A stretch of DNA of 64,000 bases, from IMG/VR virus record IMGVR_UViG_3300047462_000385, positions 62,001-126,000 of that record. One strand, given 5' to 3'. Every line of letters starts with the position of its first letter. Position 1 is the stretch's first letter. Below, in pieces: positions 1 to 64,000 of this stretch. The translations under genes were made by a program, and so were the position numbers. Below the pieces are notes generated by a model, which saw only the letters and a program-made list of their open reading frames with translations, did not search any database and had not been told where the DNA came from. The DNA comes from an uncultured virus (IMG/VR IMGVR_UViG_3300047462_000385) (Duplodnaviria; Heunggongvirae; Uroviricota; Caudoviricetes).

Positions 1-303
1 AAGGTCCCTAAAGAGGGATATCTTGACCGTCTAAACAACTGTAAAAATTGGAAGGCACTTGCCCTCAAGGCTTGCGACCGCCTAGACAACCTACGTTCTT
101 TAATGATTCCTGGAACGACTCCCGAATTCCAGAAAAAGCAAGTTAAAGAAACCAAGGAAAAGTATTTTCCATTGTTTGATCAGATGATGCAAATTTGTCC
201 TCCGATGTATTTGTCAAATATCACTGTAGTAAGAGATGAAATAAGGCACCTGATTACTCGATATAGTACCATTATCGAGCTACAGGAGCCGACCGTAGGA
301 TAA
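1..303 (+). CDS. HD-domain protein, RelA/SpoT-hydrolase-like (5' partial)
   Basis: Frame open from base 1: ...ALKACDRLDNLRSL...KETKEKYFPL, matching the KxxDRLxNxR...ET..Y.PL end of RelA/SpoT HD domains. Confidence 0.65.
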   Translation, partial: KVPKEGYLDRLNNCKNWKALALKACDRLDNLRSLMIPGTTPEFQKKQVKETKEKYFPLFDQMMQICPPMYLSNITVVRDEIRHLITRYSTIIELQEPTVG

Positions 304-313
304 AGGAAATTAC

Positions 314-853
314 ATGACTTGTATTGTTGGGTTAGTAGACAAAGGCAACGTGTATATTGGTGGTGATAGTGCTGGAGTTAATGCAAGCGAGCTATCTATT
401 ACTCTTAGAGCGGACGAAAAGGTATTTATCAACGGTCCTTTCATTATGGGCTTTACAACCTCATTTCGTATGGGACAACTGTTGAGATACAAACTTAGCC
501 CGCCGAAACAGACGGTGCACATGGATGATATGAAATACATGGTCACTGACTTCATCGATACTGCCATTAAGTGTTTCGTTGAAAATGGGTATGGCACAGA
601 ATCCTCTGGCGGTTCCTTTTTAGTGGGGTATAAGGGTACACTCTATACTGTAGATAGTGATTTCCAAGTTGGCAAACCAATCAATCAATATGCCGCAGTT
701 GGATGTGGCTCTAATTTAGCTCTTGGTTCATTGTATACTACTGTAGGCAAGGACCCCAAGTACAGAATGAAGGTTGCTTTGGAGGCTGCCGCTCATTTTA
801 GTGCAGGTGTTGCAGCCCCATTCGTGTACATGAAGCAGCCCAAGGAAAAGTAA
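314..853 (+). CDS. Ntn-hydrolase / HslV-proteasome-beta-like protease
   Basis: N-terminal M-T-C-I-V-G...GGDS and AVGCGS...ALGSL; Thr nucleophile exposed after Met removal. Confidence 0.7.
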   Translation: MTCIVGLVDKGNVYIGGDSAGVNASELSITLRADEKVFINGPFIMGFTTSFRMGQLLRYKLSPPKQTVHMDDMKYMVTDFIDTAIKCFVENGYGTESSGGSFLVGYKGTLYTVDSDFQVGKPINQYAAVGCGSNLALGSLYTTVGKDPKYRMKVALEAAAHFSAGVAAPFVYMKQPKEK

Positions 854-873
854 CCGGCAAGATCCGTGCCAAC

Positions 874-902
874 TTGACATGGACGCTGCGAATGCCTATA
901 TT
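874..902 (+). promoter_or_regulatory. sigma70-type promoter upstream of ligA
   Basis: TTGACA-17nt-TATATT in intergenic gap. Confidence 0.7.
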
Positions 903-981
903 TGATGGGCGAGGGAAGGTGTATCCGAAGCCCTGATTTTTACCTGGATTGCACTTACCCGCCTCTAAAAGGTGATAGAAA

Positions 982-2856
982 ATGACGAAGGATCGTATCA
1001 AAGAGCTAGAAAACAAGATTTTCCAAGCCCGCACTGATTATTACAACCATCAACCCTCTGTTTCGGATAAGGTATACGATGCCTGGGTAGATGAATTGCG
1101 AACTTTAGACCCTACCAGCAAGGCTGTCACTGCAATTGGTGCTCCTATCGTCCCTTCTGAATGGAAGAAAGCCAAGCATCAAATCCCCATGGGCTCATTG
1201 GATAAAGTCAATACACCTGCCGAGCTGTCCAAATGGGTTGAAGATACTTACCCTGATGGCAAACTTTTCGTTACTGAGAAGCTTGACGGTCTATCCATCG
1301 AGCTGATTTACGAAAAGGGTAGCCTCGTACAAGCCATTACTCGTGGTGATGGCGAGACTGGTGAAGACATTACAGTCAACGTTGTTAAGATGGGTGGTGT
1401 TCGGTCTCATCTGAAAGACAAGTTTACTGGTTCCTTGCGTGGCGAAATTATCATGACCAGGAGCAACCACAAGCAATACTTTGCTGACAAGGCTAATCCT
1501 CGTAATGCAGCCTCTGGTACCAGCAAGCGCTTGGATGGCGTAGGTGTTGATAAGCTCAACATCATGTTCTATCAGGTGCTAGGCGATGTAGACTTTGGTA
1601 ATGAGCAGTTGCAATTCGTATGGCTCGTCAATCAAGACCTCGATACCCCCAACTGGTGGGTAATGAAGAATGCTGATATGGTCAATAAGCATTGGCGAGA
1701 GTATCAAGATGACAAGCGTGACAAGTTGGATTACGATATCGACGGCTTGGTAATTCGTGTTGACAACATGGAGAAGCAACTTGCACTTGGTGACAAGGAT
1801 ATGCGACCCAAGGGAGCTATTGCTTTCAAGTTTGATAACGAAGCTCGCGAGTCAGTCATTCGTGATATCATTTGGCAAGTAGGTAACAGCGGACGTATTA
1901 CTCCGGTTGCTGTGGTTGATCCTGTGCAACTAGTGGGCGCGACAGTCACCCGAGCTAGCATCTACAATATGTCATACATTGAAGAGTTGAAGTTGGATAT
2001 CGGCGCAACTGTTTTGGTTGCCCGAGCCAATGATGTTATCCCTCGCATTGAAGAGTTGGTCAAGGGTACTGGCAAAGTTGCCAAGGCGCCTCACTTCTGC
2101 CCTGAATGTGGCGGTCTGACCAAGATGGATGGTGAGAATTTGATGTGTGGCAACACTAAACGTTGCCGTGCACAGGTCATTGGTCGTATCAAGAACTGGG
2201 TCAAAGAGCTTAATCTACTTGAGTGGGGCGATTCTTTGGTTGAGAAACTAGTGGATGCCAAGAAGGTTACTACAGTTGCTGACCTATACACCTTGAAGCT
2301 AACAGATATCTCTGAGCTAGATCGCTTGGGGGACAAGACCGCGCAGAAGTGTTTGGACATTCTATGGGCTAACAAAGAGATTGGTCTGGAAGTTTTGCTT
2401 GGAGCCCTTAGTATTCCGATGATTGGTCAAAGCACAATCAAGGCAATCATGAACGCGGGCTGTGATACACTAGAGAAGTTTGGGCAACTCAATGCCGAAG
2501 CCTTTGAACAAGTGCCGGGTGTTGGTCCGACCAAGGCAAAGTTCTTGGCAGATGGTTTGCGACACAATCAGAAATTGATTTTGGACTTACTTAACAATGG
2601 AGTAGAGGTCAAAGCCAAAATAATTGGTAATATGACTGGCAAGTCAGTCTGTTTCACTGGCGCTATGAAGAACAAGCGCCCACTCTTGGAGAAGATGGCG
2701 GCTGAGGCTGGTGCTGATGTTAAGAGTTCTGTGGGCAAAGGACTTACCTACTTGGTAATTGCTGACCCTAGCAGCACAAGTTCAAAGGCGCAAGCTGCAC
2801 GTAAGCTGGGCACTAACTTGATTTCGGAAGAAGAGTTTTTGGATTTGGTCAAGTAA
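982..2856 (+). CDS. ligA: NAD+-dependent DNA ligase
   Basis: EKLDG adenylation motif, TRGDG, RGE, NPRNAASG, DGLV, Cys4 zinc finger, HhH, C-terminal BRCT. Confidence 0.97.
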   Translation: MTKDRIKELENKIFQARTDYYNHQPSVSDKVYDAWVDELRTLDPTSKAVTAIGAPIVPSEWKKAKHQIPMGSLDKVNTPAELSKWVEDTYPDGKLFVTEKLDGLSIELIYEKGSLVQAITRGDGETGEDITVNVVKMGGVRSHLKDKFTGSLRGEIIMTRSNHKQYFADKANPRNAASGTSKRLDGVGVDKLNIMFYQVLGDVDFGNEQLQFVWLVNQDLDTPNWWVMKNADMVNKHWREYQDDKRDKLDYDIDGLVIRVDNMEKQLALGDKDMRPKGAIAFKFDNEARESVIRDIIWQVGNSGRITPVAVVDPVQLVGATVTRASIYNMSYIEELKLDIGATVLVARANDVIPRIEELVKGTGKVAKAPHFCPECGGLTKMDGENLMCGNTKRCRAQVIGRIKNWVKELNLLEWGDSLVEKLVDAKKVTTVADLYTLKLTDISELDRLGDKTAQKCLDILWANKEIGLEVLLGALSIPMIGQSTIKAIMNAGCDTLEKFGQLNAEAFEQVPGVGPTKAKFLADGLRHNQKLILDLLNNGVEVKAKIIGNMTGKSVCFTGAMKNKRPLLEKMAAEAGADVKSSVGKGLTYLVIADPSSTSSKAQAARKLGTNLISEEEFLDLVK

Positions 2857-2909
2857 CAAATAAGTAACTTTCTTGTAGTGATCTGCCGTTTTCAGCATAG
2901 AGTGTAAGC

Positions 2910-3716
2910 ATGAAGGACAAATATCTTTGGTACACAGACACTCATCTTGATAAGGTAGCGCCTTGGACGCTGATTAAATTTATTAGACACATTAAGAAAG
3001 AAAAGCCCAAAGGAATTTTTCTTACCGGAGATATCTCGAATGGCATCCTAACATGTTGGCATTTGAAGTTATTAGCCCGGTTTATCAAGTGTCCAATCTA
3101 TTTTGTACTTGGCAATCACGATTATCACTTCACTAGTATCTCTAAACAGCATAAAAAGATCCGAGCGCTGTGCAAAAAGTATCCTAATCTAGTTTGGTTA
3201 ACCGGCTCTGACGTTATTTCATTGACACCAGAGGTCGCAATCATTGGGACTGAGGGATGGTATGATGCCCAAATGGGCAACCCAAACTATCTTAGAGTCT
3301 CTTTTGATTGGTTTTTGACTGAAGATTTTAGGAAACTGCCCGATTTTAATGCTTGCATCGACCGTTTTCGCAGCCTTGCAGACCAAAGCTGTGAAATTTT
3401 AGCGGACAAGTTAGAGAAAGCTCTAGAGCAAGACTACAAAACCATCTACATTCTCACTCACTTTCCTCCTTGGAAGGAAGCAACTCGTGATGAAGGAACG
3501 TTGCTGGAACCATATTTCTTGCCTTATAATGTCAATTTGAGGCTGGGAAAGGCTATTGAGAAGGTTATGAGTGAGCGTAAGAAGAGAAATGTTACAGTTT
3601 TGGCAGGACACACTCATACAGATTGCTGGATTCACGTCTCTCGTAACATTGAATGCAAGGTTAATAACGCCAAGTACTATGATTCAGTAAGGAATGAAGA
3701 ACATATCTTTATTTAA
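2910..3716 (+). CDS. Calcineurin-like metallophosphoesterase
   Basis: DTH, GD, GNHD, THFPP, GHTH motifs. Confidence 0.85.
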   Translation: MKDKYLWYTDTHLDKVAPWTLIKFIRHIKKEKPKGIFLTGDISNGILTCWHLKLLARFIKCPIYFVLGNHDYHFTSISKQHKKIRALCKKYPNLVWLTGSDVISLTPEVAIIGTEGWYDAQMGNPNYLRVSFDWFLTEDFRKLPDFNACIDRFRSLADQSCEILADKLEKALEQDYKTIYILTHFPPWKEATRDEGTLLEPYFLPYNVNLRLGKAIEKVMSERKKRNVTVLAGHTHTDCWIHVSRNIECKVNNAKYYDSVRNEEHIFI

Positions 3717-3758
3717 CCTGCTACTTACAATACATAAACCTAGACAAAGGACAACTTA

Positions 3759-4019
3759 ATGTGTTATTTATGTATGATGGGAATGGATTTAATAGATCTT
3801 GACTCTGGTTCAATGCATCAGAACGTTCAAAAATGTCAAGATGACAATGATTCTTGGGCATTTGGAGAGTCATTTGATTTTGATTTTATTAAAGACTTGG
3901 AACCAAAGAAGAATTCTGAAGGTTGTGTTTGTAAAAAATGCAAAGAGCTTTACCCATATGCTGAGCCTAATCAAAAAGATGGCTCTATGATTTGTTATTC
4001 TTGTAGAAAATACGGCTAA
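3759..4019 (+). CDS. Small Cys-rich (zinc-binding) hypothetical protein
   Basis: CKKC...CYSC; upstream AGGA. Confidence 0.55.
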   Translation: MCYLCMMGMDLIDLDSGSMHQNVQKCQDDNDSWAFGESFDFDFIKDLEPKKNSEGCVCKKCKELYPYAEPNQKDGSMICYSCRKYG

Positions 4020-4031
4020 GACTGCCGGTAT

Positions 4032-4652
4032 ATGTCGTCAGAGGATGTTTCCATGACGATAAGTGATCCAAAATTTTTAATTAATGCTGGTGTTTATGAT
4101 AGGTGTGTTACCTTTGCCAAGGCTTCGGTCAATACGAGCGCTGACAAATATGCTAGACGCAATCAGTTTGATGTAGAAAAGATTGTCAAAGATATTCGAA
4201 ACGGCAAGATTGGTGAAGAGGGTGTCTACGAAAAGCTAGTAGCTACGCTTCCCAACTTATCTAAACCCGATCATAACATTTATGATAAGAGAGATAAGTC
4301 ATGGTCACCTGATTTGAGTGATACTGGCTCGTCTATTCGTGTTGCTGTCAAGTCCCAAGACATTGAATCTGCCCTCAGCTTCGGTGAGTCTTGGGTTTTT
4401 CAATTTGGTAATGGCGGAAAATATGATTGTGATACTGGAGTCTTTAAAGAAGTTGATCCAAATCACTATGTAGCGTTTGTTTCTTTGAATGTACCAAAAA
4501 GATTTGGTACAATCAGAGCTATTGTTAAAGTGCAATGGTTGCACGATAAGAAGCTTTTCAAAGAAATGAAGAAGCAGTCCTTGCGCGGAAACAAAGTCGC
4601 CGTATATTGCGACGACCTATTAAAGCATCCTAACGAATTATGGCAACTATAA
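4032..4652 (+). CDS. PD-(D/E)XK-like nuclease-fold protein
   Basis: GKIGE...PDL...AVKSQ arrangement; overlaps downstream MTase; true start may be the second Met. Confidence 0.5.
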   Translation: MSSEDVSMTISDPKFLINAGVYDRCVTFAKASVNTSADKYARRNQFDVEKIVKDIRNGKIGEEGVYEKLVATLPNLSKPDHNIYDKRDKSWSPDLSDTGSSIRVAVKSQDIESALSFGESWVFQFGNGGKYDCDTGVFKEVDPNHYVAFVSLNVPKRFGTIRAIVKVQWLHDKKLFKEMKKQSLRGNKVAVYCDDLLKHPNELWQL

Positions 4653-5458
4653 CTCCCTTCCGATATCCTGGTTCCAAAAATAAGCTACTGCCGATACTGA
4701 TGGAACATATGGATAAGATGATGGAAGGTCAGAGTTCTTTTGCAGATGTGTTTGTGGGTGGGGGTTCGGTACTTCTAGAGGTTGCTCGTAAGTATCCTAA
4801 GGTTCAATTGTATGCCAATGACAAAGATTATTGGATGTATTGCTTCTGGAAGGTCGTGGCTGACACAGATACCAATAAATTGGACCAGCTGCTGAAGCTC
4901 ATGGAGGCTGTCCCGACGCTAGAACTATTTTATAAATTACGTGAAGAGGATACACGGGACGAAATTAAGTGTGCCTACAAGGCTATCTTCTTCAATCGAA
5001 CCACCTTTTCAGGTATCTTTTATAGCGGACCCATCGGTGGTAAAGATCAAAAATCGAAATATACAGTTGACTGTCGCTATAACTACAAGAAACTAAAGGC
5101 AAAAATACTGCACTGCCACAAATTATTAGCAGGGCGCACTACGGTTGACAATCAAGATGTGGCGACTTATCCTGTGCTGACTCAGATGAGCATGCCAGTC
5201 TACTTAGACCCGCCATATTTCGTCAAAGGAAACATCCTTTATCATGAGACTATGAAGCCCCAGGAGCATGAAAATCTGGCAAAGATTCTAGAAAACAGAA
5301 CCAATTGGGTTCTTTCTTACGATGACTGTTATGAGACGCGGCAGATGTATAAGTCAAAGCAAGTTATTGACCTAGCCGCCCGCTATTGCATCAATGGTAA
5401 GAAAGAAAATTGGAAACATAAGAATGAACTAATCATTCTTTCTACTATGGGGAGCTAA
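4640..5458 (+). CDS. DNA adenine methyltransferase (Dam/D12 class)
   Basis: PFRYPGSK, DVFVGGGSV, YLDPPY, WVLSYD. Confidence 0.92.
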   Translation: MATITPFRYPGSKNKLLPILMEHMDKMMEGQSSFADVFVGGGSVLLEVARKYPKVQLYANDKDYWMYCFWKVVADTDTNKLDQLLKLMEAVPTLELFYKLREEDTRDEIKCAYKAIFFNRTTFSGIFYSGPIGGKDQKSKYTVDCRYNYKKLKAKILHCHKLLAGRTTVDNQDVATYPVLTQMSMPVYLDPPYFVKGNILYHETMKPQEHENLAKILENRTNWVLSYDDCYETRQMYKSKQVIDLAARYCINGKKENWKHKNELIILSTMGS

Positions 5459-5459
5459 G

Positions 5460-5801
5460 ATGAAGTATTTTTTGTTTAGCTTGATTATGATTTTGTCTGG
5501 ATGTGCGGAATACGTTATCGATCCATCCAATCCAAACATCGCATATCAATATGGTTGTACTACTATTTGCGATGATTATGGTTGCCGCGAATTATGTAAT
5601 GTACAATATTATGAAACTCCTGATGGAGTTGTTTATTGGGACACGCATTTCAGTGCTTGGATTGGACCACACGGTTATTGGTGGCATGGTAGTTATTATC
5701 GTGGAGGCTTTCCAAGATATCACGAATACTATCATCGTGGTTGGTATGGTCGTAGTGGTGGAGGATATCGAGGAAACTTTCATGGAGGGCATCATAGATG
5801 A
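5460..5801 (+). CDS. Lipoprotein with Gly/His/Tyr/Trp-rich tail
   Basis: Signal peptide with lipobox LSG-C. Confidence 0.7.
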   Translation: MKYFLFSLIMILSGCAEYVIDPSNPNIAYQYGCTTICDDYGCRELCNVQYYETPDGVVYWDTHFSAWIGPHGYWWHGSYYRGGFPRYHEYYHRGWYGRSGGGYRGNFHGGHHR

Positions 5802-6451
5802 ATTTAGCAGAATCAACTCAGTCAAATTTGGTAAAGCTTTGTGAGAATCCTAAAATTTCTCAGCTGTTAGAAGAGGTTAAGAGTTGGGGGAAGGCAGCAG
5901 TCTTCGGTGGTGCGGTTAGAGATTGGTCTTTTGGTAATCAACCTCGTGACATTGATGTAGTAGTTGACTGTCCATCTCAGGCTTTAGATGCTTTGATTAA
6001 ATACAAAGCCAAAAAGAATCGTTTTGGCGGCTACAAGTTAACTCTTGACAAGGTTGAATTTGATATTTGGAATCTGGATTCTACTTGGGCATTTGGAAAT
6101 GATCCCAAATTCTCTAAAAAATTAGAGACCATTCCACAGACAGTCTTCTTGAATGTAGATGCTGTTGCTTATTGCCTAGATGATAAAGCAATTTTGGACA
6201 AAGGCTTTACTAAAGCAATGGAATCAAGGGTTCTTGATATTGTTTACGAGCCCAATCCATACCCGTATCTTTGTGTTTCTAAATCTTTGGTTGCATTGAA
6301 GAAGTATGATATGAAAGCCTCTCCACGATTGAGGAGTTTTATTCGCGATCAAGAGGGCAGAGGATACACGGCGAAGTCTTTTAATGTGTATCAAAAGGTT
6401 CAATATGGTGACACTGTATTGGATTATACTGACTGCATGAATCGAGTGTAA
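5798..6451 (+). CDS. Nucleotidyltransferase, CCA/poly(A) polymerase head-like
   Basis: FGGAVRD...PRDIDVV motif. Confidence 0.75.
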   Translation: MNLAESTQSNLVKLCENPKISQLLEEVKSWGKAAVFGGAVRDWSFGNQPRDIDVVVDCPSQALDALIKYKAKKNRFGGYKLTLDKVEFDIWNLDSTWAFGNDPKFSKKLETIPQTVFLNVDAVAYCLDDKAILDKGFTKAMESRVLDIVYEPNPYPYLCVSKSLVALKKYDMKASPRLRSFIRDQEGRGYTAKSFNVYQKVQYGDTVLDYTDCMNRV

Positions 6452-6454
6452 TAA

Positions 6455-6826
6455 ATGTTGGATTTCATAATTGTTGTTGGTGCCATTTTTGGTCTAGCTT
6501 TCTTTATTAAAGAATCAGACGGTCCCTGGGGTTTGATGGCAAGAGCCCGTAATGAACTCTTTAAAAACCCTCATGTGGGTACATTCTTTTATAAATTACT
6601 GGATTGTTATTTCTGCCTTGGTTTCCATTGTGGTTGGTTCGTCTATTTATTGCACGAAAAAATATGGAGCCTCAATTTATTAATTTGCTGGGGTCTTGCT
6701 GGCGGCATGATCAGCCTTATAATGGACTTGATTTTGACGAGGCTCACGGCGCCACTGGCGTCAGAGCCCGAGCCTCCACTTGAGGCACCTCAACCACGTA
6801 AACGAACCAAGGTTAAAAATGGCTAA
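6455..6826 (+). CDS. Membrane protein, DUF1360-like
   Basis: Hydrophobic segments and LLDCYFCLGFH CxxC motif. Confidence 0.6.
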   Translation: MLDFIIVVGAIFGLAFFIKESDGPWGLMARARNELFKNPHVGTFFYKLLDCYFCLGFHCGWFVYLLHEKIWSLNLLICWGLAGGMISLIMDLILTRLTAPLASEPEPPLEAPQPRKRTKVKNG

Positions 6827-8303
6827 GCCTGTTATCAGAGAAGATGAACTTCAAGTTTCCATCAAAGACGTTTTTAAGCGTTATACTCTAAATTTTACTG
6901 ACATCATCAATAACAATAACAAGTATTACAACTTGGAGTTGATTGAATCCAATGATGGTAAGTACTATATCTATACGCAGTATGGGCGTGTTGGTGTTTC
7001 TGGCGCCAAAGAGTATCGTGTCTGCGAAGATAAGGCTGATGCCGAAAAAGAAGCCGAGAAGATTATCAAGTCCAAAACCAAAAAGGGCTATGTTGAAGTC
7101 AAGTTGGTTAAGGCTGACGTTGGCTCTGATATGGGTAAATCTAAAGTAGACTCTACCGTTTCTGTGGAAGCTCTCAAACGATTGGGCGCAACTGTCACTG
7201 AGAAAGACGAATCGGCTAGTAAACTTCATGCGCAAGTGCAGGACTTAGTTCGTACTTGGTTCGGCGTTACACAAGAGTTCGTTGAATTGAACCTTGATAC
7301 CAACAAGTGTCCATTGGGTCAATTGTCGTTAACCCAAATTGATTTCGCCAAACAAATTCTGGATGAAGCTCGTAAGCAAATCCACGTCAAGAAGCCTGAC
7401 GTCAAGGAGTTGAATAAGCTTACCAGCCAATACTACTCTAACATTCCTCACGTCCTCCCTCGTAAGATTGATGCTGACGTATTACGTTTGGACGACGACG
7501 ATAAGCTCAATAAAGCTTTCGACATTCTCGACGTCTTTGCTGACGCAAAGAACGTTCAAGCAGTTATCTCCAAGAAGAGCGCAGTAGATTCGCAGTATGC
7601 GACTTTGAAAGCTGATTTGGAGTACGTTGATCCTTCCGATCCGGTGTTCAAGTGGATTGATAACATGCTACATGGTACCCGTGCAAGCAATCATGGTGGC
7701 TTGGGCAAACTAAAGACTCATAAAGTTTTCCGTGTTGCTCGTCACGATGAAGACAAGCATTGGATGGAAGCTTCCGAGAAGATTGCTAAGGAATGTGGCA
7801 AATACACTCCTTCTGAAGTATATGCTAAGTGGGTAAAAGAACGTATTGACATTACCAAAGAAATGGATGCCCTTTATAAGAAGGCAAACGTTCTTCCTGC
7901 ATGGCACGGTACTCGTCGTGCAAACATGATTGGTATCACAACCAAAGGTCTTTTGATTCGTCCTTCTGGCGTTATCCATGCTGGGTCTGCATTTGGGGAT
8001 GGAATCTACTGGGCAACCAATTCTACCAAGAGTATGAATTATTGTGATGTTAGAGGTAGCTACTGGGCTCAAGGAACAAATAAAACAGCATATCTCTTTT
8101 TAGCAGATGTGGCTTTTGGAAATCAAAAGATCACGCAACAGTCTCACTTCTATACCAAGAAGAATATTAACCCAGCACATAGTGTTTGGGCTAAAACAGG
8201 CGGGTCACTATATAATGAAGAATTGATTACATATACGCCAAGTGGACCAGAACAACAACATTGTATCCGCTATATTATAGAATTTGAAACGCAAGCCAAA
8301 TGA
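6819..8303 (+). CDS. Poly(ADP-ribose) polymerase (WGR + regulatory + catalytic domains)
   Basis: NNNKYY...YGRVG (WGR); CPLGQLS...YYSNIPH (regulatory); WHGT, FGDGIYWA, KSMNY, NEELITY (H-Y-E). Confidence 0.92.
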   Translation: MAKPVIREDELQVSIKDVFKRYTLNFTDIINNNNKYYNLELIESNDGKYYIYTQYGRVGVSGAKEYRVCEDKADAEKEAEKIIKSKTKKGYVEVKLVKADVGSDMGKSKVDSTVSVEALKRLGATVTEKDESASKLHAQVQDLVRTWFGVTQEFVELNLDTNKCPLGQLSLTQIDFAKQILDEARKQIHVKKPDVKELNKLTSQYYSNIPHVLPRKIDADVLRLDDDDKLNKAFDILDVFADAKNVQAVISKKSAVDSQYATLKADLEYVDPSDPVFKWIDNMLHGTRASNHGGLGKLKTHKVFRVARHDEDKHWMEASEKIAKECGKYTPSEVYAKWVKERIDITKEMDALYKKANVLPAWHGTRRANMIGITTKGLLIRPSGVIHAGSAFGDGIYWATNSTKSMNYCDVRGSYWAQGTNKTAYLFLADVAFGNQKITQQSHFYTKKNINPAHSVWAKTGGSLYNEELITYTPSGPEQQHCIRYIIEFETQAK

Positions 8304-9151
8304 TTACGGTAGATATCGTATTTTCTTTGACATCTTGTTATTGGTGAGGTATTTTCGTAAATCCAAGTTAATATCTTAGTTGCATTGGTTCCCGAGTATC
8401 GCAAGGAGTAGTTGGGGTTCTTTCGTTTCTTACTTCGCTTTATCGTTTTGATATGTCCATCTTCGGCGATATCAAGCGTATTAGATAGATAATGACGCAA
8501 TTTTTGAACGAAATCTAAACAATTAGAAGAATAGGAAAACTCGATACCACATGATTGATTTTTTCTGCGGTCGTCAATTCTGACACACCCATCGGTGCTC
8601 AACAGTCCCGAAACGAAGAACTGATACATATCTTGTGGTAAGTTAGGAAAAATCAATTTACTACTCTTGGGACTTTGTAGATGAAACTTATTGATTAGTT
8701 CTTGGCATAAATGTTTGGAGTTGATGACAAGGTTATAAGCTTTGGCTTTCTTTCTCTTAGTAATAGGAAAGTTGGTCCCTAATAAATGTCTGGCACTTTC
8801 TAAGATATCCATATCATTGCTAACAATCGTTGTAGCATATTTGTATCTTTTAGGATTGTAATGAACGCATCCATCACCGAATATCAACCCTAACACATAG
8901 CATTGAAGCGCGTCTAACTCGTCAAAATAGTTTCGTTCTTCTAACATCGCTTTTCGTCTCTGCGTTTCATATGCTGTTAGAATTGGAACATCAAATTGGT
9001 CAAGAATGAATTTCAGTTGCTTCTGCTGCAACTTCGTTTCTTTTTGCAATTTTTTGAGTGATACGCCAGCTTTGTAGTCTGCCACAATTTTTTGTTTTTC
9101 TTGCTCGGTGATAATTCGTTTTGGTCGCGACATATAATGCTCCGTGATCAT
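8270..9151 (-). CDS. Free-standing LAGLIDADG homing endonuclease with N-terminal HTH
   Basis: Two motifs LGLIFGDG and SGLLSTDG; overlaps the PARP stop convergently. Confidence 0.85.
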   Translation of the reverse strand: MITEHYMSRPKRIITEQEKQKIVADYKAGVSLKKLQKETKLQQKQLKFILDQFDVPILTAYETQRRKAMLEERNYFDELDALQCYVLGLIFGDGCVHYNPKRYKYATTIVSNDMDILESARHLLGTNFPITKRKKAKAYNLVINSKHLCQELINKFHLQSPKSSKLIFPNLPQDMYQFFVSGLLSTDGCVRIDDRRKNQSCGIEFSYSSNCLDFVQKLRHYLSNTLDIAEDGHIKTIKRSKKRKNPNYSLRYSGTNATKILTWIYENTSPITRCQRKYDIYRNHLACVSNSII

Positions 9152-9299
9152 GTATGGTGATGGTATATCTATATCACCAAATTAGTAGATTTTGAGGAAA
9201 TATGTTTAACAATCAAGAGTTTGTGTATTTTTTAGAACAACCCGATTATGGGCAGCCCAACAAAGAAATAAAACCGTTTCAATCATTGAGATGAAATAA

Positions 9300-10238
9300 A
9301 TGCAACAATTATGGAATAAAACCAGGTGTATTCCTAGCATAGATGAAAATGTTTTCAAATATGTCTTCGAAAAGGATAATGCTGTGGCGGAATCTGTCCT
9401 CTACAAATATCCAACTTTTGAAGCCAGAACAGTGGTTTGCTGTTCCACTCAAAGCGGTTGTCCAATTGGATGCCGATTCTGTGGTGCTGGTGACAGTTTC
9501 GTCCGCTCTTTAACAGCGGATGAGATTGTTTCGCAAACGGAACACCTGTTTGCCGATAAAGGCATTGACCCTACCAAGGTCCAGCGTATGCAAATCATGT
9601 TCATGAGCATGGGCGAGCCCATGCTCAATCTTAAGGAGCTGAATCCGGCAATTCGCAAGCTGCATTCATTGTATCCACAAGCCGCACTGCTGATTTCAAC
9701 TTCAGCTCCGCGTGTCGATTACCAACCAGTCATTGACATTTCCAAGGAAGTGGATAAGGTTGGTTTGCAGTTTTCCGTTCATGAAAGCACGGATGAAGCT
9801 CGCAATCAACTCATTCCGTTCCAAAAGAAATTAACTTTGGGAGAGATTGCTCGCCAAGGAACTCTGTGGGCAATGGAAGTTGGTCGCCAACCCTTCTTCA
9901 ACTACTGCGCTCATGAGAAAAACTCTTCGGCTGAAGATGCTGATAGACTCATGAAACTTTTTGATCCAAGCATTTGGCAAGCTACCATTTCAGTTATCTG
10001 CGAACGAGAGGAAACGGTTGCTGCTGCAAATGCACGTCAACGTGAATTAGCTGCTAATTTCCAGAGTCTATTATTGGAACGTGGTTTCTCTACGCGCATG
10101 TTTGATCCTGCTGGACAAGATGATGTCGGGAGTGGGTGCGGACAATTATGGATGACTCAATCTTGGATGAGAGATAATCCTCAGTTTGCAAGACCCTCAA
10201 TAGGTCGAGGATTACCAGTTATACATACTCCTAAATGA
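9300..10238 (+). CDS. RlmN/Cfr-family radical SAM RNA methyltransferase
   Basis: CSTQSGCPIGCRFC (CxxxCxxC plus upstream Cys), MSMGEP, SVH, GSGCGQL. Confidence 0.85.
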   Translation: MQQLWNKTRCIPSIDENVFKYVFEKDNAVAESVLYKYPTFEARTVVCCSTQSGCPIGCRFCGAGDSFVRSLTADEIVSQTEHLFADKGIDPTKVQRMQIMFMSMGEPMLNLKELNPAIRKLHSLYPQAALLISTSAPRVDYQPVIDISKEVDKVGLQFSVHESTDEARNQLIPFQKKLTLGEIARQGTLWAMEVGRQPFFNYCAHEKNSSAEDADRLMKLFDPSIWQATISVICEREETVAAANARQRELAANFQSLLLERGFSTRMFDPAGQDDVGSGCGQLWMTQSWMRDNPQFARPSIGRGLPVIHTPK

Positions 10239-10729
10239 CAGATAGACACATGATTGAAATTGTTACAGGTGACTTGCTAAATTCTAAAGAAAAATATATT
10301 GCACATCAATGCAATTGTTTGACACAGAATTCTGCTGGAACAGCCAAAGCTATTTTTGATAAGTTTCCTCATGCTAACACTTATGTCGCAAGGACTGAAC
10401 CAGATGCTCTTGGAACAATAAAAATATTGGGTGATGGTCAAGAGCAGCGATATGTCATCAACATGTTTGCTCAATACTATCCTGGCAAGCCCAAGTATCC
10501 CAAATCGACTTTGGATGGCATATTAGTTCGAGACAAATGTTTCCATAGGTGTTTGTTGCGAATTGCAGAGATTCCTGATTTGGAAAGCATCGCATTCCCA
10601 TGGAAAATTGGATGCAATCTTGGTGGTGGTATTTGGGAACACTATTTAGGCACGCTAACTAACTTCGCAAATTATCTTGAAGATAAGAATGTTCGTGTTG
10701 TAATTTATCGCAGAGAAGGTGATGAATGA
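10235..10729 (+). CDS. Macrodomain ADP-ribose hydrolase (TARG1/phage type)
   Basis: GDLL, IAHQCNC, VINMFAQY, IAFPWKIGCNLGGG.W. Confidence 0.85.
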   Translation: MTDRHMIEIVTGDLLNSKEKYIAHQCNCLTQNSAGTAKAIFDKFPHANTYVARTEPDALGTIKILGDGQEQRYVINMFAQYYPGKPKYPKSTLDGILVRDKCFHRCLLRIAEIPDLESIAFPWKIGCNLGGGIWEHYLGTLTNFANYLEDKNVRVVIYRREGDE

Positions 10730-11085
10730 GTAATGTATCTTGGGAAGATCCTCCATATGGCGACAGAGACGCATATCAAAAATTATGCGAAACATCAACT
10801 CCATCAGATTTTTATTTCTTAGTTAAAGGCGAGAGTTCGTTTGTTGAATCTCCAGGTGATACTCCGGAAAATTTTGTTATGGTTTTCATAACACCAAAAT
10901 TGTATTTTCACAAAGAAAATAATATGTGGGATCAGTCTAACGATCTTTCTGAGTGTATGGAAAGTGTTTGGGACAATGATGGCGATAGATCTGTCGAAGA
11001 AATTAGGCAGGATATGTTGGCACGCGGGTTTGAAGAAAACGAAGCTTTTACAAAACTGATTAACAGGGAATACGATGGCTATTAA
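10726..11085 (+). CDS. Acidic hypothetical protein
   Basis: ORF overlapping both neighbours in the operon. Confidence 0.6.
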   Translation: MSNVSWEDPPYGDRDAYQKLCETSTPSDFYFLVKGESSFVESPGDTPENFVMVFITPKLYFHKENNMWDQSNDLSECMESVWDNDGDRSVEEIRQDMLARGFEENEAFTKLINREYDGY

Positions 11086-11518
11086 ATTTTATAAGACCAA
11101 TGAACCATATGGATTTCTGAATAACTTCAAGAAAGCCAGAATGTTTATAGTTGGTCCGGGTGGCGGGCGCTGGTGTGACAATGTTGAAACGGCTTATCAA
11201 GCTGCCAAAACTGTTATCCTAGAAGACGAAGAAATGATTTGGGCAGCTAAGACTCCTCGCGAAGCTCGTGATCTTGGACAGAAAATAAAACTTCGTGGTG
11301 ATTGGAACCATGTCAAAGATGATGTTATGTATCAGTGTGTTCTAGCTAAATTTCTACAACATGCAGACTTGCGCGCCGAACTAATGGCTACTGGCAATGA
11401 AGAGCTTATTGAAGATTCGCCCGTGGACTGGTACTGGGGATGTGGCAAAGATGGTACAGGCAAAAATATGCTTGGCAAGACTTTGATGAGGGTCCGTAAA
11501 GAATTACAGGGAGAGTAA
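11075..11518 (+). CDS. NADAR (YbiA/DUF1768) family hydrolase
   Basis: YGFLNNF, ETAYQAAK, AKFLQH, IEDSPVDWYWG, GKNMLGKTLM. Confidence 0.92.
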   Translation: MAIKFYKTNEPYGFLNNFKKARMFIVGPGGGRWCDNVETAYQAAKTVILEDEEMIWAAKTPREARDLGQKIKLRGDWNHVKDDVMYQCVLAKFLQHADLRAELMATGNEELIEDSPVDWYWGCGKDGTGKNMLGKTLMRVRKELQGE

Positions 11519-11694
11519 TGATTTATTTCTTGCTTTACCTTTTGATTGGATTATTTGTGGGACATGCTTTAACAAAATTCTTGCGTGTCTATTACGATTT
11601 TTGGTTTATGTTTTGGGCAGCCATAATTTGGCCAATATTTGCGGTTATAGCCATAATCGGATTCTCAGTTGATTGGCTAAATAAACACTTGTGA
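11518..11694 (+). CDS. Small two-TM membrane protein (not in ORF track)
   Basis: ATG overlaps NADAR stop (TAATG); MIYFLLYLLIGLFVGH...WLNKHL. Confidence 0.55.
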   Translation: MIYFLLYLLIGLFVGHALTKFLRVYYDFWFMFWAAIIWPIFAVIAIIGFSVDWLNKHL

Positions 11695-11716
11695 TTATTT
11701 TTATAATTACTACCCC

Positions 11717-11744
11717 TTGCTTTTAATTTCAAAGAATTTACTAT
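11717..11744 (+). promoter_or_regulatory. sigma70-type promoter
   Basis: TTGCTT-16nt-TACTAT; spacer resembles those at 30921 and 36894. Confidence 0.55.
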
Positions 11745-11767
11745 ACAAAATACAGGAGATCTGAAAA

Positions 11768-12244
11768 ATGCAAACGTTGGAAGATATTGTTGATGATGTG
11801 CTCGAAGGTTTGGTACAGGATGAGGTTTTGTTCACTGCGCTGGATGTCAGCAATAAAGTGAAACTGGCGATGCCAAATGCGCGTCACCGTGAAGTTAGAG
11901 ACATGGTTCGTTCCAAATTTACTAGCCACATTGAGCCACATGGTTGGGCGCGAAGTCCCATTACTGTGACCTTGGCTGATGGTTCGCAGGTTGAAGCGTT
12001 ATTGTATCATCCATTGTCTGCCTCTTGGGATTTGGATACGGCATATGATGACCAAAAACGAACTCAAGTTTCGGCTAGAATTACAGTTCCAGTTCCTGCA
12101 AGTGTTGCTTCTGATGGAACTGTAAGTGTTAACCCTCCAGTTAGCATGACTGCTCCAACGGTTACTCCACCGGCTGTTATGCCAGCTAAGGACCTTTGGG
12201 ATCAAATGTTTAACTCTCAACCGTCTCTCTTTCCACGAAAATGA
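11768..12244 (+). CDS. Hypothetical protein with Pro/Val/Thr-rich tail
   Basis: 158 aa ORF preceded by AGGAG. Confidence 0.7.
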   Translation: MQTLEDIVDDVLEGLVQDEVLFTALDVSNKVKLAMPNARHREVRDMVRSKFTSHIEPHGWARSPITVTLADGSQVEALLYHPLSASWDLDTAYDDQKRTQVSARITVPVPASVASDGTVSVNPPVSMTAPTVTPPAVMPAKDLWDQMFNSQPSLFPRK

Positions 12245-12471
12245 GAGCCACATTCAAAGGAGAGATTGACTCCTTTAAAGTTAATGGTGGCGACGTTACT
12301 ATTGAATTCAAAACCAATGATGGCAGCGTAGAAACCAAAAACATTGCAGCTAAATCAGCTGCAATTGAGGGAACCCTTACAGTCAAAAAATTGGCTGCTC
12401 AAGGCGTTAGGATGGGTTCGAAAATCAAAATAGAAGTTACTTTTGCTGAATCTTTTGAAGGCGAAGAGTAA
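12241..12471 (+). CDS. Hypothetical protein
   Basis: ATGA overlap with upstream gene. Confidence 0.6.
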   Translation: MRATFKGEIDSFKVNGGDVTIEFKTNDGSVETKNIAAKSAAIEGTLTVKKLAAQGVRMGSKIKIEVTFAESFEGEE

Positions 12472-13071
12472 TTATTTTTTGACCGGAGGAATGTAAGTGT
12501 CTTCTTGCGGCGGAATATTCGATGGAACGAAAACAGGAGAAACTGTTTTTAGATCTTTTGGTTCTTCTGGTATCCCGCTTGGTCCAGTGATTAGCGGATT
12601 TTCCGTCATGTACTGTTCTAGTCTGCTAGCTAGCTCTTTAAGCAACTTTAGGCTTTTAACTTGAACTTGCTGCAACATTGATCCGGTCTGAGTATCTATT
12701 TCATTCTTCTGCATATGATGTTGGATTAGAAAATCTAGATTGTCTATGATTGAACGATGCGGGCGCTGCTTGACATATTGCACTAACTTGTCGGCGGCGA
12801 CATATGGATCTTTTACATCCAACTGTTTGGAGATATCGATCAAATCGTACCAAACTTGAAAGAAAGATTTCAAAAGGTTTTTGGGGAAATCTTTCTCTTT
12901 TAATGTCCTTAGATCTCCCTCCATCTCGTTAAGCATAACTCTAAACTTCATGTGCAAGTCATGATAGAATTGCTCTAGCTTTTCTCTTTGAAGACGAAAC
13001 TGTTCGTTTCTGTCTAAAGTAGAAGTATCAGCTAATTTCTTGATTCGGGCGAGCAGGATTTTACTGGACAT
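12472..13071 (-). CDS. Hypothetical helical protein
   Basis: 199 aa ORF with no competing ORF. Confidence 0.7.
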   Translation of the reverse strand: MSSKILLARIKKLADTSTLDRNEQFRLQREKLEQFYHDLHMKFRVMLNEMEGDLRTLKEKDFPKNLLKSFFQVWYDLIDISKQLDVKDPYVAADKLVQYVKQRPHRSIIDNLDFLIQHHMQKNEIDTQTGSMLQQVQVKSLKLLKELASRLEQYMTENPLITGPSGIPEEPKDLKTVSPVFVPSNIPPQEDTYIPPVKK

Positions 13072-13080
13072 AGTAGTAAT

Positions 13081-13689
13081 ATGAAAATATTGACTTTACA
13101 ACAATTGTGGTCACATTGTCTATTCTGTCCCGTCTGTCAAGATATTACGAGATCCATCTATATTTCAGTTGGTCCCGATGAAGCTACAGAGCTACAATCC
13201 TTCAAAAAGGATAATCATATCCTGCACTTACATTGCCAACTTAATTTGGGTAATAGAAAGTTTTTCAACAAATATCAAATTAATTGTTTGGATAACAGTT
13301 TTACATTTGATATATCGGAACCTGAGCTGTCGGAGCGCAGTGTTACTCGCGCATCTTCAGCTTATTTTTATTTCATAATCAATAGCGATTGCCGCAAATG
13401 CAATTCGTCTTATTCGAATAGCGGCGATTTAGAATTTGATTTCTTAAACCATAAAATTACTAATGTTGGAATCGAGCGAGATAGCGTTTATCTTTTAAAT
13501 CAAAAAGATAAATTTCACATTACCACAATGTATCTCGATAAAGAGATGATTATTTCTCAGTGCTATCAAGATGATGATGGTGGCATTATAGATGATAATA
13601 AACCATTTACTCTTCCAATAATTTCTTTTGATTATTCAAAGCCACGTAAAGTAGTTAATAAAATCAAAACATTGTTAGTATTTAGTTGA
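13081..13689 (+). CDS. Hypothetical protein with two CxxC pairs
   Basis: CPVC, CRKC; ends KIKTLLVFS. Confidence 0.7.
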   Translation: MKILTLQQLWSHCLFCPVCQDITRSIYISVGPDEATELQSFKKDNHILHLHCQLNLGNRKFFNKYQINCLDNSFTFDISEPELSERSVTRASSAYFYFIINSDCRKCNSSYSNSGDLEFDFLNHKITNVGIERDSVYLLNQKDKFHITTMYLDKEMIISQCYQDDDGGIIDDNKPFTLPIISFDYSKPRKVVNKIKTLLVFS

Positions 13690-13696
13690 GGTTCAT

Positions 13697-13900
13697 ATGT
13701 CTACCTTTAAAGAAGCCAATCAAGTTCGTTTGCAACTTAAAATGCAACTTTCAGTACACTCTTGGTATAGTTCCAGCACAGTCATTTCTGATGATGATGG
13801 TTATGCTGTGGTAGTGCTAGTTAAACGGCTAGATAATAAAACAAGAAAAATTATACCGCCCGTTATTGATGGAATTAGTGTAAGAACAGAACAAGAATGA
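13697..13900 (+). CDS. Hypothetical protein
   Basis: GAGG RBS, operon packing. Confidence 0.6.
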   Translation: MSTFKEANQVRLQLKMQLSVHSWYSSSTVISDDDGYAVVVLVKRLDNKTRKIIPPVIDGISVRTEQE

Positions 13901-14121
13901 ATCCTAACATTCCAGAAAAATGCAATGGCTGTGGAAAGCCTATATTGTTAGAAAATTTGTATGTGGATGACGGCTGCCCATGCAATACTCCGCGTGGCGT
14001 CAATTTTAAGCAAGCACAGTGTTCAACCTGCAATACTGACAATTGTGTCAAACCTGGACACCGTTTGATGGCATTGTTTGGTGGTATTGTTGCGTATGTT
14101 AAGAATGATATGAAAAGGTAA
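13897..14121 (+). CDS. Cys-rich hypothetical protein
   Basis: CNGCG...DGCPCNTPRG...CSTC. Confidence 0.6.
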   Translation: MNPNIPEKCNGCGKPILLENLYVDDGCPCNTPRGVNFKQAQCSTCNTDNCVKPGHRLMALFGGIVAYVKNDMKR

Positions 14122-14126
14122 CGAAA

Positions 14127-14771
14127 ATGAAAATAGTATGTATTTCCGACACACATGAGCAAGAAGAGAAAATTCTTTTGCCGCCAGGCGATGTGCTTGT
14201 TCATGCTGGTGACATTACCTATCGTGGTGATATTGGCAAGCTATCCAAATTTTTGCGCTGGATGAGTGCCCAAAACTTCCAAAGTAAGATTATCATCTCT
14301 GGTAATCATGATTGGTGTTTCCAAAACAATAGCCGAAATATTGCGCTCAGATTGTGCGAAGAAAATGAAATCACCTATCTTCAAGACAGTGGTGTCAAGA
14401 TTGGTGGCATTAACTTTTGGGGAAGCCCTTGGCAGCCTTGGTTTCATAACTGGGCTTTCAATGCCATGAGGGGCAAGGATATTGCTCATCATTGGGCAAA
14501 GATTCCCGAGGATACCAATGTCCTGATTACACATGGTCCAGTTATGAATGTATTGGATGCAGCTCCACGTGGTGTTGCTGACGTAGAGCACGTGGGCTGT
14601 GAAGAGTTAGCAAAGCGTATTACAGAGTTGCCTAATCTAAAGGCTCATATCTGTGGACATATTCACTATGGATATGGCAAAATGCAACTTGCTAATGTGC
14701 AATTTGTTAATGCATCATGCTGTACCGAAGCATATGCTCCAACTAACCCTCCGATTACAATTGAGGTGTAA
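14127..14771 (+). CDS. Metallophosphoesterase (MPPED-like)
   Basis: SDTH, HAGD, GNHD, THGP, CGHIH. Confidence 0.9.
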   Translation: MKIVCISDTHEQEEKILLPPGDVLVHAGDITYRGDIGKLSKFLRWMSAQNFQSKIIISGNHDWCFQNNSRNIALRLCEENEITYLQDSGVKIGGINFWGSPWQPWFHNWAFNAMRGKDIAHHWAKIPEDTNVLITHGPVMNVLDAAPRGVADVEHVGCEELAKRITELPNLKAHICGHIHYGYGKMQLANVQFVNASCCTEAYAPTNPPITIEV

Positions 14772-14918
14772 TGTGTTTTTAACAAAATTTCAAATGGAAA
14801 GACTTACTACTGCAAGATTGTTGGCTTATAAGAATAAGCTGATTACTAAGTCCCACCCTTCGTGGCAGGAAGCTTATAAAAATATCAAAGAAGTATTGAC
14901 TACTAGAGAGCATGTAGA

Positions 14919-15382
14919 ATGAAAGTCAAGCCGAAAGAAGTCTTACTTAATCTTCCAATTGTATTAATGTTCGATGACGGTACCAAAATTGCCGAATTTG
15001 CATCGAACATTAATACATTAATACATTGATTCATGGCAAAGTAAGAGTCAAAGTAGAAGAATTGGGCACGCTGGGCGGACAATTTGTCGGCATGTTCTAT
15101 CTACAACGTAATGGCGAATTTACAGAATTGAGTGAGCAGTTTATGCAAATGATTGAGCAAGAGCAACTAGGTATGCCTCCTCCTGAAGAAGGTGCAGACG
15201 ATGAGGAAGATAACCTAGATGAAGAGTTATCTTCCAAATATGATCCCTTCTATGGTGATGAGCTTCCATGTGAATGCGATCATCCATATTATCGCCACTT
15301 TGATAGTTATGATGAAATGGCTCCAGTGGGCTGCAAATACTGTGGCGTAGATGAATGTCCAGGATTTAGAGCGAAAAAATGA
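14919..15382 (+). pseudogene. Hypothetical gene frameshifted by an 8-bp tandem duplication
   Basis: ACATTAAT repeated at 15007-15022; removing one copy joins MKVKPKE... in frame to the 15026-15382 ORF. Confidence 0.7.
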
Positions 15383-15756
15383 TTGGAGTGAAAATTAGAA
15401 GACGCTCACAATTTCCTAAATGTATTCGACACTTCAAAGAAGTTAGGGGAATTTGTATTGGTGAATGTGTAGAAAAATGTGAAATTAATAAGCATCATGC
15501 GGCACATGCACATTGCAATCATAATGATTATCCTGGTTGGATATGTTTGCGCCGTAAAACGCAATTAAGAGAAAAATTTACACTGCTACATGAGGTTGCA
15601 CATATTATTAGCTGTACTTCTAATAATATTCCATATCATGGTAAAAAATGGAGAGAAGTTGTTGTGGCAATTGGTGGCACATACCAATCATATAAGTCTT
15701 ACTGCAAACGATACATATACAAAGATTATTCACCAAGAAAACGAACTCCTAAATGA
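15379..15756 (+). CDS. SprT-like zinc metallopeptidase
   Basis: LLHEVAH...HGKKW. Confidence 0.6.
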   Translation: MIGVKIRRRSQFPKCIRHFKEVRGICIGECVEKCEINKHHAAHAHCNHNDYPGWICLRRKTQLREKFTLLHEVAHIISCTSNNIPYHGKKWREVVVAIGGTYQSYKSYCKRYIYKDYSPRKRTPK

Positions 15757-16223
15757 TAATAGCATTTACTGGACATCGACCTGACAAACTCGGCGGATAT
15801 AAGATTCCCAATCCAACTTATATTCGTGTTTGTAAGAAAATTGATGCCAAGCTCCGTGAACTAAAACCTGATAGAGTCATCTCTGGAATGGCTTTAGGTA
15901 TAGATCAATGGGCAGCTTTCATTGCTATTAAATTAAATATTCCCTTTACCGCAGCCGTGCCTTTTGAAAACCAAGATAATGCTTGGCCATTTCATTCACA
16001 ATACATTTACAGAATGTTATTGAGATTCGCAATTGAAAAAGTTGTTGTTTCTCCTGGCGGATATTCTGCGGCAAAAATGCAGATTCGCAATCAATGGATG
16101 GTGGACCATTGCGATATCTTAATCGCAATTTGGGACGGAACAGCAGGTGGTACTGCTAATTGTATCAATTATGCGAAATCTATTGGTAAGCAAATCATCT
16201 TTATCGACCCTAATGGAGAATAA
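15753..16223 (+). CDS. SLOG/YspA (DUF1273) family protein
   Basis: AFTGHRP, SGMALGID, RNQWMVD, WDG..GGT. Confidence 0.85.
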   Translation: MIIAFTGHRPDKLGGYKIPNPTYIRVCKKIDAKLRELKPDRVISGMALGIDQWAAFIAIKLNIPFTAAVPFENQDNAWPFHSQYIYRMLLRFAIEKVVVSPGGYSAAKMQIRNQWMVDHCDILIAIWDGTAGGTANCINYAKSIGKQIIFIDPNGE

Positions 16224-17456
16224 ATGAGTGTCTATAAGCCTAATGAATTCCGTGTTTACTCTAAGCAAGATGTGGATAAATTAAGGGGTTCCTTTCAAAT
16301 CGAGTATACAATAGCAAAATTAGGTTGTGAAAGATTGTGGACTCTGTTTAATGTAGATCCATATGTAAAAGCTTTGGGAGCTTTAACTGGTAACCAGGCA
16401 GTTCAACAAGTAAAAGCTGGGCTCCATGCGATTTATCTTTCGGGCTGGCAAGTAGCGGCAGATGCTAATCTAGCTGGTCAAATGTATCCTGACCAATCTT
16501 TGTATCCTGCTAATAGCGTTCCAAGTGTTGTCAAAAAGATTAACTCAGCACTTCTTAGGGCTGATCAGATAGAGAGCGCGGAGGGATGTCCTCAAAGATA
16601 TTGGCTTGCTCCTATCGTAGCTGATGCCGAGGCAGGCTTTGGTGGACCTCTTAATTCTTTTGAATTAATGAAGGGTATGATTGAGGCGGGAGCTGCTGGC
16701 GTACATTTCGAGGATCAATTATCTTCTGAAAAGAAGTGCGGTCATATGGGCGGCAAGGTATTAGTCCCCATGAATCAATTTATAAAATCATTAGTCGCTG
16801 CTCGCCTAGCTGCCGATATCTGCGGTACCAGAACTATTATCATTGCCCGTACAGATGCCGATTCAGCCAAATTAATTACTACAGATGCTGACGAAAGAGA
16901 TCGTCCCTTCATTGTATCTTCTGAGCGTACCGACGAAGGTTTTTTCAAAATTAAGAATGGTGTAGAGTATTGTATTGCCCGAGGCTTGGCTTATGCGCCT
17001 TATGCGGATATGTTGTGGATGGAAACTTCTACGCCCGATATTGGTCAAGCTAAAGAGTTTGCAGATGAAATTCATAAAAATTTCCCAAACATGCCCTTGG
17101 CTTATAATTGCTCTCCTTCTTTCAATTGGAAAAAGAATTTATCAGAATCTCAAATTGCTTCTTTCCAAGATGAACTAGGAGCATTAGGATATAAATTCCA
17201 ATTCGTCACTTTGGCAGGATTTCATGCTCTAAATCATTCAATGTTTACTTTAGCGCAGGCATATAAGACAAGTGGCATGAGTGCCTACTCATCTTTGCAA
17301 GAAGCTGAATTCGAAAATGTCGCAGCGGGATATACAGCAGTAAAACACCAACGCGAGGTTGGTGCAAATTATTTTGACCAAATTTCCACTGTAATTTCTT
17401 CAGGCAGCTCTTCTACTTTAGCACTTCCTGACAGTACTGAAAAAGATCAGTTTTAA
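16224..17456 (+). CDS. aceA: Isocitrate lyase
   Basis: [18 protein letters not shown], catalytic EDQ...[28 protein letters not shown]. Confidence 0.98.
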
Positions 17457-17494
17457 TATCATCAACGTGCCTATCAATACTTCTGTATGATGGC

Positions 17495-17972
17495 ATGAAA
17501 AATACAAAAATATGTGGCGTCTGCAAAGAGGAAAAATCTGTTTCTGATTTTTTATTGTTTTAAGGATAATAGAAATAAGGGCGGTAAAGGTATTTATACT
17601 AAATATCTTTGTAAAAAATGCGACAAGAAAAATGGATTGAAGCAAAAAGAAAAGTCTCGTCGCAGGAAGAGACAGTTTTTATGGGAATATAAAAAATCTC
17701 ATCCGTGTGTAGACTGCGGTGAAAGTAATCCAATTTGTCTACAATTCGATCACGTGAGTGATATTAAGTTTATGAATGTAGGAATTTTGGCGAATGGTGG
17801 ACATTCTCTTCTACTACTTAAAAAAGAAATTGAAAAGTGCGTAATAAGGTGTGCCAGTTGTCATATGAAGAAGACTGCGAAAGACCAAAATTGGTATGAA
17901 GCAGAGCTTCGAATTGAAGGCTGTTCCATTGATGAATGGAATCAAAAATTTTCTAAAGCAGTTCTAAAATGA
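17495..17972 (+). pseudogene. HNH-type endonuclease with +1 frameshift in T6 run (or sequencing indel)
   Basis: MKNTKICGVCKEEK from ATG 17495 joins CVDCG...FDH...CASCH if one T of 17548-17553 is removed. Confidence 0.7.
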
Positions 17973-19540
17973 GAATAGAGATAGTTAATTTAGATAAATA
18001 TAAAGACACCATATTAACAGATGAAGCAATCTTTTTTGTGGTTGATTTGGTAAATAGGTTTGCGCCAAGAGTCAATGAGATATTATTTTCTCGCCAGGCA
18101 AGACAAGCCCTGTTGGATAGACATGATTTGCTCCCATACTTCTTACCAAATACCGCACACATCCGTGGTTCGGATTGGACTGTAGCTTCATTGCCTGCTG
18201 ACTTATTAGATAGGCGAGTAGAGATTACGGGACCAACCGAACGCAAAATGATCATCAATGCCCTTAATTCGGGCGCTAATGTGTTCATGGCTGACCTAGA
18301 AGACTCTAACTCTCCTACATGGGAAAACATGATGCAAGGTCAGGTTAACTTGATGGATGCCGTCCGTCGCACCATAACCTTCACATCAGACGCAGGTAAA
18401 GACTACAAACTCAATGAAAAAACTGCTGTCTTGATGGTCAGACCGCGTGGTTGGCATTTAGTCGAAAAGAACTTTATGTTAGACAATATGCCCATTCCAG
18501 CAGCTCTATTGGATTTTGGTTTATACTTTTTCCACAATGTTAAAGAATTGATGGAAAGAGGAACTGCTCCTTATTTTTACCTTCCTAAAATGGAAAGTTA
18601 TTTGGAAGCTCGTCTATGGAATGATATTTTTGTTTATTCTCAAAAGAAATTCAAAATTCCAAAAGGCACAATTAAAGCAACTTGTTTAATTGAAAACATC
18701 TATGCCGCATTTGAAATGAATGAATTTCTATGGGAATTAAAAGATCATTCAGCTGGCTTGAATTGCGGGCGTTGGGATTATCTTTTCAGCTTTATTAAAA
18801 AGTTTGCGAATAAACCGGAATTTATTCTACCCGATCGCGCTCAATTGACAATGGACAAAGGATTTCTTAATGCGTATGTCCAGCTCCTAATTCAGACTTG
18901 CCATAAGAGAAATGTCCATGCTATGGGCGGTATGGCTGCACAGATTCCAATTAAGGACGATCCAAAAGCCAATGAAGCTGCTATGGCTAAAGTAAAGGCT
19001 GACAAGCTACGCGAGGTCAAAGCTGGTCATGATGGAACGTGGGTAGCCCATCCTGGATTGGTTCCAGTAGCTCGTCAAATTTTTGACGAATACATGCCTC
19101 ACTCTAATCAAATTGGCAACATTCACTATTCAACAGTGACTGAACAAGATTTACTGGCTGTACCAGAAGGGACTTGTACTGAAGCTGGTTTACGTTATAA
19201 CATTCGCGTCGGCATCCGTTATTTGGCAGCATGGTTGTCCGGACAAGGCTGTGTCCCAATTTATAACTTAATGGAGGACGCTGCAACGGCAGAAATATCC
19301 CGCTCCCAGGTTTGGCAGTGGTTGCGACATAAGGTGGCAATAGTAACTGCCGATGAAGATAAACAAACACTAACTAAAGATTGGTTTCTAGAAATGGTTG
19401 ATGAGGAAATGATAACTCTTCAAAAAGAAACTAAGGATTTTGATAATGGATATAAAGCGCGTGATCTGTTTGTTTCATTATCTACAGCTGAACGATTCGA
19501 AGAATTTTTAACAACGGCAGCTTACCATTTCTTAAAATAA
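17969..19540 (+). CDS. aceB: Malate synthase A
   Basis: DRRVEITGP, MADLED, VRPRGWHL, LNCGRWDY, AMGGMAAQIP, GHDGTWVAHP, MEDAATAEISR. Confidence 0.98.
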   Translation: MRIEIVNLDKYKDTILTDEAIFFVVDLVNRFAPRVNEILFSRQARQALLDRHDLLPYFLPNTAHIRGSDWTVASLPADLLDRRVEITGPTERKMIINALNSGANVFMADLEDSNSPTWENMMQGQVNLMDAVRRTITFTSDAGKDYKLNEKTAVLMVRPRGWHLVEKNFMLDNMPIPAALLDFGLYFFHNVKELMERGTAPYFYLPKMESYLEARLWNDIFVYSQKKFKIPKGTIKATCLIENIYAAFEMNEFLWELKDHSAGLNCGRWDYLFSFIKKFANKPEFILPDRAQLTMDKGFLNAYVQLLIQTCHKRNVHAMGGMAAQIPIKDDPKANEAAMAKVKADKLREVKAGHDGTWVAHPGLVPVARQIFDEYMPHSNQIGNIHYSTVTEQDLLAVPEGTCTEAGLRYNIRVGIRYLAAWLSGQGCVPIYNLMEDAATAEISRSQVWQWLRHKVAIVTADEDKQTLTKDWFLEMVDEEMITLQKETKDFDNGYKARDLFVSLSTAERFEEFLTTAAYHFLK

Positions 19541-19546
19541 TCACGC

Positions 19547-19574
19547 TTGACACTCTAACTATAGTGGTTATATT
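19547..19574 (+). promoter_or_regulatory. sigma70-type promoter for tRNA-Leu(CAA)
   Basis: TTGACA-16nt-TATATT. Confidence 0.65.
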
Positions 19575-19596
19575 AATATTTTGGTATAGTCTTACT

Positions 19597-19683
19597 GGTC
19601 GTGTGGCGGAATAGGCAGACGCGGCAGTCTCAAAAACTGTTGGGAGCAATCCCGTGTGGGTTCGATTCCCACCATGACCACCA
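19597..19683 (+). tRNA. tRNA-Leu(CAA)
   Basis: Cloverleaf; GCAGT-CTCAAAA-ACTGT; long variable arm; encoded CCA. Confidence 0.95.
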
Positions 19684-19704
19684 TTAATTTTAAAATTGTC
19701 AGTC

Positions 19705-19733
19705 TTGACAATCATGTGCTGCCGACTTATCTT
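19705..19733 (+). promoter_or_regulatory. sigma70-type promoter
   Basis: TTGACA-17nt-TATCTT. Confidence 0.6.
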
Positions 19734-19788
19734 AGTGGGTGACATTCTCCGAGAAATCTGGGAATAAGACGATATATAAAGGCATCAC

Positions 19789-19865
19789 GCTCAGGTGACG
19801 GAATTGGCATACGTACTACTCTCAGAAAGTAGGTTTTATGGGTTCGACTCCCATCTTGAGCACCA
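19789..19865 (+). tRNA. tRNA-Leu(CAG), short variable loop
   Basis: CTACT-CTCAGAA-AGTAG; V-loop only GTTTT; A73, CCA. Confidence 0.9.
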
Positions 19866-19869
19866 AAAT

Positions 19870-19955
19870 GCTATCATGGCGGAACGGCAGACGCGGCAGG
19901 CTTAGAACCTGTTGGGAGTAATCCCGTGGGGGTTCAAGTCCCTCTGATAGCACCA
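19870..19955 (+). tRNA. tRNA-Leu(TAG)
   Basis: GCAGG-CTTAGAA-CCTGT; variable arm; CCA. Confidence 0.95.
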
Positions 19956-19960
19956 CTTAT

Positions 19961-20046
19961 GCTACTGTGGTGGAACGGCAGACACACAACGCTAAGAACG
20001 TTGCGCTCGTAAGGGCATGGGGGTTCAAGTCCCTCCAGTAGTACCA
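19961..20046 (+). tRNA. tRNA-Leu(AAG)
   Basis: CAACG-CTAAGAA-CGTTG; variable arm; A73, CCA. Confidence 0.9.
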
Positions 20047-20054
20047 GATTCTAA

Positions 20055-20544
20055 ATGAGTAAGAACAATCAAAAATATTCCAAAGAACTATTAGAGCCAA
20101 TTGTTAAAAAAGTGTTTCTCTTACTAGCAGGTAATGAGAGAGCTTGGTTTAAAGATAAGTGGTGGCAGCAGTTCTCATTTGAAATCCAGATTTAAACTTT
20201 ATAACATAGATACCTCACATTTTACAGGTTTAGCTACTAACCAAGGCAAACCTCATAAAGGTGGATTTCCAAAATTATCGGCTGAAACTATTCTTGTTTT
20301 TGATAGACTGGGCGGTCGCAGAGATCATGGTTGGAAAATAAAACGAGCACTAGTAGAGTCTGGCGTTCCAGAACAGTGTGAATGTGGTTTGAAATCAGAA
20401 TGGAACGGTAAGAAATTAGTTCTTCAAGTTGATCATAAAAATGGTAATGGGCTTGATAATCGCAGAGAAAATCTTAGATTCCTTTGCCCTAACTGTCATT
20501 CACAAACAGATAATTTTTGTTCTAAAAATATGAAGGCTAAATAA
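20055..20544 (+). pseudogene. HNH endonuclease with disrupted 5' end
   Basis: LQVDHKNGNGLDNRRENLRFLCPNCH; upstream MSKNNQKYSKELLEPIVK separated by a frameshift in A6 (20106-20111) and an in-frame TAG (20125-20127). Confidence 0.75.
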
Positions 20545-20733
20545 ATGTTATTCGGTGAAGAATGTGATTGTCATTGTCATGACGGCGACTTTGATGTTGC
20601 TCACATCATGCCTTGCTGCTATGAGTGCCCTACTTGTCACACAAATATTGATGTCGTGAATTATGAAACTCACGAGAAGAGATGTGGTGAAGAATATAAA
20701 GAATTACTCAGCAGCGTACTTGGAAAGAAGTGA
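20545..20733 (+). CDS. Small Cys/His-rich protein
   Basis: CDCHCH...HIMPCC..CPTC. Confidence 0.55.
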   Translation: MLFGEECDCHCHDGDFDVAHIMPCCYECPTCHTNIDVVNYETHEKRCGEEYKELLSSVLGKK

Positions 20734-21111
20734 ATTGATTTCATCCAAAGCAGCTTTCTTGGATTTCTTATCTTTACCGCCGACATCAATCTTTGGATAC
20801 TTAGCTTTTACTTTTCTTGCTACTAAAGCTTGAAGACCCTTCAAAGAACCTTTGTACCACTCTGGAACAGAGCTGTATTGATGAACACGAGACAAAGCAT
20901 TACGTGCTTGATCGGCATTATTAATTGGGAAATGGTCTTTCTTGTCCTTGGCTTGTTCAGCTGGAACACAAACGTTGCCTCTATTACGAACTTCAGCCTT
21001 AGGATCTAGCTTCTTTTTCTCTTTCTTTGCAGCAGTTTTCTGCAAAGACTCCGAAGATAGCTCATCAAATTGAGTGGCTAAAGTTAATAATTGCTCGATT
21101 GTGTAGGACAT
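20704..21111 (-). CDS. Basic hypothetical protein (DUF6582-like segment)
   Basis: HFPINNADQARNALSRVHQY motif. Confidence 0.65.
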   Translation of the reverse strand: MSYTIEQLLTLATQFDELSSESLQKTAAKKEKKKLDPKAEVRNRGNVCVPAEQAKDKKDHFPINNADQARNALSRVHQYSSVPEWYKGSLKGLQALVARKVKAKYPKIDVGGKDKKSKKAALDEINSLLSKYAAE

Positions 21112-21178
21112 TAAAAACCCCTTGAACTAGGATATATAGAAATATACTAATAATTAAGCAAGAATATTACCAGATTAT

Positions 21179-21255
21179 GGTGTCGTGAGGGAGCTGGTGA
21201 CCCCGGTTGGCTGTGAACCAATCTTCGACGGGATCGAAACCCGTACGACACCCCA
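21179..21255 (+). tRNA. tRNA-His(GTG)
   Basis: G-1:C73; GTTGG-CTGTGAA-CCAAT; atypical G8 and A54; CCA. Confidence 0.85.
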
Positions 21256-21266
21256 AGTAAGTTTAT

Positions 21267-21343
21267 GGTGTGCGTTTCCATTTGGTAATGGTCGGGTGTT
21301 GTGACCACTCGATAAGCGGGTTCGAATCCCGTCGCTCACCCCA
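21267..21343 (+). tRNA. tRNA-His(GTG), second divergent copy
   Basis: G-1:C73; GGGTG-TTGTGAC-CACTC; atypical D-arm; CCA. Confidence 0.8.
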
Positions 21344-21352
21344 GTAAGTTAT

Positions 21353-21427
21353 GCTCCGTTCATCTAGTGGCTAGGATACTTGGTTTTCACCCAGGAAAAA
21401 GGGGATCGATACCCCTACGGAGTACCA
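21353..21427 (+). tRNA. tRNA-Glu(TTC)
   Basis: CTTGG-TTTTCAC-CCAGG; CCA. Confidence 0.9.
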
Positions 21428-21429
21428 AC

Positions 21430-21504
21430 GGTCTGTTCGTCTAGCGGTTAGGACCCAGCCCTTTCAAGGCTGTCACACGAGTTCGATTCTCGTACAGATC
21501 ACCA
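21430..21504 (+). tRNA. tRNA-Glu(TTC)
   Basis: CAGCC-CTTTCAA-GGCTG; CCA. Confidence 0.95.
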
Positions 21505-21702
21505 ATGAAAAAAGTATTAATTTTGTTAGCAGTTGCTTTTGTTATCGGATGTGCTTATAAAGTAGACATGAGTTCGGTTCCTAAGGGTGCAAAATTCTGT
21601 GGAAATGATGGTGAGTGTTCTCGTGGTGAGTATTGTGGATTTTACGGAGTTGATTCTCCTGCGGTTTGCAAACCAAAGCCACAAGAAATTAGATGGCATT
21701 AA
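21505..21702 (+). CDS. Small Cys-rich lipoprotein
   Basis: Lipobox VIG-C; CGNDGECSRGEYC...C. Confidence 0.7.
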   Translation: MKKVLILLAVAFVIGCAYKVDMSSVPKGAKFCGNDGECSRGEYCGFYGVDSPAVCKPKPQEIRWH

Positions 21703-21733
21703 TCGGCTAATAAGCTGATATAATAGATACGAT

Positions 21734-21808
21734 GGTCCCTTCGTCTAGCGGCTAGGACGGCAGATTCTCAATCTGTTAACACGGGTTCGATTCCCGTAGG
21801 GATCACCA
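21734..21808 (+). tRNA. tRNA-Glu(CTC)
   Basis: GCAGA-TTCTCAA-TCTGT; CCA. Confidence 0.95.
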
Positions 21809-21828
21809 AGAAACTTTGGTTTCTTTAT

Positions 21829-21905
21829 GTGCTCATAGCTCAACTGGACAGAGCGATCGGCTTCTACCCGATAGGTTGAGGGTTCAAATCCTTCTGGGCA
21901 TGCCA
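21829..21905 (+). tRNA. tRNA-Arg(TCT)
   Basis: ATCGG-CTTCTAC-CCGAT; CCA. Confidence 0.95.
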
Positions 21906-21922
21906 AGTAAGTTTTGTTTTAT

Positions 21923-21997
21923 GTCTCTGTAGTCTAATGGAAAGGCAGCTGCCTTCTAAGCAGTTTTATGTTGGTTCGAGTCCAATCAGAGATACCA
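21923..21997 (+). tRNA. tRNA-Arg(TCT)
   Basis: GCTGC-CTTCTAA-GCAGT; CCA. Confidence 0.9.
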
Positions 21998-22000
21998 AAT

Positions 22001-22086
22001 ACGCCCGTCGTAGCGGATCTACGTAAGAGTCTACGTAAGAGTCTACGAAACTCTTTATCTCGGTTCAACTCCGAGCGGGCGTGCCA
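22001..22086 (+). tRNA. tRNA-Arg(ACG)-like gene with internal 12-nt tandem duplication (possible pseudo-tRNA)
   Basis: ACGCCCG/CGGGCGT acceptor; AAGAGT-CTACGAA-ACTCTT; T-arm; TCTACGTAAGAG x2.5 at 22018-22047. Confidence 0.75.
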
Positions 22087-22127
22087 GAATTTGATACGAA
22101 ATGTATCAATAGTTTCGTATCCTTTGT

Positions 22128-22565
22128 ATGAAGATTTGTACGAAGTGTAAAACAGATTATCCTACCCCATTAGAAGATCATTTCAATAAAAGAGCTGGCT
22201 CGAAAGACGGACTTCAGCATCGTTGCAAGAAATGTATAGCTGTTCTTCACAAAGAACATTACGAGTTACGTACAGATTATTACCTTGCGAAAGCAAAGAA
22301 ACGCAATTATAAAATTAGAGTAAGTAATTTGCAGTTCATGATTGATTACTTGAAAGAAAATCCATGTATTGATTGTGGAGAAACAGATCCGATAGTTTTA
22401 GAATTTGACCATCGTAGCGACAAGACTTATAATGTGAGCGAGATGCGAACGCTCAGCTTGGAGACAATAAAACAAGAAATTCAAAAATGTGACGTAAGGT
22501 GTGCCAACTGTCACAAAAAGAAAACAGCAAAGCAATTCAACTACTATAAAGGCATACGTTTGTAA
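22128..22565 (+). CDS. HNH-type endonuclease
   Basis: CTKC...CKKC...CIDCGETDPIVLEFDH...CANCH. Confidence 0.85.
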   Translation: MKICTKCKTDYPTPLEDHFNKRAGSKDGLQHRCKKCIAVLHKEHYELRTDYYLAKAKKRNYKIRVSNLQFMIDYLKENPCIDCGETDPIVLEFDHRSDKTYNVSEMRTLSLETIKQEIQKCDVRCANCHKKKTAKQFNYYKGIRL

Positions 22566-22569
22566 TTAT

Positions 22570-22648
<79 letters not shown>

Positions 22649-22812
22649 GGGCAGTCGTCGCTGTCATGCCGTTTCTTTTAAGGAAAGACGGGGCATGGAT
22701 CCCATTCGCAAGATGAGCGAATGAAGCATTTACATGCAGGAACCAGATATTCGGAATTTCATCATCGAGAAACGTTCGAGTCAAAGACCGCTCTTATTTT
22801 GAGATTGATCCC
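22649..22812 (+). ncRNA. Candidate structured non-coding RNA between tRNA genes
   Basis: Closing stem GGGCAGTC/GATTGATCCC; internal hairpins 22665-22697, 22703-22723, 22726-22737; no credible ORF. Confidence 0.35.
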
Positions 22813-22830
22813 TTGACATAAGAGATGTAT

Positions 22831-22905
22831 GTCCCTATAGTGAAAAGGATATCACGATCGTCTTCGAAACGATCAGTACAGGTTCGATTCCTGTTGGGGA
22901 TACCA
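22831..22905 (+). tRNA. tRNA-Arg(TCG)
   Basis: ATCGT-CTTCGAA-ACGAT; CCA. Confidence 0.92.
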
Positions 22906-22907
22906 GA

Positions 22908-22933
22908 AGCTCCGAAAGGAGCTATTTTTATTT
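22908..22933 (+). terminator. Rho-independent terminator ending the tRNA array
   Basis: AGCTCC-GAAA-GGAGCT then ATTTTTATTT. Confidence 0.85.
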
Positions 22934-22944
22934 GTGGATTATAA

Positions 22945-23391
22945 ATGGATCGAGAATATCAAAAAGCTAAAAAGATAGATCGTTCTAATTGGAAATCTGG
23001 TCCATGGGATAATGAACCAGACTATGCTGAATGGACTACTGCTGTCGGATACCCTGCATGGTGTTCTCGTTTAAAAAGTGGAGCATGGTTTGGCGTTATA
23101 GAGGCTCCCTTACCTATTAAAGATTGTATCGGATTTTTTGGTCATGCCATGCGAGATAAATCAGATTTATTTGAGCATGATTTTGGAATGATTTGCCCGA
23201 CTGATCAAGAAGGTATTGGTGGATACACTACCAGCATGGAACACTGGGAAAGTCCAGGACTACCTACCAAAACTTCGTATCGAGGACCATACAAAACTTT
23301 AGAAGATTTAAAATCTATTTGTGAAGTCATTGCTAAGAACATTTCCGAAACACATCGTGAAGGTACGTACGTAAATTACTTTAATCTATAA
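22945..23391 (+). CDS. Hypothetical protein
   Basis: 148 aa ORF, GPWDNEPD motif. Confidence 0.7.
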   Translation: MDREYQKAKKIDRSNWKSGPWDNEPDYAEWTTAVGYPAWCSRLKSGAWFGVIEAPLPIKDCIGFFGHAMRDKSDLFEHDFGMICPTDQEGIGGYTTSMEHWESPGLPTKTSYRGPYKTLEDLKSICEVIAKNISETHREGTYVNYFNL

Positions 23392-23397
23392 AAAGAC

Positions 23398-24600
23398 ATG
23401 AAACTATTTGAAGATTTAGAGGCGCGTGGGCTGGTGAAACAGGCAACCAACACGGAAAAGATCCGTGAACTTCTCAATGAAAAGAAAGTTACTTTTTACA
23501 TTGGATTTGATCCCACTGCAAACAGTTTGCATGTAGGGCACTTATTACAGATGATTACTGCTAAACGCTTGGCGAATGCTGGTCACATACCAATCATGTT
23601 AATTGGTGGGGCTACCGCACAGATTGGTGATCCGAGTGGAAAGAGTAGCATGCGCCCCATGTTAGAAGAACATGTGGTAGAAGCGAACATCAAAAGCATT
23701 ACTCCGCAGATTAAAAAGATTGTGGGCGTAGATGACTGGCAGATCATCAACAACAAAAGATTCTTCCAGCACTTTACTTTCCTGAGCTTCATTCGAGAGT
23801 TTGGTCCGTTATTCTCAGTAAACAACATGCTGCGAGCCGATTGCTTCAAAAGCAGATTGGAGACTGGACTTTCATTTTTAGAATTCAATTACATGCTCAT
23901 GCAGGCGGTTGACTTCTTCCGTCTATTCGTTTGGAGAGATTGTATCCTTCAAATCGGTGGCGATGATCAGTGGTCCAACATTTTGGCTGGTATTGACTTG
24001 ATTCATAAAAAAGAAGGCAAGGAATCTTTCGGACTGACAATCCCCTTGCTAACTACTTCGGATGGAACCAAGATGGGGAAAACCGAAAAGGGAGCAGTGT
24101 GGCTATCGGAAGAAGGGCAGACGAGCATCTTCGACTTTTTTCAGTTCTGGCGTAACATTCCAGACGCAGAGGTTATGAAGTGCTTTAAGCAGCTGACCTT
24201 CTTGTCGCTGCAGGAAATTGCTACGATACCCTTTACTACTGTAGAGGAAATCAATGCGGCAAAGAAAAGATTGGCTTGCGAATTAACTACCATCGTACAT
24301 GGTAAAGATGCAACCGATATCACGCTTGAGGTGGTAGAGTCTCTCTTTGAAAAGAAAGATCCGTCTATCATGGAAGCCGCGCCTATCGATGACAATACTA
24401 ATGTTTTAGACTTGATTGTTAAATGTGAATTTGCTAAGTCTCGTACTGATGCAAGAAATCTAATTAACAATAAAGGTATTACTATTAATACTCAAGTTTT
24501 AGATAATCCAACACTTATTATTTCTAAATCACAATTTGGCAAAGAGATTATAGTGAAAAAGGGTAAAAAGAGTTTTAAGAGATTTATGATTGAGGAATAA
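23398..24600 (+). CDS. tyrS: Tyrosyl-tRNA synthetase
   Basis: YIGFDPTA.SLHVGH, IGDPSGK, EFNY..MQAVD, QIGGDDQW.NI, KMGKT, S4-like tail. Confidence 0.97.
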   Translation: MKLFEDLEARGLVKQATNTEKIRELLNEKKVTFYIGFDPTANSLHVGHLLQMITAKRLANAGHIPIMLIGGATAQIGDPSGKSSMRPMLEEHVVEANIKSITPQIKKIVGVDDWQIINNKRFFQHFTFLSFIREFGPLFSVNNMLRADCFKSRLETGLSFLEFNYMLMQAVDFFRLFVWRDCILQIGGDDQWSNILAGIDLIHKKEGKESFGLTIPLLTTSDGTKMGKTEKGAVWLSEEGQTSIFDFFQFWRNIPDAEVMKCFKQLTFLSLQEIATIPFTTVEEINAAKKRLACELTTIVHGKDATDITLEVVESLFEKKDPSIMEAAPIDDNTNVLDLIVKCEFAKSRTDARNLINNKGITINTQVLDNPTLIISKSQFGKEIIVKKGKKSFKRFMIEE

Positions 24601-24910
24601 TATGTCAAGACCAGAATTTGTTACAGAAGAAGACATTGCTCGTTGGCAAGATGTTTTAGATAACGATGATCGCTTGCCCAAGCCATTACTTGCCTCAGCC
24701 ATTATAAAAGAAGTTTGTTTTGCTGGGCTATGGCTAGCGGAAGAGCTAGAAAATTCAAATTGTCCCGAAGACATAATTGTAAGAATTCAGTTTACTCATG
24801 GGCGACTTTCTTTCGGGCGCGATCCATGGAAAGCGGCGCAAACACTTTTGGATGGTTATAGAAAAGGTGAGTTGAGCTTTGAGTCTGATGAGGATGAGAA
24901 GCTGAATTAA
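24590..24910 (+). CDS. Hypothetical protein
   Basis: ORF; likely start MSRPEF after GAGG. Confidence 0.6.
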   Translation: MRNNMSRPEFVTEEDIARWQDVLDNDDRLPKPLLASAIIKEVCFAGLWLAEELENSNCPEDIIVRIQFTHGRLSFGRDPWKAAQTLLDGYRKGELSFESDEDEKLN

Positions 24911-25021
24911 GTTTCTGAAAATTTCCAGCTCCTACCGTATTTTAGTTTTTTTAGAGCGGTTGACACATGCGGCTAACGTGAGCAAATTGGTAAGTACATT
25001 CCACTAATTGGAGAAAACATA

Positions 25022-26164
25022 ATGCCGACACCAGCCCCGCAACAAATGACTACTTCAGATTTTAATCTGGAAAAATTAAATACTAAAGACTTGGCATCTC
25101 ATATTAAAGCTGCCATTGATGTAGGTAGTAACATCGCAATCTTCGGTCGAAGAGGAACTGGTAAAACTGAAATCTCTAAACAAGAGATTAAGAAAGCAGG
25201 ACTGCACGAAGTCTATATTAACTTGTCCGTTTTGGAAAGAGTAGACTTAGGTGGTTATCCAGATATCATGGGCAAGGTTATTTCTGAAGAAGATAATCGC
25301 AAAAGATTCGTCGATTTCTTGCTCCCTCATTTCTACAAGCCAATGTTCGATGGTGATGTAGATGTAGTTGCTCTGTTAGACGAAGTGGACAAGGCTGACC
25401 CAAGCCTATGGGCACCTTTGCTAGAGTTCACTCAATTCAAGTCCATCAACGGTCGTAAGCTTCCTAAGCTGAGAGCAAGTATCTTGACTGGTAACTTGAT
25501 CTCTGAAGGTGGCTCTCGTCCCAGCTTACCCCTATTAGATAGAGCAGAAAAATATTTGGTTGAAGCCGATGCAACCTCTTGGTTGGATTGGGCTGGTAAG
25601 TCAAATCATATTCACCCATCTGTTACTGCTTACATCAACGACCATCCTAAGGATTTGTTCGGTGCAGTAGATCCAGAAGATCGTTATGCCGATCCTTCTC
25701 CTCGTGGTTGGCAGAGAGCTTCCCAGCTTTTGTATGCTGGTGAGAAGCTTGGTTGGACCACCACCATGTTGAACAAGAAGGTTTGTGGTTGCGTTGGTAA
25801 AGATGCTGGTCTCAAGTACTCTAACTACTATGAATACTACCAAGAACTTCTTCCTATGATCGAAGCCATTTATCATGGCAAGGATGTTTCATCCAAGTAC
25901 AATGTGATGGAACCAGGCAAGCAATTAGTTGCTTGTATGATTACTTGCGCCCGTTTGGCAACTCACCTAGATGGTGCCAACGAGAACGAGCCGCCGCCAG
26001 CAGTTAGACACGTAGGTCGTTTCTTGCAAAAGGCTTCGTATGAAAACGTATTGGTGGCTGTTAGAAGCCAAATTCAAATCGATCGCTTGGTCAAGTTCAA
26101 TCTTGATGAGCACCCAGAATGGGAGCAGGTTCTTAATAGGATCAATAAGTCAGTAGATGAATGA
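25022..26164 (+). CDS. MoxR-type AAA+ ATPase
   Basis: GRRGTGKT Walker A, LLDEVDK Walker B, TGN, PSPRGW. Confidence 0.9.
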   Translation: MPTPAPQQMTTSDFNLEKLNTKDLASHIKAAIDVGSNIAIFGRRGTGKTEISKQEIKKAGLHEVYINLSVLERVDLGGYPDIMGKVISEEDNRKRFVDFLLPHFYKPMFDGDVDVVALLDEVDKADPSLWAPLLEFTQFKSINGRKLPKLRASILTGNLISEGGSRPSLPLLDRAEKYLVEADATSWLDWAGKSNHIHPSVTAYINDHPKDLFGAVDPEDRYADPSPRGWQRASQLLYAGEKLGWTTTMLNKKVCGCVGKDAGLKYSNYYEYYQELLPMIEAIYHGKDVSSKYNVMEPGKQLVACMITCARLATHLDGANENEPPPAVRHVGRFLQKASYENVLVAVRSQIQIDRLVKFNLDEHPEWEQVLNRINKSVDE

Positions 26165-26206
26165 AAATACCTATTCCTCTTTAGATATATAGGTATTGGA
26201 GATATA

Positions 26207-27970
26207 ATGAAATTTTCCAGAATCATAGGCAAAGTTGATCCAAAGTTAGTACAACAGGCAGAAGACAAACTATCACAAGTTTTCCTTGAGCTTGGTACTA
26301 GATACAATAACGAGCATGTAGGTACTGGTATGGGTGGTGACCCGCTCATCTTCAGCCTGATGTATCCAGTAGAGCATGTATGTACTATGAACATGCCTAC
26401 TGCCGCAACTGATGGCAAGCGATACTACTGGAATCCAAAATTCGTTATTAAACAATCTAGAATTGGTTTGCGTATTGTTTGTGGTCACGAAGCGTGGCAC
26501 GCCATCTATATGCATCCACAAAGAAGAGGATCTAGAATTCCTAAGCTGTGGAACATCGCTGTTGACTTCATCGTCAATGGAACCGTGATGGACGATTTCA
26601 AAGCCAGAAAAATGGATCCAAAGGAAATGTTCACCAAGCATCTTGGCAAGTACATGACCTTGCAACAATATGCTGACATGTTCAAAGATCCTTTCTCCAA
26701 AATCAAAGGGTTCGAAGAACTAGAGCCAATGGGTCAAAGTGGGTCCTCAGACGTTGCACTTCCTGCACCTAACGAAGATAGAGAGTTAACTCCTAAAGAG
26801 TTAAAGGAATTGGAGCGTCGCGAGAAGAGTGTTAAATTCTTTTATGCCGATCCAGATCTATCTGATGATATGAAGCGACCCGAAGCTATTTACGATTACT
26901 TGTATAGCCTTCTCCCAAAGTGTCCAAAGTGTGGGCGTGTTGGTATTTATCAAATGCCAAACAAGAAAAAGGGTAAAGACAAGAATAAGGGCAAGGGCGA
27001 TAAGTCCGAAGACCAAGATAAGCAAGAGGGTCAAGACCAACAGCCGGGTCAAGATGGTGACAAAGACCAATCGCATGATCATGGAGACGGTCAGCCATGT
27101 AATTGCCCATCACACCAACATGGAGACGGTCAAGGTCAGCCGAGTGATGGTGATGCCCAAGGTCAGGGTCAAGGACAAGGCGGACAGGGACAGAACGATC
27201 CAAATGGTCAAGGACAAGGTAGTGGTGATTGTGACCACGGATGCGATGAGTGTGGTGGCGGCTTCGATGTTTTCGGATTTGGAAGCACACTAGACGATCA
27301 TATGGACACTGAAGAGTCCGAAGAGAAGCTTGCCAAAAGAATCTCTGATGCTATGGAATCTGCCAAGAAGATGGCTGGTTATGTACCAGCTGCCTTGGAA
27401 GACGAGCTTGGTAAATTAACGGCGCCAAAGGTGACCTGGCAGGATATTATCCGCACCAGATTGCTTAAGGCTAGAGCTGGTAACGGTCGTAACGACTGGA
27501 CCCGTTTCAGAAGCCGCCCAATGTTCACGGGCTTGTTAGTGCCTAAGAGAAAGAACTACTACGCTCACTTTGGCTGTTTGCTGGACACCAGCGGCTCTAT
27601 GAGCAAGGATGACATGGCTTTTGGTCTGTCCCAGCTTGCCTCCCTAGACGAGCGTTCTGAGGGCACTATCGTGCCAGCAGATGCCGATATCTATTGGGAC
27701 AAGGCAACCAAGGTCAAGAAAGCCAACTTTGAGGAACTATCTAAGGTTAAAATCTTTGGGCGTGGTGGAACCAAGTATGCAGCCTTCTTTGATGACTACG
27801 AGAAAAACATTGGTACTTGTGACTTCCTAATTGTCATTACTGACGGATTCTTGCTAGATACTGACCTTGCCGAGATGAAGCATCCTGGCAAAGACGTTAT
27901 CTGGTTGATTACCAGCGGCAGTTCTTTCAAGCCTCCATTCGGCAGAGCTTTTGATCTTCGTTCGAGTTAA
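26207..27970 (+). CDS. Metallopeptidase-like + VWA-domain protein (DUF2201-type)
   Basis: TAATDG, HEAWH, WNIAVD; Q/G/D-rich linker; MIDAS DTSGS...GGT...TDG. Confidence 0.88.
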   Translation: MKFSRIIGKVDPKLVQQAEDKLSQVFLELGTRYNNEHVGTGMGGDPLIFSLMYPVEHVCTMNMPTAATDGKRYYWNPKFVIKQSRIGLRIVCGHEAWHAIYMHPQRRGSRIPKLWNIAVDFIVNGTVMDDFKARKMDPKEMFTKHLGKYMTLQQYADMFKDPFSKIKGFEELEPMGQSGSSDVALPAPNEDRELTPKELKELERREKSVKFFYADPDLSDDMKRPEAIYDYLYSLLPKCPKCGRVGIYQMPNKKKGKDKNKGKGDKSEDQDKQEGQDQQPGQDGDKDQSHDHGDGQPCNCPSHQHGDGQGQPSDGDAQGQGQGQGGQGQNDPNGQGQGSGDCDHGCDECGGGFDVFGFGSTLDDHMDTEESEEKLAKRISDAMESAKKMAGYVPAALEDELGKLTAPKVTWQDIIRTRLLKARAGNGRNDWTRFRSRPMFTGLLVPKRKNYYAHFGCLLDTSGSMSKDDMAFGLSQLASLDERSEGTIVPADADIYWDKATKVKKANFEELSKVKIFGRGGTKYAAFFDDYEKNIGTCDFLIVITDGFLLDTDLAEMKHPGKDVIWLITSGSSFKPPFGRAFDLRSS

Positions 27971-27972
27971 TC

Positions 27973-28350
27973 ATGAGACGCGTAGATAAACCATGGGGAT
28001 ATGAGCTTATTTGGGCAGAAACTAAAGATTATGTGGGGAAAGTTCTGCACATCAATCAAGGTCATAAATTATCTCGCCAATATCATAATATCAAGGAAGA
28101 AACTTTCTTAGTACAAAGTGGTGAAATGGATCTAGAAATTGGTCCAGATGATCAAAGAACTGTTCTTCATATGAAGGCGGGCGATTCTTTTCATTGCCCA
28201 CCAAATACTATTCATCGTATGGTTGCTGCAACTGATGTTGATGTAGTAGAGGTTTCTACTCCACATTTGGATGATGTGGTCAGACTAGACGATGATTATG
28301 GGCGCCAAAATGCCCCGGATCACATAATTCTAAAATTTGACCTCCCTTGA
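27973..28350 (+). CDS. Cupin protein (mannose-6-P isomerase C-terminal-like)
   Basis: KPWG, SRQYH..K.E, IHR, EVST, DVVRL.DDYGR. Confidence 0.85.
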   Translation: MRRVDKPWGYELIWAETKDYVGKVLHINQGHKLSRQYHNIKEETFLVQSGEMDLEIGPDDQRTVLHMKAGDSFHCPPNTIHRMVAATDVDVVEVSTPHLDDVVRLDDDYGRQNAPDHIILKFDLP

Positions 28351-28411
28351 CGCCCTAATTTTCCGACTTATGTTGTAGCCTGTAACCGACTACTAACGCG
28401 GCATTCTGTGT

Positions 28412-28864
28412 ATGAGTGCTCGTAATTTATTCAAAGTGGCGGAAAAACTAGAGAAAAAGTATCTTGCATCTGAAGCACAAATGCAAGAAGGCTTTGGTAC
28501 AGGTTTAGATGACGTGTCTAAGGTTACCAATTCATTCAGATTATTAACTGAGTTAGTTACCATGATTCAGAGATTCAAGGATAGATTGAAGACATACCCT
28601 GTTGCTGAAGTGCCAGCCACTAATATACTTACAGGTTATAATGCAATCCGTACTATGATGCAAAGAGCCTGGAATCCATCAATTCAAGGATACGACTTAG
28701 ATAACACTAAAATTGTTAATATAAAAAGATTCTTAAGTTCTGTATTGGAAGATGTGGGACAGGTTATTCCGGTCCTAAAGAGCATTGCTCCAGATCAATC
28801 GGGCAAACTAGATCAGTATCTAAATTCTTTAAATTCAAATATTTCACAAATCAAAGCAGGGTGA
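28412..28864 (+). CDS. Hypothetical helical protein
   Basis: 150 aa ORF. Confidence 0.7.
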   Translation: MSARNLFKVAEKLEKKYLASEAQMQEGFGTGLDDVSKVTNSFRLLTELVTMIQRFKDRLKTYPVAEVPATNILTGYNAIRTMMQRAWNPSIQGYDLDNTKIVNIKRFLSSVLEDVGQVIPVLKSIAPDQSGKLDQYLNSLNSNISQIKAG

Positions 28865-28960
28865 TGTGGATACAATGAGCTACATAATTCTTGGAGTTAT
28901 TCTTGCAGTAGCTCTTTATTATAATTTACGTAAAGACGATTAACAATTTAGGAAAGTAAA

Positions 28961-29443
28961 ATGGATATCGTAACAAAAGTTGCCCTAGCTGGTGGCTTGT
29001 TTGCAGTATTTACTTTTGTTCACTTCTTTGTGGACTGGGTTTTGCAAACGCACGCTGAAGCTATGGCGAAACATAACAACCCTTGGGTTCGAGCACGCCA
29101 CTGCCTCATCTATACGATTGGCTTCGTTCCTATGATGGTGTTGCTTCATTTTCAGGCTTGGGAGTGGGTTGTTGGATTAAACATTCTGTTCTGGTCTCAC
29201 TTTGTCGAAGATACTTATATTCCAGTGTATCTTTGGGCAAGATACATTCGCAGACCACCTGAGATGGTGATGCCAACGAAACAGACCGGACTAGATGGTT
29301 ATGTTACCATTTTGCCGCCCGATCCTAAAAAAGGATTTGTAGAATTCATTTCGACGCCACTTGGTAAGATTCTTATGATTGCAATCGATCAAATCATTCA
29401 CTTGGCATTTTTGTTCCCTTTAGTATGTATGGCATTGAATTAA
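28961..29443 (+). CDS. DUF3307-like membrane protein
   Basis: HFFVDWVLQ...H..IY...SHFVED...DQIIH. Confidence 0.8.
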   Translation: MDIVTKVALAGGLFAVFTFVHFFVDWVLQTHAEAMAKHNNPWVRARHCLIYTIGFVPMMVLLHFQAWEWVVGLNILFWSHFVEDTYIPVYLWARYIRRPPEMVMPTKQTGLDGYVTILPPDPKKGFVEFISTPLGKILMIAIDQIIHLAFLFPLVCMALN

Positions 29444-29444
29444 C

Positions 29445-29843
29445 ATGAACTGGGAAGAATTTAGAGATCTCATCGTTGATAATCTATCAGAAGATCTTTT
29501 AGATAAAAAGTATAGGGCTATACGTGGCAGGTCAGAGCATTTGCCGCATTCATTTGGTCACTGCTATGTTGCAAGTGAAGCTGCCTATTATTTGCTTGGT
29601 GGCAAAGAAGAGGGATGGAAAGCTCATTATGTCAAGCATATGGGATGCTCTCATTGGTTTTTAAAACACAAGTCTGGGTTCATTTTAGACTTGACCGCTG
29701 ACCAATTCAAATTTCCTATCGATTATAGTAAGGGTCGTGGTACTGGGTTTCTAACCAAAGAACCAAGTAAAAGAGCCAAGTTATTGATGAAAAGGATTGC
29801 CATTTCTCCTACTTGGAAAATGTTTAAACTAATGACCCTGTAA
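29445..29843 (+). CDS. Hypothetical protein (possible Cys-His-Asp papain-like fold)
   Basis: GHCYVASE...HWFL...ILDLTADQF. Confidence 0.6.
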   Translation: MNWEEFRDLIVDNLSEDLLDKKYRAIRGRSEHLPHSFGHCYVASEAAYYLLGGKEEGWKAHYVKHMGCSHWFLKHKSGFILDLTADQFKFPIDYSKGRGTGFLTKEPSKRAKLLMKRIAISPTWKMFKLMTL

Positions 29844-29873
29844 AGACATATACTATCTTGATATAGATTGTAT

Positions 29874-30911
29874 ATGGTCAAGTCTTTTAATCAAATTAAT
29901 CCAAGGTTTAGACAATTGACAGATCTTCTATTCTTTTCTGATAGAATGGATTTAGATCTAAATAATTATAGGGCTATGTTAAGAGAAAAGCCCGAGAATT
30001 TTGCATATGCTTGGGACCGTTTCTTGAAGTGTTCCGAAATTTTCTGGGAAAACGGCGAAGAGTTTTGGTTCAATAGACTATCTTTCCTACTATCTTTGAA
30101 TGATAGGGCGCTAACCAAACGTCTAGATGAGTATCTAGAAACGAGAGCTTTTAATGCTTTCCGCGACAAACCAGAGGTTAATGTCAAGTATGACATTGAA
30201 TACCTTCAGTTTGTGGAGTATTGTAAAGTCAAGCATGCTCGACACGAGAGCCTTGCTACCATTAAAAATTCTTTAATGGAGATGCCGTCTCATATTAATG
30301 TAGACAAGCTTGTCTCTATTGTTCGTGACTTCACTCCATTTATCTTCAAAGACCTTGATGAATATGCCGGGGCAGTGGCTCAAAAAATTACCAAGTCAGC
30401 TCGTAGCTTCGAGTTATTGCTGGCACTAGAAGAGCGTGGGCTACATTTTGATAGACAGCCCATTGTTTGCCTTGTAAAAGAAATTGTGACGGTTCGCAAA
30501 CAAAACGATAAGAACCGTCGCGCCTTTTTTGCTATTCTTAATGATCCTAAGATGATGGTGCTATTGAAGAATGACTATGATTCAGTATTCAAAGATAGAC
30601 TTCGCGATCTATTAAGAACTTGTGATCATTGCCTTTTAGAAGAAAATCATCTTCGTAATTTCAAAAATGTAATTACATTGGATCCTTCGTTTGCTGATGA
30701 GTTGGCGATCATGTATGCTAATAAACTATACATGCGTACTACTGGTCATAAGAAAGCCAATGCAGATAGATTGATTAGACTTATGAAGATGATTCCGCAG
30801 GTAGTTCCTAAAAAGATTTTAGCTTACTTATCCTCTAAGAATAATATGACGGATATCAAATATATTTTAGTTTCTTTCCCCGAATTGAAAAAATTAGCCG
30901 CCTTCGTTTGA
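29874..30911 (+). CDS. Hypothetical alpha-helical protein
   Basis: Long ORF ending FPELKKLAAFV. Confidence 0.75.
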   Translation: MVKSFNQINPRFRQLTDLLFFSDRMDLDLNNYRAMLREKPENFAYAWDRFLKCSEIFWENGEEFWFNRLSFLLSLNDRALTKRLDEYLETRAFNAFRDKPEVNVKYDIEYLQFVEYCKVKHARHESLATIKNSLMEMPSHINVDKLVSIVRDFTPFIFKDLDEYAGAVAQKITKSARSFELLLALEERGLHFDRQPIVCLVKEIVTVRKQNDKNRRAFFAILNDPKMMVLLKNDYDSVFKDRLRDLLRTCDHCLLEENHLRNFKNVITLDPSFADELAIMYANKLYMRTTGHKKANADRLIRLMKMIPQVVPKKILAYLSSKNNMTDIKYILVSFPELKKLAAFV

Positions 30912-30920
30912 TGGCGAGCC

Positions 30921-30948
30921 TTGACATACAATTTTTAAGAATTACTTT
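30921..30948 (+). promoter_or_regulatory. sigma70-type promoter
   Basis: TTGACA-16nt-TACTTT. Confidence 0.7.
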
Positions 30949-30960
30949 GCCTGAGGTAAA

Positions 30961-31287
30961 ATGATCCACATTACTGATAAAGCTATTAGCAAAATCAAAG
31001 AAATCTCTGAAGCCGAAGGTGTTGGACACCTTACTGTCAGACTCAAGGTAGTTGGTGGTGGTTGCGCAGGATTTACGCAAGATATGCACTTTGATGATAT
31101 TGGCGCAAAAGAATTAGATGAAGTTATAGAGATGGACGGCGTTACCATCCTAGTAGACCCTATGTCTATGCAGTATATGGATGAAACCACTCTAGATTTT
31201 GTAGAGAGTCAGTTTGGTACAGGATTCAAGTTTTTGAACCCCAACGTCAAAAGTAGCTGCGGCTGTGGGAGTTCTGTAAGTTTTTAA
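30961..31287 (+). CDS. iscA: A-type Fe-S carrier (IscA/ErpA/HesB)
   Basis: GGGCAGF...F.F.NPN....CGCG.S. Confidence 0.93.
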   Translation: MIHITDKAISKIKEISEAEGVGHLTVRLKVVGGGCAGFTQDMHFDDIGAKELDEVIEMDGVTILVDPMSMQYMDETTLDFVESQFGTGFKFLNPNVKSSCGCGSSVSF

Positions 31288-31295
31288 GGTGTAAG

Positions 31296-31576
31296 ATGAG
31301 TAAGCATCCTGTAATTGATATTATCGTAAAAAAGAGTCCACATCTAGGCTGGATGGCAGACCGCACAGTATTGTTGGTTCGCCACGGCTCTAATGCCTAT
31401 GGTACCAACACAGCTAGCAGTGACGAGGACTTCAAGGGTGTTGCCATTCCTACTAAGGAATACTTCTTCGGCTCAAAACGCTTCGAACAGGCAGAGCTAA
31501 AAGCTCCTGACCCTGACGCGGTAATCTATGATATCCGTAAATTCTTTAGCCTGGCTGCTGACTGTAACCCAAACCC
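31296..31576 (+). pseudogene. Truncated 5' duplicate of the nucleotidyltransferase at 32598
   Basis: About 93 codons nearly co-linear with 32598 (HGS.AYGTN...SDEDFKG...AAD.NPN), then similarity ends abruptly. Confidence 0.9.
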
Positions 31577-31886
31577 CTTAAAATTATTGAAATCTCTAAT
31601 GCTGAAGGCATTGGACACTGTTGTGTTCGAGCTAAGGTTAGAGGCGGCGGGTGTGCTGGGTTTAGTTATGACATGGATTTTGATGATCAAGTCACTGATT
31701 CTGATGAGGTAATTGAAGTTACTGATTATTATGGGACTGTTAAGATTATTATTTGATGTGATATCTTATCAGTATTTAGATGACTCTACTATTGATTGGA
31801 TTGATAGTATGATAGGTGGCGTCTTCAAGTTTATTAATCCAAAAGCGACTGGGTCGTGTGGGCGCGGAAACAGCGTTTCATTTTAA
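31577..31886 (+). pseudogene. iscA pseudogene (5'-truncated, frameshifted, CGCG changed to CGRG)
   Basis: LKIIEISNAEGIGH...GGGCAGFSY..., frameshift near 31753, then ...FKFINPKATGSCGRGNSVSF*. Confidence 0.88.
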
Positions 31887-31893
31887 GAGTAAT

Positions 31894-32550
31894 TTACCAT
31901 AGTTCTTTTTTAGTTTTTTGTCTATGACAAAGGGCACAAAGAACTTGGCATTTACTAATTTCATTTTTTATTTTTTGTTGCGAATTGCCTAACATCAAGC
32001 TGACTGATTTTTCTTTATCAGCAATGTGATCAAATTCCATTTGCCATGACTGGTACTGAATATTGCAAACGGCACATGGTTGATTTTTGGCAAGTTTGAT
32101 AATTTCTCGATTCCTATCATAACAAGGATATAGTTTCTTCTTTTCTATTTCTTGTAATCTTTGGTAGGTTCTATTTTTATGACAGAGGACGCAAACCAAT
32201 TCACATTTGGTAATTTCTTCTTTAATCTTCTCCAAAGAAAAAGTTTCGTGAACCATTTTTGATACAGCCATGATCTTATCTGATAAGTGGTCAAAGTCCA
32301 TACAGAATGGTTCATACTTTTTGCCACAATCTTTGCAAGGATAATCTTTTAGTTTATCCACTTCTTGAGCAAGGTATTTTCTTTTAGAAAGATTGTTTTG
32401 GTAAATTCTGTCTTTGTTTCGCAAGTAATGACTTTGCTGATATTTCTTTTGGCACGTTTTACATTTATTGCTATGACCATCAGGCACACAACTCTTTTTG
32501 TGAAAATCACCTAGCTTTTTGTTTTCTTTGCACGTATTACACTGTTTCAT
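31894..32550 (-). CDS. Endonuclease with two tandem HNH-like modules
   Basis: CNTC...CKTC; CKDCG..MDFDH..CVLCH and CAVC..MEFDH..CALCH. Confidence 0.85.
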   Translation of the reverse strand: MKQCNTCKENKKLGDFHKKSCVPDGHSNKCKTCQKKYQQSHYLRNKDRIYQNNLSKRKYLAQEVDKLKDYPCKDCGKKYEPFCMDFDHLSDKIMAVSKMVHETFSLEKIKEEITKCELVCVLCHKNRTYQRLQEIEKKKLYPCYDRNREIIKLAKNQPCAVCNIQYQSWQMEFDHIADKEKSVSLMLGNSQQKIKNEISKCQVLCALCHRQKTKKELW

Positions 32551-32597
32551 GATTGCAACCCTAGCGATATATAGCATGGGTTAGAATTGATAGAATA

Positions 32598-33752
32598 ATG
32601 CAAAATCATCCCGTTTTAGATACTATTGTGAAAAATTCTCCACATTTATCGTGGATTACTAAAGGCACCTGCCTCTTAGTGAGGCATGGTAGCCATGCAT
32701 ATGGAACTAATGTCGCTACCTCTGATGAGGATTTTAAAGGTGTTTGTATTCCTACCAAAGAATATTTTTTTGGTTATACCAAAAGATTTGAACAAGCAGA
32801 GTTAAAAGCACCAGATCCGGATGCAGTAATTTACGATATACGAAAATTTTTTAACTTGGCAGCAGATAGCAATCCAAATATTGTAGAGGTTCTACATACA
32901 GATCCTAGCGACCACTTCGTCGTTGATTCCATTGGTGAAGTTATTCTGGAACATAAAGATGACTTCCTATCAAAGAAAATCAAGCATACCTTCCTTGGCT
33001 ACTCTGTTTCACAGCTAAAGAGAATTAAGACCCACAAACGATGGATTATGACTCCTCCGGTCGATGAGCCGACACGAACTGGCTTTGGATTACCGGAAAC
33101 CACTCTAATTGATGCGGGTCAGCTTGCAGCTGCTAGCGCGGAGATCCAGAAGGAGTTAGACCGATTCCAGTTCGATTTTATGGAAGGACTCGAAGAATCT
33201 CAGAAGATTGGTATCCGAACTACAGTCACCGAAATGTTAGCAGAGCTGAAGATTACTGCCGATCAGCACTGGATGAGTGCGGCTCGTAAGATTGGTCTCG
33301 ATGACAATTTCATTGAACTCATGCAGCGCGAGCGTATGTATACCAACGCTAAGCGTGAGTGGGATCAGTATCAAAACTGGAAGAAGACTCGTAACCCAAC
33401 CCGCTCTGCCTTAGAAGAGAAATATGGCTATGACACCAAGCATGCCTATCATTTGGTTCGATTGATTCGTATGTGTCGTGAGGTTCTGACCACTGGAAAA
33501 GTAGTCGTCAAACGTCCCGACCGCGAGGAACTACTATCCATTCGTAATGGTGCTTGGAGTTATGATCAGTTAATTGAATTTGCTGAGAGAGAAGATAAAG
33601 AACTCAACTCATTATACAACAGCACTAATGTTCTACCTAAGACTCCTGACAAAGAGAAGCTAGATAAGCTGTGCATTGAACTGGTAGAGAAATCTCTATC
33701 GAAGTACTCTTGGTATAACGTACAAAAAATGATTAATCGATTAGTAGGGTAA
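32598..33752 (+). CDS. Pol-beta superfamily nucleotidyltransferase (RlaP/PF10127-like)
   Basis: GSHAYG...SDED, NPN..EVL, YDTKHAYHLVRL, LLSIRNG. Confidence 0.88.
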   Translation: MQNHPVLDTIVKNSPHLSWITKGTCLLVRHGSHAYGTNVATSDEDFKGVCIPTKEYFFGYTKRFEQAELKAPDPDAVIYDIRKFFNLAADSNPNIVEVLHTDPSDHFVVDSIGEVILEHKDDFLSKKIKHTFLGYSVSQLKRIKTHKRWIMTPPVDEPTRTGFGLPETTLIDAGQLAAASAEIQKELDRFQFDFMEGLEESQKIGIRTTVTEMLAELKITADQHWMSAARKIGLDDNFIELMQRERMYTNAKREWDQYQNWKKTRNPTRSALEEKYGYDTKHAYHLVRLIRMCREVLTTGKVVVKRPDREELLSIRNGAWSYDQLIEFAEREDKELNSLYNSTNVLPKTPDKEKLDKLCIELVEKSLSKYSWYNVQKMINRLVG

Positions 33753-33753
33753 C

Positions 33754-34116
33754 ATGTTGGAACATATTATTGAAATAGTTTTCGGAGTCGGCGCTGCCAT
33801 CTTAATGTGGGATGTTTTCATCTCAGACTCTCTTTCGGATAGATGGAAATCTTTTCGCAAACGCAAGAGTGACATTTCTGATTCTGATAAGATTGCCAGA
33901 GTCAAACTCACATCAGATAGCGCTAAGGACATTGAAAAGTTCATAACCGACAATGCCCACAACCTATCTGATGAGATGGTCCAAAAGTTAGTAGAGCGTA
34001 TTGAGTTTCTTCATGCTGACAAAGCAATCTTTGAAGATAATTTGAAGACTCGTATCGATGCCATTCCAAATATGGTGGCAGCTCAGGAAGAAGCCCCTAA
34101 GAAGGCAAAAAGATAA
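33754..34116 (+). CDS. Membrane-anchored hypothetical protein
   Basis: N-terminal hydrophobic helix. Confidence 0.65.
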   Translation: MLEHIIEIVFGVGAAILMWDVFISDSLSDRWKSFRKRKSDISDSDKIARVKLTSDSAKDIEKFITDNAHNLSDEMVQKLVERIEFLHADKAIFEDNLKTRIDAIPNMVAAQEEAPKKAKR

Positions 34117-34134
34117 TAAAGTTGCATTAATAAG

Positions 34135-34476
34135 ATGGAAGTAGAGAAGTACCAAGTCTTTGTTTCAGCCCTAGCTGCTGAACAAATTACTAAGCAACTT
34201 GTTGCCCGAGGAACTCCTAATGCATGTGTAAGGTTAGGTGTTAAGGGTGGAGGCTGCTCTGGCTTCTCATATGTTTTACAATATGAGGATGCTTCTAAAT
34301 CTAAAGATTTAGTTTTTGAAGTAGAAGGCATTCACTTAATAGTGGATCGCAAAAGCATTCTGTATTTGGATGGCTGTACATTAGATTGGGAACAATCTCT
34401 AATGAATCAGGGATTTAAGTTCTTGAATCCTAATGTTAAAAGCCAGTGTGGATGTGGACACTCTTTTAGCGTATAA
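34135..34476 (+). CDS. iscA: A-type Fe-S carrier (IscA/HesB), second intact copy
   Basis: RLGVKGGGCSGFSY...NPNVKSQCGCGHSF. Confidence 0.93.
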   Translation: MEVEKYQVFVSALAAEQITKQLVARGTPNACVRLGVKGGGCSGFSYVLQYEDASKSKDLVFEVEGIHLIVDRKSILYLDGCTLDWEQSLMNQGFKFLNPNVKSQCGCGHSFSV

Positions 34477-34484
34477 GGAATGAT

Positions 34485-34709
34485 ATGATTCATGGGATCT
34501 ATTTGAAGAGCAGACCGAAAGCAGCGTGGCACTTGGTATCATTGGCTATCTCTCAGGAAGCTGCCAATCATGATTTGACCGAGTTTCTCAAACAAGCAAA
34601 AAAGGAAGGCAATGACCAAGCAGAAGTTGCTGTTCAAGTGTATGATTCTCCATTCTTCATTCCAGAAATATTGCACGATATAAAAGAGCAAAAAGTACTA
34701 TATAATTAA
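34485..34709 (+). CDS. Hypothetical protein
   Basis: AAGGA RBS, operon packing. Confidence 0.6.
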   Translation: MIHGIYLKSRPKAAWHLVSLAISQEAANHDLTEFLKQAKKEGNDQAEVAVQVYDSPFFIPEILHDIKEQKVLYN

Positions 34710-34712
34710 ATT

Positions 34713-35720
34713 ATGACTGATTTAGAAGAACGAACTCAATTAGAAATTGAATTTGCTGAGAAATTAGATTTTGTAATCCATCAATTAATATATTATAATT
34801 TCTCAGACGAAGATATAGTTGTTTTTACTGAAACGGTAAAAACTTTTATGGCTTATGTTGATCTAAAACAATTTATTATTGATGTTCTATATGATAAGGT
34901 CTGCGAGGCATCGAAGATCATTAAGCCCCACGATATGTCTCGTTTTCTATCTTACAGAAAATTAATCAGAGTTATTTTAGATTTGGGCGACAATGAATTG
35001 ATTGAACAGCTTGAGACTCATTTAGCCAAACACAATCATCCAGATCACTTTTTTGTATTTTTGGAAGAAAAAATTGCTAGAGGTATCAATACAGATAGCT
35101 CTGAGACAATTTTTATTGAACTTATCTATTTGAACCGAGAGGCTCAGATAAAAGTCATAAATAAGTTTCTTCGGCTTATTGATAAGGATCCAAGTTACTT
35201 TCTTAAAAAATTATTGGTTACTAAACTAGACAGGTCCTGGAATTTCTCAGTTAAGCGCTATATTTCTGAAGTTATAGCAAATGAGCCCGAGACTCTAGAA
35301 AATCATATAATTCCAACCCTTATACAACATTACGATAATGGACTAGAACATTATTTATCTATTATTGTTGAGATTATTTCAATAACCGATAAGTTTACTC
35401 GTTCCCTCATAGATGATAATAAGTGGAAATGTCAGGCAGCTTTGTGGTCACAGATTATTAATGGACTTACCTTCAATACAAAATTAGTAAAACACTTTTG
35501 TCTTTATTTAAAGGATCATTATCCAGATAAAGTGGAAGAATTTGAAGATTCCTTTTTAGATAATGCCGACCCAGATCATATTGTAAAATATGCGATAGAA
35601 GTTTCCTTTAGTAAAAAGAGGAAGATTTTACGAAAATTAATTGAACTTAAGAGTGAAAAATGGTTGGTAGAATTCATTAAAAATTTTCCAGAGTACAAAT
35701 CTTTATTGCCTTTGCTGTAA
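34713..35720 (+). CDS. Hypothetical alpha-helical protein
   Basis: 335 aa ORF ending FPEYKSLLPLL. Confidence 0.75.
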   Translation: MTDLEERTQLEIEFAEKLDFVIHQLIYYNFSDEDIVVFTETVKTFMAYVDLKQFIIDVLYDKVCEASKIIKPHDMSRFLSYRKLIRVILDLGDNELIEQLETHLAKHNHPDHFFVFLEEKIARGINTDSSETIFIELIYLNREAQIKVINKFLRLIDKDPSYFLKKLLVTKLDRSWNFSVKRYISEVIANEPETLENHIIPTLIQHYDNGLEHYLSIIVEIISITDKFTRSLIDDNKWKCQAALWSQIINGLTFNTKLVKHFCLYLKDHYPDKVEEFEDSFLDNADPDHIVKYAIEVSFSKKRKILRKLIELKSEKWLVEFIKNFPEYKSLLPLL

Positions 35721-35770
35721 TGTGTGATTGGGGCTGAGATATATAGTCATATGATATCTCAGAGAAAAGC

Positions 35771-36883
35771 ATGACCAATTCACTCAACTTGCCGGAAATA
35801 GACCAAGAGCAGGCGTTCAATCTTAGTAAGTTTTCTATCAGGGCACAACAAAATTTATTCCTCTTCGGAAGAAGGGGCGTTGGTAAAACTCATATAGTAA
35901 TTCAGGCAGCACAAGAGTGCAAGATGAAAGTCAATTACATTAACTTAAGTGTAATTGAACGACCCGACTTAGCCGGATACCCTAATATAAATGCTCCTGG
36001 TGAAGTTATTACATTCAAATCACCATCCTTTTTGCCGCGATTAGAGAAGGGAAAAGAACCCGATAGTGTTATTCTTTTCGATGAAGTAGATAAGGCGCCA
36101 TCAGAAGTTACGGCACCATTACTTGAAATTTTGCAATTCAAATCTATTAACGGGATTCCTATCAACGCTGCCTCTTGCATTCTAACTGGAAATCTTTCCA
36201 ATGAAGGAGCATACTCCAATCAGATTAGCAGTGCGTTATTGGATAGAGGATCCAAGTATATCCTATCTTTTAATTTTGAAAGGTGGGTAGATTGGGCGAA
36301 AGCCAATCAGGTTCATGATTTGATTTTGGGGTTCTTAAGAAGTGATCCCTCTTTTGCTTGTGGAAGCATTGAAGACTCTTGCTATGCCAGCCCTTCTCCA
36401 AGAGGTTGGATTCAAGCCTCTGATGCTTTGATTAAGGCTAAAGACCTAAAGATTGTTGATATAGAGACCGTCACTCAAATCATTTCCGGCTTTGTTGGAA
36501 ATGAGGCGGGGCTAAGATTCAAAATTTGGTATGAGCATTATCGTAAATTTGAACCATTTATTCATTCCCTAATTGAATCTGGAACGATGAAGTTTGACTT
36601 CCAGTCATTAGCTCCAAGTGAGAAGGTTGTTTTCGTAGTTTCTGCTTGCTATTTTGCCAAGCAAAAAGTTTTTTCAGAAGCTGCAAAATCTAAGAATAGG
36701 TTTGTATATCTAGAACACTTATGTAAATTTCTTACAGACTATAGTGTGGAGCACGAGGTTCAAGTCATGGGATTTTATAATTCCTTTGATTTTGATATGA
36801 TAACCAAGCATAAATTATATTCTTGTAAAGCTTTCTTCGAACACTTCAATAAGCTTAATGAAAACGTTACGCTAAAGAAGTGA
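35771..36883 (+). CDS. MoxR-type AAA+ ATPase, paralog of 25022
   Basis: FGRRGVGKT, INLSVIER.DL.GYP, FDEVDKA, APLLE, PSPRGW shared with 25022. Confidence 0.9.
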   Translation: MTNSLNLPEIDQEQAFNLSKFSIRAQQNLFLFGRRGVGKTHIVIQAAQECKMKVNYINLSVIERPDLAGYPNINAPGEVITFKSPSFLPRLEKGKEPDSVILFDEVDKAPSEVTAPLLEILQFKSINGIPINAASCILTGNLSNEGAYSNQISSALLDRGSKYILSFNFERWVDWAKANQVHDLILGFLRSDPSFACGSIEDSCYASPSPRGWIQASDALIKAKDLKIVDIETVTQIISGFVGNEAGLRFKIWYEHYRKFEPFIHSLIESGTMKFDFQSLAPSEKVVFVVSACYFAKQKVFSEAAKSKNRFVYLEHLCKFLTDYSVEHEVQVMGFYNSFDFDMITKHKLYSCKAFFEHFNKLNENVTLKK

Positions 36884-36893
36884 TGCCCCGTCC

Positions 36894-36921
36894 TTGACAC
36901 CCAATTTGTAAGATTTACTTT
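36894..36921 (+). promoter_or_regulatory. sigma70-type promoter
   Basis: TTGACA-16nt-TACTTT. Confidence 0.7.
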
Positions 36922-36947
36922 ACCCACACATAATAAGCGAGGCATCC

Positions 36948-37268
36948 ATGAGCGATGTAGTATACGTTGACGAGAATAATTTTGAAACTGAAGTCCTAAA
37001 GTCGGAAATGCCCGTATTAGTTGATTTTAGTGCGACATGGTGCGGACCATGCCAAAGGCAAATGCCTATTGTAGAAAAGTTTGCAACTGAGAACCTGAAT
37101 AAGGTTAAAGTCTGTAAGATTGATGTTGATGAATCTCCAGCCATTGCATCTAAGTTTGGCATTAAGGGAGTTCCTACAATGTTAGTCTTCCAACATGGTG
37201 AGAAGAAGGCTTCTCAAGTTGGATTAACTACATTAGATACTTTGAGGAAGATAGCTTTTGGTGCGTAA
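36948..37268 (+). CDS. trxA: Thioredoxin
   Basis: VLVDFSATWCGPC, GVPT. Confidence 0.95.
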   Translation: MSDVVYVDENNFETEVLKSEMPVLVDFSATWCGPCQRQMPIVEKFATENLNKVKVCKIDVDESPAIASKFGIKGVPTMLVFQHGEKKASQVGLTTLDTLRKIAFGA

Positions 37269-37294
37269 GTAATTATCGTACTACTTGTAATTCT

Positions 37295-37320
37295 AAGCCA
37301 GCTATATGCTGGCTTTTTTA
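37295..37320 (+). terminator. Rho-independent terminator after trxA
   Basis: AAGCCAGC-TATAT-GCTGGCTT followed by T-run. Confidence 0.8.
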
Positions 37321-37332
37321 TTGGGTGACATT

Positions 37333-37605
37333 ATGTTATTTGAAACTTTGATATTGCTAATATTGGCAGGGACCACTACAATTTTTATTGGCATCCCTTT
37401 ATTTAAAATGATACGTGATCTCCGCCCCAAAAGAAAAGATGCCCTAACAGAGGCTAAGCAAAGAGTAGAGCAAGCTCGCCTAGCGCTTGAAGCAGCTCGC
37501 TTGAACAAGGAAGCTGAGAAGACCAGCAAAGAAGCTGATAAAATTTATGAAGCATTGTATGAAGAAGCTTTAGAAGTATTTAGGCGAAGCGGCAGAGCAC
37601 CTTGA
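37333..37605 (+). CDS. TM-anchored coiled-coil protein
   Basis: Hydrophobic N-terminus then a helical charged segment. Confidence 0.6.
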   Translation: MLFETLILLILAGTTTIFIGIPLFKMIRDLRPKRKDALTEAKQRVEQARLALEAARLNKEAEKTSKEADKIYEALYEEALEVFRRSGRAP

Positions 37606-37961
37606 AAAAGGTATCATCTGCGCTTCTTTTCACACAGGATAAGTCGATGAAAGTTCTGACTAGAAAGCACTGTATCTTTATGGCTAAGTTGGCTATATGG
37701 GGTCATTTTGATAAAGAGAAAACACTTAATTGGATTAAGTCAGATTATCCAAATCACGGTGATGTTTTAGTAGATGACATAGTAAATGCGGTTTATGCTT
37801 TGCCCGAAGATGAGTTGTTAGCTCAGTTTAAATGCATGGATGATTCTATTAGTGCAGCCAAAGATGGTAACGGAATAAATAAAGATGATAAAGGCATAGA
37901 TGATGCAGATCGTGTCGTTATAGCCGCAATGAAAGTTATTTCCAAGGATATAAAGCTATGA
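37602..37961 (+). CDS. Hypothetical protein
   Basis: ORF overlapping PNKP start; true start may be the internal Met. Confidence 0.55.
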   Translation: MKKVSSALLFTQDKSMKVLTRKHCIFMAKLAIWGHFDKEKTLNWIKSDYPNHGDVLVDDIVNAVYALPEDELLAQFKCMDDSISAAKDGNGINKDDKGIDDADRVVIAAMKVISKDIKL

Positions 37962-38947
37962 TTAGAGTAGAAATGTTGGTGGGATTGCCTGCTTCAGGAA
38001 AGTCCACGTATGCAAAGCAATTAGTTTCCAAAGATCCAAACAACTGGGTTCGCGTCAACAATGACGACCTTCGTGCTATGATGAATGGATCTGTCTGGTC
38101 AGCGGACTATGAAAAGATGATTACGGATGCTCGTAACTATTTGATCCGAGACGCTCTCAAGCGTGGTAAGAACGTTGTTATCGACAACCTAAATCTTAAT
38201 CGTCGTCACTTCGATGATGTTTGCAAGATCGCTAAGTCGGTCAACTCTGACATTCAAGTGTTCGAGAAGGCTTTTTACATTGAATTGGATGAAGCAATCG
38301 CTCGCGATTCAAAGCGTGAAGGTAAGGCTAAGGTCGGGGAAGAAGTAATTCGCAAATGGTGGAAGGACTCGGGCGGAAAGCAGTTCAAGTTCTATCACCC
38401 ACGTGTAGAAATCTTTACTGAACACAGAGGCAACAATGTTGCAGTGGAAGCTCCTGCTCATGTACTGGGCGCTCCAGAAGCGATCATCTGTGACTTGGAT
38501 GGTACGCTAGCTTTGATTCATGGTCGAAGCCCATACGATGCCTCTGACTGTGATATTAAGGATCTTCCAAATGTTCCAGTTATCGAGACCATTAAAGCTC
38601 ACCATGCAGCAGGTCGAAAGATCATTTTCTGCTCCGGGCGTGAAGATAAATATCGACCAGAGACAATTCGCTTTATTGAAAAGCACTGCACATATGAGTA
38701 TGATAAGTGGGCAAGCAATCCAGATGTATTGGGTGCAGAAATGGTCACAGCACCAATCCCATACCAACTCTTCATGCGCAAGACTGATGATTTCCGTAAG
38801 GACGCCATCATCAAGGAAGAGATTTACCAAGGTCAAATCGAAGGTAAGTATAATGTGCTTTGCGTATTAGACGATCGAAATTCTGTTGTCCAGTTCTGGC
38901 GTGAAAAGGGCTTGACTTGCTTCCAAGTGGCGCCCGGTAATTTTTGA
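37958..38947 (+). CDS. pseT: Polynucleotide 5'-kinase/3'-phosphatase (T4 PseT-like)
   Basis: GLPASGKST kinase; DLDGTL, SGR, K, DDR HAD phosphatase. Confidence 0.93.
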   Translation: MIRVEMLVGLPASGKSTYAKQLVSKDPNNWVRVNNDDLRAMMNGSVWSADYEKMITDARNYLIRDALKRGKNVVIDNLNLNRRHFDDVCKIAKSVNSDIQVFEKAFYIELDEAIARDSKREGKAKVGEEVIRKWWKDSGGKQFKFYHPRVEIFTEHRGNNVAVEAPAHVLGAPEAIICDLDGTLALIHGRSPYDASDCDIKDLPNVPVIETIKAHHAAGRKIIFCSGREDKYRPETIRFIEKHCTYEYDKWASNPDVLGAEMVTAPIPYQLFMRKTDDFRKDAIIKEEIYQGQIEGKYNVLCVLDDRNSVVQFWREKGLTCFQVAPGNF

Positions 38948-38955
38948 GGGGTATT

Positions 38956-39423
38956 ATGTCTAAAAAACTTAAATGTGGTCAGACCTATGATAAACACAAA
39001 TCTCTATTAAAAGACGAGAGTAAAGGAATTTATATTTATACTCGACTTCATGGAACTAGACACTCTCACTCGATCAATGTGGAAGTGCCATACAACGAAG
39101 TCTTCATTAAGGAGATAAAACTCCTTGATGGGTCTTGGATGAAAAAAGATAAAGTATGGCGTACACCCAATGATTTTGATACAAAAGAAAAGGTTTGTGG
39201 ACTAGTAGATAGATTGTTTGGAACTTCTTTAAAAGACAAATTGTTAGCTCATAAAAAAGCTACCGATGCTGGTATCTCACGTGCCAATGAAAAAGACGCA
39301 GAAGAATTTAAAAATTTCTTTGCCAAATTTCATACAAAAGTGAAAATAGAATCAAATAATGGTTCTGAAAGCGCCTCACAATTATCGGTGACTAATGAAA
39401 AGACTGATAATACTAAAAGTTGA
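38956..39423 (+). CDS. Hypothetical protein
   Basis: ATG after GAGGGG; PYNE.FI.EIK...G.W....K.W. Confidence 0.6.
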   Translation: MSKKLKCGQTYDKHKSLLKDESKGIYIYTRLHGTRHSHSINVEVPYNEVFIKEIKLLDGSWMKKDKVWRTPNDFDTKEKVCGLVDRLFGTSLKDKLLAHKKATDAGISRANEKDAEEFKNFFAKFHTKVKIESNNGSESASQLSVTNEKTDNTKS

Positions 39424-39664
39424 ATGGCTGAAGAAATCAGAGGGACAAGCTAGGCATCAAGAAGTATTTGATGACGCTATTAAGCAATTCAAAGAACAGC
39501 TAAACTCCTTCTTTGAAACCAAGACTGTCAAGATTCTAAAAGAATATCCAGAGAGCAAAGAAGTTCTTATTGAGTTCCCAGAAATAGTCTGGGAGAAACT
39601 CAATAAGGGACTGATTGATGCCGAAGTGGTGTCTATCATTGATTCTCATGTGGAGGGCGTCTAA
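39395..39664 (+). CDS. Hypothetical protein
   Basis: 89 aa ORF in operon. Confidence 0.6.
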   Translation: MKRLIILKVEWLKKSEGQARHQEVFDDAIKQFKEQLNSFFETKTVKILKEYPESKEVLIEFPEIVWEKLNKGLIDAEVVSIIDSHVEGV

Positions 39665-39681
39665 ATTATAAAATTAACGGC

Positions 39682-39709
39682 TTGACACCCAATTTCCAAT
39701 GATTATGCT
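39682..39709 (+). promoter_or_regulatory. sigma70-type promoter
   Basis: TTGACA-16nt-TATGCT; shares CTTGACACCCAATTT with the 36894 promoter. Confidence 0.7.
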
Positions 39710-39720
39710 ACAGGTGTACC

Positions 39721-40476
39721 ATGAAACTGCCCAGAACTCTACACATTGAAGGATCCCGTCTCGCCGAGGGACAGACCGATCCCGACGCAATACAATTTAG
39801 TAAATTGTGTGGGGAGTTCCTGGTTATCGAGGAGAAGGTAGATGGCAGCGGTGTCTCCATCAGCCTAGACACCCACTGGGACCTCCAGATTGACCATCGT
39901 GGCAGCCCCGCCACCGGCAAGGAGTACCGATTACTCCACGAATGGGCAGAAAACCATTGGGAAGACCTATTAGACCTATTGGGCGAGCGTTATGTGCTAT
40001 TTGGTGAATGGATGTACCATAAACATACCATTTTCTATGATAAGCTTCCGGCATACTTCCTAGAGTCAGACGTCTATGATAAAGATAAGGGAATTTGGTT
40101 ATCTACCAGCGCTCGTAATAGCTTGCTGTCCAAACACAAGTATATTCAACGAGTTCCAGTAATATCTGCCTTTAAGCCATCCGCTATGTGGCAAATCACG
40201 GGCTTGGTTGGACGGTCTAAGTATCAGTCAGCATTTTGGCAAAACAAGTTGCAAGATAAGTGTAATATGTATGGGTTTCCTTTCATCAAGGTATTATCGG
40301 AGACTGATGAGTCTGGAATGATGGAAGGTTTATACATTAAACATGAAGATGATTTTCAAGTACTTAATAGATACAAATATGTTAGGTATGATTTTCTTCA
40401 GAAGATTTTGAATTCAGGTAGTCATTTAATAGATAGGGTTCCTGTCTATAACAATTTGGAGGAAGCGAAATATTAA
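39721..40476 (+). CDS. ATP-dependent RNA ligase family protein
   Basis: PRTLH, EEKVDG, FGEW, EGLYIK, KYV. Confidence 0.85.
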   Translation: MKLPRTLHIEGSRLAEGQTDPDAIQFSKLCGEFLVIEEKVDGSGVSISLDTHWDLQIDHRGSPATGKEYRLLHEWAENHWEDLLDLLGERYVLFGEWMYHKHTIFYDKLPAYFLESDVYDKDKGIWLSTSARNSLLSKHKYIQRVPVISAFKPSAMWQITGLVGRSKYQSAFWQNKLQDKCNMYGFPFIKVLSETDESGMMEGLYIKHEDDFQVLNRYKYVRYDFLQKILNSGSHLIDRVPVYNNLEEAKY

Positions 40477-40477
40477 C

Positions 40478-40717
40478 ATGATGGTATTTGGCGTTTGCTT
40501 ATTAATCGCGATATATCTTCTATGGGTGCTTTTGATTAAGGGAGCGCTTTGGAAGTTAACATTAGGTGTCTTTGGTTGGTTGGGGATGTACTGGTTTCTC
40601 AGTTCTGTTCCCATGTTGCATCATTGCCCTTTAACATTTTCAGGACAATCATTTAGTTGGGCGTCTATTATTCCAACGGTTGTAGTGCTGTTGGCATTGG
40701 CTCACACAAGGGAATAA
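40478..40717 (+). CDS. Small membrane protein
   Basis: Three hydrophobic segments. Confidence 0.6.
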   Translation: MMVFGVCLLIAIYLLWVLLIKGALWKLTLGVFGWLGMYWFLSSVPMLHHCPLTFSGQSFSWASIIPTVVVLLALAHTRE

Positions 40718-40718
40718 C

Positions 40719-41159
40719 ATGAATAAGTATTTTACGGATAATGGTTTTTTGTCAGAAGAAGGTAAAAAACTTGTTGAAGATTTTAATTTTGGTTTAGCTG
40801 TCACTTTTATGCAGGAGGCTGTAAAAAGTATGTCAGAGAACGAGCTTCGTACACTTGGCGCTAATCTAGGTAAGATAATTGGAGATCTCATTTCTGATAC
40901 ACTTTTGGCTAGAGTTCTTTTGAAGAACGAACTAGACGCTATGACAGATGAGCACTTCACTGCTTACATGAAAGCCAAATACGGTAAGAATTGGATGCTC
41001 ATAAGCATTACTGATGAAGAGTTCGGTAGAGTTAAGAAAATGGATTCGATGTCTGATGCGGCAATCGACCAAGCTTTGAAAGAAGGAGCCGAAGCTCGTG
41101 AACAATATCTGAAGAATACTCCTTCATTTCATATTGACCCAGGTTTAAGATTTAAGTAA
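40719..41159 (+). CDS. Hypothetical protein
   Basis: 146 aa ORF in operon. Confidence 0.65.
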   Translation: MNKYFTDNGFLSEEGKKLVEDFNFGLAVTFMQEAVKSMSENELRTLGANLGKIIGDLISDTLLARVLLKNELDAMTDEHFTAYMKAKYGKNWMLISITDEEFGRVKKMDSMSDAAIDQALKEGAEAREQYLKNTPSFHIDPGLRFK

Positions 41160-41169
41160 TAGGTGTGTT

Positions 41170-42399
41170 ATGTTGTTGGTGCAAAAGTTTTTAGAAAACA
41201 AGACGTTTGGTGATTTAGTAAAAGAGCACGGCGTTTATGCGTCCTTTTCCAAGTCTGGACACAAGTTTTCTTTGAACTATGATCAGATTGAAGCTAAGGA
41301 ATCTGATCCATTAGCACAAGAATGCCGTGGATTAGTCTTATCTTGTGAAGATGGACGCCCAGTTTTTGGCGAAATGAAAGATGGAAAAATCATCAGAGAT
41401 AACATGATCCCAGGCAAGACCACTGTTCTTGCTTATCCAATGAAGCGCTTCTTCAATCATGGTCAAGGTTCCGCAGCTAATATCGATTGGTCTGATCCAA
41501 AGTTGGCTGTTTTGGAAAAGTTAGATGGAACCTTATGCATCGTCTATTGGGATCCATTCAAGGACCCTACGGGTGTGAATGGGTGGTGCGTAGCTACTCG
41601 TTCAGTGCCAGAAGCTGACTTGATAATGGATAACGGACTGTTCACTTTCCGAACTTTGTTCGAGAAGGCATTAGAAGAGACTTGCAAGTTTACCTTCAAC
41701 GATCTTTCTTCTTATTTGGACAAGTCATATACTTATTGCTTTGAGTTAACTACCCTATACAATCGTATCGTGGTCGCTTACCCAAACAACAGAATAACTT
41801 TGTTGGCTGCTCGCAATATGAAGACTATGCAAGAAGAAAATCCGGCAGGTCTTGGACTGGTGTCCGTTATTGGAGTTCCAGTTGTTCAGGCACATACGTA
41901 CACGTCTGTGAACGAACTTGTTGATTGGGTTTCTTCATTGAATCCAATGGAGCACGAAGGTGTAGTGGTTCGAGACTCGAAGTTCAACCGAATTAAGGTC
42001 AAGAACGCAGCCTACGTTGCAGCGTCCAAAAATAGGGAGTCTTTAGCTACTTCTCCCCGAAATTGTTTGGAGCTTATCTTGTTGGGTAAAGATGATGATG
42101 CAGCATCTTTTTTGCCACAAGAAATACAAGCAAATCTTGTTTCTTTGAAAGAGAAATTTGTGATATGGCTGAAAACCCAAGAAGATTTAGTCCAAGTGAT
42201 CTCAAATGAAGCAAAATCCATTGCGCCCGACAAGAAGACGTTTGCTTTGACGGTGCAAAAATATCAGCCAGCTTTACCATCGGCACTGTTTGCTATTTAT
42301 GATGATAAAGCAGGTTCGATAAAAAACTTCATTGAGAAAAATCGTAAAGACGGAACGTGGTCAAATAGTTTTCTTGATAAGATTTTATCAGTTATTTGA
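41170..42399 (+). CDS. RNA ligase 1 (T4 RnlA-like)
   Basis: ECRGL, RFFN, EKLDG, FEL, EGVVV, KVK. Confidence 0.9.
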   Translation: MLLVQKFLENKTFGDLVKEHGVYASFSKSGHKFSLNYDQIEAKESDPLAQECRGLVLSCEDGRPVFGEMKDGKIIRDNMIPGKTTVLAYPMKRFFNHGQGSAANIDWSDPKLAVLEKLDGTLCIVYWDPFKDPTGVNGWCVATRSVPEADLIMDNGLFTFRTLFEKALEETCKFTFNDLSSYLDKSYTYCFELTTLYNRIVVAYPNNRITLLAARNMKTMQEENPAGLGLVSVIGVPVVQAHTYTSVNELVDWVSSLNPMEHEGVVVRDSKFNRIKVKNAAYVAASKNRESLATSPRNCLELILLGKDDDAASFLPQEIQANLVSLKEKFVIWLKTQEDLVQVISNEAKSIAPDKKTFALTVQKYQPALPSALFAIYDDKAGSIKNFIEKNRKDGTWSNSFLDKILSVI

Positions 42400-43180
42400 C
42401 GTGTTTCCATCTGCGACCAGAGAGTATTTGAGAGAGATTTTTGTAAGTGATATTGAATTGTAGTGCCAATTTTTTCTTGGTTTCTACCGATTTATTACTC
42501 ATAGCAAATAGCTCTCTCATTTCTCTTACTTGATCCTCTGTAAACTGCGCCCTTGAATTTTTAGAACCAATGCTAGTGGTATGTCCTTTCTTACTTTTAC
42601 TTATATTTTCTTTACTAATTTGTTGCCTAATTATGGGTTTGGTTCGTTCGACCATTGGGACGTGCTTCCAGCTTCTACCTTGTAAAACCTGGTAGATACA
42701 GGCTTGAGATACTCGATACTGTTCAGCAGTCCTAATAACAAATAGTGGATCATCAGTTATAGAATAGTTTTGTCTGATTGATAAGACTATCTCTTCGTTA
42801 AGAGAGGCAAATTTGTTGAGGCTTCCTTTGCGTTCCTCACTATAACGCTTTTTAGTTTCTGGGCTATGTTTTCTTCCTTTACTGCCGCTTTCACCGCCTC
42901 GACTATCGTTATAACCAAAATCGTGATCCCAAGAGCGAAAATATTCAATCCAAAAAACTTCTGCCTCGAAAGCATCTAAAGAATTATCAAATTCTTCTAA
43001 AATTGTGAAAATAAAATTGTCGGAACCACACTTCTTCATAGCGTTGTAAAGATGTTTGTTTAGCATCGGTCTATATCCAAATTTGAAGTGCTCTCTACGC
43101 CTTCTCTTTGAATTGGACGTATAACCAACATACAATTTATTATCGAGTTTATTTTGCAGAACATAGATAAAATAGGGCAT
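42392..43180 (-). CDS. GIY-YIG homing endonuclease with NUMOD3-like/HTH repeats
   Basis: YFIY...LYVGYT...R...H...E...GYN; GRKHSPETK; two GRxWKHV repeats. Confidence 0.9.
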   Translation of the reverse strand: MPYFIYVLQNKLDNKLYVGYTSNSKRRRREHFKFGYRPMLNKHLYNAMKKCGSDNFIFTILEEFDNSLDAFEAEVFWIEYFRSWDHDFGYNDSRGGESGSKGRKHSPETKKRYSEERKGSLNKFASLNEEIVLSIRQNYSITDDPLFVIRTAEQYRVSQACIYQVLQGRSWKHVPMVERTKPIIRQQISKENISKSKKGHTTSIGSKNSRAQFTEDQVREMRELFAMSNKSVETKKKLALQFNITYKNLSQILSGRRWKHVK

Positions 43181-43249
43181 AATTTCATATCAGATTATGC
43201 CTACAATAAAGTACGAGACTAAAATGAACTGAGCATTTTGATTTAAACC

Positions 43250-43801
43250 ATGCGTACAATTATTTTCATATCAGGATTTATGGTTCCCAAATGGCTTGCC
43301 AAAAGCAGGTTTGTGTGGAACGATTCTCTGTGGAAATATTATCGTCGTATTTATCTTCCTAGCAAAACTCCATTGTCTGACTCTATGGTTGATAGGGAGT
43401 TAGATAAGCTTTGTCATTTAGTTAATTTGTTTCCAGATGCTATTCTGGCGGGGCACTCGCTTGGTGCCTGGTGGGCAGCTAATCTAGCTTGCAGCCCCAA
43501 TGCAAATATTAGTAAGCTAGTCTTTTGGACACCACTAGGTGACACTACCGACTATCCTATTTTCAACGCGACAAAGCGACATTATCCTCCACGTAAAACG
43601 CCCAATCCTAACCTTATTGGTCCCCACAAAGCCCTAACTTTTGAGGGCAAGTATGATTTTATCGTTCCACCTAAAGACCACTCACACTGTTTAAACCAAC
43701 ATTTTAAAGGAATGTCTTATCATTTGAAAGGCGGACATTTTTATCAATCTAATCATAAAGCTGGCTTACTCTTTATGAAAGACTGGATTGGATTAGAATA
43801 A
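43250..43801 (+). CDS. Alpha/beta hydrolase
   Basis: GHSLG elbow, D (YDFIV), H (GGH). Confidence 0.8.
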   Translation: MRTIIFISGFMVPKWLAKSRFVWNDSLWKYYRRIYLPSKTPLSDSMVDRELDKLCHLVNLFPDAILAGHSLGAWWAANLACSPNANISKLVFWTPLGDTTDYPIFNATKRHYPPRKTPNPNLIGPHKALTFEGKYDFIVPPKDHSHCLNQHFKGMSYHLKGGHFYQSNHKAGLLFMKDWIGLE

Positions 43802-43824
43802 TAGCCCCTGATATATAAATAGGT

Positions 43825-44538
43825 ATGAGTAAATACTTATTTGAAAGGGACTATAGTGCTGATTCTTTAAGATGGGCGCAGAAATGTGAAAAGATTACTG
43901 CCCATAACAATTTAGATGAAGTATTGGACAAGGTTCAAGAAGAAATCATAAGAAACAATGATTCAGCCCTGGCTTATTTTTTTGCATTTGAATATGGCTT
44001 CAAACCTCATCGAATGCAGAAAGTAATCTTAGATAATAAGAATGCCAAGTATGCTCTATTGTTTGCCCAAAACATTCGCAATTGTGATGTCAAAGCATTG
44101 CGGCATGTTGTAGTTGAGTCTAAAAAGACAAAGTATATTTGTAGATTTGCTTGTTTTGTGAAGAATGCGGATCGTAAACCACTCGAATCTATCATTCTTA
44201 AATCTAAGAATGTCAAATATGCTCACATGTTTCTAAAGCATGTTAGGGGATCTAGCGTCAACAAATTTAAAGATATTATAATCTCGTCCAAGAAACCAAG
44301 ATATTTATTTGAACTCGCCAAGCATTTGACTAATCCAAAAGATATTGAACAGATAGAAAATCTTATTATTGAATCAGGTTCATTCACTTACATGAAGTTA
44401 TTTGCTGAAAAGATCAAGCTAGCTAATGTAGAAAAAATAGAGCAAGTAGTTTTGGATTCTGATAATATAAATGAGATCAAAAAATTTGCAAAATATGTTA
44501 GGCGTTCTAAGATGAAGAAGTTCTTTTTAGTTCTTTAA
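43825..44538 (+). CDS. Helical-repeat hypothetical protein
   Basis: About 30-aa repeats Y...FA...........I..S; ends KMKKFFLVL. Confidence 0.75.
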   Translation: MSKYLFERDYSADSLRWAQKCEKITAHNNLDEVLDKVQEEIIRNNDSALAYFFAFEYGFKPHRMQKVILDNKNAKYALLFAQNIRNCDVKALRHVVVESKKTKYICRFACFVKNADRKPLESIILKSKNVKYAHMFLKHVRGSSVNKFKDIIISSKKPRYLFELAKHLTNPKDIEQIENLIIESGSFTYMKLFAEKIKLANVEKIEQVVLDSDNINEIKKFAKYVRRSKMKKFFLVL

Positions 44539-45126
44539 CTTGTTAGCGTCGCAATGATATAATGAGCAAAACTGTTCCAAATCTAACGAAGTAATGTGGT
44601 CGGCACTCACCAGTACATTTGGATACATAACTGAATTCATACCAGCTATTCCGTGGGTGTGCTGTAGACCGAGTGCATGCCCCAGTTCATGTATAATTAC
44701 CGTTTGAAATTCATCGTCGTCATCCTTTAATCTGTCAGACACTAATGCGATGTATGGGATAACTCCGTGTTTGTTGCAATACCCAACTGTAGAATTCTCA
44801 TTGGCGCCGTCTAAAACGATAATTTCTGGAAAGTCAGAGGTTTCTTTAAGCACTACAATGCCATTTATTAAATCCATCTTTTCAGATGTAGGCAAAGTAA
44901 CAACATTAATTTCAGCAATATGATGAGTTGCTTGAGTCCATGCGATTGCTGCATTAGTAATCATAGCCACTTCATCTTGATTAAAATTTCTTTCTATGTA
45001 TAAAGTCTTATGAACCACATTAGGATAGGTTGGATCGTAAATTTCTACTACGAAATTAAAAAGTATACCTAGACTTAAAATACTTACAATATGGGTGAAA
45101 ATTAGAAGAAGATTTTGAATTTTCAT
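44527..45126 (-). CDS. Matrixin (M10)-like zinc metalloprotease with N-terminal membrane anchor
   Basis: HELGHALGLQH plus Met-turn SVMYP. Confidence 0.88.
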   Translation of the reverse strand: MKIQNLLLIFTHIVSILSLGILFNFVVEIYDPTYPNVVHKTLYIERNFNQDEVAMITNAAIAWTQATHHIAEINVVTLPTSEKMDLINGIVVLKETSDFPEIIVLDGANENSTVGYCNKHGVIPYIALVSDRLKDDDDEFQTVIIHELGHALGLQHTHGIAGMNSVMYPNVLVSADHITSLDLEQFCSLYHCDANKLKN

Positions 45127-45174
45127 GCTATCCTGTATACTATATCCGCTATTATTGGCAGTAAGGAATGAATC

Positions 45175-45849
45175 ATGGATTCTCCAAAATATAATCGAAC
45201 GCCGCATTTTCCGTGGTCACCTGGGTGTACCAACGATGACAAAATAGCTGCGTCTGTAGACAGCCTTCTCAATGTACAAATTGTAATTACCGAGAAAATA
45301 GATGGCAGCAACACTTCCCTAGAATCTGGTGGCTGTTTTGCCAGAACTCACTCAGGACCTCCTAGCCACACCTCTTTTGATGGATTGAAGGCGCTTCATG
45401 CTTCTCTTAAATACAGCATTCCTGAAGGTATACAACTGTTTGGGGAATGGTGCTTTGCTTTACACTCTATTGCTTATCAAGAGCTTCCTGGCTATTTCCT
45501 TTTGTTTAATGTGCGTGATTTGGAACCATATGATGAGGAAAAGCCTCTATGGCAAAGCTGGGAAGAAGTTGAGCTTTGGGCAGAGGAGCTTGGTGTTCCT
45601 ACCGTCCCAGTCTTATTCAAAGGAATAGTCCATTCGGAAAAGGAATTGAAAGAATTAGTCGAATCTTTTATGATTCAACCTTCCTTATGCGGTGGTATAA
45701 GGGAGGGCGTAGTGGTCAGGGTCGCAAGTCATTTTAGTGATGAGGATTTCTCCAAATCGGTTATGAAGTGTGTTAGAGCTAATCATGTACAAACTTCAGA
45801 TCATTGGAAAGACCAGGAAATCATTAAGAATAAACTCAAGCCATCTTGA
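45175..45849 (+). CDS. ATP-dependent RNA ligase family protein (second)
   Basis: KY.RTPH.PWSPG, TEKIDG, FGEW, EGVVVR, K.VR..H. Confidence 0.88.
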   Translation: MDSPKYNRTPHFPWSPGCTNDDKIAASVDSLLNVQIVITEKIDGSNTSLESGGCFARTHSGPPSHTSFDGLKALHASLKYSIPEGIQLFGEWCFALHSIAYQELPGYFLLFNVRDLEPYDEEKPLWQSWEEVELWAEELGVPTVPVLFKGIVHSEKELKELVESFMIQPSLCGGIREGVVVRVASHFSDEDFSKSVMKCVRANHVQTSDHWKDQEIIKNKLKPS

Positions 45850-45874
45850 CTACCGGACGCCTCGTGCTTATTAT
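45846..45874 (+). promoter_or_regulatory. sigma70-type promoter
   Basis: TTGACT-17nt-TATTAT. Confidence 0.55.
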
Positions 45875-45918
45875 GTGAATATTGAGATATTGAGGCGAGG
45901 GGGAACAAGGATAATAAA

Positions 45919-46173
45919 ATGGGAATGCGTAGATTTCATTTTGAAAGACTGGAAGATGCGTCTGGAGTAAGTGGTTGTGGAGTTGTTGCTGAGGGTTGTG
46001 TATTCTCCGATGGCAAAGTTGCCTTGGAATGGTTTGGAGCGCATTCAAGCACCAACCTATACAACAGTCTCGCAGACGTTCAATTTATTCATGGACATGA
46101 GGGTAGAACCAAAATTGTGTTCGATGATCCTGACCCATCAAAGAAAGAAGAATTAAAGAGGAATGGGAATTAA
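45919..46173 (+). CDS. Hypothetical protein
   Basis: R.ED.SGVSG.G.VAEG..FSDG...W...IHGH.G. Confidence 0.75.
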   Translation: MGMRRFHFERLEDASGVSGCGVVAEGCVFSDGKVALEWFGAHSSTNLYNSLADVQFIHGHEGRTKIVFDDPDPSKKEELKRNGN

Positions 46174-46888
46174 GAGAACTATTATAGTTGGAGACATCCA
46201 CGGCTGTGTGGATGAGTTTGATGAGCTAATTAAGAAGCTTAACTATGACAAAGAGTCAGATAGGCTCATTTTGTTAGGTGACTTGATTGATCGTGGTCCT
46301 GATTCTGTTGGCATGGTTAAACGTGCTAGAGAAATGAATTTGGAATGTGTTATGGGCAACCATGAATACAACTTCATGAAGTGGTACAAAAGCTTTGGCT
46401 CTCAGAACGCAGTTTATGATCGACACCCTCACTACACACAATTCTCAGATGAGGATGTGAATTATATTGCTCGTATGTCTTCTTACATTGTATTGGAAGA
46501 ATTTAATACTATTGTGGTTCATGCTGGACTAAGAGCAGGCATCAAATTACAAGATCAAAAGAAAGATGATCTGTACTACATTAGGTACATGGATCATGAT
46601 AACAAATTTATTAGCTTGAAGAAAATTAGCAAGCTTGGAATAGAAGCAACGGGCGCGCACTTTTGGACTGAGTTCTGGGATGGTCCAGAATCAGTAGTGT
46701 ATGGGCACAACGTACATTCATATGAAGATCCGCTTATTGAAGAGGTGGTACCGGGTGTGATGTGTTATGGTTTGGATACTGGCGGCTGCTTTGGCGGCAG
46801 GCTAACAGCCTTAATCTTAGAGACTAAGGAAATTGTTCAGGTTCAAGCAAAGCGGACATACTACAAGTCAGACTTCGAAATAAAATGA
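46163..46888 (+). CDS. Metallophosphoesterase (ApaH/PrpA-like)
   Basis: GDIHG, GDLIDRGP, GNHE, VHAG, YGH, LDTG. Confidence 0.92.
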   Translation: MGIKRTIIVGDIHGCVDEFDELIKKLNYDKESDRLILLGDLIDRGPDSVGMVKRAREMNLECVMGNHEYNFMKWYKSFGSQNAVYDRHPHYTQFSDEDVNYIARMSSYIVLEEFNTIVVHAGLRAGIKLQDQKKDDLYYIRYMDHDNKFISLKKISKLGIEATGAHFWTEFWDGPESVVYGHNVHSYEDPLIEEVVPGVMCYGLDTGGCFGGRLTALILETKEIVQVQAKRTYYKSDFEIK

Positions 46889-47238
46889 AATATTCAGACG
46901 CCCAACTAATCAGTCTAGCAAAAGCAAATCCTAAAGAGTTAGTACGAATTTTAACCAGCCCCAATGCCGACATGAGATTGTTGGCTTCTGGGGCTGAAAT
47001 TTTAGGAGGCGAAGTAACTGATGAAATGTTGGTCGTCCCTGTATTTAGACAGCTTCTCAAACATGTGAACGCCATTGTTAGAGAAGGTGCTGCTATTGGA
47101 GTTTCTACTTTTTATTTGGATAGAAAGCCGCCTCAAGATATATTGGATAGATTAAAGGCATTGGCTACCAATGATCCTTCACCAACTCTAAGAGAGTATG
47201 CTAAGGGTGTGGTAGCAGATTTTGAGATAATCAAATGA
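46885..47238 (+). CDS. HEAT-repeat-like protein
   Basis: LLKH.NAIVREGAA, DPSPTLREYA. Confidence 0.6.
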   Translation: MKYSDAQLISLAKANPKELVRILTSPNADMRLLASGAEILGGEVTDEMLVVPVFRQLLKHVNAIVREGAAIGVSTFYLDRKPPQDILDRLKALATNDPSPTLREYAKGVVADFEIIK

Positions 47239-47750
47239 AAGAAATTAAGAAAGATCTTTTCGAGTGTATCGCTGATGATGGTGTAGATGCTATTTGTGTC
47301 ACTACCAATGGAAACTATACTGTTGGCGGATTAGCTTGCATGGGTGGTGGATGTGCTGGTGTAGCTGCAAGACGTTGGCCAGAAGTTCCTAAAAGATTAG
47401 GAAAGCTACTTAAGCAGTATCATAATAACATTCCTTTTGTTATTGGCGCTGTTGATGCTCAAGGAAATCATTTAGATATGACACCAAAGATGATTAAGGA
47501 TCATAAATATAAGTGTTTAATCTTTAGCTTCCCAACTATTAATAATTTGGGAAAGGAATCCAATATTCAATTAATTAAACAATCTGCAACGATTATGGCG
47601 GACTACGCCGAACAATTTGATCTTAAGCAAATAATCCTGCCGAGACCTGGCGTAGGGATCGGGGGATTGACTTGGGCGGAAGTGAAGCCAGTTATTGCTC
47701 CAATCTTGGGCGATAGATTTACCATTGTTTCGTTTGATCATGAGGAATGA
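47235..47750 (+). CDS. Macrodomain protein (DarG/TARG1-like)
   Basis: DAICVTTN...MGGG.A...FPT...LPRPGVGIGGLTW. Confidence 0.82.
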   Translation: MKEIKKDLFECIADDGVDAICVTTNGNYTVGGLACMGGGCAGVAARRWPEVPKRLGKLLKQYHNNIPFVIGAVDAQGNHLDMTPKMIKDHKYKCLIFSFPTINNLGKESNIQLIKQSATIMADYAEQFDLKQIILPRPGVGIGGLTWAEVKPVIAPILGDRFTIVSFDHEE

Positions 47751-47931
47751 TATGAATAAAAGAAAAGCAATATGGTTTATTAGCGAAGCAGCATTATTTG
47801 CTATGTGGGTAGTATTTGGTTGGGGCTTATCTGGAAGCTGGATAATCGGAATTGTGGCAGCAGTAGTTCTAACTGCAGTTCAGTATGCTACTGATAAAGC
47901 CTTTAATGTTGTTCATTATTAAGAGCGAATT

Positions 47932-48411
47932 ATGCCGACCGAGAAAATCAAACAACGAATAGAACATCTAGAATTAGATTTAGCCAAACATAATGCGGTG
48001 AAAGATAAGTTTCCTGACACTACTGTTAATTGGATGGGAGAATTTTCTTCCAAAACAGTTAATCAAAACTACACTGATTTTGAATTCGAAACTTGGAATA
48101 AAATGTTGTATGTGAGCCCTTATTTTAATTTAGAATTCACTCACAATAATAAATCAGAAACAGTAAAGATTTTCTCTACGCCACGCCGTAATAAACTAGT
48201 TTATGTTGATCATACTTTTGAGGCGGGAAATTACAGGAGAATTATTAGATTTTCCAAAATGATGGCTAATTTCAAACAGCGTAATTTTAGTGAGAAGATG
48301 TTTAATACGTGTAGAACAGAAATTATGAATTTTATCAAAGAGCACCCTGGCATATCTTTAGATAAAAAGTATATGGAACCCAGATTACAAAAACTTTTGT
48401 TATTTGTATAA
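47932..48411 (+). CDS. Hypothetical protein
   Basis: 159 aa ORF ending RLQKLLLFV. Confidence 0.7.
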   Translation: MPTEKIKQRIEHLELDLAKHNAVKDKFPDTTVNWMGEFSSKTVNQNYTDFEFETWNKMLYVSPYFNLEFTHNNKSETVKIFSTPRRNKLVYVDHTFEAGNYRRIIRFSKMMANFKQRNFSEKMFNTCRTEIMNFIKEHPGISLDKKYMEPRLQKLLLFV

Positions 48412-48419
48412 AGGAAGAT

Positions 48420-48587
48420 ATGAAATTACTTAGATGCAAATACTGTCGTGGCGAAGTGGAAATAGTTGGCAATGATCGTGCCATTAATAAAAAAGTAAAG
48501 TGTAATCAGTGTGGCTTTACCAATGCTGATGCTACTGATAAAAAAGAGCCTGAAGTCGTAATAATTAAGAAACGTCCTGCGCAATAA
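48420..48587 (+). CDS. Small zinc-ribbon protein (not in ORF track)
   Basis: AAGGA RBS; MKLLRCKYCRG...KCNQCGF. Confidence 0.6.
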   Translation: MKLLRCKYCRGEVEIVGNDRAINKKVKCNQCGFTNADATDKKEPEVVIIKKRPAQ

Positions 48588-49506
48588 CCCGGTCTCTATT
48601 ATCTCGATACCATTGAATGACACGAAGTAGTCCGTCTTTAAAGTCTGTCTTTGCTGCCCAGCCAAGCATTTCTTTAGCGCGGGAAACATCTAACATTCTC
48701 TTAGGCTGCCCATCTGACACCTCATTCGTGAAGACGATTTCTCCTTGAAATCCAGTCAGATGCCCGACCAAATGAGCCAGATCTTTAATAGAAATATCCT
48801 TGCCAACTCCAAGATTAATTGGTAAATCGGTATCGAGTCCGTCGTTTACGGCTTTTAAAATGGCTTCAGAGCAGTCGCCAGCGTACAAGAATTCTCTGGT
48901 AGCTTCACCAGTTCCCCAGCATTTAACAACTCCGCTATCATTGCGGATCGCCTCTTCAAATTTACGAATAAGTGCCGGAATAACATGACTGTAAGTTGGA
49001 TCGAATGTGTCATACTCTCCATACATATTTACAGGAATAAGGTGAGCGCCTTTCATGCCGTATTGTTGGCGATAAGTTTGCCCTAACATCATTAGCGTTC
49101 TTTTGGCTTGACCATATGGGAAGTTTGTTTCCTCTGCTGCACCATTCCAAATGTTTTCCTCTTTGAATGGGGCTGGACAAAATTTTGGATAAGCACATAC
49201 TGAACCCAAAGTATAAACTGTCTCTATTTTTAAAATACGGGCAACTTCATAAACATTGAGACCCATTTGAGTATTATCTCTTAAAAAGTCAGCTGGATTG
49301 ATGCGGTTACCAAGGATACCCGCACATTTGGCAGCCATATGTAAAATTACATCTGGACCAGACTGCACTACAGCATGATTAAGTGCGTAGAAGTCTAGTA
49401 CATTTACTTCTTTGCTTGAAGGTGCCCAAACCTCATGCTGCTCTTTTAATTTTGGTACTACGTGCTTTCCAAGAAAACCAGTGCCACCCGTGACCAAGAT
49501 TTTCAT
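48565..49506 (-). CDS. fcl: GDP-L-fucose synthase
   Basis: [43 protein letters not shown]. Confidence 0.95.
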
Positions 49507-50504
49507 TTGTTGTCCTTTAAGATCTTTTCTTGACGAGCCAGTTCCATATCAGAAGCAATCATCTCATCGACGAGCTGTTCAAAGGTATACTTTGGCTGCC
49601 ATCCTAATTTAGTTTTTAATTTGGTAGGATCCCCGCACAAAGCATCAACTTCGGCTGGTCTCAAATATCTTGCGTCAAATTCTACATATTTAGAATAATC
49701 CAAATCAAGCTTGTTGAAGACCATTTCAGCAAACTCGCGCACTGAATGCATCTCGCCACTGGCTACCACATAATCATCTGGCTCTGGCGCTGTGATAATT
49801 TTAAACATTGCATCAGCCACATCGGCGGCGTGAGACCAGTCTCGCTTAGCTTCCAAATTTCCTAAATAGAGCTTGTCTTGTAAACCAAGCTTGATTCTGG
49901 TCGCTGCCATAGTAATTTTACGGGTAACGAAGGTCTCTCCGCGCCTGCCAGATTCATGATTGAAAGAAATAGCATTACAGGCATGCATTCCATAAGATTC
50001 GCGGTAATTGGTGGTTGCCCAAAAGCCTGCCACTTTGGCGACTCCGTATGGAGAGCGAGGATGAAATGGTGTGGTCTCGCTTTGGGGTGGAGGAGTGGAA
50101 CCAAACATTTCAGAGCTTGATGCCGTTAAAAATTTGGTTTGAGGGCTGTGCTTATGAATAGCTTCAAGCGCTCTTATTACGCCAGTTCCGGTAACATCCA
50201 TCGTATACTCTGGAATATCAAAGCTAACACGCACGTGACTTTGAGCTGCAAGATTAAAAAATAAATCAGGCTTCACCTCAGCAACTAAACTAGATAAAGA
50301 AGAGAAGTCAGACAAATCACCATAAACCAATTTTAGTTTACTATCAGCATGTGGATCTTCATATACATGATTTAATCTTTCTGTATTAAATGAAGAGCTG
50401 CGTCTTTTAAGACCGTATATCTGATATCCCTTTTCTAAGAGTAATTCACATAAATATGATCCAGTTTGTCCAGTAATTCCAGTAATGCAAGCCGTAGGTG
50501 CCAT
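49503..50504 (-). CDS. gmd: GDP-mannose 4,6-dehydratase
   Basis: [51 protein letters not shown]. Confidence 0.97.
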
Positions 50505-50524
50505 TTAATATTCCTTTATCTTGA

Positions 50525-51442
50525 TTATATCAAATCATCAAAATACTTGATCGTTTCAACTATTCCATTATCTAGAGACCAGAAATTATTCCACCCTCTG
50601 GCTTTTAATTTTTCGGCACTTAATTGAGTGTACAGTAATTCTCCAACAATAGGCGCTGTATGAACAATTTTAGAGGATGTCGGAATATATTGAACTATCT
50701 TTTGAGCAACATCATTCACACTGTATTGTAAATTAGAGCTGACATTAAAAGTACCATTCAGTTCTTGCTCTAATGCTAACATATTCGCCTGAACTACATC
50801 TTGCACATAAACAAAGTCTCTGGTCTGCTTTCCATCTCCAAAGATGGTCAAATCTTCGTCCGCAAGCGCTCTTTGGATGAAAATAGCGATGACGCCAGCT
50901 TCACCCTTGCTATCTTGACGGGGACCAAAAACATTGCTGTATCTTAATACCGTATATTGTAGACCATATAGTTTTTGAAAAATTTCCAAATACTTCTCTA
51001 CTGTTTGTTTTGCTAAGCCATAAGGCGACTCCGGATATGCCAGGGATTGTTCGGTAAATGGTAAAATTTCATGGGGCGAATAGATGGCTCCGCCCGTGGA
51101 AGAAAAGATGACTCGTTTTACATTAGCGCGCGCGCAATTTTCAAGGATGTTGAGGCTGCCAACTACATTGGCTAGAGCGTCTTCAGCCGGTTCTTTGATG
51201 GAATGTCTTAGATTAATTTGTGCAGCTAAATGAAAAACATAATCAAATTTGAATTTATCGAAAATATAATTTAGAGGATTGATGACGTTTTGCTGGTAAA
51301 AGGTAGCTCTAGGATTAAGATTCTTGATATTTCCAGTAACAAGATTGTCTATAATTACTACCTGATGACCCTTATCAATGAGAGAGTCAACAATATGACT
51401 ACCAATGAATCCCGCTCCACCAGTAACTAAACAAATACTCAT
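50525..51442 (-). CDS. NAD-dependent sugar-nucleotide epimerase (GalE-like)
   Basis: GGAGFIGSH, SSTGGAIY, SPYGLAK, RYSNVFGPRQ. Confidence 0.92.
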   Translation of the reverse strand: MSICLVTGGAGFIGSHIVDSLIDKGHQVVIIDNLVTGNIKNLNPRATFYQQNVINPLNYIFDKFKFDYVFHLAAQINLRHSIKEPAEDALANVVGSLNILENCARANVKRVIFSSTGGAIYSPHEILPFTEQSLAYPESPYGLAKQTVEKYLEIFQKLYGLQYTVLRYSNVFGPRQDSKGEAGVIAIFIQRALADEDLTIFGDGKQTRDFVYVQDVVQANMLALEQELNGTFNVSSNLQYSVNDVAQKIVQYIPTSSKIVHTAPIVGELLYTQLSAEKLKARGWNNFWSLDNGIVETIKYFDDLI

Positions 51443-51510
51443 TTAATGCCTCAATTTCAATAGCTTGCTATCTATGTATATATCCACATTTTCGATGTAA
51501 AGGACATAAC

Positions 51511-51771
51511 ATGAAAGTTACCATAGGCAACCTAATTGACCAATTGACCATTGTAAATATTAGAATTTGGATGGCAGAAGATATTAAACGTGATCCAAAT
51601 GCTACTGATAAACAAATTGCTGATGCAACTCGCCTTACTAATGTAGCAAATCAACAAAGAAATGATTTAATACAGGAGATTGATGAATGTCTAAATGATA
51701 TGGTAAAGAATGGAACCGTTCAAAAGCTATATGGTCAGGGAAAAAATAAGATGTATGGCAAGGAAAAATAA
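51511..51771 (+). CDS. DUF4254-like helical protein
   Basis: IG.LIDQL.I.N..IW..ED...NQQRNDLI.EID. Confidence 0.65.
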   Translation: MKVTIGNLIDQLTIVNIRIWMAEDIKRDPNATDKQIADATRLTNVANQQRNDLIQEIDECLNDMVKNGTVQKLYGQGKNKMYGKEK

Positions 51772-52988
51772 TGAAAGAATTGTTTTCTTTGGGCGAGCTA
51801 TATGTTTCTGACTTCTTAAAAGCAGAGGATTCTCCTCGTGCTGATAAGGTAGAAATGAAACTTTTGCTCGATGATAACGGGGCTGTTCGCCTAGAAAAAC
51901 AGGCTCCTAAAGAGGCAATGTATGGCAGATATTGGTATCGCTCTGGCATCAATGCTACCATGACCAATGAACTTAAAGGCATTGTCGAGTCCATTACTGG
52001 CGTAATAAGTTTGCAAAATAATGATCTTTGGATAGATATTGCCTGTAATGATGGTACGCTTCTTAGTTTTATTCTGCCAAATGTTGTCAAAGTGGGAATT
52101 GATCCAGCCGATGATACCTACAAGGCAGAGTCAGAAAAACGTGCCGATCTAATTATTCAAGACTATTTTAGTGCTGACGTTTTTAAACAATCAAAATTTG
52201 GTGATAAAAAAGCCAAGGTAATCACCTCTATTGCTATGTTCTATGATTTAGAACATCCGGATGCTTTTATTGAAGATATTTATGACGTATTGGATTGCGA
52301 TGGTCTTTGGGTAATGCAACTAAGCTATACTCCTCTTATGTTGCAGCAGCTCGCTTTCGACAACATTTGCCACGAACATATTTACTATTACTCGTTATTT
52401 AATTTAAAATCTTTACTAGAAAAGCATGGTTTTAAAATAATGGACTGTCAATTGAATGATATAAACGGCGGTTCATTTCGTGTTTACATTATGAAGCAAG
52501 GCTCCAATCCTAAACATTTTGCGACACAGCCATATCGTGATGTTTGTGAATTTAGAGTTAATTCACTTCTTGCGTTTGAAGATACTTTGCACCTAGACTC
52601 TATTTTAACTTGGAAGCATTTTTATGATAGAATTAATGCGCTCCGCGAACAAACGGTTGATTTTGTCAAATCTGAAAAAGCCAAAGGTAAAACTATATGG
52701 GCGTATGGTGCCTCGACTAAGGGCAATACACTGCTCCAATATTTTGGATTAGATCATACTGTAATTGATGGTGTGGCAGAACGTAGTCCATACAAATTTG
52801 GCTTGCATACTGTCGGAACCAATATTCCGATTTATTCGGAAGAAGATATGCGAAAAAATAAACCAGACTATTTACTGGTATTACCGTGGCATTTTATTAA
52901 TGAATTTGTGGCGCGCGAAATAGATTTTTTGAGGGCAGGTGGTAAATTCATTGTACCATGTCCTCAGTTTGAAATTATTGGAATATAA
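51771..52988 (+). CDS. NDP-hexose C-methyltransferase-like
   Basis: YWYRSG, DIACNDG, FDNICHEH..YY, YGASTKGNTLLQ, LPWHF. Confidence 0.88.
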   Translation: MKELFSLGELYVSDFLKAEDSPRADKVEMKLLLDDNGAVRLEKQAPKEAMYGRYWYRSGINATMTNELKGIVESITGVISLQNNDLWIDIACNDGTLLSFILPNVVKVGIDPADDTYKAESEKRADLIIQDYFSADVFKQSKFGDKKAKVITSIAMFYDLEHPDAFIEDIYDVLDCDGLWVMQLSYTPLMLQQLAFDNICHEHIYYYSLFNLKSLLEKHGFKIMDCQLNDINGGSFRVYIMKQGSNPKHFATQPYRDVCEFRVNSLLAFEDTLHLDSILTWKHFYDRINALREQTVDFVKSEKAKGKTIWAYGASTKGNTLLQYFGLDHTVIDGVAERSPYKFGLHTVGTNIPIYSEEDMRKNKPDYLLVLPWHFINEFVAREIDFLRAGGKFIVPCPQFEIIGI

Positions 52989-52998
52989 GGAAAAACAC

Positions 52999-53637
52999 AT
53001 GGGCGGATCACAGGCATGGCAAGAGAGTTTTGTTTGGAATATGTTAAGCTTTAAGCGAGATGGAACCTATTTGGATATTGGCAGCAATGATGCTAAGAAT
53101 CTAAATAATTCTTGGCTTCTAGAACACCTATATAATTGGAAAGGTATTTGTGTAGAAATAGGTCCACAATATGCAGAACAATATAAGGAAAGAACATGTC
53201 ACTTTGTAAATGAGGATGCAACTAAAGTTAATTATAAAGAAGTATTTCAATCTTTAGGATATCCGTCTAGAATAGATTATCTTTCATTAGATTGTGATGA
53301 TAGCAGTGTAGATGCACTTAAACAATTACCGCTAGCTGATTACAGATTCACTACTATTACTATAGAGCATGATGCTTATAGAATTGGTGACGCTGCTAGA
53401 ATTGCGGAGCGCGCTATTTTGGACAGCTATGGCTATGTACGAGTATTTCCTGACGTATGTGCGCCACTTGGTTGTGGTATGGGTCCCAATCTTCCATTTG
53501 AAGATTGGTGGATAGATCCTGCCGCTTTTGATATGAACAAAATAAACAGCATATCTGCAGCAAATCAATATCCTGATGAAATAGTTGAGATGTTGAAAAA
53601 GAGGGCTGACACTTATCTTTTACCAGAATTTAGATAA
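52999..53637 (+). CDS. FkbM-family methyltransferase-like
   Basis: SQ..Q, YLDIGS, NNS..LE...W.GICVE, IDYLSLD, IEH, EDWW. Confidence 0.8.
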   Translation: MGGSQAWQESFVWNMLSFKRDGTYLDIGSNDAKNLNNSWLLEHLYNWKGICVEIGPQYAEQYKERTCHFVNEDATKVNYKEVFQSLGYPSRIDYLSLDCDDSSVDALKQLPLADYRFTTITIEHDAYRIGDAARIAERAILDSYGYVRVFPDVCAPLGCGMGPNLPFEDWWIDPAAFDMNKINSISAANQYPDEIVEMLKKRADTYLLPEFR

Positions 53638-54725
53638 TCGTTAACAGATTTTAATATATAGTCCTGTTCATCCGATTTTAATTCTGGATAACTTGGAAGA
53701 AGAAAACACTCTTTGTTAAGAAGAACGGCATTAGTCGAATCTTCTTGTTGTATGCAATCCATGTCACTAATATATTTGTGTGCATGCATAGGGTAAAACA
53801 TTGGTCTAATTTCAATGCTGCGTTGTTTGAAAAATGACTCAGCCACTTCATAGCTTGTTTGCCCCGGCACTCTAACGCCAAAATGCCAATTAGCATTTTT
53901 TGTATTATCTGCATTCTTTTGAATAAAAATGTCTGAGCGGTCTTGAAATTCGGTGCGATATCTATCAAATATCTTGTGTTTCAGGTCTAAGATAGTTGGT
54001 AAAATTTCAAGCTGTCCATACAAAATAGCCGCTTGAATATTGGTCATGCGGTAGTTATAACCCAACTCATCGTGAATGAATCGTTTAGCAGATTGTCCTT
54101 GACCTTGCACACACTTTGCAAAAAGACATACATCTTCATCGTTAGTAATGAAGGCGCCACCTTCACCACTAGTTATGTTTTTATTTCCAAAAAAAGAAAT
54201 GCTAGAAGCATAAGAGGCAGTGCCGGTAAAGACATTTTCATAAGTTCCTAAAAATCCTTCACAATTATCTTCAACAAATAATGTATTAGGATATTTTCTT
54301 TTTAATTTAGGCACATTAATAATATTTCCAATATTATGTACTATTAGGACTGCAGCATTTGGATGAGCGATAATGGATTTATCTAGTTCATCTAGATTGT
54401 AATTCCAAGTGTTGAGGTCGGCATCCACAGTGAAGATTTTGTAATCTCTATCAAATAAAAAGGCATTCCAAGCTGCCACATAGACGTTGTTTGGAACTAT
54501 AATTTCATTCTTATTTTGTTTGGTTGCTAAACACTTAGCCACTAGATGGCAGGCACTAGTGCCATTATTTAATAAAATAACATAAGGCGCATTAAGCAGC
54601 TCCTGTAACGCTTCTTGTGCTAGTTGTATGTATTTTCCTTGCGAAGAAATCCAGGTAGAATCCAGGGCTTCATGTGCATATGCTAAAGAAGATTTTGGCA
54701 AGTATGGCTTATAAATTGGAATCAT
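53613..54725 (-). CDS. DegT/perosamine-synthase-like PLP aminotransferase
   Basis: WISSQG, NGT.A.H, EDNCE, SFFGNKNITSGEGG, GYNYRMTNIQAA. Confidence 0.92.
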   Translation of the reverse strand: MIPIYKPYLPKSSLAYAHEALDSTWISSQGKYIQLAQEALQELLNAPYVILLNNGTSACHLVAKCLATKQNKNEIIVPNNVYVAAWNAFLFDRDYKIFTVDADLNTWNYNLDELDKSIIAHPNAAVLIVHNIGNIINVPKLKRKYPNTLFVEDNCEGFLGTYENVFTGTASYASSISFFGNKNITSGEGGAFITNDEDVCLFAKCVQGQGQSAKRFIHDELGYNYRMTNIQAAILYGQLEILPTILDLKHKIFDRYRTEFQDRSDIFIQKNADNTKNANWHFGVRVPGQTSYEVAESFFKQRSIEIRPMFYPMHAHKYISDMDCIQQEDSTNAVLLNKECFLLPSYPELKSDEQDYILKSVNDYLNSGKR

Positions 54726-55339
54726 GTCTTTAATTTCTTAGCAGGTATACCTACATAAGTTCCACTTTCTGCAATATCTTTTACCACACATGCGCCCGCA
54801 CCAATAGTTACATCGCTACAGATCGCAATATCTTCAACGGTTGAAGAGTTGGTGCCTAGATACACTCTGTTACCAGTCTTCACATGACCACTAACGTGAA
54901 CACCTGGGGCGGTAGTAAAAAAATCTCCAGTAACAGTATCGTGACCAATAGTTGTGGCTAAATTGAGCTGTGAGAATGCCCCCAATTGTATATCACATGT
55001 TAATAGACAGTTGGCACAAATAACTGAACCAGAGCCAATACTAATATTGGGATCCATTAAAATAGCTCGGGGATGAATAAGTGTTTTGAAGACACTATCT
55101 CCATGGTGGTCAATAATTTTTTTTACAATAATTTCGCGGATACGCGGATTACCAACAGCAACTACAGCTAAATGTTTGTTGGGATCAAAATAATTCTCGT
55201 CCTCTACTTTTACTCCACAATAGTCTTTGCCTGCCTGCACATCGATAAAAGCGTCTACCTCACAGCCGCACTGATTAGCGAGCCAAAAGACTTCTCTAGC
55301 AAAACCGCCTGCACCAAATATACAAATAGTCTTAACCAT
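54722..55339 (-). CDS. Sugar N/O-acetyltransferase (PglD/PerB/NeuD family)
   Basis: GAGGFARE, TLIHP, IGHD, hexapeptide repeats, GIPAK. Confidence 0.9.
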   Translation of the reverse strand: MVKTICIFGAGGFAREVFWLANQCGCEVDAFIDVQAGKDYCGVKVEDENYFDPNKHLAVVAVGNPRIREIIVKKIIDHHGDSVFKTLIHPRAILMDPNISIGSGSVICANCLLTCDIQLGAFSQLNLATTIGHDTVTGDFFTTAPGVHVSGHVKTGNRVYLGTNSSTVEDIAICSDVTIGAGACVVKDIAESGTYVGIPAKKLKT

Positions 55340-55348
55340 AAGAATTCC

Positions 55349-56248
55349 TTAAATTCTACTTAAGGTATCCGCCAAGGTGCGCTCTAGCCCTGCCTTCTTT
55401 TGTTCTACGGTAAGGTTGTCACAAATGAAGCTGTTAACTGGACCATGAGCCATTATTGAGCTTACGATAGTAGATCCACAAAATTCAACCCTAGGAACTG
55501 GCTTATTGCCCCAGCAATTTGCAGCAACTGTGATGCCGCTACTTACTCCGATGAACAAATCACATTGAGCATGTAACAGTGCAGTTTGTCTAACTGTAAA
55601 TTGTGATCCAGAAACAACGCCTATGTCATCTGCAAACTTTGTATGATCAACTTTGCTAGCAAAAATGAAGTTGCATTTGCCAAATTTGCTTCGACATTGG
55701 TGAATTATATTTCTAGTTGAATCTTCAAATAATTGAAAATTGCCAGCCGATCTTAACTCGGTTTCCAGCATAACTGTTTTTGCGTGAGGCAAACTGGCAT
55801 AAAAATCTTTAGCCATTTCTCTTTCTTCATCAGAAAATCCTAAATATGAATGCCATTCCCACGAAGGATCGGCTCCACAAACCATTCTAGGTATGTTTGA
55901 ATAGTTTACACTATCTAATTTTGGATTAGGTAACACTGCCCATGGGGCTGGATAATAGCCTGCATCTAAGTCTTTTGTTTGCTCGAAATCTGTCATTTTT
56001 TCTGGAAGAAGATGCCCGTCCCTATCGATTATATCTCTAAACCAAATTGGAGGTTGTTGTCTAATTTCAGAAATTGCATCATTGAATTTAAGCATGTCTA
56101 CATAAGTAGCTTTTTCAGGAGCTAAATTGGCAAACCATACGATATCTTTATCTGGCCACAACACATCTTTATATTTTAAAACAGCTGTACAGAGTCCAAT
56201 ATCACCATGCTGTTCACCACAAAAAATACCAATTTTTCCCTTGCTCAT
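55349..56248 (-). CDS. Glycosyltransferase-like (GT9-like)
   Basis: HGDI near N-terminus; CDLFIGVSSG. Confidence 0.55.
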   Translation of the reverse strand: MSKGKIGIFCGEQHGDIGLCTAVLKYKDVLWPDKDIVWFANLAPEKATYVDMLKFNDAISEIRQQPPIWFRDIIDRDGHLLPEKMTDFEQTKDLDAGYYPAPWAVLPNPKLDSVNYSNIPRMVCGADPSWEWHSYLGFSDEEREMAKDFYASLPHAKTVMLETELRSAGNFQLFEDSTRNIIHQCRSKFGKCNFIFASKVDHTKFADDIGVVSGSQFTVRQTALLHAQCDLFIGVSSGITVAANCWGNKPVPRVEFCGSTIVSSIMAHGPVNSFICDNLTVEQKKAGLERTLADTLSRI

Positions 56249-56282
56249 TTATGCCTCACCATATCAATATAACCTTATTAGT

Positions 56283-57095
56283 ATGATGAAGAAGATAGTA
56301 AGCTACTCGCTGTACAATAACCGTCCGAAAGATTGCATCAACGCAATTATTAACTGCCTTTTAATTCCACAAATTTATCCCGGCTGGGTTGCCAGATTTT
56401 ACATTGATGATACTGTACCACCAAGCATAGAACAACTTCTTAGAACATTTGAACATGTTGAAGTTGTAGTTATGCCGCATCATCGTGGAAGTGAGGCTAT
56501 GCTATGGAGATTCTTGCCAGCTTCTGAATACGACACAGTTATGATCTCTAGAGATGCAGACTCTTGGGTTTCTGTCAGAGAGAAAGTGTGTGTTGATCAG
56601 TGGCTCGAAGGTGATAGAAGTTTCCATATCATCAGAGATCATTGCTATCACAGCCAAAAAATAATGGGCGGCATGTGGGGCGTTCGAAATTATATGCTTC
56701 CAGAGATGAAAGATTTGGTGGAAGAATTCTGCAAAACCGGCACATATGATCAGGGATTTTTAGCTGAAAAGATCTATCCAAATGTTACGCATAATTTACT
56801 AGTTCATTTTGGAAATCCTCAATATAATAATCAGGGACAACTATTAGTTAATGGTTATTTTGGTGAGGACGGTCATCGTGCCCCCATACCTTCCTATCAA
56901 GAGTGGGATGAACCAGTTCCAGGTCTTTCTTTTAGAGAGGCTAATTCAATGAATGCTTTCCATTGTGCTCACTGCAGACAAACCCATCCAGTTCTTATTG
57001 GAGGAATTACAGAACACATTCCGCCGCGAGCCCTAGAAGTAGTAAGAAACTACGCTCGCGAAAAGGGAATTGTTTTGGATGCCCCAGGGATTTAA
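56283..57095 (+). CDS. Glycosyltransferase-like protein
   Basis: SYSLY, MLWRFLP, SRDADS, FHIIRDH.YH, IMGGMWG, DQ.FL. Confidence 0.65.
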   Translation: MMKKIVSYSLYNNRPKDCINAIINCLLIPQIYPGWVARFYIDDTVPPSIEQLLRTFEHVEVVVMPHHRGSEAMLWRFLPASEYDTVMISRDADSWVSVREKVCVDQWLEGDRSFHIIRDHCYHSQKIMGGMWGVRNYMLPEMKDLVEEFCKTGTYDQGFLAEKIYPNVTHNLLVHFGNPQYNNQGQLLVNGYFGEDGHRAPIPSYQEWDEPVPGLSFREANSMNAFHCAHCRQTHPVLIGGITEHIPPRALEVVRNYAREKGIVLDAPGI

Positions 57096-57106
57096 AGGAG
57101 ATATTT

Positions 57107-57684
57107 ATGCAAATACCAGACGGGCAACTCAGCAATGTTGAAAGAGACTATCTATTTAATTTGGTCGTTTCTTTAAAGCCAAATTTAGTTATAGAAAGTG
57201 GAACTTGGCAGGGTGGCGGAAGCACTTTATTTTTAGTAAAAGCTCTATTTGAAAATAAAGCAGGGCAACTTCACACCTATGAAACTTATACTCCATACTG
57301 GGAGTGTGCAAATAATTTTTATGAGCAGTCAGTATACAAACCATACATTTCATTATTTAACGAAGATTTTATCAATGCTACTAAGAGATACAACTTTGAA
57401 GATAATAGTGTTGTAATATTTTTAGATGGGGAGATGAAACATGGGATGCAAAGCTGCCATTTCCTGCAGAACTGTATCCAGATATTTCTGAAAACTTACA
57501 ATCATTTAAAATCTTAGAGGCAAAAGTAAAGCCTGGAACTAATGTTCTATTGCATGATTGGACCGTTGATGGCGGGCGCGGAACATTTGTCAAGCAATAT
57601 CTGGAAAAGAAAAGCTTTGACGGCTGGGAAATTGTTGATGTTATTAATGCTACTACCGGATTAGCCCATTTATTGAAGAAATAA
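57107..57684 (+). pseudogene. Class I methyltransferase (Methyltransf_24-like) with frameshift in G4 run (or sequencing indel)
   Basis: IESGTWQGGGST...FLDG; adding one G at 57428-57431 gives ...VKPGTNVLLHDW...LLKK*. Confidence 0.75.
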
Positions 57685-57687
57685 ATA

Positions 57688-58464
57688 TCAATAGAAATAA
57701 TTTAAGAACAGATCCATTCTTAATTTGTGTCCAGCAGCGAAAGTTGGATTTTCTGCATTGTTCCATTGTGAGCCCGCCATATAGTGATAAAATCCATCGG
57801 CAACCCAACCTGCACTTAAACCGTGTGATCTGCAAATTGCTAAATCATTCGAAAAATATTCTGCAATTGGTTGCCCTGTCAGTATAGCAATCATGTACGA
57901 AATTTGATGATTGTTCAAAAATTTTACTGCTGATTCATGGGACTTGATAAAATCTTTAGTTTTTCCACCACAATCTAATCCAGGAGCTAATCCAAAATCT
58001 AATTCATGAGGGTTTGCAAGACGCTTCATATTAACCATTGTTAAAGCTGGATAAAAATAATTAACTCCTTTGCCATCCATAATTCTAAATTCACTAGTAC
58101 TTGCTACAATGTTCTCTCCAATAATGTCAGAAACTACAACATCACAAATTGGAAATACGTCCGTATGAAGGAGAACAATTATTTCGCAGCCATTTTGTGG
58201 GGCGTACTCATGGACTGCCCAATTCAATGTTGCAGCATATCCCTCCGAAGGATTTTGTACTCTATGAATATGTTGAGGTACCCTTACACATTTTATATTG
58301 TTATATGAACAAATCATATTAATATTTTGTTCTGATTGAACATCCATGGCATCATTAAATAAAATAAACTCAAAATCTTCCTTCATATATTTTTTGAATT
58401 GCCTGTGTGCAATATCAATTGGAAATTTTTCATTTACGGCAAAAGAAAATAAAGAGATTTTCAT
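57688..58464 (-). CDS. Glycosyltransferase-like protein
   Basis: FILFND, LLHTDVFPI, HY.AGS.W; inside glycan cluster. Confidence 0.55.
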   Translation of the reverse strand: MKISLFSFAVNEKFPIDIAHRQFKKYMKEDFEFILFNDAMDVQSEQNINMICSYNNIKCVRVPQHIHRVQNPSEGYAATLNWAVHEYAPQNGCEIIVLLHTDVFPICDVVVSDIIGENIVASTSEFRIMDGKGVNYFYPALTMVNMKRLANPHELDFGLAPGLDCGGKTKDFIKSHESAVKFLNNHQISYMIAILTGQPIAEYFSNDLAICRSHGLSAGWVADGFYHYMAGSQWNNAENPTFAAGHKLRMDLFLNYFY

Positions 58465-58478
58465 ATTAGTTCCATTAA

Positions 58479-59549
58479 TTAGGTTTTATTTTTAATACTG
58501 TCAAGTATTTTTTTCCATTCAGAATATGCGTATTCTTTTTTTGCAATATTAGCAAATGACATATCATTACTAATTTCACGTGCGTTGACTGTTCTTAATA
58601 AATGATCTAGATGGGCAGGCGAATCATAATACTGAATATATTTCAAAAAACCTTTTGGATCATAATAGTCTGAAGTGTCTAACCACTTTTCTAAAATGGC
58701 AGGATTGCGAAGACTGTTGGGATTATTAATATCATCTGGCTCTTGTTTTTTGTTTATTTTATAGAATGTTAATTCTTCTAATGCTTTACCTTGATGGTAA
58801 ATCTCTTTACAATATTGTTTAGATGGAAAAAATTGTGGAACGTTTGCAGTATACTGTTCATGCATTGATGACGTGGAATTTGCATATGGGATATGAATTA
58901 CTCCCTTATAACTATATAAATTTTCCCAAGTATATCTCCAATTAGAATCTCTTATTGAAGAAAGAGGAATAGCTAAATCGCCAGAGACTGATATTTCAGT
59001 TCTATTAGCTATTATATATTTATCTTTTGTTCCTGTATATTTTAGATTCGTGTAAGTTCCCCAATGAGGAATAAATGTTCCCTTAATACCAGTATGATAT
59101 TCTGTATACCACTGATCGCCTCTATTACTACATACCCAATATAATGTTCCATCAGCAGTTTTTCTAGCCATAAAATCTTCTAATCTTTTTACTAGATGTG
59201 GGTTATCAAAAGTATTGGGATGCTGATATCTAATGCAGTTGATTACAATAATGGGCTTGTTCCATCTTTCATAAAGCATTGCAAATTCTGCTGGATAACA
59301 AGCAATAAAAGCGTCGTATTTTTTGAACTCTTCTTTATAAGTTTCATAAAAAATATCACAAACTTCTTCTGAGCAAACACCAGAACATGTGAGAGCACTG
59401 GTGCCTAGCCTAATTGTATTTTTTGGTTTATTCAAAACCCAGTTGTGCCCAGATAGCGTCCAGTCATCCGTCTCATGCCCAAAATCTTTAAAGATATGAG
59501 CAAGGTCGGCAATTACTGAAACGTGTTGATCTATATTAAAAAATCTCAT
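58479..59549 (-). CDS. Glycosyltransferase-like (GT-B-type) protein
   Basis: YKGVIHIPY..S...HEQY..NVP.F.P. Confidence 0.55.
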   Translation of the reverse strand: MRFFNIDQHVSVIADLAHIFKDFGHETDDWTLSGHNWVLNKPKNTIRLGTSALTCSGVCSEEVCDIFYETYKEEFKKYDAFIACYPAEFAMLYERWNKPIIVINCIRYQHPNTFDNPHLVKRLEDFMARKTADGTLYWVCSNRGDQWYTEYHTGIKGTFIPHWGTYTNLKYTGTKDKYIIANRTEISVSGDLAIPLSSIRDSNWRYTWENLYSYKGVIHIPYANSTSSMHEQYTANVPQFFPSKQYCKEIYHQGKALEELTFYKINKKQEPDDINNPNSLRNPAILEKWLDTSDYYDPKGFLKYIQYYDSPAHLDHLLRTVNAREISNDMSFANIAKKEYAYSEWKKILDSIKNKT

Positions 59550-60139
59550 ACTTCCTTTATCATGATGTGCAGAACGTTTTCTTTTTCATCAATTTCATCC
59601 CAAAAAATTCTATCAACTTTAGGGTTGCTCATAATGAATTTTTCTAACTTGTCTTTATTATATTTATTATGATACAAATCTTCCTCGACCCAATAATCTA
59701 TTTTATCATCTGCATTATCTGGTTTAATAAACCAACCAATTAAAACTTCCTTTTTAGCAGCTCTGATGAATTCATTAATAGTTTTTTCATAATAGGAAAG
59801 GTGTTCTATAACTCCACGACAATATACACATTCATAAGAGCTGTCTTTCAGTGGCAAGTTTACTTCAAGCTCAGCCTCTACCATCTTGATACCAAGATTT
59901 TTGTTCTTGTCAACTAAGTATGTACAGCTATCTAATCCAGTATAATCCACATCATACTGATCATTTTTATATCCAAAATATTCTGTCGCAAGTCCACAAC
60001 CACAATCAATAATTGATTTGTAACCTGTGGCAGCAACATATTTTCTACAAAATAGTTTTGTTGGTTGATCAAAATCTCCAATCCAACCCTCAAAGTCAGA
60101 CATTCTATTTACTACATTTTTATTCCACCAAGTTGTCAT
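59546..60139 (-). CDS. Class I SAM-dependent methyltransferase
   Basis: IIDCGCG, TGLD, VIEHL. Confidence 0.85.
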   Translation of the reverse strand: MTTWWNKNVVNRMSDFEGWIGDFDQPTKLFCRKYVAATGYKSIIDCGCGLATEYFGYKNDQYDVDYTGLDSCTYLVDKNKNLGIKMVEAELEVNLPLKDSSYECVYCRGVIEHLSYYEKTINEFIRAAKKEVLIGWFIKPDNADDKIDYWVEEDLYHNKYNKDKLEKFIMSNPKVDRIFWDEIDEKENVLHIMIKEV

Positions 60140-60816
60140 ACTGCCGCCTTCTCTTGTTCTTTTTGCTCTAGGTGTAGTTCACAATCAGTTTTCTTTTGGA
60201 AATGTATTCCTATTTGAGCTTTTCTTTCTAGATAGTACATTTTCATTTTGAAATTTTCTGGAAGGAAAGGTATTACTGTATTATATAGTGTATAAGGTGA
60301 AAACCAATATTTATGATCAGGATGAACCATCTCTAATGCATATTCATCATCACAAAATATTTGAGCAACACTCATATTAGGTACAGTAATTAAATATTCT
60401 TTAGATTTAACTGAAAATATGTCTTTAAGAAAAGAATTAACATTTGGAACGTGTTCTATTACTTCTGGAACTAAAACTATATCATATTCCTCTTTTACAT
60501 CCTCATATGATGTAAAATAGGTTCCAGGACATGCCTCTAAAAGTTTTTTGGTAGTTTCAACATCAATATCTAATCCGTGCAAGACGGTAGTGGGAGCGGG
60601 TGACTCGTCGCTATTTTGATATATTTTTGATAGATAAATATGAAGATTAGATTCGGGATCATACACCATCGAATCGGCGCAACCTATATGTAGAACCCTC
60701 TTTCCAAGACATGTTTTTGCGAAGAATTCAAATCTCCACTCTCTAATATTAGAAATATTTATTTTTTGATTATAGAAGTTGCTGGTTTTCTCGTATATCG
60801 TCATAATTTTGTCCAT
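60136..60816 (-). CDS. Class I SAM-dependent methyltransferase
   Basis: VLHIGC, GLDID, EVIEHV, ITVPN, HPDH..WFS. Confidence 0.85.
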   Translation of the reverse strand: MDKIMTIYEKTSNFYNQKINISNIREWRFEFFAKTCLGKRVLHIGCADSMVYDPESNLHIYLSKIYQNSDESPAPTTVLHGLDIDVETTKKLLEACPGTYFTSYEDVKEEYDIVLVPEVIEHVPNVNSFLKDIFSVKSKEYLITVPNMSVAQIFCDDEYALEMVHPDHKYWFSPYTLYNTVIPFLPENFKMKMYYLERKAQIGIHFQKKTDCELHLEQKEQEKAAV

Positions 60817-61514
60817 TGGGAAGGCAACAAATCTCTCGTATCATGTGGCAAATTCGGTCCAAACCATCTTTGAGGTGCAATTACAATTTTAGAGGGATTC
60901 TTATTTAAGTAAGCTCCCCACCAAGAAAAACTGCTATTAGCTATAATTGTGTGTTCACAGCTCAACATCAATGCCAAATCTTCTACTGGTGACTTGCCTT
61001 CTGAAAATGTAATGTTATCACCTTGAAAATTTGCTTTACACCAAGCCATATCATCAGAAAATATAATATAATTCTTAGTTGCTGTCATTTGCATAGCTTT
61101 TGAGTAATAATCCATACCCAACTGAACATACTCCTGTTTAAGATTTAAGTAATCACCACGCCTAATATGTACTGCAGTATGATCCCATTGAATAGGTCCA
61201 CCTACTTTAGGAGTTAGTAAATTTTGTATTATATCTTGAGACCTAATAAAATACTTTTCGGATTGAAAAAATCCTTCCAAATTTAAGTTGGGTCGATAAG
61301 GAATCGGGGTGTACACGAAACCCGATTCTTTATATGTCTCTAAATTAGGAATGTTGTTGGAAAAACAACGAGTTAAGCTAAAATAGGAAGAATATTCCCA
61401 TTCTGGGAACATATATTCTTCATTATTTTCAACAGCCAACGATATTGTTGTAGCTATTTGAAATAATTGGTTTCCCAACCTTCCCATATTTCCTAAGTTT
61501 TTGAACGAAATCAT
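60801..61514 (-). CDS. GT11 alpha-1,2-fucosyltransferase
   Basis: GRLGNQLFQ, G.FQSEKYF, VHIRRGDY, FSDD..WC, IIANSSFSWWGAYL. Confidence 0.93.
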   Translation of the reverse strand: MISFKNLGNMGRLGNQLFQIATTISLAVENNEEYMFPEWEYSSYFSLTRCFSNNIPNLETYKESGFVYTPIPYRPNLNLEGFFQSEKYFIRSQDIIQNLLTPKVGGPIQWDHTAVHIRRGDYLNLKQEYVQLGMDYYSKAMQMTATKNYIIFSDDMAWCKANFQGDNITFSEGKSPVEDLALMLSCEHTIIANSSFSWWGAYLNKNPSKIVIAPQRWFGPNLPHDTRDLLPSQWTKL

Positions 61515-63916
61515 CCGCGTATATCCTGGTGATTTTTATCTAAGAGCAAGATTTTAGGATGAAAGTTATTGGAACCCCACTGTCTTCGATAATACTCTAT
61601 ATTTGATTGAGGGTAGTGATAACTTGGAGACAATACTATATCTGGTTCATTGTCCAAGAAATACCTATTGATAGCCGTTTCATCATGCCAAACTGGAGTT
61701 ATTCCATTGGCTAAGTCTTTGTCAATCATCTCACTACACCAGCGGGATAAGTTTAGATAACTGTCGCGTTGTCCACCACTGAAACCACCACCGAAGTAGT
61801 ATTTGTAACGTTTAGGATATTCAACTGGCACGTAAAGAGATGATTGTGGATTATGCTCATATGGACCTTGAGAGCTAAAGTATCCGCAGTGTCTTACTCC
61901 AACCAAGTTGCCAAGAATTTCGGTAGATATGTTGTCAACAAACAAACAGTCTACGTCCACGTAGTATAAGAAATCTTGTTTGCTAAATTGGCTAGCGTAA
62001 TTTGTAAAATGCTTGAATCTATCCATGCTGGCATGTGGGAAAGGCTTATGATCAATATGTATTTGTACTACATTTCTATTGGTTTCAATTTGATTATTAG
62101 TATCACTAAATACATAGTAAGTAACTTGGAATCTATCATTTAAGAAATACTTATCTGCCGAAGAGATGAGTCCTTGAATAAATTTTTGATACTTATTGGT
62201 TGCAATAAGCAACAATCCAACCGCAATCTTTGGTGGTGGTGGTCTCTCTGTTTTGGCGTACTTCGGCATGTTCCTAATGTACGAATCCAGACTTTGTTGC
62301 AATTGACGACTGACTTTATGATCGTTAATTGGATTATCAAGATTGTAAACGTATAGAATATCAGACAAGAATTGAGAATGATCTCCAGACATTTCTAGCA
62401 TTGGGAACATGATAGCAAAGTCCCAAGTCATTTGGAAGAAATTGCCATTCTGCTGCAAGTCTTCTTTGTTGATCTTCTTGAATAGCCATGCATAGAAAGT
62501 TCTTAAGTGAGAAGCTCCCCAAGTTGTATGTCTGAATGCTCCAGTATTTACGATGTGAGGCGGATAAGGTGCAGCCACACCAGTGCTACCATCCGTACTA
62601 TTCTTATATTGTCCGTAAGTCATCCAAATGTCGCGGCTAGAATAAATCTGTTTTAGACGATTCAACACATTGTCATCTGGAAACCAATCATCACCATCTA
62701 GTGTAAGAATGATTTCATCGTCATCACAGCTATGAATCATATTATACAAATTTGCTAGTGCGCCGATACGGTTCACATTTTTAATTAGTGTAACCTTGTC
62801 GGCGCGAGGTGAAGCATTAACTGCCTCACTTACTTTAGTAAAAGTATCATCACTGGAACAGTCGTCAGTAAATATAATTCTAAATTGATCATAGTTTTGA
62901 CTTAATGCAGAATTAATATTTTGAACACACCATTTACTATTATTATAACTTGGAATTACAATTACGAATTTCTTAATTGGACTATCCCAATTTGGAACTC
63001 CATTCGATGCTGGTGTGGGTGGTGGAATTGTTGATGTACTTGGGGCGGCGCCGTTATCCCAAATCCAATTTGCACCATCTCTCTTCCAAATTCCAACAAT
63101 TGCGCCCGCCTGACTAATCTGTCTGTTATGTGGCAAAGTGTCATTAATATTTGGAATTTGAGCGAGTCTTGGCGCATGATTATTGCCGCTAAAAGCAGGA
63201 TGAGAAAACATTATCGGAGGAGGCGCCATTGGAGGAGGAGTATAAGTACTTTGTACCGCTGGCTTAGCAAATTGAATTGGGCTGCTATTTTTAACTGCAA
63301 ACCAAATTCTTCTTCTTAAAATACTAGTATCTCCAGTATTTTGAACTTGCCAATCATATGTAAAATTACCAGCATTGAACTTAGCATTATCGACACGTTT
63401 GAAGTTCATACTGCATTCGGTTAACACTCTTTCAATTGCTGCCGCTGTTGGTCTTGAACTAACACCATTAACTGACAAATCAAAAATGTTTTTATTTTCA
63501 GAAGAAATAATACATTTATTTGGATCATCTGAGTCACAGACAGCTGTTTCCAATATCAAGTGAGTTGTAGATGCACATACTGCCCTCAAATGAGCTTCAT
63601 AGTCTCTTACGTGACAAAGCAATCCCAAATCTAAAATAACATCAAATTTCTTATTAGGAAAAGGCCAATCTCTATCCAAATCGGCTTTGATTGTTTTTAA
63701 TCCGGGGAATTTCTTTCCAGCTGTTTGTAAATGTTCTTGTCTAGCATCTAATGCTAAAACATCTGCTCCCAAGCGATACAAGGCTCCAATAATATCGCCT
63801 TGACCACAACCTAAATCTAATACTTTTTTGAAGTACCAAAACTTATGTCCGCCATAAAATTCAAGGATTCCCTTAATACGCTTCTGATTCCACTCTAGGT
63901 ATTTTCCGTCAAACAA
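61511..63916 (-). CDS. Fusion: methyltransferase + Pro-rich linker + GT2 + GT6 glycosyltransferase
   Basis: VLDLGCG; VIPSYN...DD.S.D...LDGDD; IATNKY...YVFSD...DVD...YYFGGGFSGG...WHDE...LSPSY...K. Confidence 0.9.
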   Translation of the reverse strand: MFDGKYLEWNQKRIKGILEFYGGHKFWYFKKVLDLGCGQGDIIGALYRLGADVLALDARQEHLQTAGKKFPGLKTIKADLDRDWPFPNKKFDVILDLGLLCHVRDYEAHLRAVCASTTHLILETAVCDSDDPNKCIISSENKNIFDLSVNGVSSRPTAAAIERVLTECSMNFKRVDNAKFNAGNFTYDWQVQNTGDTSILRRRIWFAVKNSSPIQFAKPAVQSTYTPPPMAPPPIMFSHPAFSGNNHAPRLAQIPNINDTLPHNRQISQAGAIVGIWKRDGANWIWDNGAAPSTSTIPPPTPASNGVPNWDSPIKKFVIVIPSYNNSKWCVQNINSALSQNYDQFRIIFTDDCSSDDTFTKVSEAVNASPRADKVTLIKNVNRIGALANLYNMIHSCDDDEIILTLDGDDWFPDDNVLNRLKQIYSSRDIWMTYGQYKNSTDGSTGVAAPYPPHIVNTGAFRHTTWGASHLRTFYAWLFKKINKEDLQQNGNFFQMTWDFAIMFPMLEMSGDHSQFLSDILYVYNLDNPINDHKVSRQLQQSLDSYIRNMPKYAKTERPPPPKIAVGLLLIATNKYQKFIQGLISSADKYFLNDRFQVTYYVFSDTNNQIETNRNVVQIHIDHKPFPHASMDRFKHFTNYASQFSKQDFLYYVDVDCLFVDNISTEILGNLVGVRHCGYFSSQGPYEHNPQSSLYVPVEYPKRYKYYFGGGFSGGQRDSYLNLSRWCSEMIDKDLANGITPVWHDETAINRYFLDNEPDIVLSPSYHYPQSNIEYYRRQWGSNNFHPKILLLDKNHQDIRG

Positions 63917-64000
63917 AACTGACCTCTTCCATTCTTAATCAGACTACCACTATATATTATGAATTATTGGCGGATTTGGGCAACGGAATGTAATATGGTT

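Follow-up and report, generated by a model that had tools for sequence, protein, structure and literature searches.

Results

Genes and features at the aceA-aceB locus

The window (the whole 64,000-nucleotide stretch of viral DNA analysed here) carries predicted genes for isocitrate lyase (ICL) and malate synthase (MS), with an HNH gene between them. The features of the locus are:

14127..14771, + strand, calcineurin-like metallophosphoesterase (Pfam Metallophos, 3.5e-13)
15753..16223, + strand, SLOG/YpsA-family gene (Pfam YpsA, 4.4e-14)
16224..17456, + strand, aceA, predicted isocitrate lyase, 410 aa (NF011645 equivalog; KKCGH at residues 170-174)
17457..17968, + strand, 512-bp inserted segment bearing the HNH gene, missing in relatives
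17495..17972, + strand, frameshifted HNH endonuclease gene (phrog_2255, 2.5e-22)
17969..19540, + strand, aceB, predicted malate synthase A, 523 aa (TIGR01344; MS_N, MS_TIM-barrel, MS_C)
19547..19574, + strand, promoter-like site TTGACA-16 nt-TATATT (11/12), between aceB and the tRNA array
19597..22905, + strand, array of 13 tRNA genes (4 Leu, 2 His, 3 Glu, 4 Arg; ARAGORN)

The start of aceA (16224) and the stop of aceB (19540) coincide with the two ends of the region originally flagged. The stop of the SLOG/YpsA gene abuts the aceA start, and the block of Metallophos gene, two small ORFs, SLOG gene and aceA is kept in the same order in two related loci, L005 (record G002) and L024 (record G004). 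By tblastn, the SLOG gene was found 5' of aceA in L005/L006 (70% identity) and in L023/L024 (57%), and the YpsA domain was confirmed in the SLOG genes of L005 and L024. The tRNA array, which contains two more HNH genes (20134-20544 and 22128-22565), forms the downstream boundary of the aceA-aceB block. Since promoter-like sites across the region are not in excess (12 found compared to 16.9 expected, the promoter/terminator scan giving no excess over shuffles), we regard the site at 19547..19574 as a consensus match only. A sugar island lies at about 48.5-64 kb of the window. The longer ORFs scanned over ~220 kb, about half of the genome, included no aceK, other flux regulator, IclR-type regulator or other central-carbon enzyme.

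AceA and AceB resemble known shunt enzymes

AceA matched the Pfam ICL family (2.2e-102) and exceeded the cut-offs of both the NCBIfam 'isocitrate lyase' equivalog NF011645 (709.3 bits, cut-off 562) and TIGR01346 (554.6 bits, cut-off 275.9), while remaining far under those of the methylisocitrate lyase models (88 vs 354). Residues 10-410 align with PDB 6lrp (622 bits), and the E. coli ICL structure 1igw scored 518 bits. The KKCGH motif, which we take to be the ICL catalytic-loop signature K-K-C-G-H of PROSITE, aligns with the equivalent motif in 6lrp. Of the 169 columns with ≥97% conservation across 78 bacterial ICLs, AceA retains 167; its two deviations are E8 and M290, the latter common to P0008, P0013 and P0023. 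A GGAG Shine-Dalgarno sequence lies 9 nt 5' of the start. On these matches AceA is a predicted isocitrate lyase (EC 4.1.3.1).

AceB has the full three-domain architecture of MS_N, MS_TIM-barrel (3.3e-109) and MS_C in Pfam, and scored 768.3 bits against the 'malate synthase A' equivalog TIGR01344 (cut-off 594.5), whereas it was far under the cut-offs of the malate synthase G models. PDB 3cux covers nearly the whole protein (662 bits) and the E. coli malate synthase structure 3cuz scored 546 bits. The motifs RPRGWH (158), GLNCGRWDY (263) and EDAATAE (436) all align with 3cux; G-L-N-x-G-x-W-D-Y is presumably the MS signature, with the catalytic Arg in RPRGWH and the catalytic Asp in EDAATAE. Among the near-invariant columns of bacterial MS-A (≥97% conserved), 126 of 127 are retained, the sole deviation being Asn for Thr at 243 (T243N), adjoining a conserved LIE; N243 was seen in the window AceB only (1/16 sequences compared). 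The N-terminus aligns with that of the L005 AceB. AceB is thus, as a prediction from its sequence, a malate synthase A (EC 2.3.3.9). The preliminary description had called both enzymes full length with their catalytic motifs intact, and the equivalog scores and retained columns bear this out.

A late, frameshifted HNH gene separates aceA from aceB

The 512-bp segment between the two genes is present in the window contig (G000) and in an overlapping record, G001, and is absent from L005 and L006. There, the aceA stop and the aceB start overlap as TAATG (aceA 6001-7233, aceB 7233-8750), and the segment is therefore a lineage-specific insertion; as the closest relatives have overlapping genes without the HNH, it is a late one. 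For this comparison only the L005 TAATG overlap and the aceB starts were used, since MAFFT, aligning the junction DNA, had put the aceA 3' end in the wrong place. A groundwater relative (run X7) has a contig joining 17362 to 17955, apparently without the HNH (one contig, depth 3).

The HNH ORF as originally listed covers 17514-17972, and its natural start is ATG 17495. Translation from this ATG gives 22 codons (MKNTKICGVCKEEKSVSDF...) before a stop at 17561-17563, and the remainder of the gene, from GTG 17514 to TGA 17972, is in a different frame. The frame break lies at a T6 run, 17548-17553, and puts the first CxxC in a different frame from the nuclease core; the Logan contigs show 0 differences across the HNH region. 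An intact paralogue at 22128-22565 starts with the same CxxC...CxxC layout. The translation of the frameshifted gene shows a DH...N...CxxCH core and matches the PHROG HNH families phrog_2255 (2.5e-22), phrog_3106 (1.3e-15) and phrog_4234 (6.5e-8); none of the Pfam HNH models matched at E≤0.01. The HNH gene noted earlier between aceA and aceB is thus recognisable by its PHROG families, but it is not intact. Its use as a sign of long residence is not supported, the insertion being late, missing in the closest relatives and frameshifted as well.

No clear Shine-Dalgarno sequence precedes aceB, whose start overlaps the stop of the frameshifted HNH ORF (ATGA). Translation of aceB may be weaker here than in relatives, where aceB is coupled to aceA; the ATGA overlap could still provide translational coupling.

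T-even phages carry free-standing HNH homing endonucleases, such as mobE between nrdA and nrdB. Like mobE, the window HNH is lodged between two conserved genes that are functionally paired, and, as with the T-even HNH genes, some relatives have it and others lack it, with paralogues elsewhere in the genome (22128-22565 and 31894-32577). Unlike them, the window gene is frameshifted and matches no Pfam HNH model at E≤0.01, and a homing role for it is putative.

The pair resides on a phage genome

No structural gene was seen among the scanned ORFs of G000 itself. This contig is matched at 99.999% over 114,531 bp by G001, a 204-kb record in whose extension PHROGs identified a major head protein (phrog_2522, 1.2e-76), a portal, TerL (phrog_675, 7.2e-55) and a DNA polymerase. 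Pfam Terminase_6C gave one match, below threshold, in the five related records. Among isolates the nearest is Bacillus phage G, to which the major capsid protein (MCP) is 53.7% identical; the MCPs of related records are 87-94% identical to that of the window phage, with G002 at 94%.

Could cellular DNA have been misassembled onto a phage, or a cellular or prophage-flank contig wrongly called viral? The want of a structural gene among the scanned ORFs of G000 would fit such an origin, and among the IMG/VR ICL loci there are indeed cellular-looking ones, such as L011, whose AceA and AceB fall with Brevibacillus. However, Logan contigs (20.8 and 21.8 kb) run across 15700-20100 without a single difference or gap and show no coverage step or breakpoint at the flanks of 16224-19540, and the aceA-aceB join is identical in two IMG/VR records and in Logan contigs from three runs, which are possibly the source samples; runs labelled as moss metagenome contain the window sequence. 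The diverged G002 and L006 keep both the join and the upstream synteny, the overlapping G001 has capsid, portal and terminase, the third-position composition of aceA and aceB matches the phage, and the AceA clade is without any named cellular sequence. We therefore consider an artefact or a cellular source extremely improbable. The structural genes on G001 show the contig to be viral, and Pfam and PHROG scans found phage-type genes on both flanks of the pair, which had been described as adjoining such genes.

Long residence, selection and phylogeny

GC3 is 0.307 for aceA and 0.347 for aceB, within the range of 19 other sampled ORFs (0.28-0.50), consistent with the AT-rich style that the two genes were said to share with their surroundings. 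Between the window and L005, pN and pS are 0.129 and 0.723 for aceA, and 0.171 and 0.748 for aceB, and the pair is kept in G002 at 81% and 71% identity. Their GC3, which resembles that of the phage, the strong purifying selection on them and their retention in diverged phages together argue for long residence. Both genes are real and intact, belong to the virus, have resided there for long and evolve under purifying selection.

AceA falls in a clade that is all viral or metagenomic (23 of 126 rows, FastTree support 100), and in a sampled tree the corresponding clade comprises 10/10 such rows (SH-aLRT 100). The nearest named cellular relatives of AceA and AceB alike are Myxococcota. Two contigs, of 427,500 and 476,653 bp, bear AceA, AceB and a phage-type TyrRS together, and all 119 TyrRS relatives listed besides the window's own are metagenome proteins, many of them encoded on 380-511-kb contigs. 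Myxococcota have a G+C content of roughly 65-70%. We rejected the Myxococcota affinity as a host signal because the phage has only about 39% G+C.

ICL is widespread among related phages and MS is an add-on

Using Pfam, MS was found in two of five large related records, the other three having ICL without a malate synthase match. The pair is also recovered in IMG/VR more widely: MS lies within the examined flanks of 9/32 ICL loci and in no examined flank of the other 23, counts in which at least five ICL loci end just upstream of aceA. Some of the ICL-only records are incomplete (59-97% by CheckV). In three ICL-only loci (L016, L024 and L031) no partner enzyme such as malyl-CoA lyase was found within about 4-5 kb of aceA, and the syntenic relative G004 has SLOG-aceA without aceB. 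Within the phage group, then, ICL is the widespread member and MS an add-on in a subset; as most related phages have ICL alone, the complete pair is not essential for the role of ICL in them.

Five loci with aceB-aceA order (L008, L009, L013, L015 and L022) make up a clade of their own in each of the two trees, which makes two or more separate entries of the pair into phages probable. Clade-b AceA occurs in the phage-G-like G003 as well as in the gp23-type G005, implying at least one transfer. Within the phage-G-like group, ICL may have a single origin.

Discussion

Relation to known systems

Shunts of this kind were known from phages before this work. In the Huge Phage Genome Collection preprint, 98 huge phages are reported to encode 98 ICL and 22 MS genes, with ICL and MS "one gene away" from each other in two genomes and the MS-carrying phages confined to marine, soil and plant-related habitats (bioRxiv 10.1101/2025.02.27.640493). 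The window fits the pattern given in the available part of that preprint, as a huge phage from moss-metagenome runs with one gene, the HNH, between aceA and aceB. Both the phenomenon and the one-gene-apart arrangement having been published, our discovery is incremental. The available part of the preprint holds no phylogeny, account of the intervening gene or activity data (bioRxiv 10.1101/2025.02.27.640493); measured against that part, what is new here is that the HNH is late and frameshifted, that ICL may go back to one origin within the phage-G-like group and that the nearest cellular kin are Myxococcota.

An aceBA operon has also been described in a 179-kb marine viral genome, TARA_ERS478052_N000008, together with polysaccharide and nucleotide-sugar genes (Gmd, WcaG and others; Nishimura et al. 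2017, mSphere, PMC5332604). From the portion of that report available, the likeness lies in the adjacent shunt genes and in a sugar island comparable to its polysaccharide genes; in contrast, the TARA genome has aceB then aceA with T4-like structural genes, while the window has aceA then aceB and is phage-G-like. We infer that L008, L009, L013, L015 and L022 are candidates for the TARA type. The E. coli aceBAK operon encodes the same two enzymes, and AceA and AceB match its solved structures (1igw and 3cuz). In aceBAK, however, aceB is 5' of aceA and aceK is present, whereas the window has the reversed order and no aceK among the ORFs scanned (~220 kb), and so lacks what marks an aceBAK-type operon, namely aceB upstream of aceA plus aceK or an equivalent.

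In a collection of 50,697 phage records, the only complete phage genome with an ICL homologue was that of phage C48C1 (OQ984149.1, Kyanoviridae, 156 kb; 54.7% identity over 98% of the query). Its gene is annotated 'hypothetical protein', C48C1 has no malate synthase, and in the tree its ICL joins other viral ICLs on a long branch well removed from the clade of the window. Neither aceA nor aceB matched a PHROG family. These observations favour the earlier view that the shunt is rare in phages, which has to be qualified in that the pair has already been reported in them. Our literature search found no enzyme assay of any phage ICL or MS.

A phage-encoded metabolic pair and its likely use

We favour the reading that aceA and aceB form an auxiliary metabolic pair encoded by a phage-G-like huge phage of roughly 430 kb, and that the HNH is a free-standing selfish endonuclease which was inserted exactly at the aceA/aceB junction, damaged neither gene and was later frameshifted; we put the probability of this reading as a whole at about 0.8. 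Expression of the two genes, activity of their products and any physiological pay-off are inferred. In the infected cell the phage ICL would compete with the host isocitrate dehydrogenase and convert isocitrate to succinate and glyoxylate, and the phage malate synthase A would condense glyoxylate with acetyl-CoA to malate. Both CO2-releasing steps of the TCA cycle would thereby be bypassed, such that carbon from acetate, lipid or storage polymer would be kept as C4 acids that could feed gluconeogenesis, aspartate and nucleotide synthesis, with toxic glyoxylate being cleared simultaneously. Such a flow from acetyl-CoA to C4 acids is plausible; a link between the shunt and the sugar island would be speculation, although polysaccharide genes accompany aceBA in the TARA genome too.

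The enzymes could also be active but bring their benefit by relieving redox load or stress instead of gaining carbon, with ICL as the key enzyme and MS only detoxifying glyoxylate. Avoiding two NAD(P)H-yielding decarboxylations would lessen respiratory load, oxidative stress or iron demand, and a role of the shunt in bacterial stress tolerance is established. The frequency of ICL alone, the commonest state in the large records (3/5) and in the examined IMG/VR flanks (23/32), would be consistent with this, although the incompleteness of some ICL-only records and the loci ending just upstream of aceA temper these counts. We consider this possible but the less probable account, and note that the sequence does not separate it from the carbon-conserving role, with which it is compatible. 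Alternatively, the pair may be decaying in this phage, such that aceB, uncoupled by the HNH and carrying T243N, contributes little, only ICL is effective and the lineage drifts to the ICL-only state. The separation of genes that overlap in relatives, the weak ribosome-binding region at aceB, the uniqueness of N243 among the 16 sequences and the SLOG-aceA arrangement without aceB in the syntenic G004 all point that way. Yet aceB has an uninterrupted ORF of 523 codons that keeps all but one of its conserved columns, its score on the equivalog model is high (768 bits), its N-terminus aligns with that of L005 and the ATGA overlap could still couple its translation, and we regard decay as unlikely.

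Implications

More tentatively, and with the odds somewhat against the scenario as a whole, ICL may be old and mostly vertically inherited in the whole phage-G-like megaphage group (~430-510 kb) after one acquisition from a Myxococcota-like donor, MS being a later add-on in soil and plant lineages only. If true, rewiring of the isocitrate branch point would be a lineage-defining infection strategy rather than a sporadic moron, and the aceA/aceB junction would be a homing site of a selfish HNH element. Central-carbon enzymes in phages reveal the host bottlenecks that limit virus production. With HNH-free relatives available for comparison, the intact pair would be a reasonable choice for initial biochemical work; a complete phage shunt would let infected cells make C4 and sugar precursors from acetyl-CoA when host regulation is shut down.

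An intact pair of glyoxylate shunt enzymes

The two shunt genes and their immediate neighbours are co-oriented and lie in the window as follows.

Genes around the shunt
15753-16223, + strand, SLOG/YpsA-family gene, directly upstream of aceA in the window and in relatives G002 and G004
16224-17456, + strand, aceA, isocitrate lyase (ICL), 410 aa, Pfam ICL 2.2e-102
17495-17972, + strand, HNH gene, frameshifted, with the break at a T6 run (17548-17553)
17969-19540, + strand, aceB, malate synthase (MS), 523 aa, Pfam MS_N, MS_TIM-barrel and MS_C

The span assigned to the shunt in the preliminary description coincides exactly with the ends of the two enzyme ORFs, and its statement that both enzymes are full length with intact motifs is borne out. 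AceA scores 709.3 bits against the NCBIfam isocitrate lyase equivalog NF011645 (cut-off 562), with methylisocitrate-lyase models of NCBIfam far under their cut-offs, and AceB scores 768.3 bits against malate synthase A (TIGR01344; cut-off 594.5). The nearest solved structures are the ICL 6lrp (622 bits, AceA residues 10-410) and the malate synthase 3cux (662 bits), compared to 518 and 546 bits for the E. coli enzymes 1igw and 3cuz. AceA has KKCGH at residues 170-174 and AceB has RPRGWH at 158, GLNCGRWDY at 263 and EDAATAE at 436, motifs which we take to be catalytic. Among columns at least 97% conserved, AceA keeps 167 of 169 (reference, 78 bacterial ICLs) and AceB 126 of 127 (50 bacterial MS-A), the sole deviation in AceB being Asn243 for Thr next to the conserved LIE, seen only in the window among 16 sequences compared. 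Compared with L005, a locus of G002, aceA has pN/pS of 0.129/0.723 and aceB of 0.171/0.748, synonymous sites being saturated in both, which points to strong purifying selection on the two genes. Neither gene matched a PHROG family at E<=1e-5.

The carrier is a phage related to phage G

The IMG/VR record containing the window as its bases 62001-126000 (G000) is linear, has 130,362 bases and a CheckV completeness of 30%. No structural gene was found among its scanned ORFs, a state in which chimeric assembly or cellular DNA could be considered; it is nevertheless rich in phage-type genes, including more than 10 HNH/GIY-YIG endonucleases, an NAD-dependent ligase, polynucleotide kinase, RNA ligases, NAMPT, Thg1-like enzymes, a tyrosyl-tRNA synthetase (TyrRS) and 13 tRNAs. 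A second viral record, G001 (204,190 bases, 47% complete), matches G000 15832-130362 at 99.999% over 114,531 bases and then continues for another 89.6 kb. Among the 74 ORFs scanned in this extension are a major head protein (phrog_2522, 1.2e-76), portal (1.6e-51), large terminase (phrog_675, 7.2e-55), DNA polymerase (3e-246), prohead proteases and a UvsX-like recombinase. Logan contigs of 20.8 and 21.8 kb from three sequencing runs, two of which (X2 and X3) appear to be one data set, cover 15700-20100 with 0 differences and 0 gaps; since these runs may be the source samples, they show the same join made by another assembler and not independent occurrences. The third-position GC of aceA (0.307) and aceB (0.347) falls inside the range of 19 other window ORFs (0.28-0.50), in keeping with the shared composition first noted for the enzymes. 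Taken together, the hallmark genes of G001, the Logan join and the phage-like GC3 make a chimera or cellular origin very unlikely, and the contig is viral, as had been proposed. Because both completeness figures imply that size, the genome is estimated at about 430 kb. Among isolated phages, Bacillus phage G (497.5 kb) has the head protein most similar to that of G001, with 53.7% identity.

A late insertion between aceA and aceB

The gene between the enzymes gave no match to Pfam HNH at E<=0.01 but matched phrog_2255 (2.5e-22) and two more HNH families of PHROGs, and we call it an HNH gene on the PHROGs matches; its reading frame is broken. From ATG 17495 the frame reads MKNTKICGVCKEEKSVSDF and stops after 22 codons, and the nuclease core resumes in another frame from the T6 run, the frameshift separating it from the N-terminal zinc-ribbon half. 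This sequence is identical in two IMG/VR records and in the Logan contigs. A paralogue at 22128-22565 is intact, its N-terminus showing the same CxxC...CxxC layout in a single frame.

The closest relatives that have the two enzymes are L005 (in G002, 252 kb) and L006, with 81% identity to the window in AceA and 71% in AceB. They lack the HNH gene, and the stop of aceA overlaps the start of aceB (TAATG), which identifies a 512-bp insertion in the window (17457-17968) exactly in the junction; the N-terminus of the window aceB still aligns with that of L005. A groundwater relative of about 90% identity (run X7) joins 17362 to 17955, weak evidence from one low-depth contig. The HNH gene is thus a late, selfish and already decaying insertion. 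It had previously been taken as a sign of long residence; being late and decaying, it is uninformative on how long the shunt genes have resided here.

Isocitrate lyase is common and malate synthase accessory

A search of IMG/VR for the pair, a check named in the preliminary description, found 32 loci with an ICL relative versus only 3 with a close MS relative. MS lies in the fetched flanks of 9 of the 32, a lower bound as at least five loci end just upstream of aceA. The order is aceA-aceB in three (G001, L005 and L006) and aceB-aceA in six (L008, L009, L011, L013, L015 and L022). A large protein database holds 22 AceA proteins at 77-85% identity on contigs of up to 476,653 bp (21 of 409-411 aa, and one of 590 aa covering 71% of the query), followed by Myxococcota at 73-74%. 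AceB matches of 65-71% lie on the same large contigs, followed by Polyangiaceae at 64-66%, and contigs of 476,653, 427,500 and 136,793 bp carry AceA, AceB and phage-type TyrRS together. The G001 head protein is 94% identical to that of G002 (both genes), about 90% to that of G003 (aceA of a second viral clade) and 87% to that of G004 (aceA only, in the same Metallophos-SLOG-aceA synteny), and the MS Pfam model matches two of the five large records. ICL thus occurs widely within one phage group, whereas MS does not.

Origin and transfer

A FastTree phylogeny of 126 AceA rows places the window in a clade of 23 (support 100), every member of which is a viral or an unnamed metagenome row. Nine ICL-only rows, all of them viral, make up a second clade (support 99), and a third unites the aceB-aceA loci with a MAG contig that bears the label Ectothiorhodospiraceae (L090). 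A quick PMSF analysis of 60 rows in IQ-TREE agrees, with all 10 window-clade rows together at SH-aLRT 100; this clade is part of a larger group with weak support (87) that also contains Myxococcota, Caulobacteraceae and a single Vicinamibacteria row. Constraining the window and second viral clades together raised the log-likelihood by 16.5 units over that of the free quick search (p-AU 0.806). A single origin of the two clades is not rejected, and one origin for the ICL of this phage group is possible. In an 87-row tree, the window AceB belongs to a clade of 12 (support 99) in that half of the tree where Myxococcota are numerous; one member, P0124, comes from a 46,369-bp contig shared with a phage-type TyrRS. 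As the bacterial rows were picked as best matches to the window AceA and the trees are unrooted, a Myxococcota-like donor is a lead rather than a result.

Relative G005 (L031) has a second-clade AceA and a T4 gp23-type head protein (G005:C1:86460-88097, PF07068, 213 bits), with no phage-G-type head protein found in that record. The AceA of G003 is nearly identical in type, yet its head protein is phage-G-type, so transfer from phage to phage has also taken place, across unrelated lineages.

Three observations concern individual records. AceA and AceB of L011 (L011/L012) nest with Brevibacillus, and L011 is probably cellular or prophage-flank DNA. L090 may be a phage contig binned in error, as its aceB-aceA pair is of the phage type. 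The G003 major head protein gene (G003:C1:103149-105349) matches in two pieces (residues 1-98 and 73-337) separated by roughly 1.1 kb and with internal stops, perhaps because an intron or an endonuclease gene has inserted into it.

Other genes on the phage and its relatives

Further gene groups
window 19597-22905, 13 tRNA genes (4 Leu, 2 His, 3 Glu, 4 Arg)
window 23398-24600, TyrRS
window 48565-63916, nucleotide-sugar/glycan island
window 32598-45849 and G000:C1:56526-57410, 127450-128235, RNA-repair/tRNA-maintenance set
G000:C1:35483-36358, 54552-55004, 59598-60701 and, in G001 pieces, L049:14092-15339, L050:3689-4228, L051:8387-8923, translation-related genes
G000:C1:46799-49323, 19366-20355, 50053-50967, window 11075-11518 and L005:8876-10276, NAD/ADP-ribose genes

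Several of the tRNA genes are tandem duplicates, the four Leu tRNAs have four different anticodons, and HNH genes (20134-20544 and 22128-22565) are wedged within the array. All 119 TyrRS relatives listed besides the window's own are unnamed metagenome proteins (59-81% identity), many from contigs of 380-511 kb, which points to a large and widespread family of phage-G-sized megaphages with this TyrRS in common. The sugar island encodes GDP-mannose 4,6-dehydratase, two further epimerase/dehydratases, a sugar C-methyltransferase, DegT aminotransferase, PglD-like acetyltransferase, GT11 and an 801-aa methyltransferase-GT2-GT6 fusion. The dense RNA-repair set has an RlaP-like nucleotidyltransferase, polynucleotide kinase, at least three RNA ligases and two Thg1-like tRNA-His guanylyltransferases. 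Translation-related genes encode EF-Ts, PTH2 peptidyl-tRNA hydrolase, trigger factor, peptide deformylase, a translation initiation factor and a single-chain PheRS-like protein (class II core plus FDX-ACB domain). The NAD/ADP-ribose theme comprises NAMPT, a NadR-like cytidylyltransferase/NUDIX, two ADP-ribosylglycohydrolases and a NADAR domain protein; in G002 a PARP-like protein (WGR, PARP_reg and PARP catalytic domains) lies directly 3' of aceB. A 606-aa ORF (G000:C1:3500-5320) has a RoxA-like cytochrome c domain (PF21419, 1.7e-16).

Expression and proposed function

The SLOG-aceA synteny is conserved; aceA starts at the base after the SLOG stop and has a GGAG ribosome-binding site. No clear Shine-Dalgarno sequence was found upstream of aceB, whose start overlaps the stop of the broken HNH ORF, so that its translation may be weakened in this phage.

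From established pathway knowledge, the phage ICL would divert isocitrate from isocitrate dehydrogenase and MS would condense glyoxylate with acetyl-CoA to malate, keeping carbon in C4 acids that feed gluconeogenesis and the synthesis of nucleotides and amino acids. Since loci with ICL alone are common, this enzyme is probably the decisive step; MS may be required in hosts that have no MS of their own or repress it, or to stop glyoxylate from accumulating. A redox or stress role for the two enzymes is a possible alternative. In the approximately 220 kb whose ORFs were scanned, about one half of the genome, neither aceK nor any other central-carbon gene was found.

Standing of the finding

In published work, aceAB is described from ocean viromes (Hurwitz et al. 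2013, PMC4053976), and an aceBA operon from a complete 179-kb viral genome (Nishimura et al. 2017, PMC5332604) which, like the window with its sugar island, also has polysaccharide genes. A 2025 preprint (10.1101/2025.02.27.640493) counts 98 ICL and 22 MS genes in 7,295 huge phage genomes, with MS restricted to marine, soil and plant-related habitats and with the pair one gene apart in two genomes, an account with which the window agrees closely. In a collection of 50,697 phage records, Phage C48C1 is the only real phage genome with ICL (54.7% identity, annotated hypothetical) and no complete phage genome has MS; other matches are Salmonella WGS records, short unannotated fragments, and Acinetobacter 'phage' contigs at 25-30% identity. 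The rarity first proposed for a complete phage shunt thus holds in that collection, but the pair and its kind are already in print. Our literature search found no biochemical test of any phage ICL or MS.

Judged by sequence, we regard the shunt genes as real, intact and long-resident in this phage, a further example of an already described kind and therefore of modest interest. What is new here is the late, frameshifted HNH insertion and the phage-G-like identity of the carrier, together with the pattern of common ICL and accessory MS and the possible single origin of ICL in this phage group.
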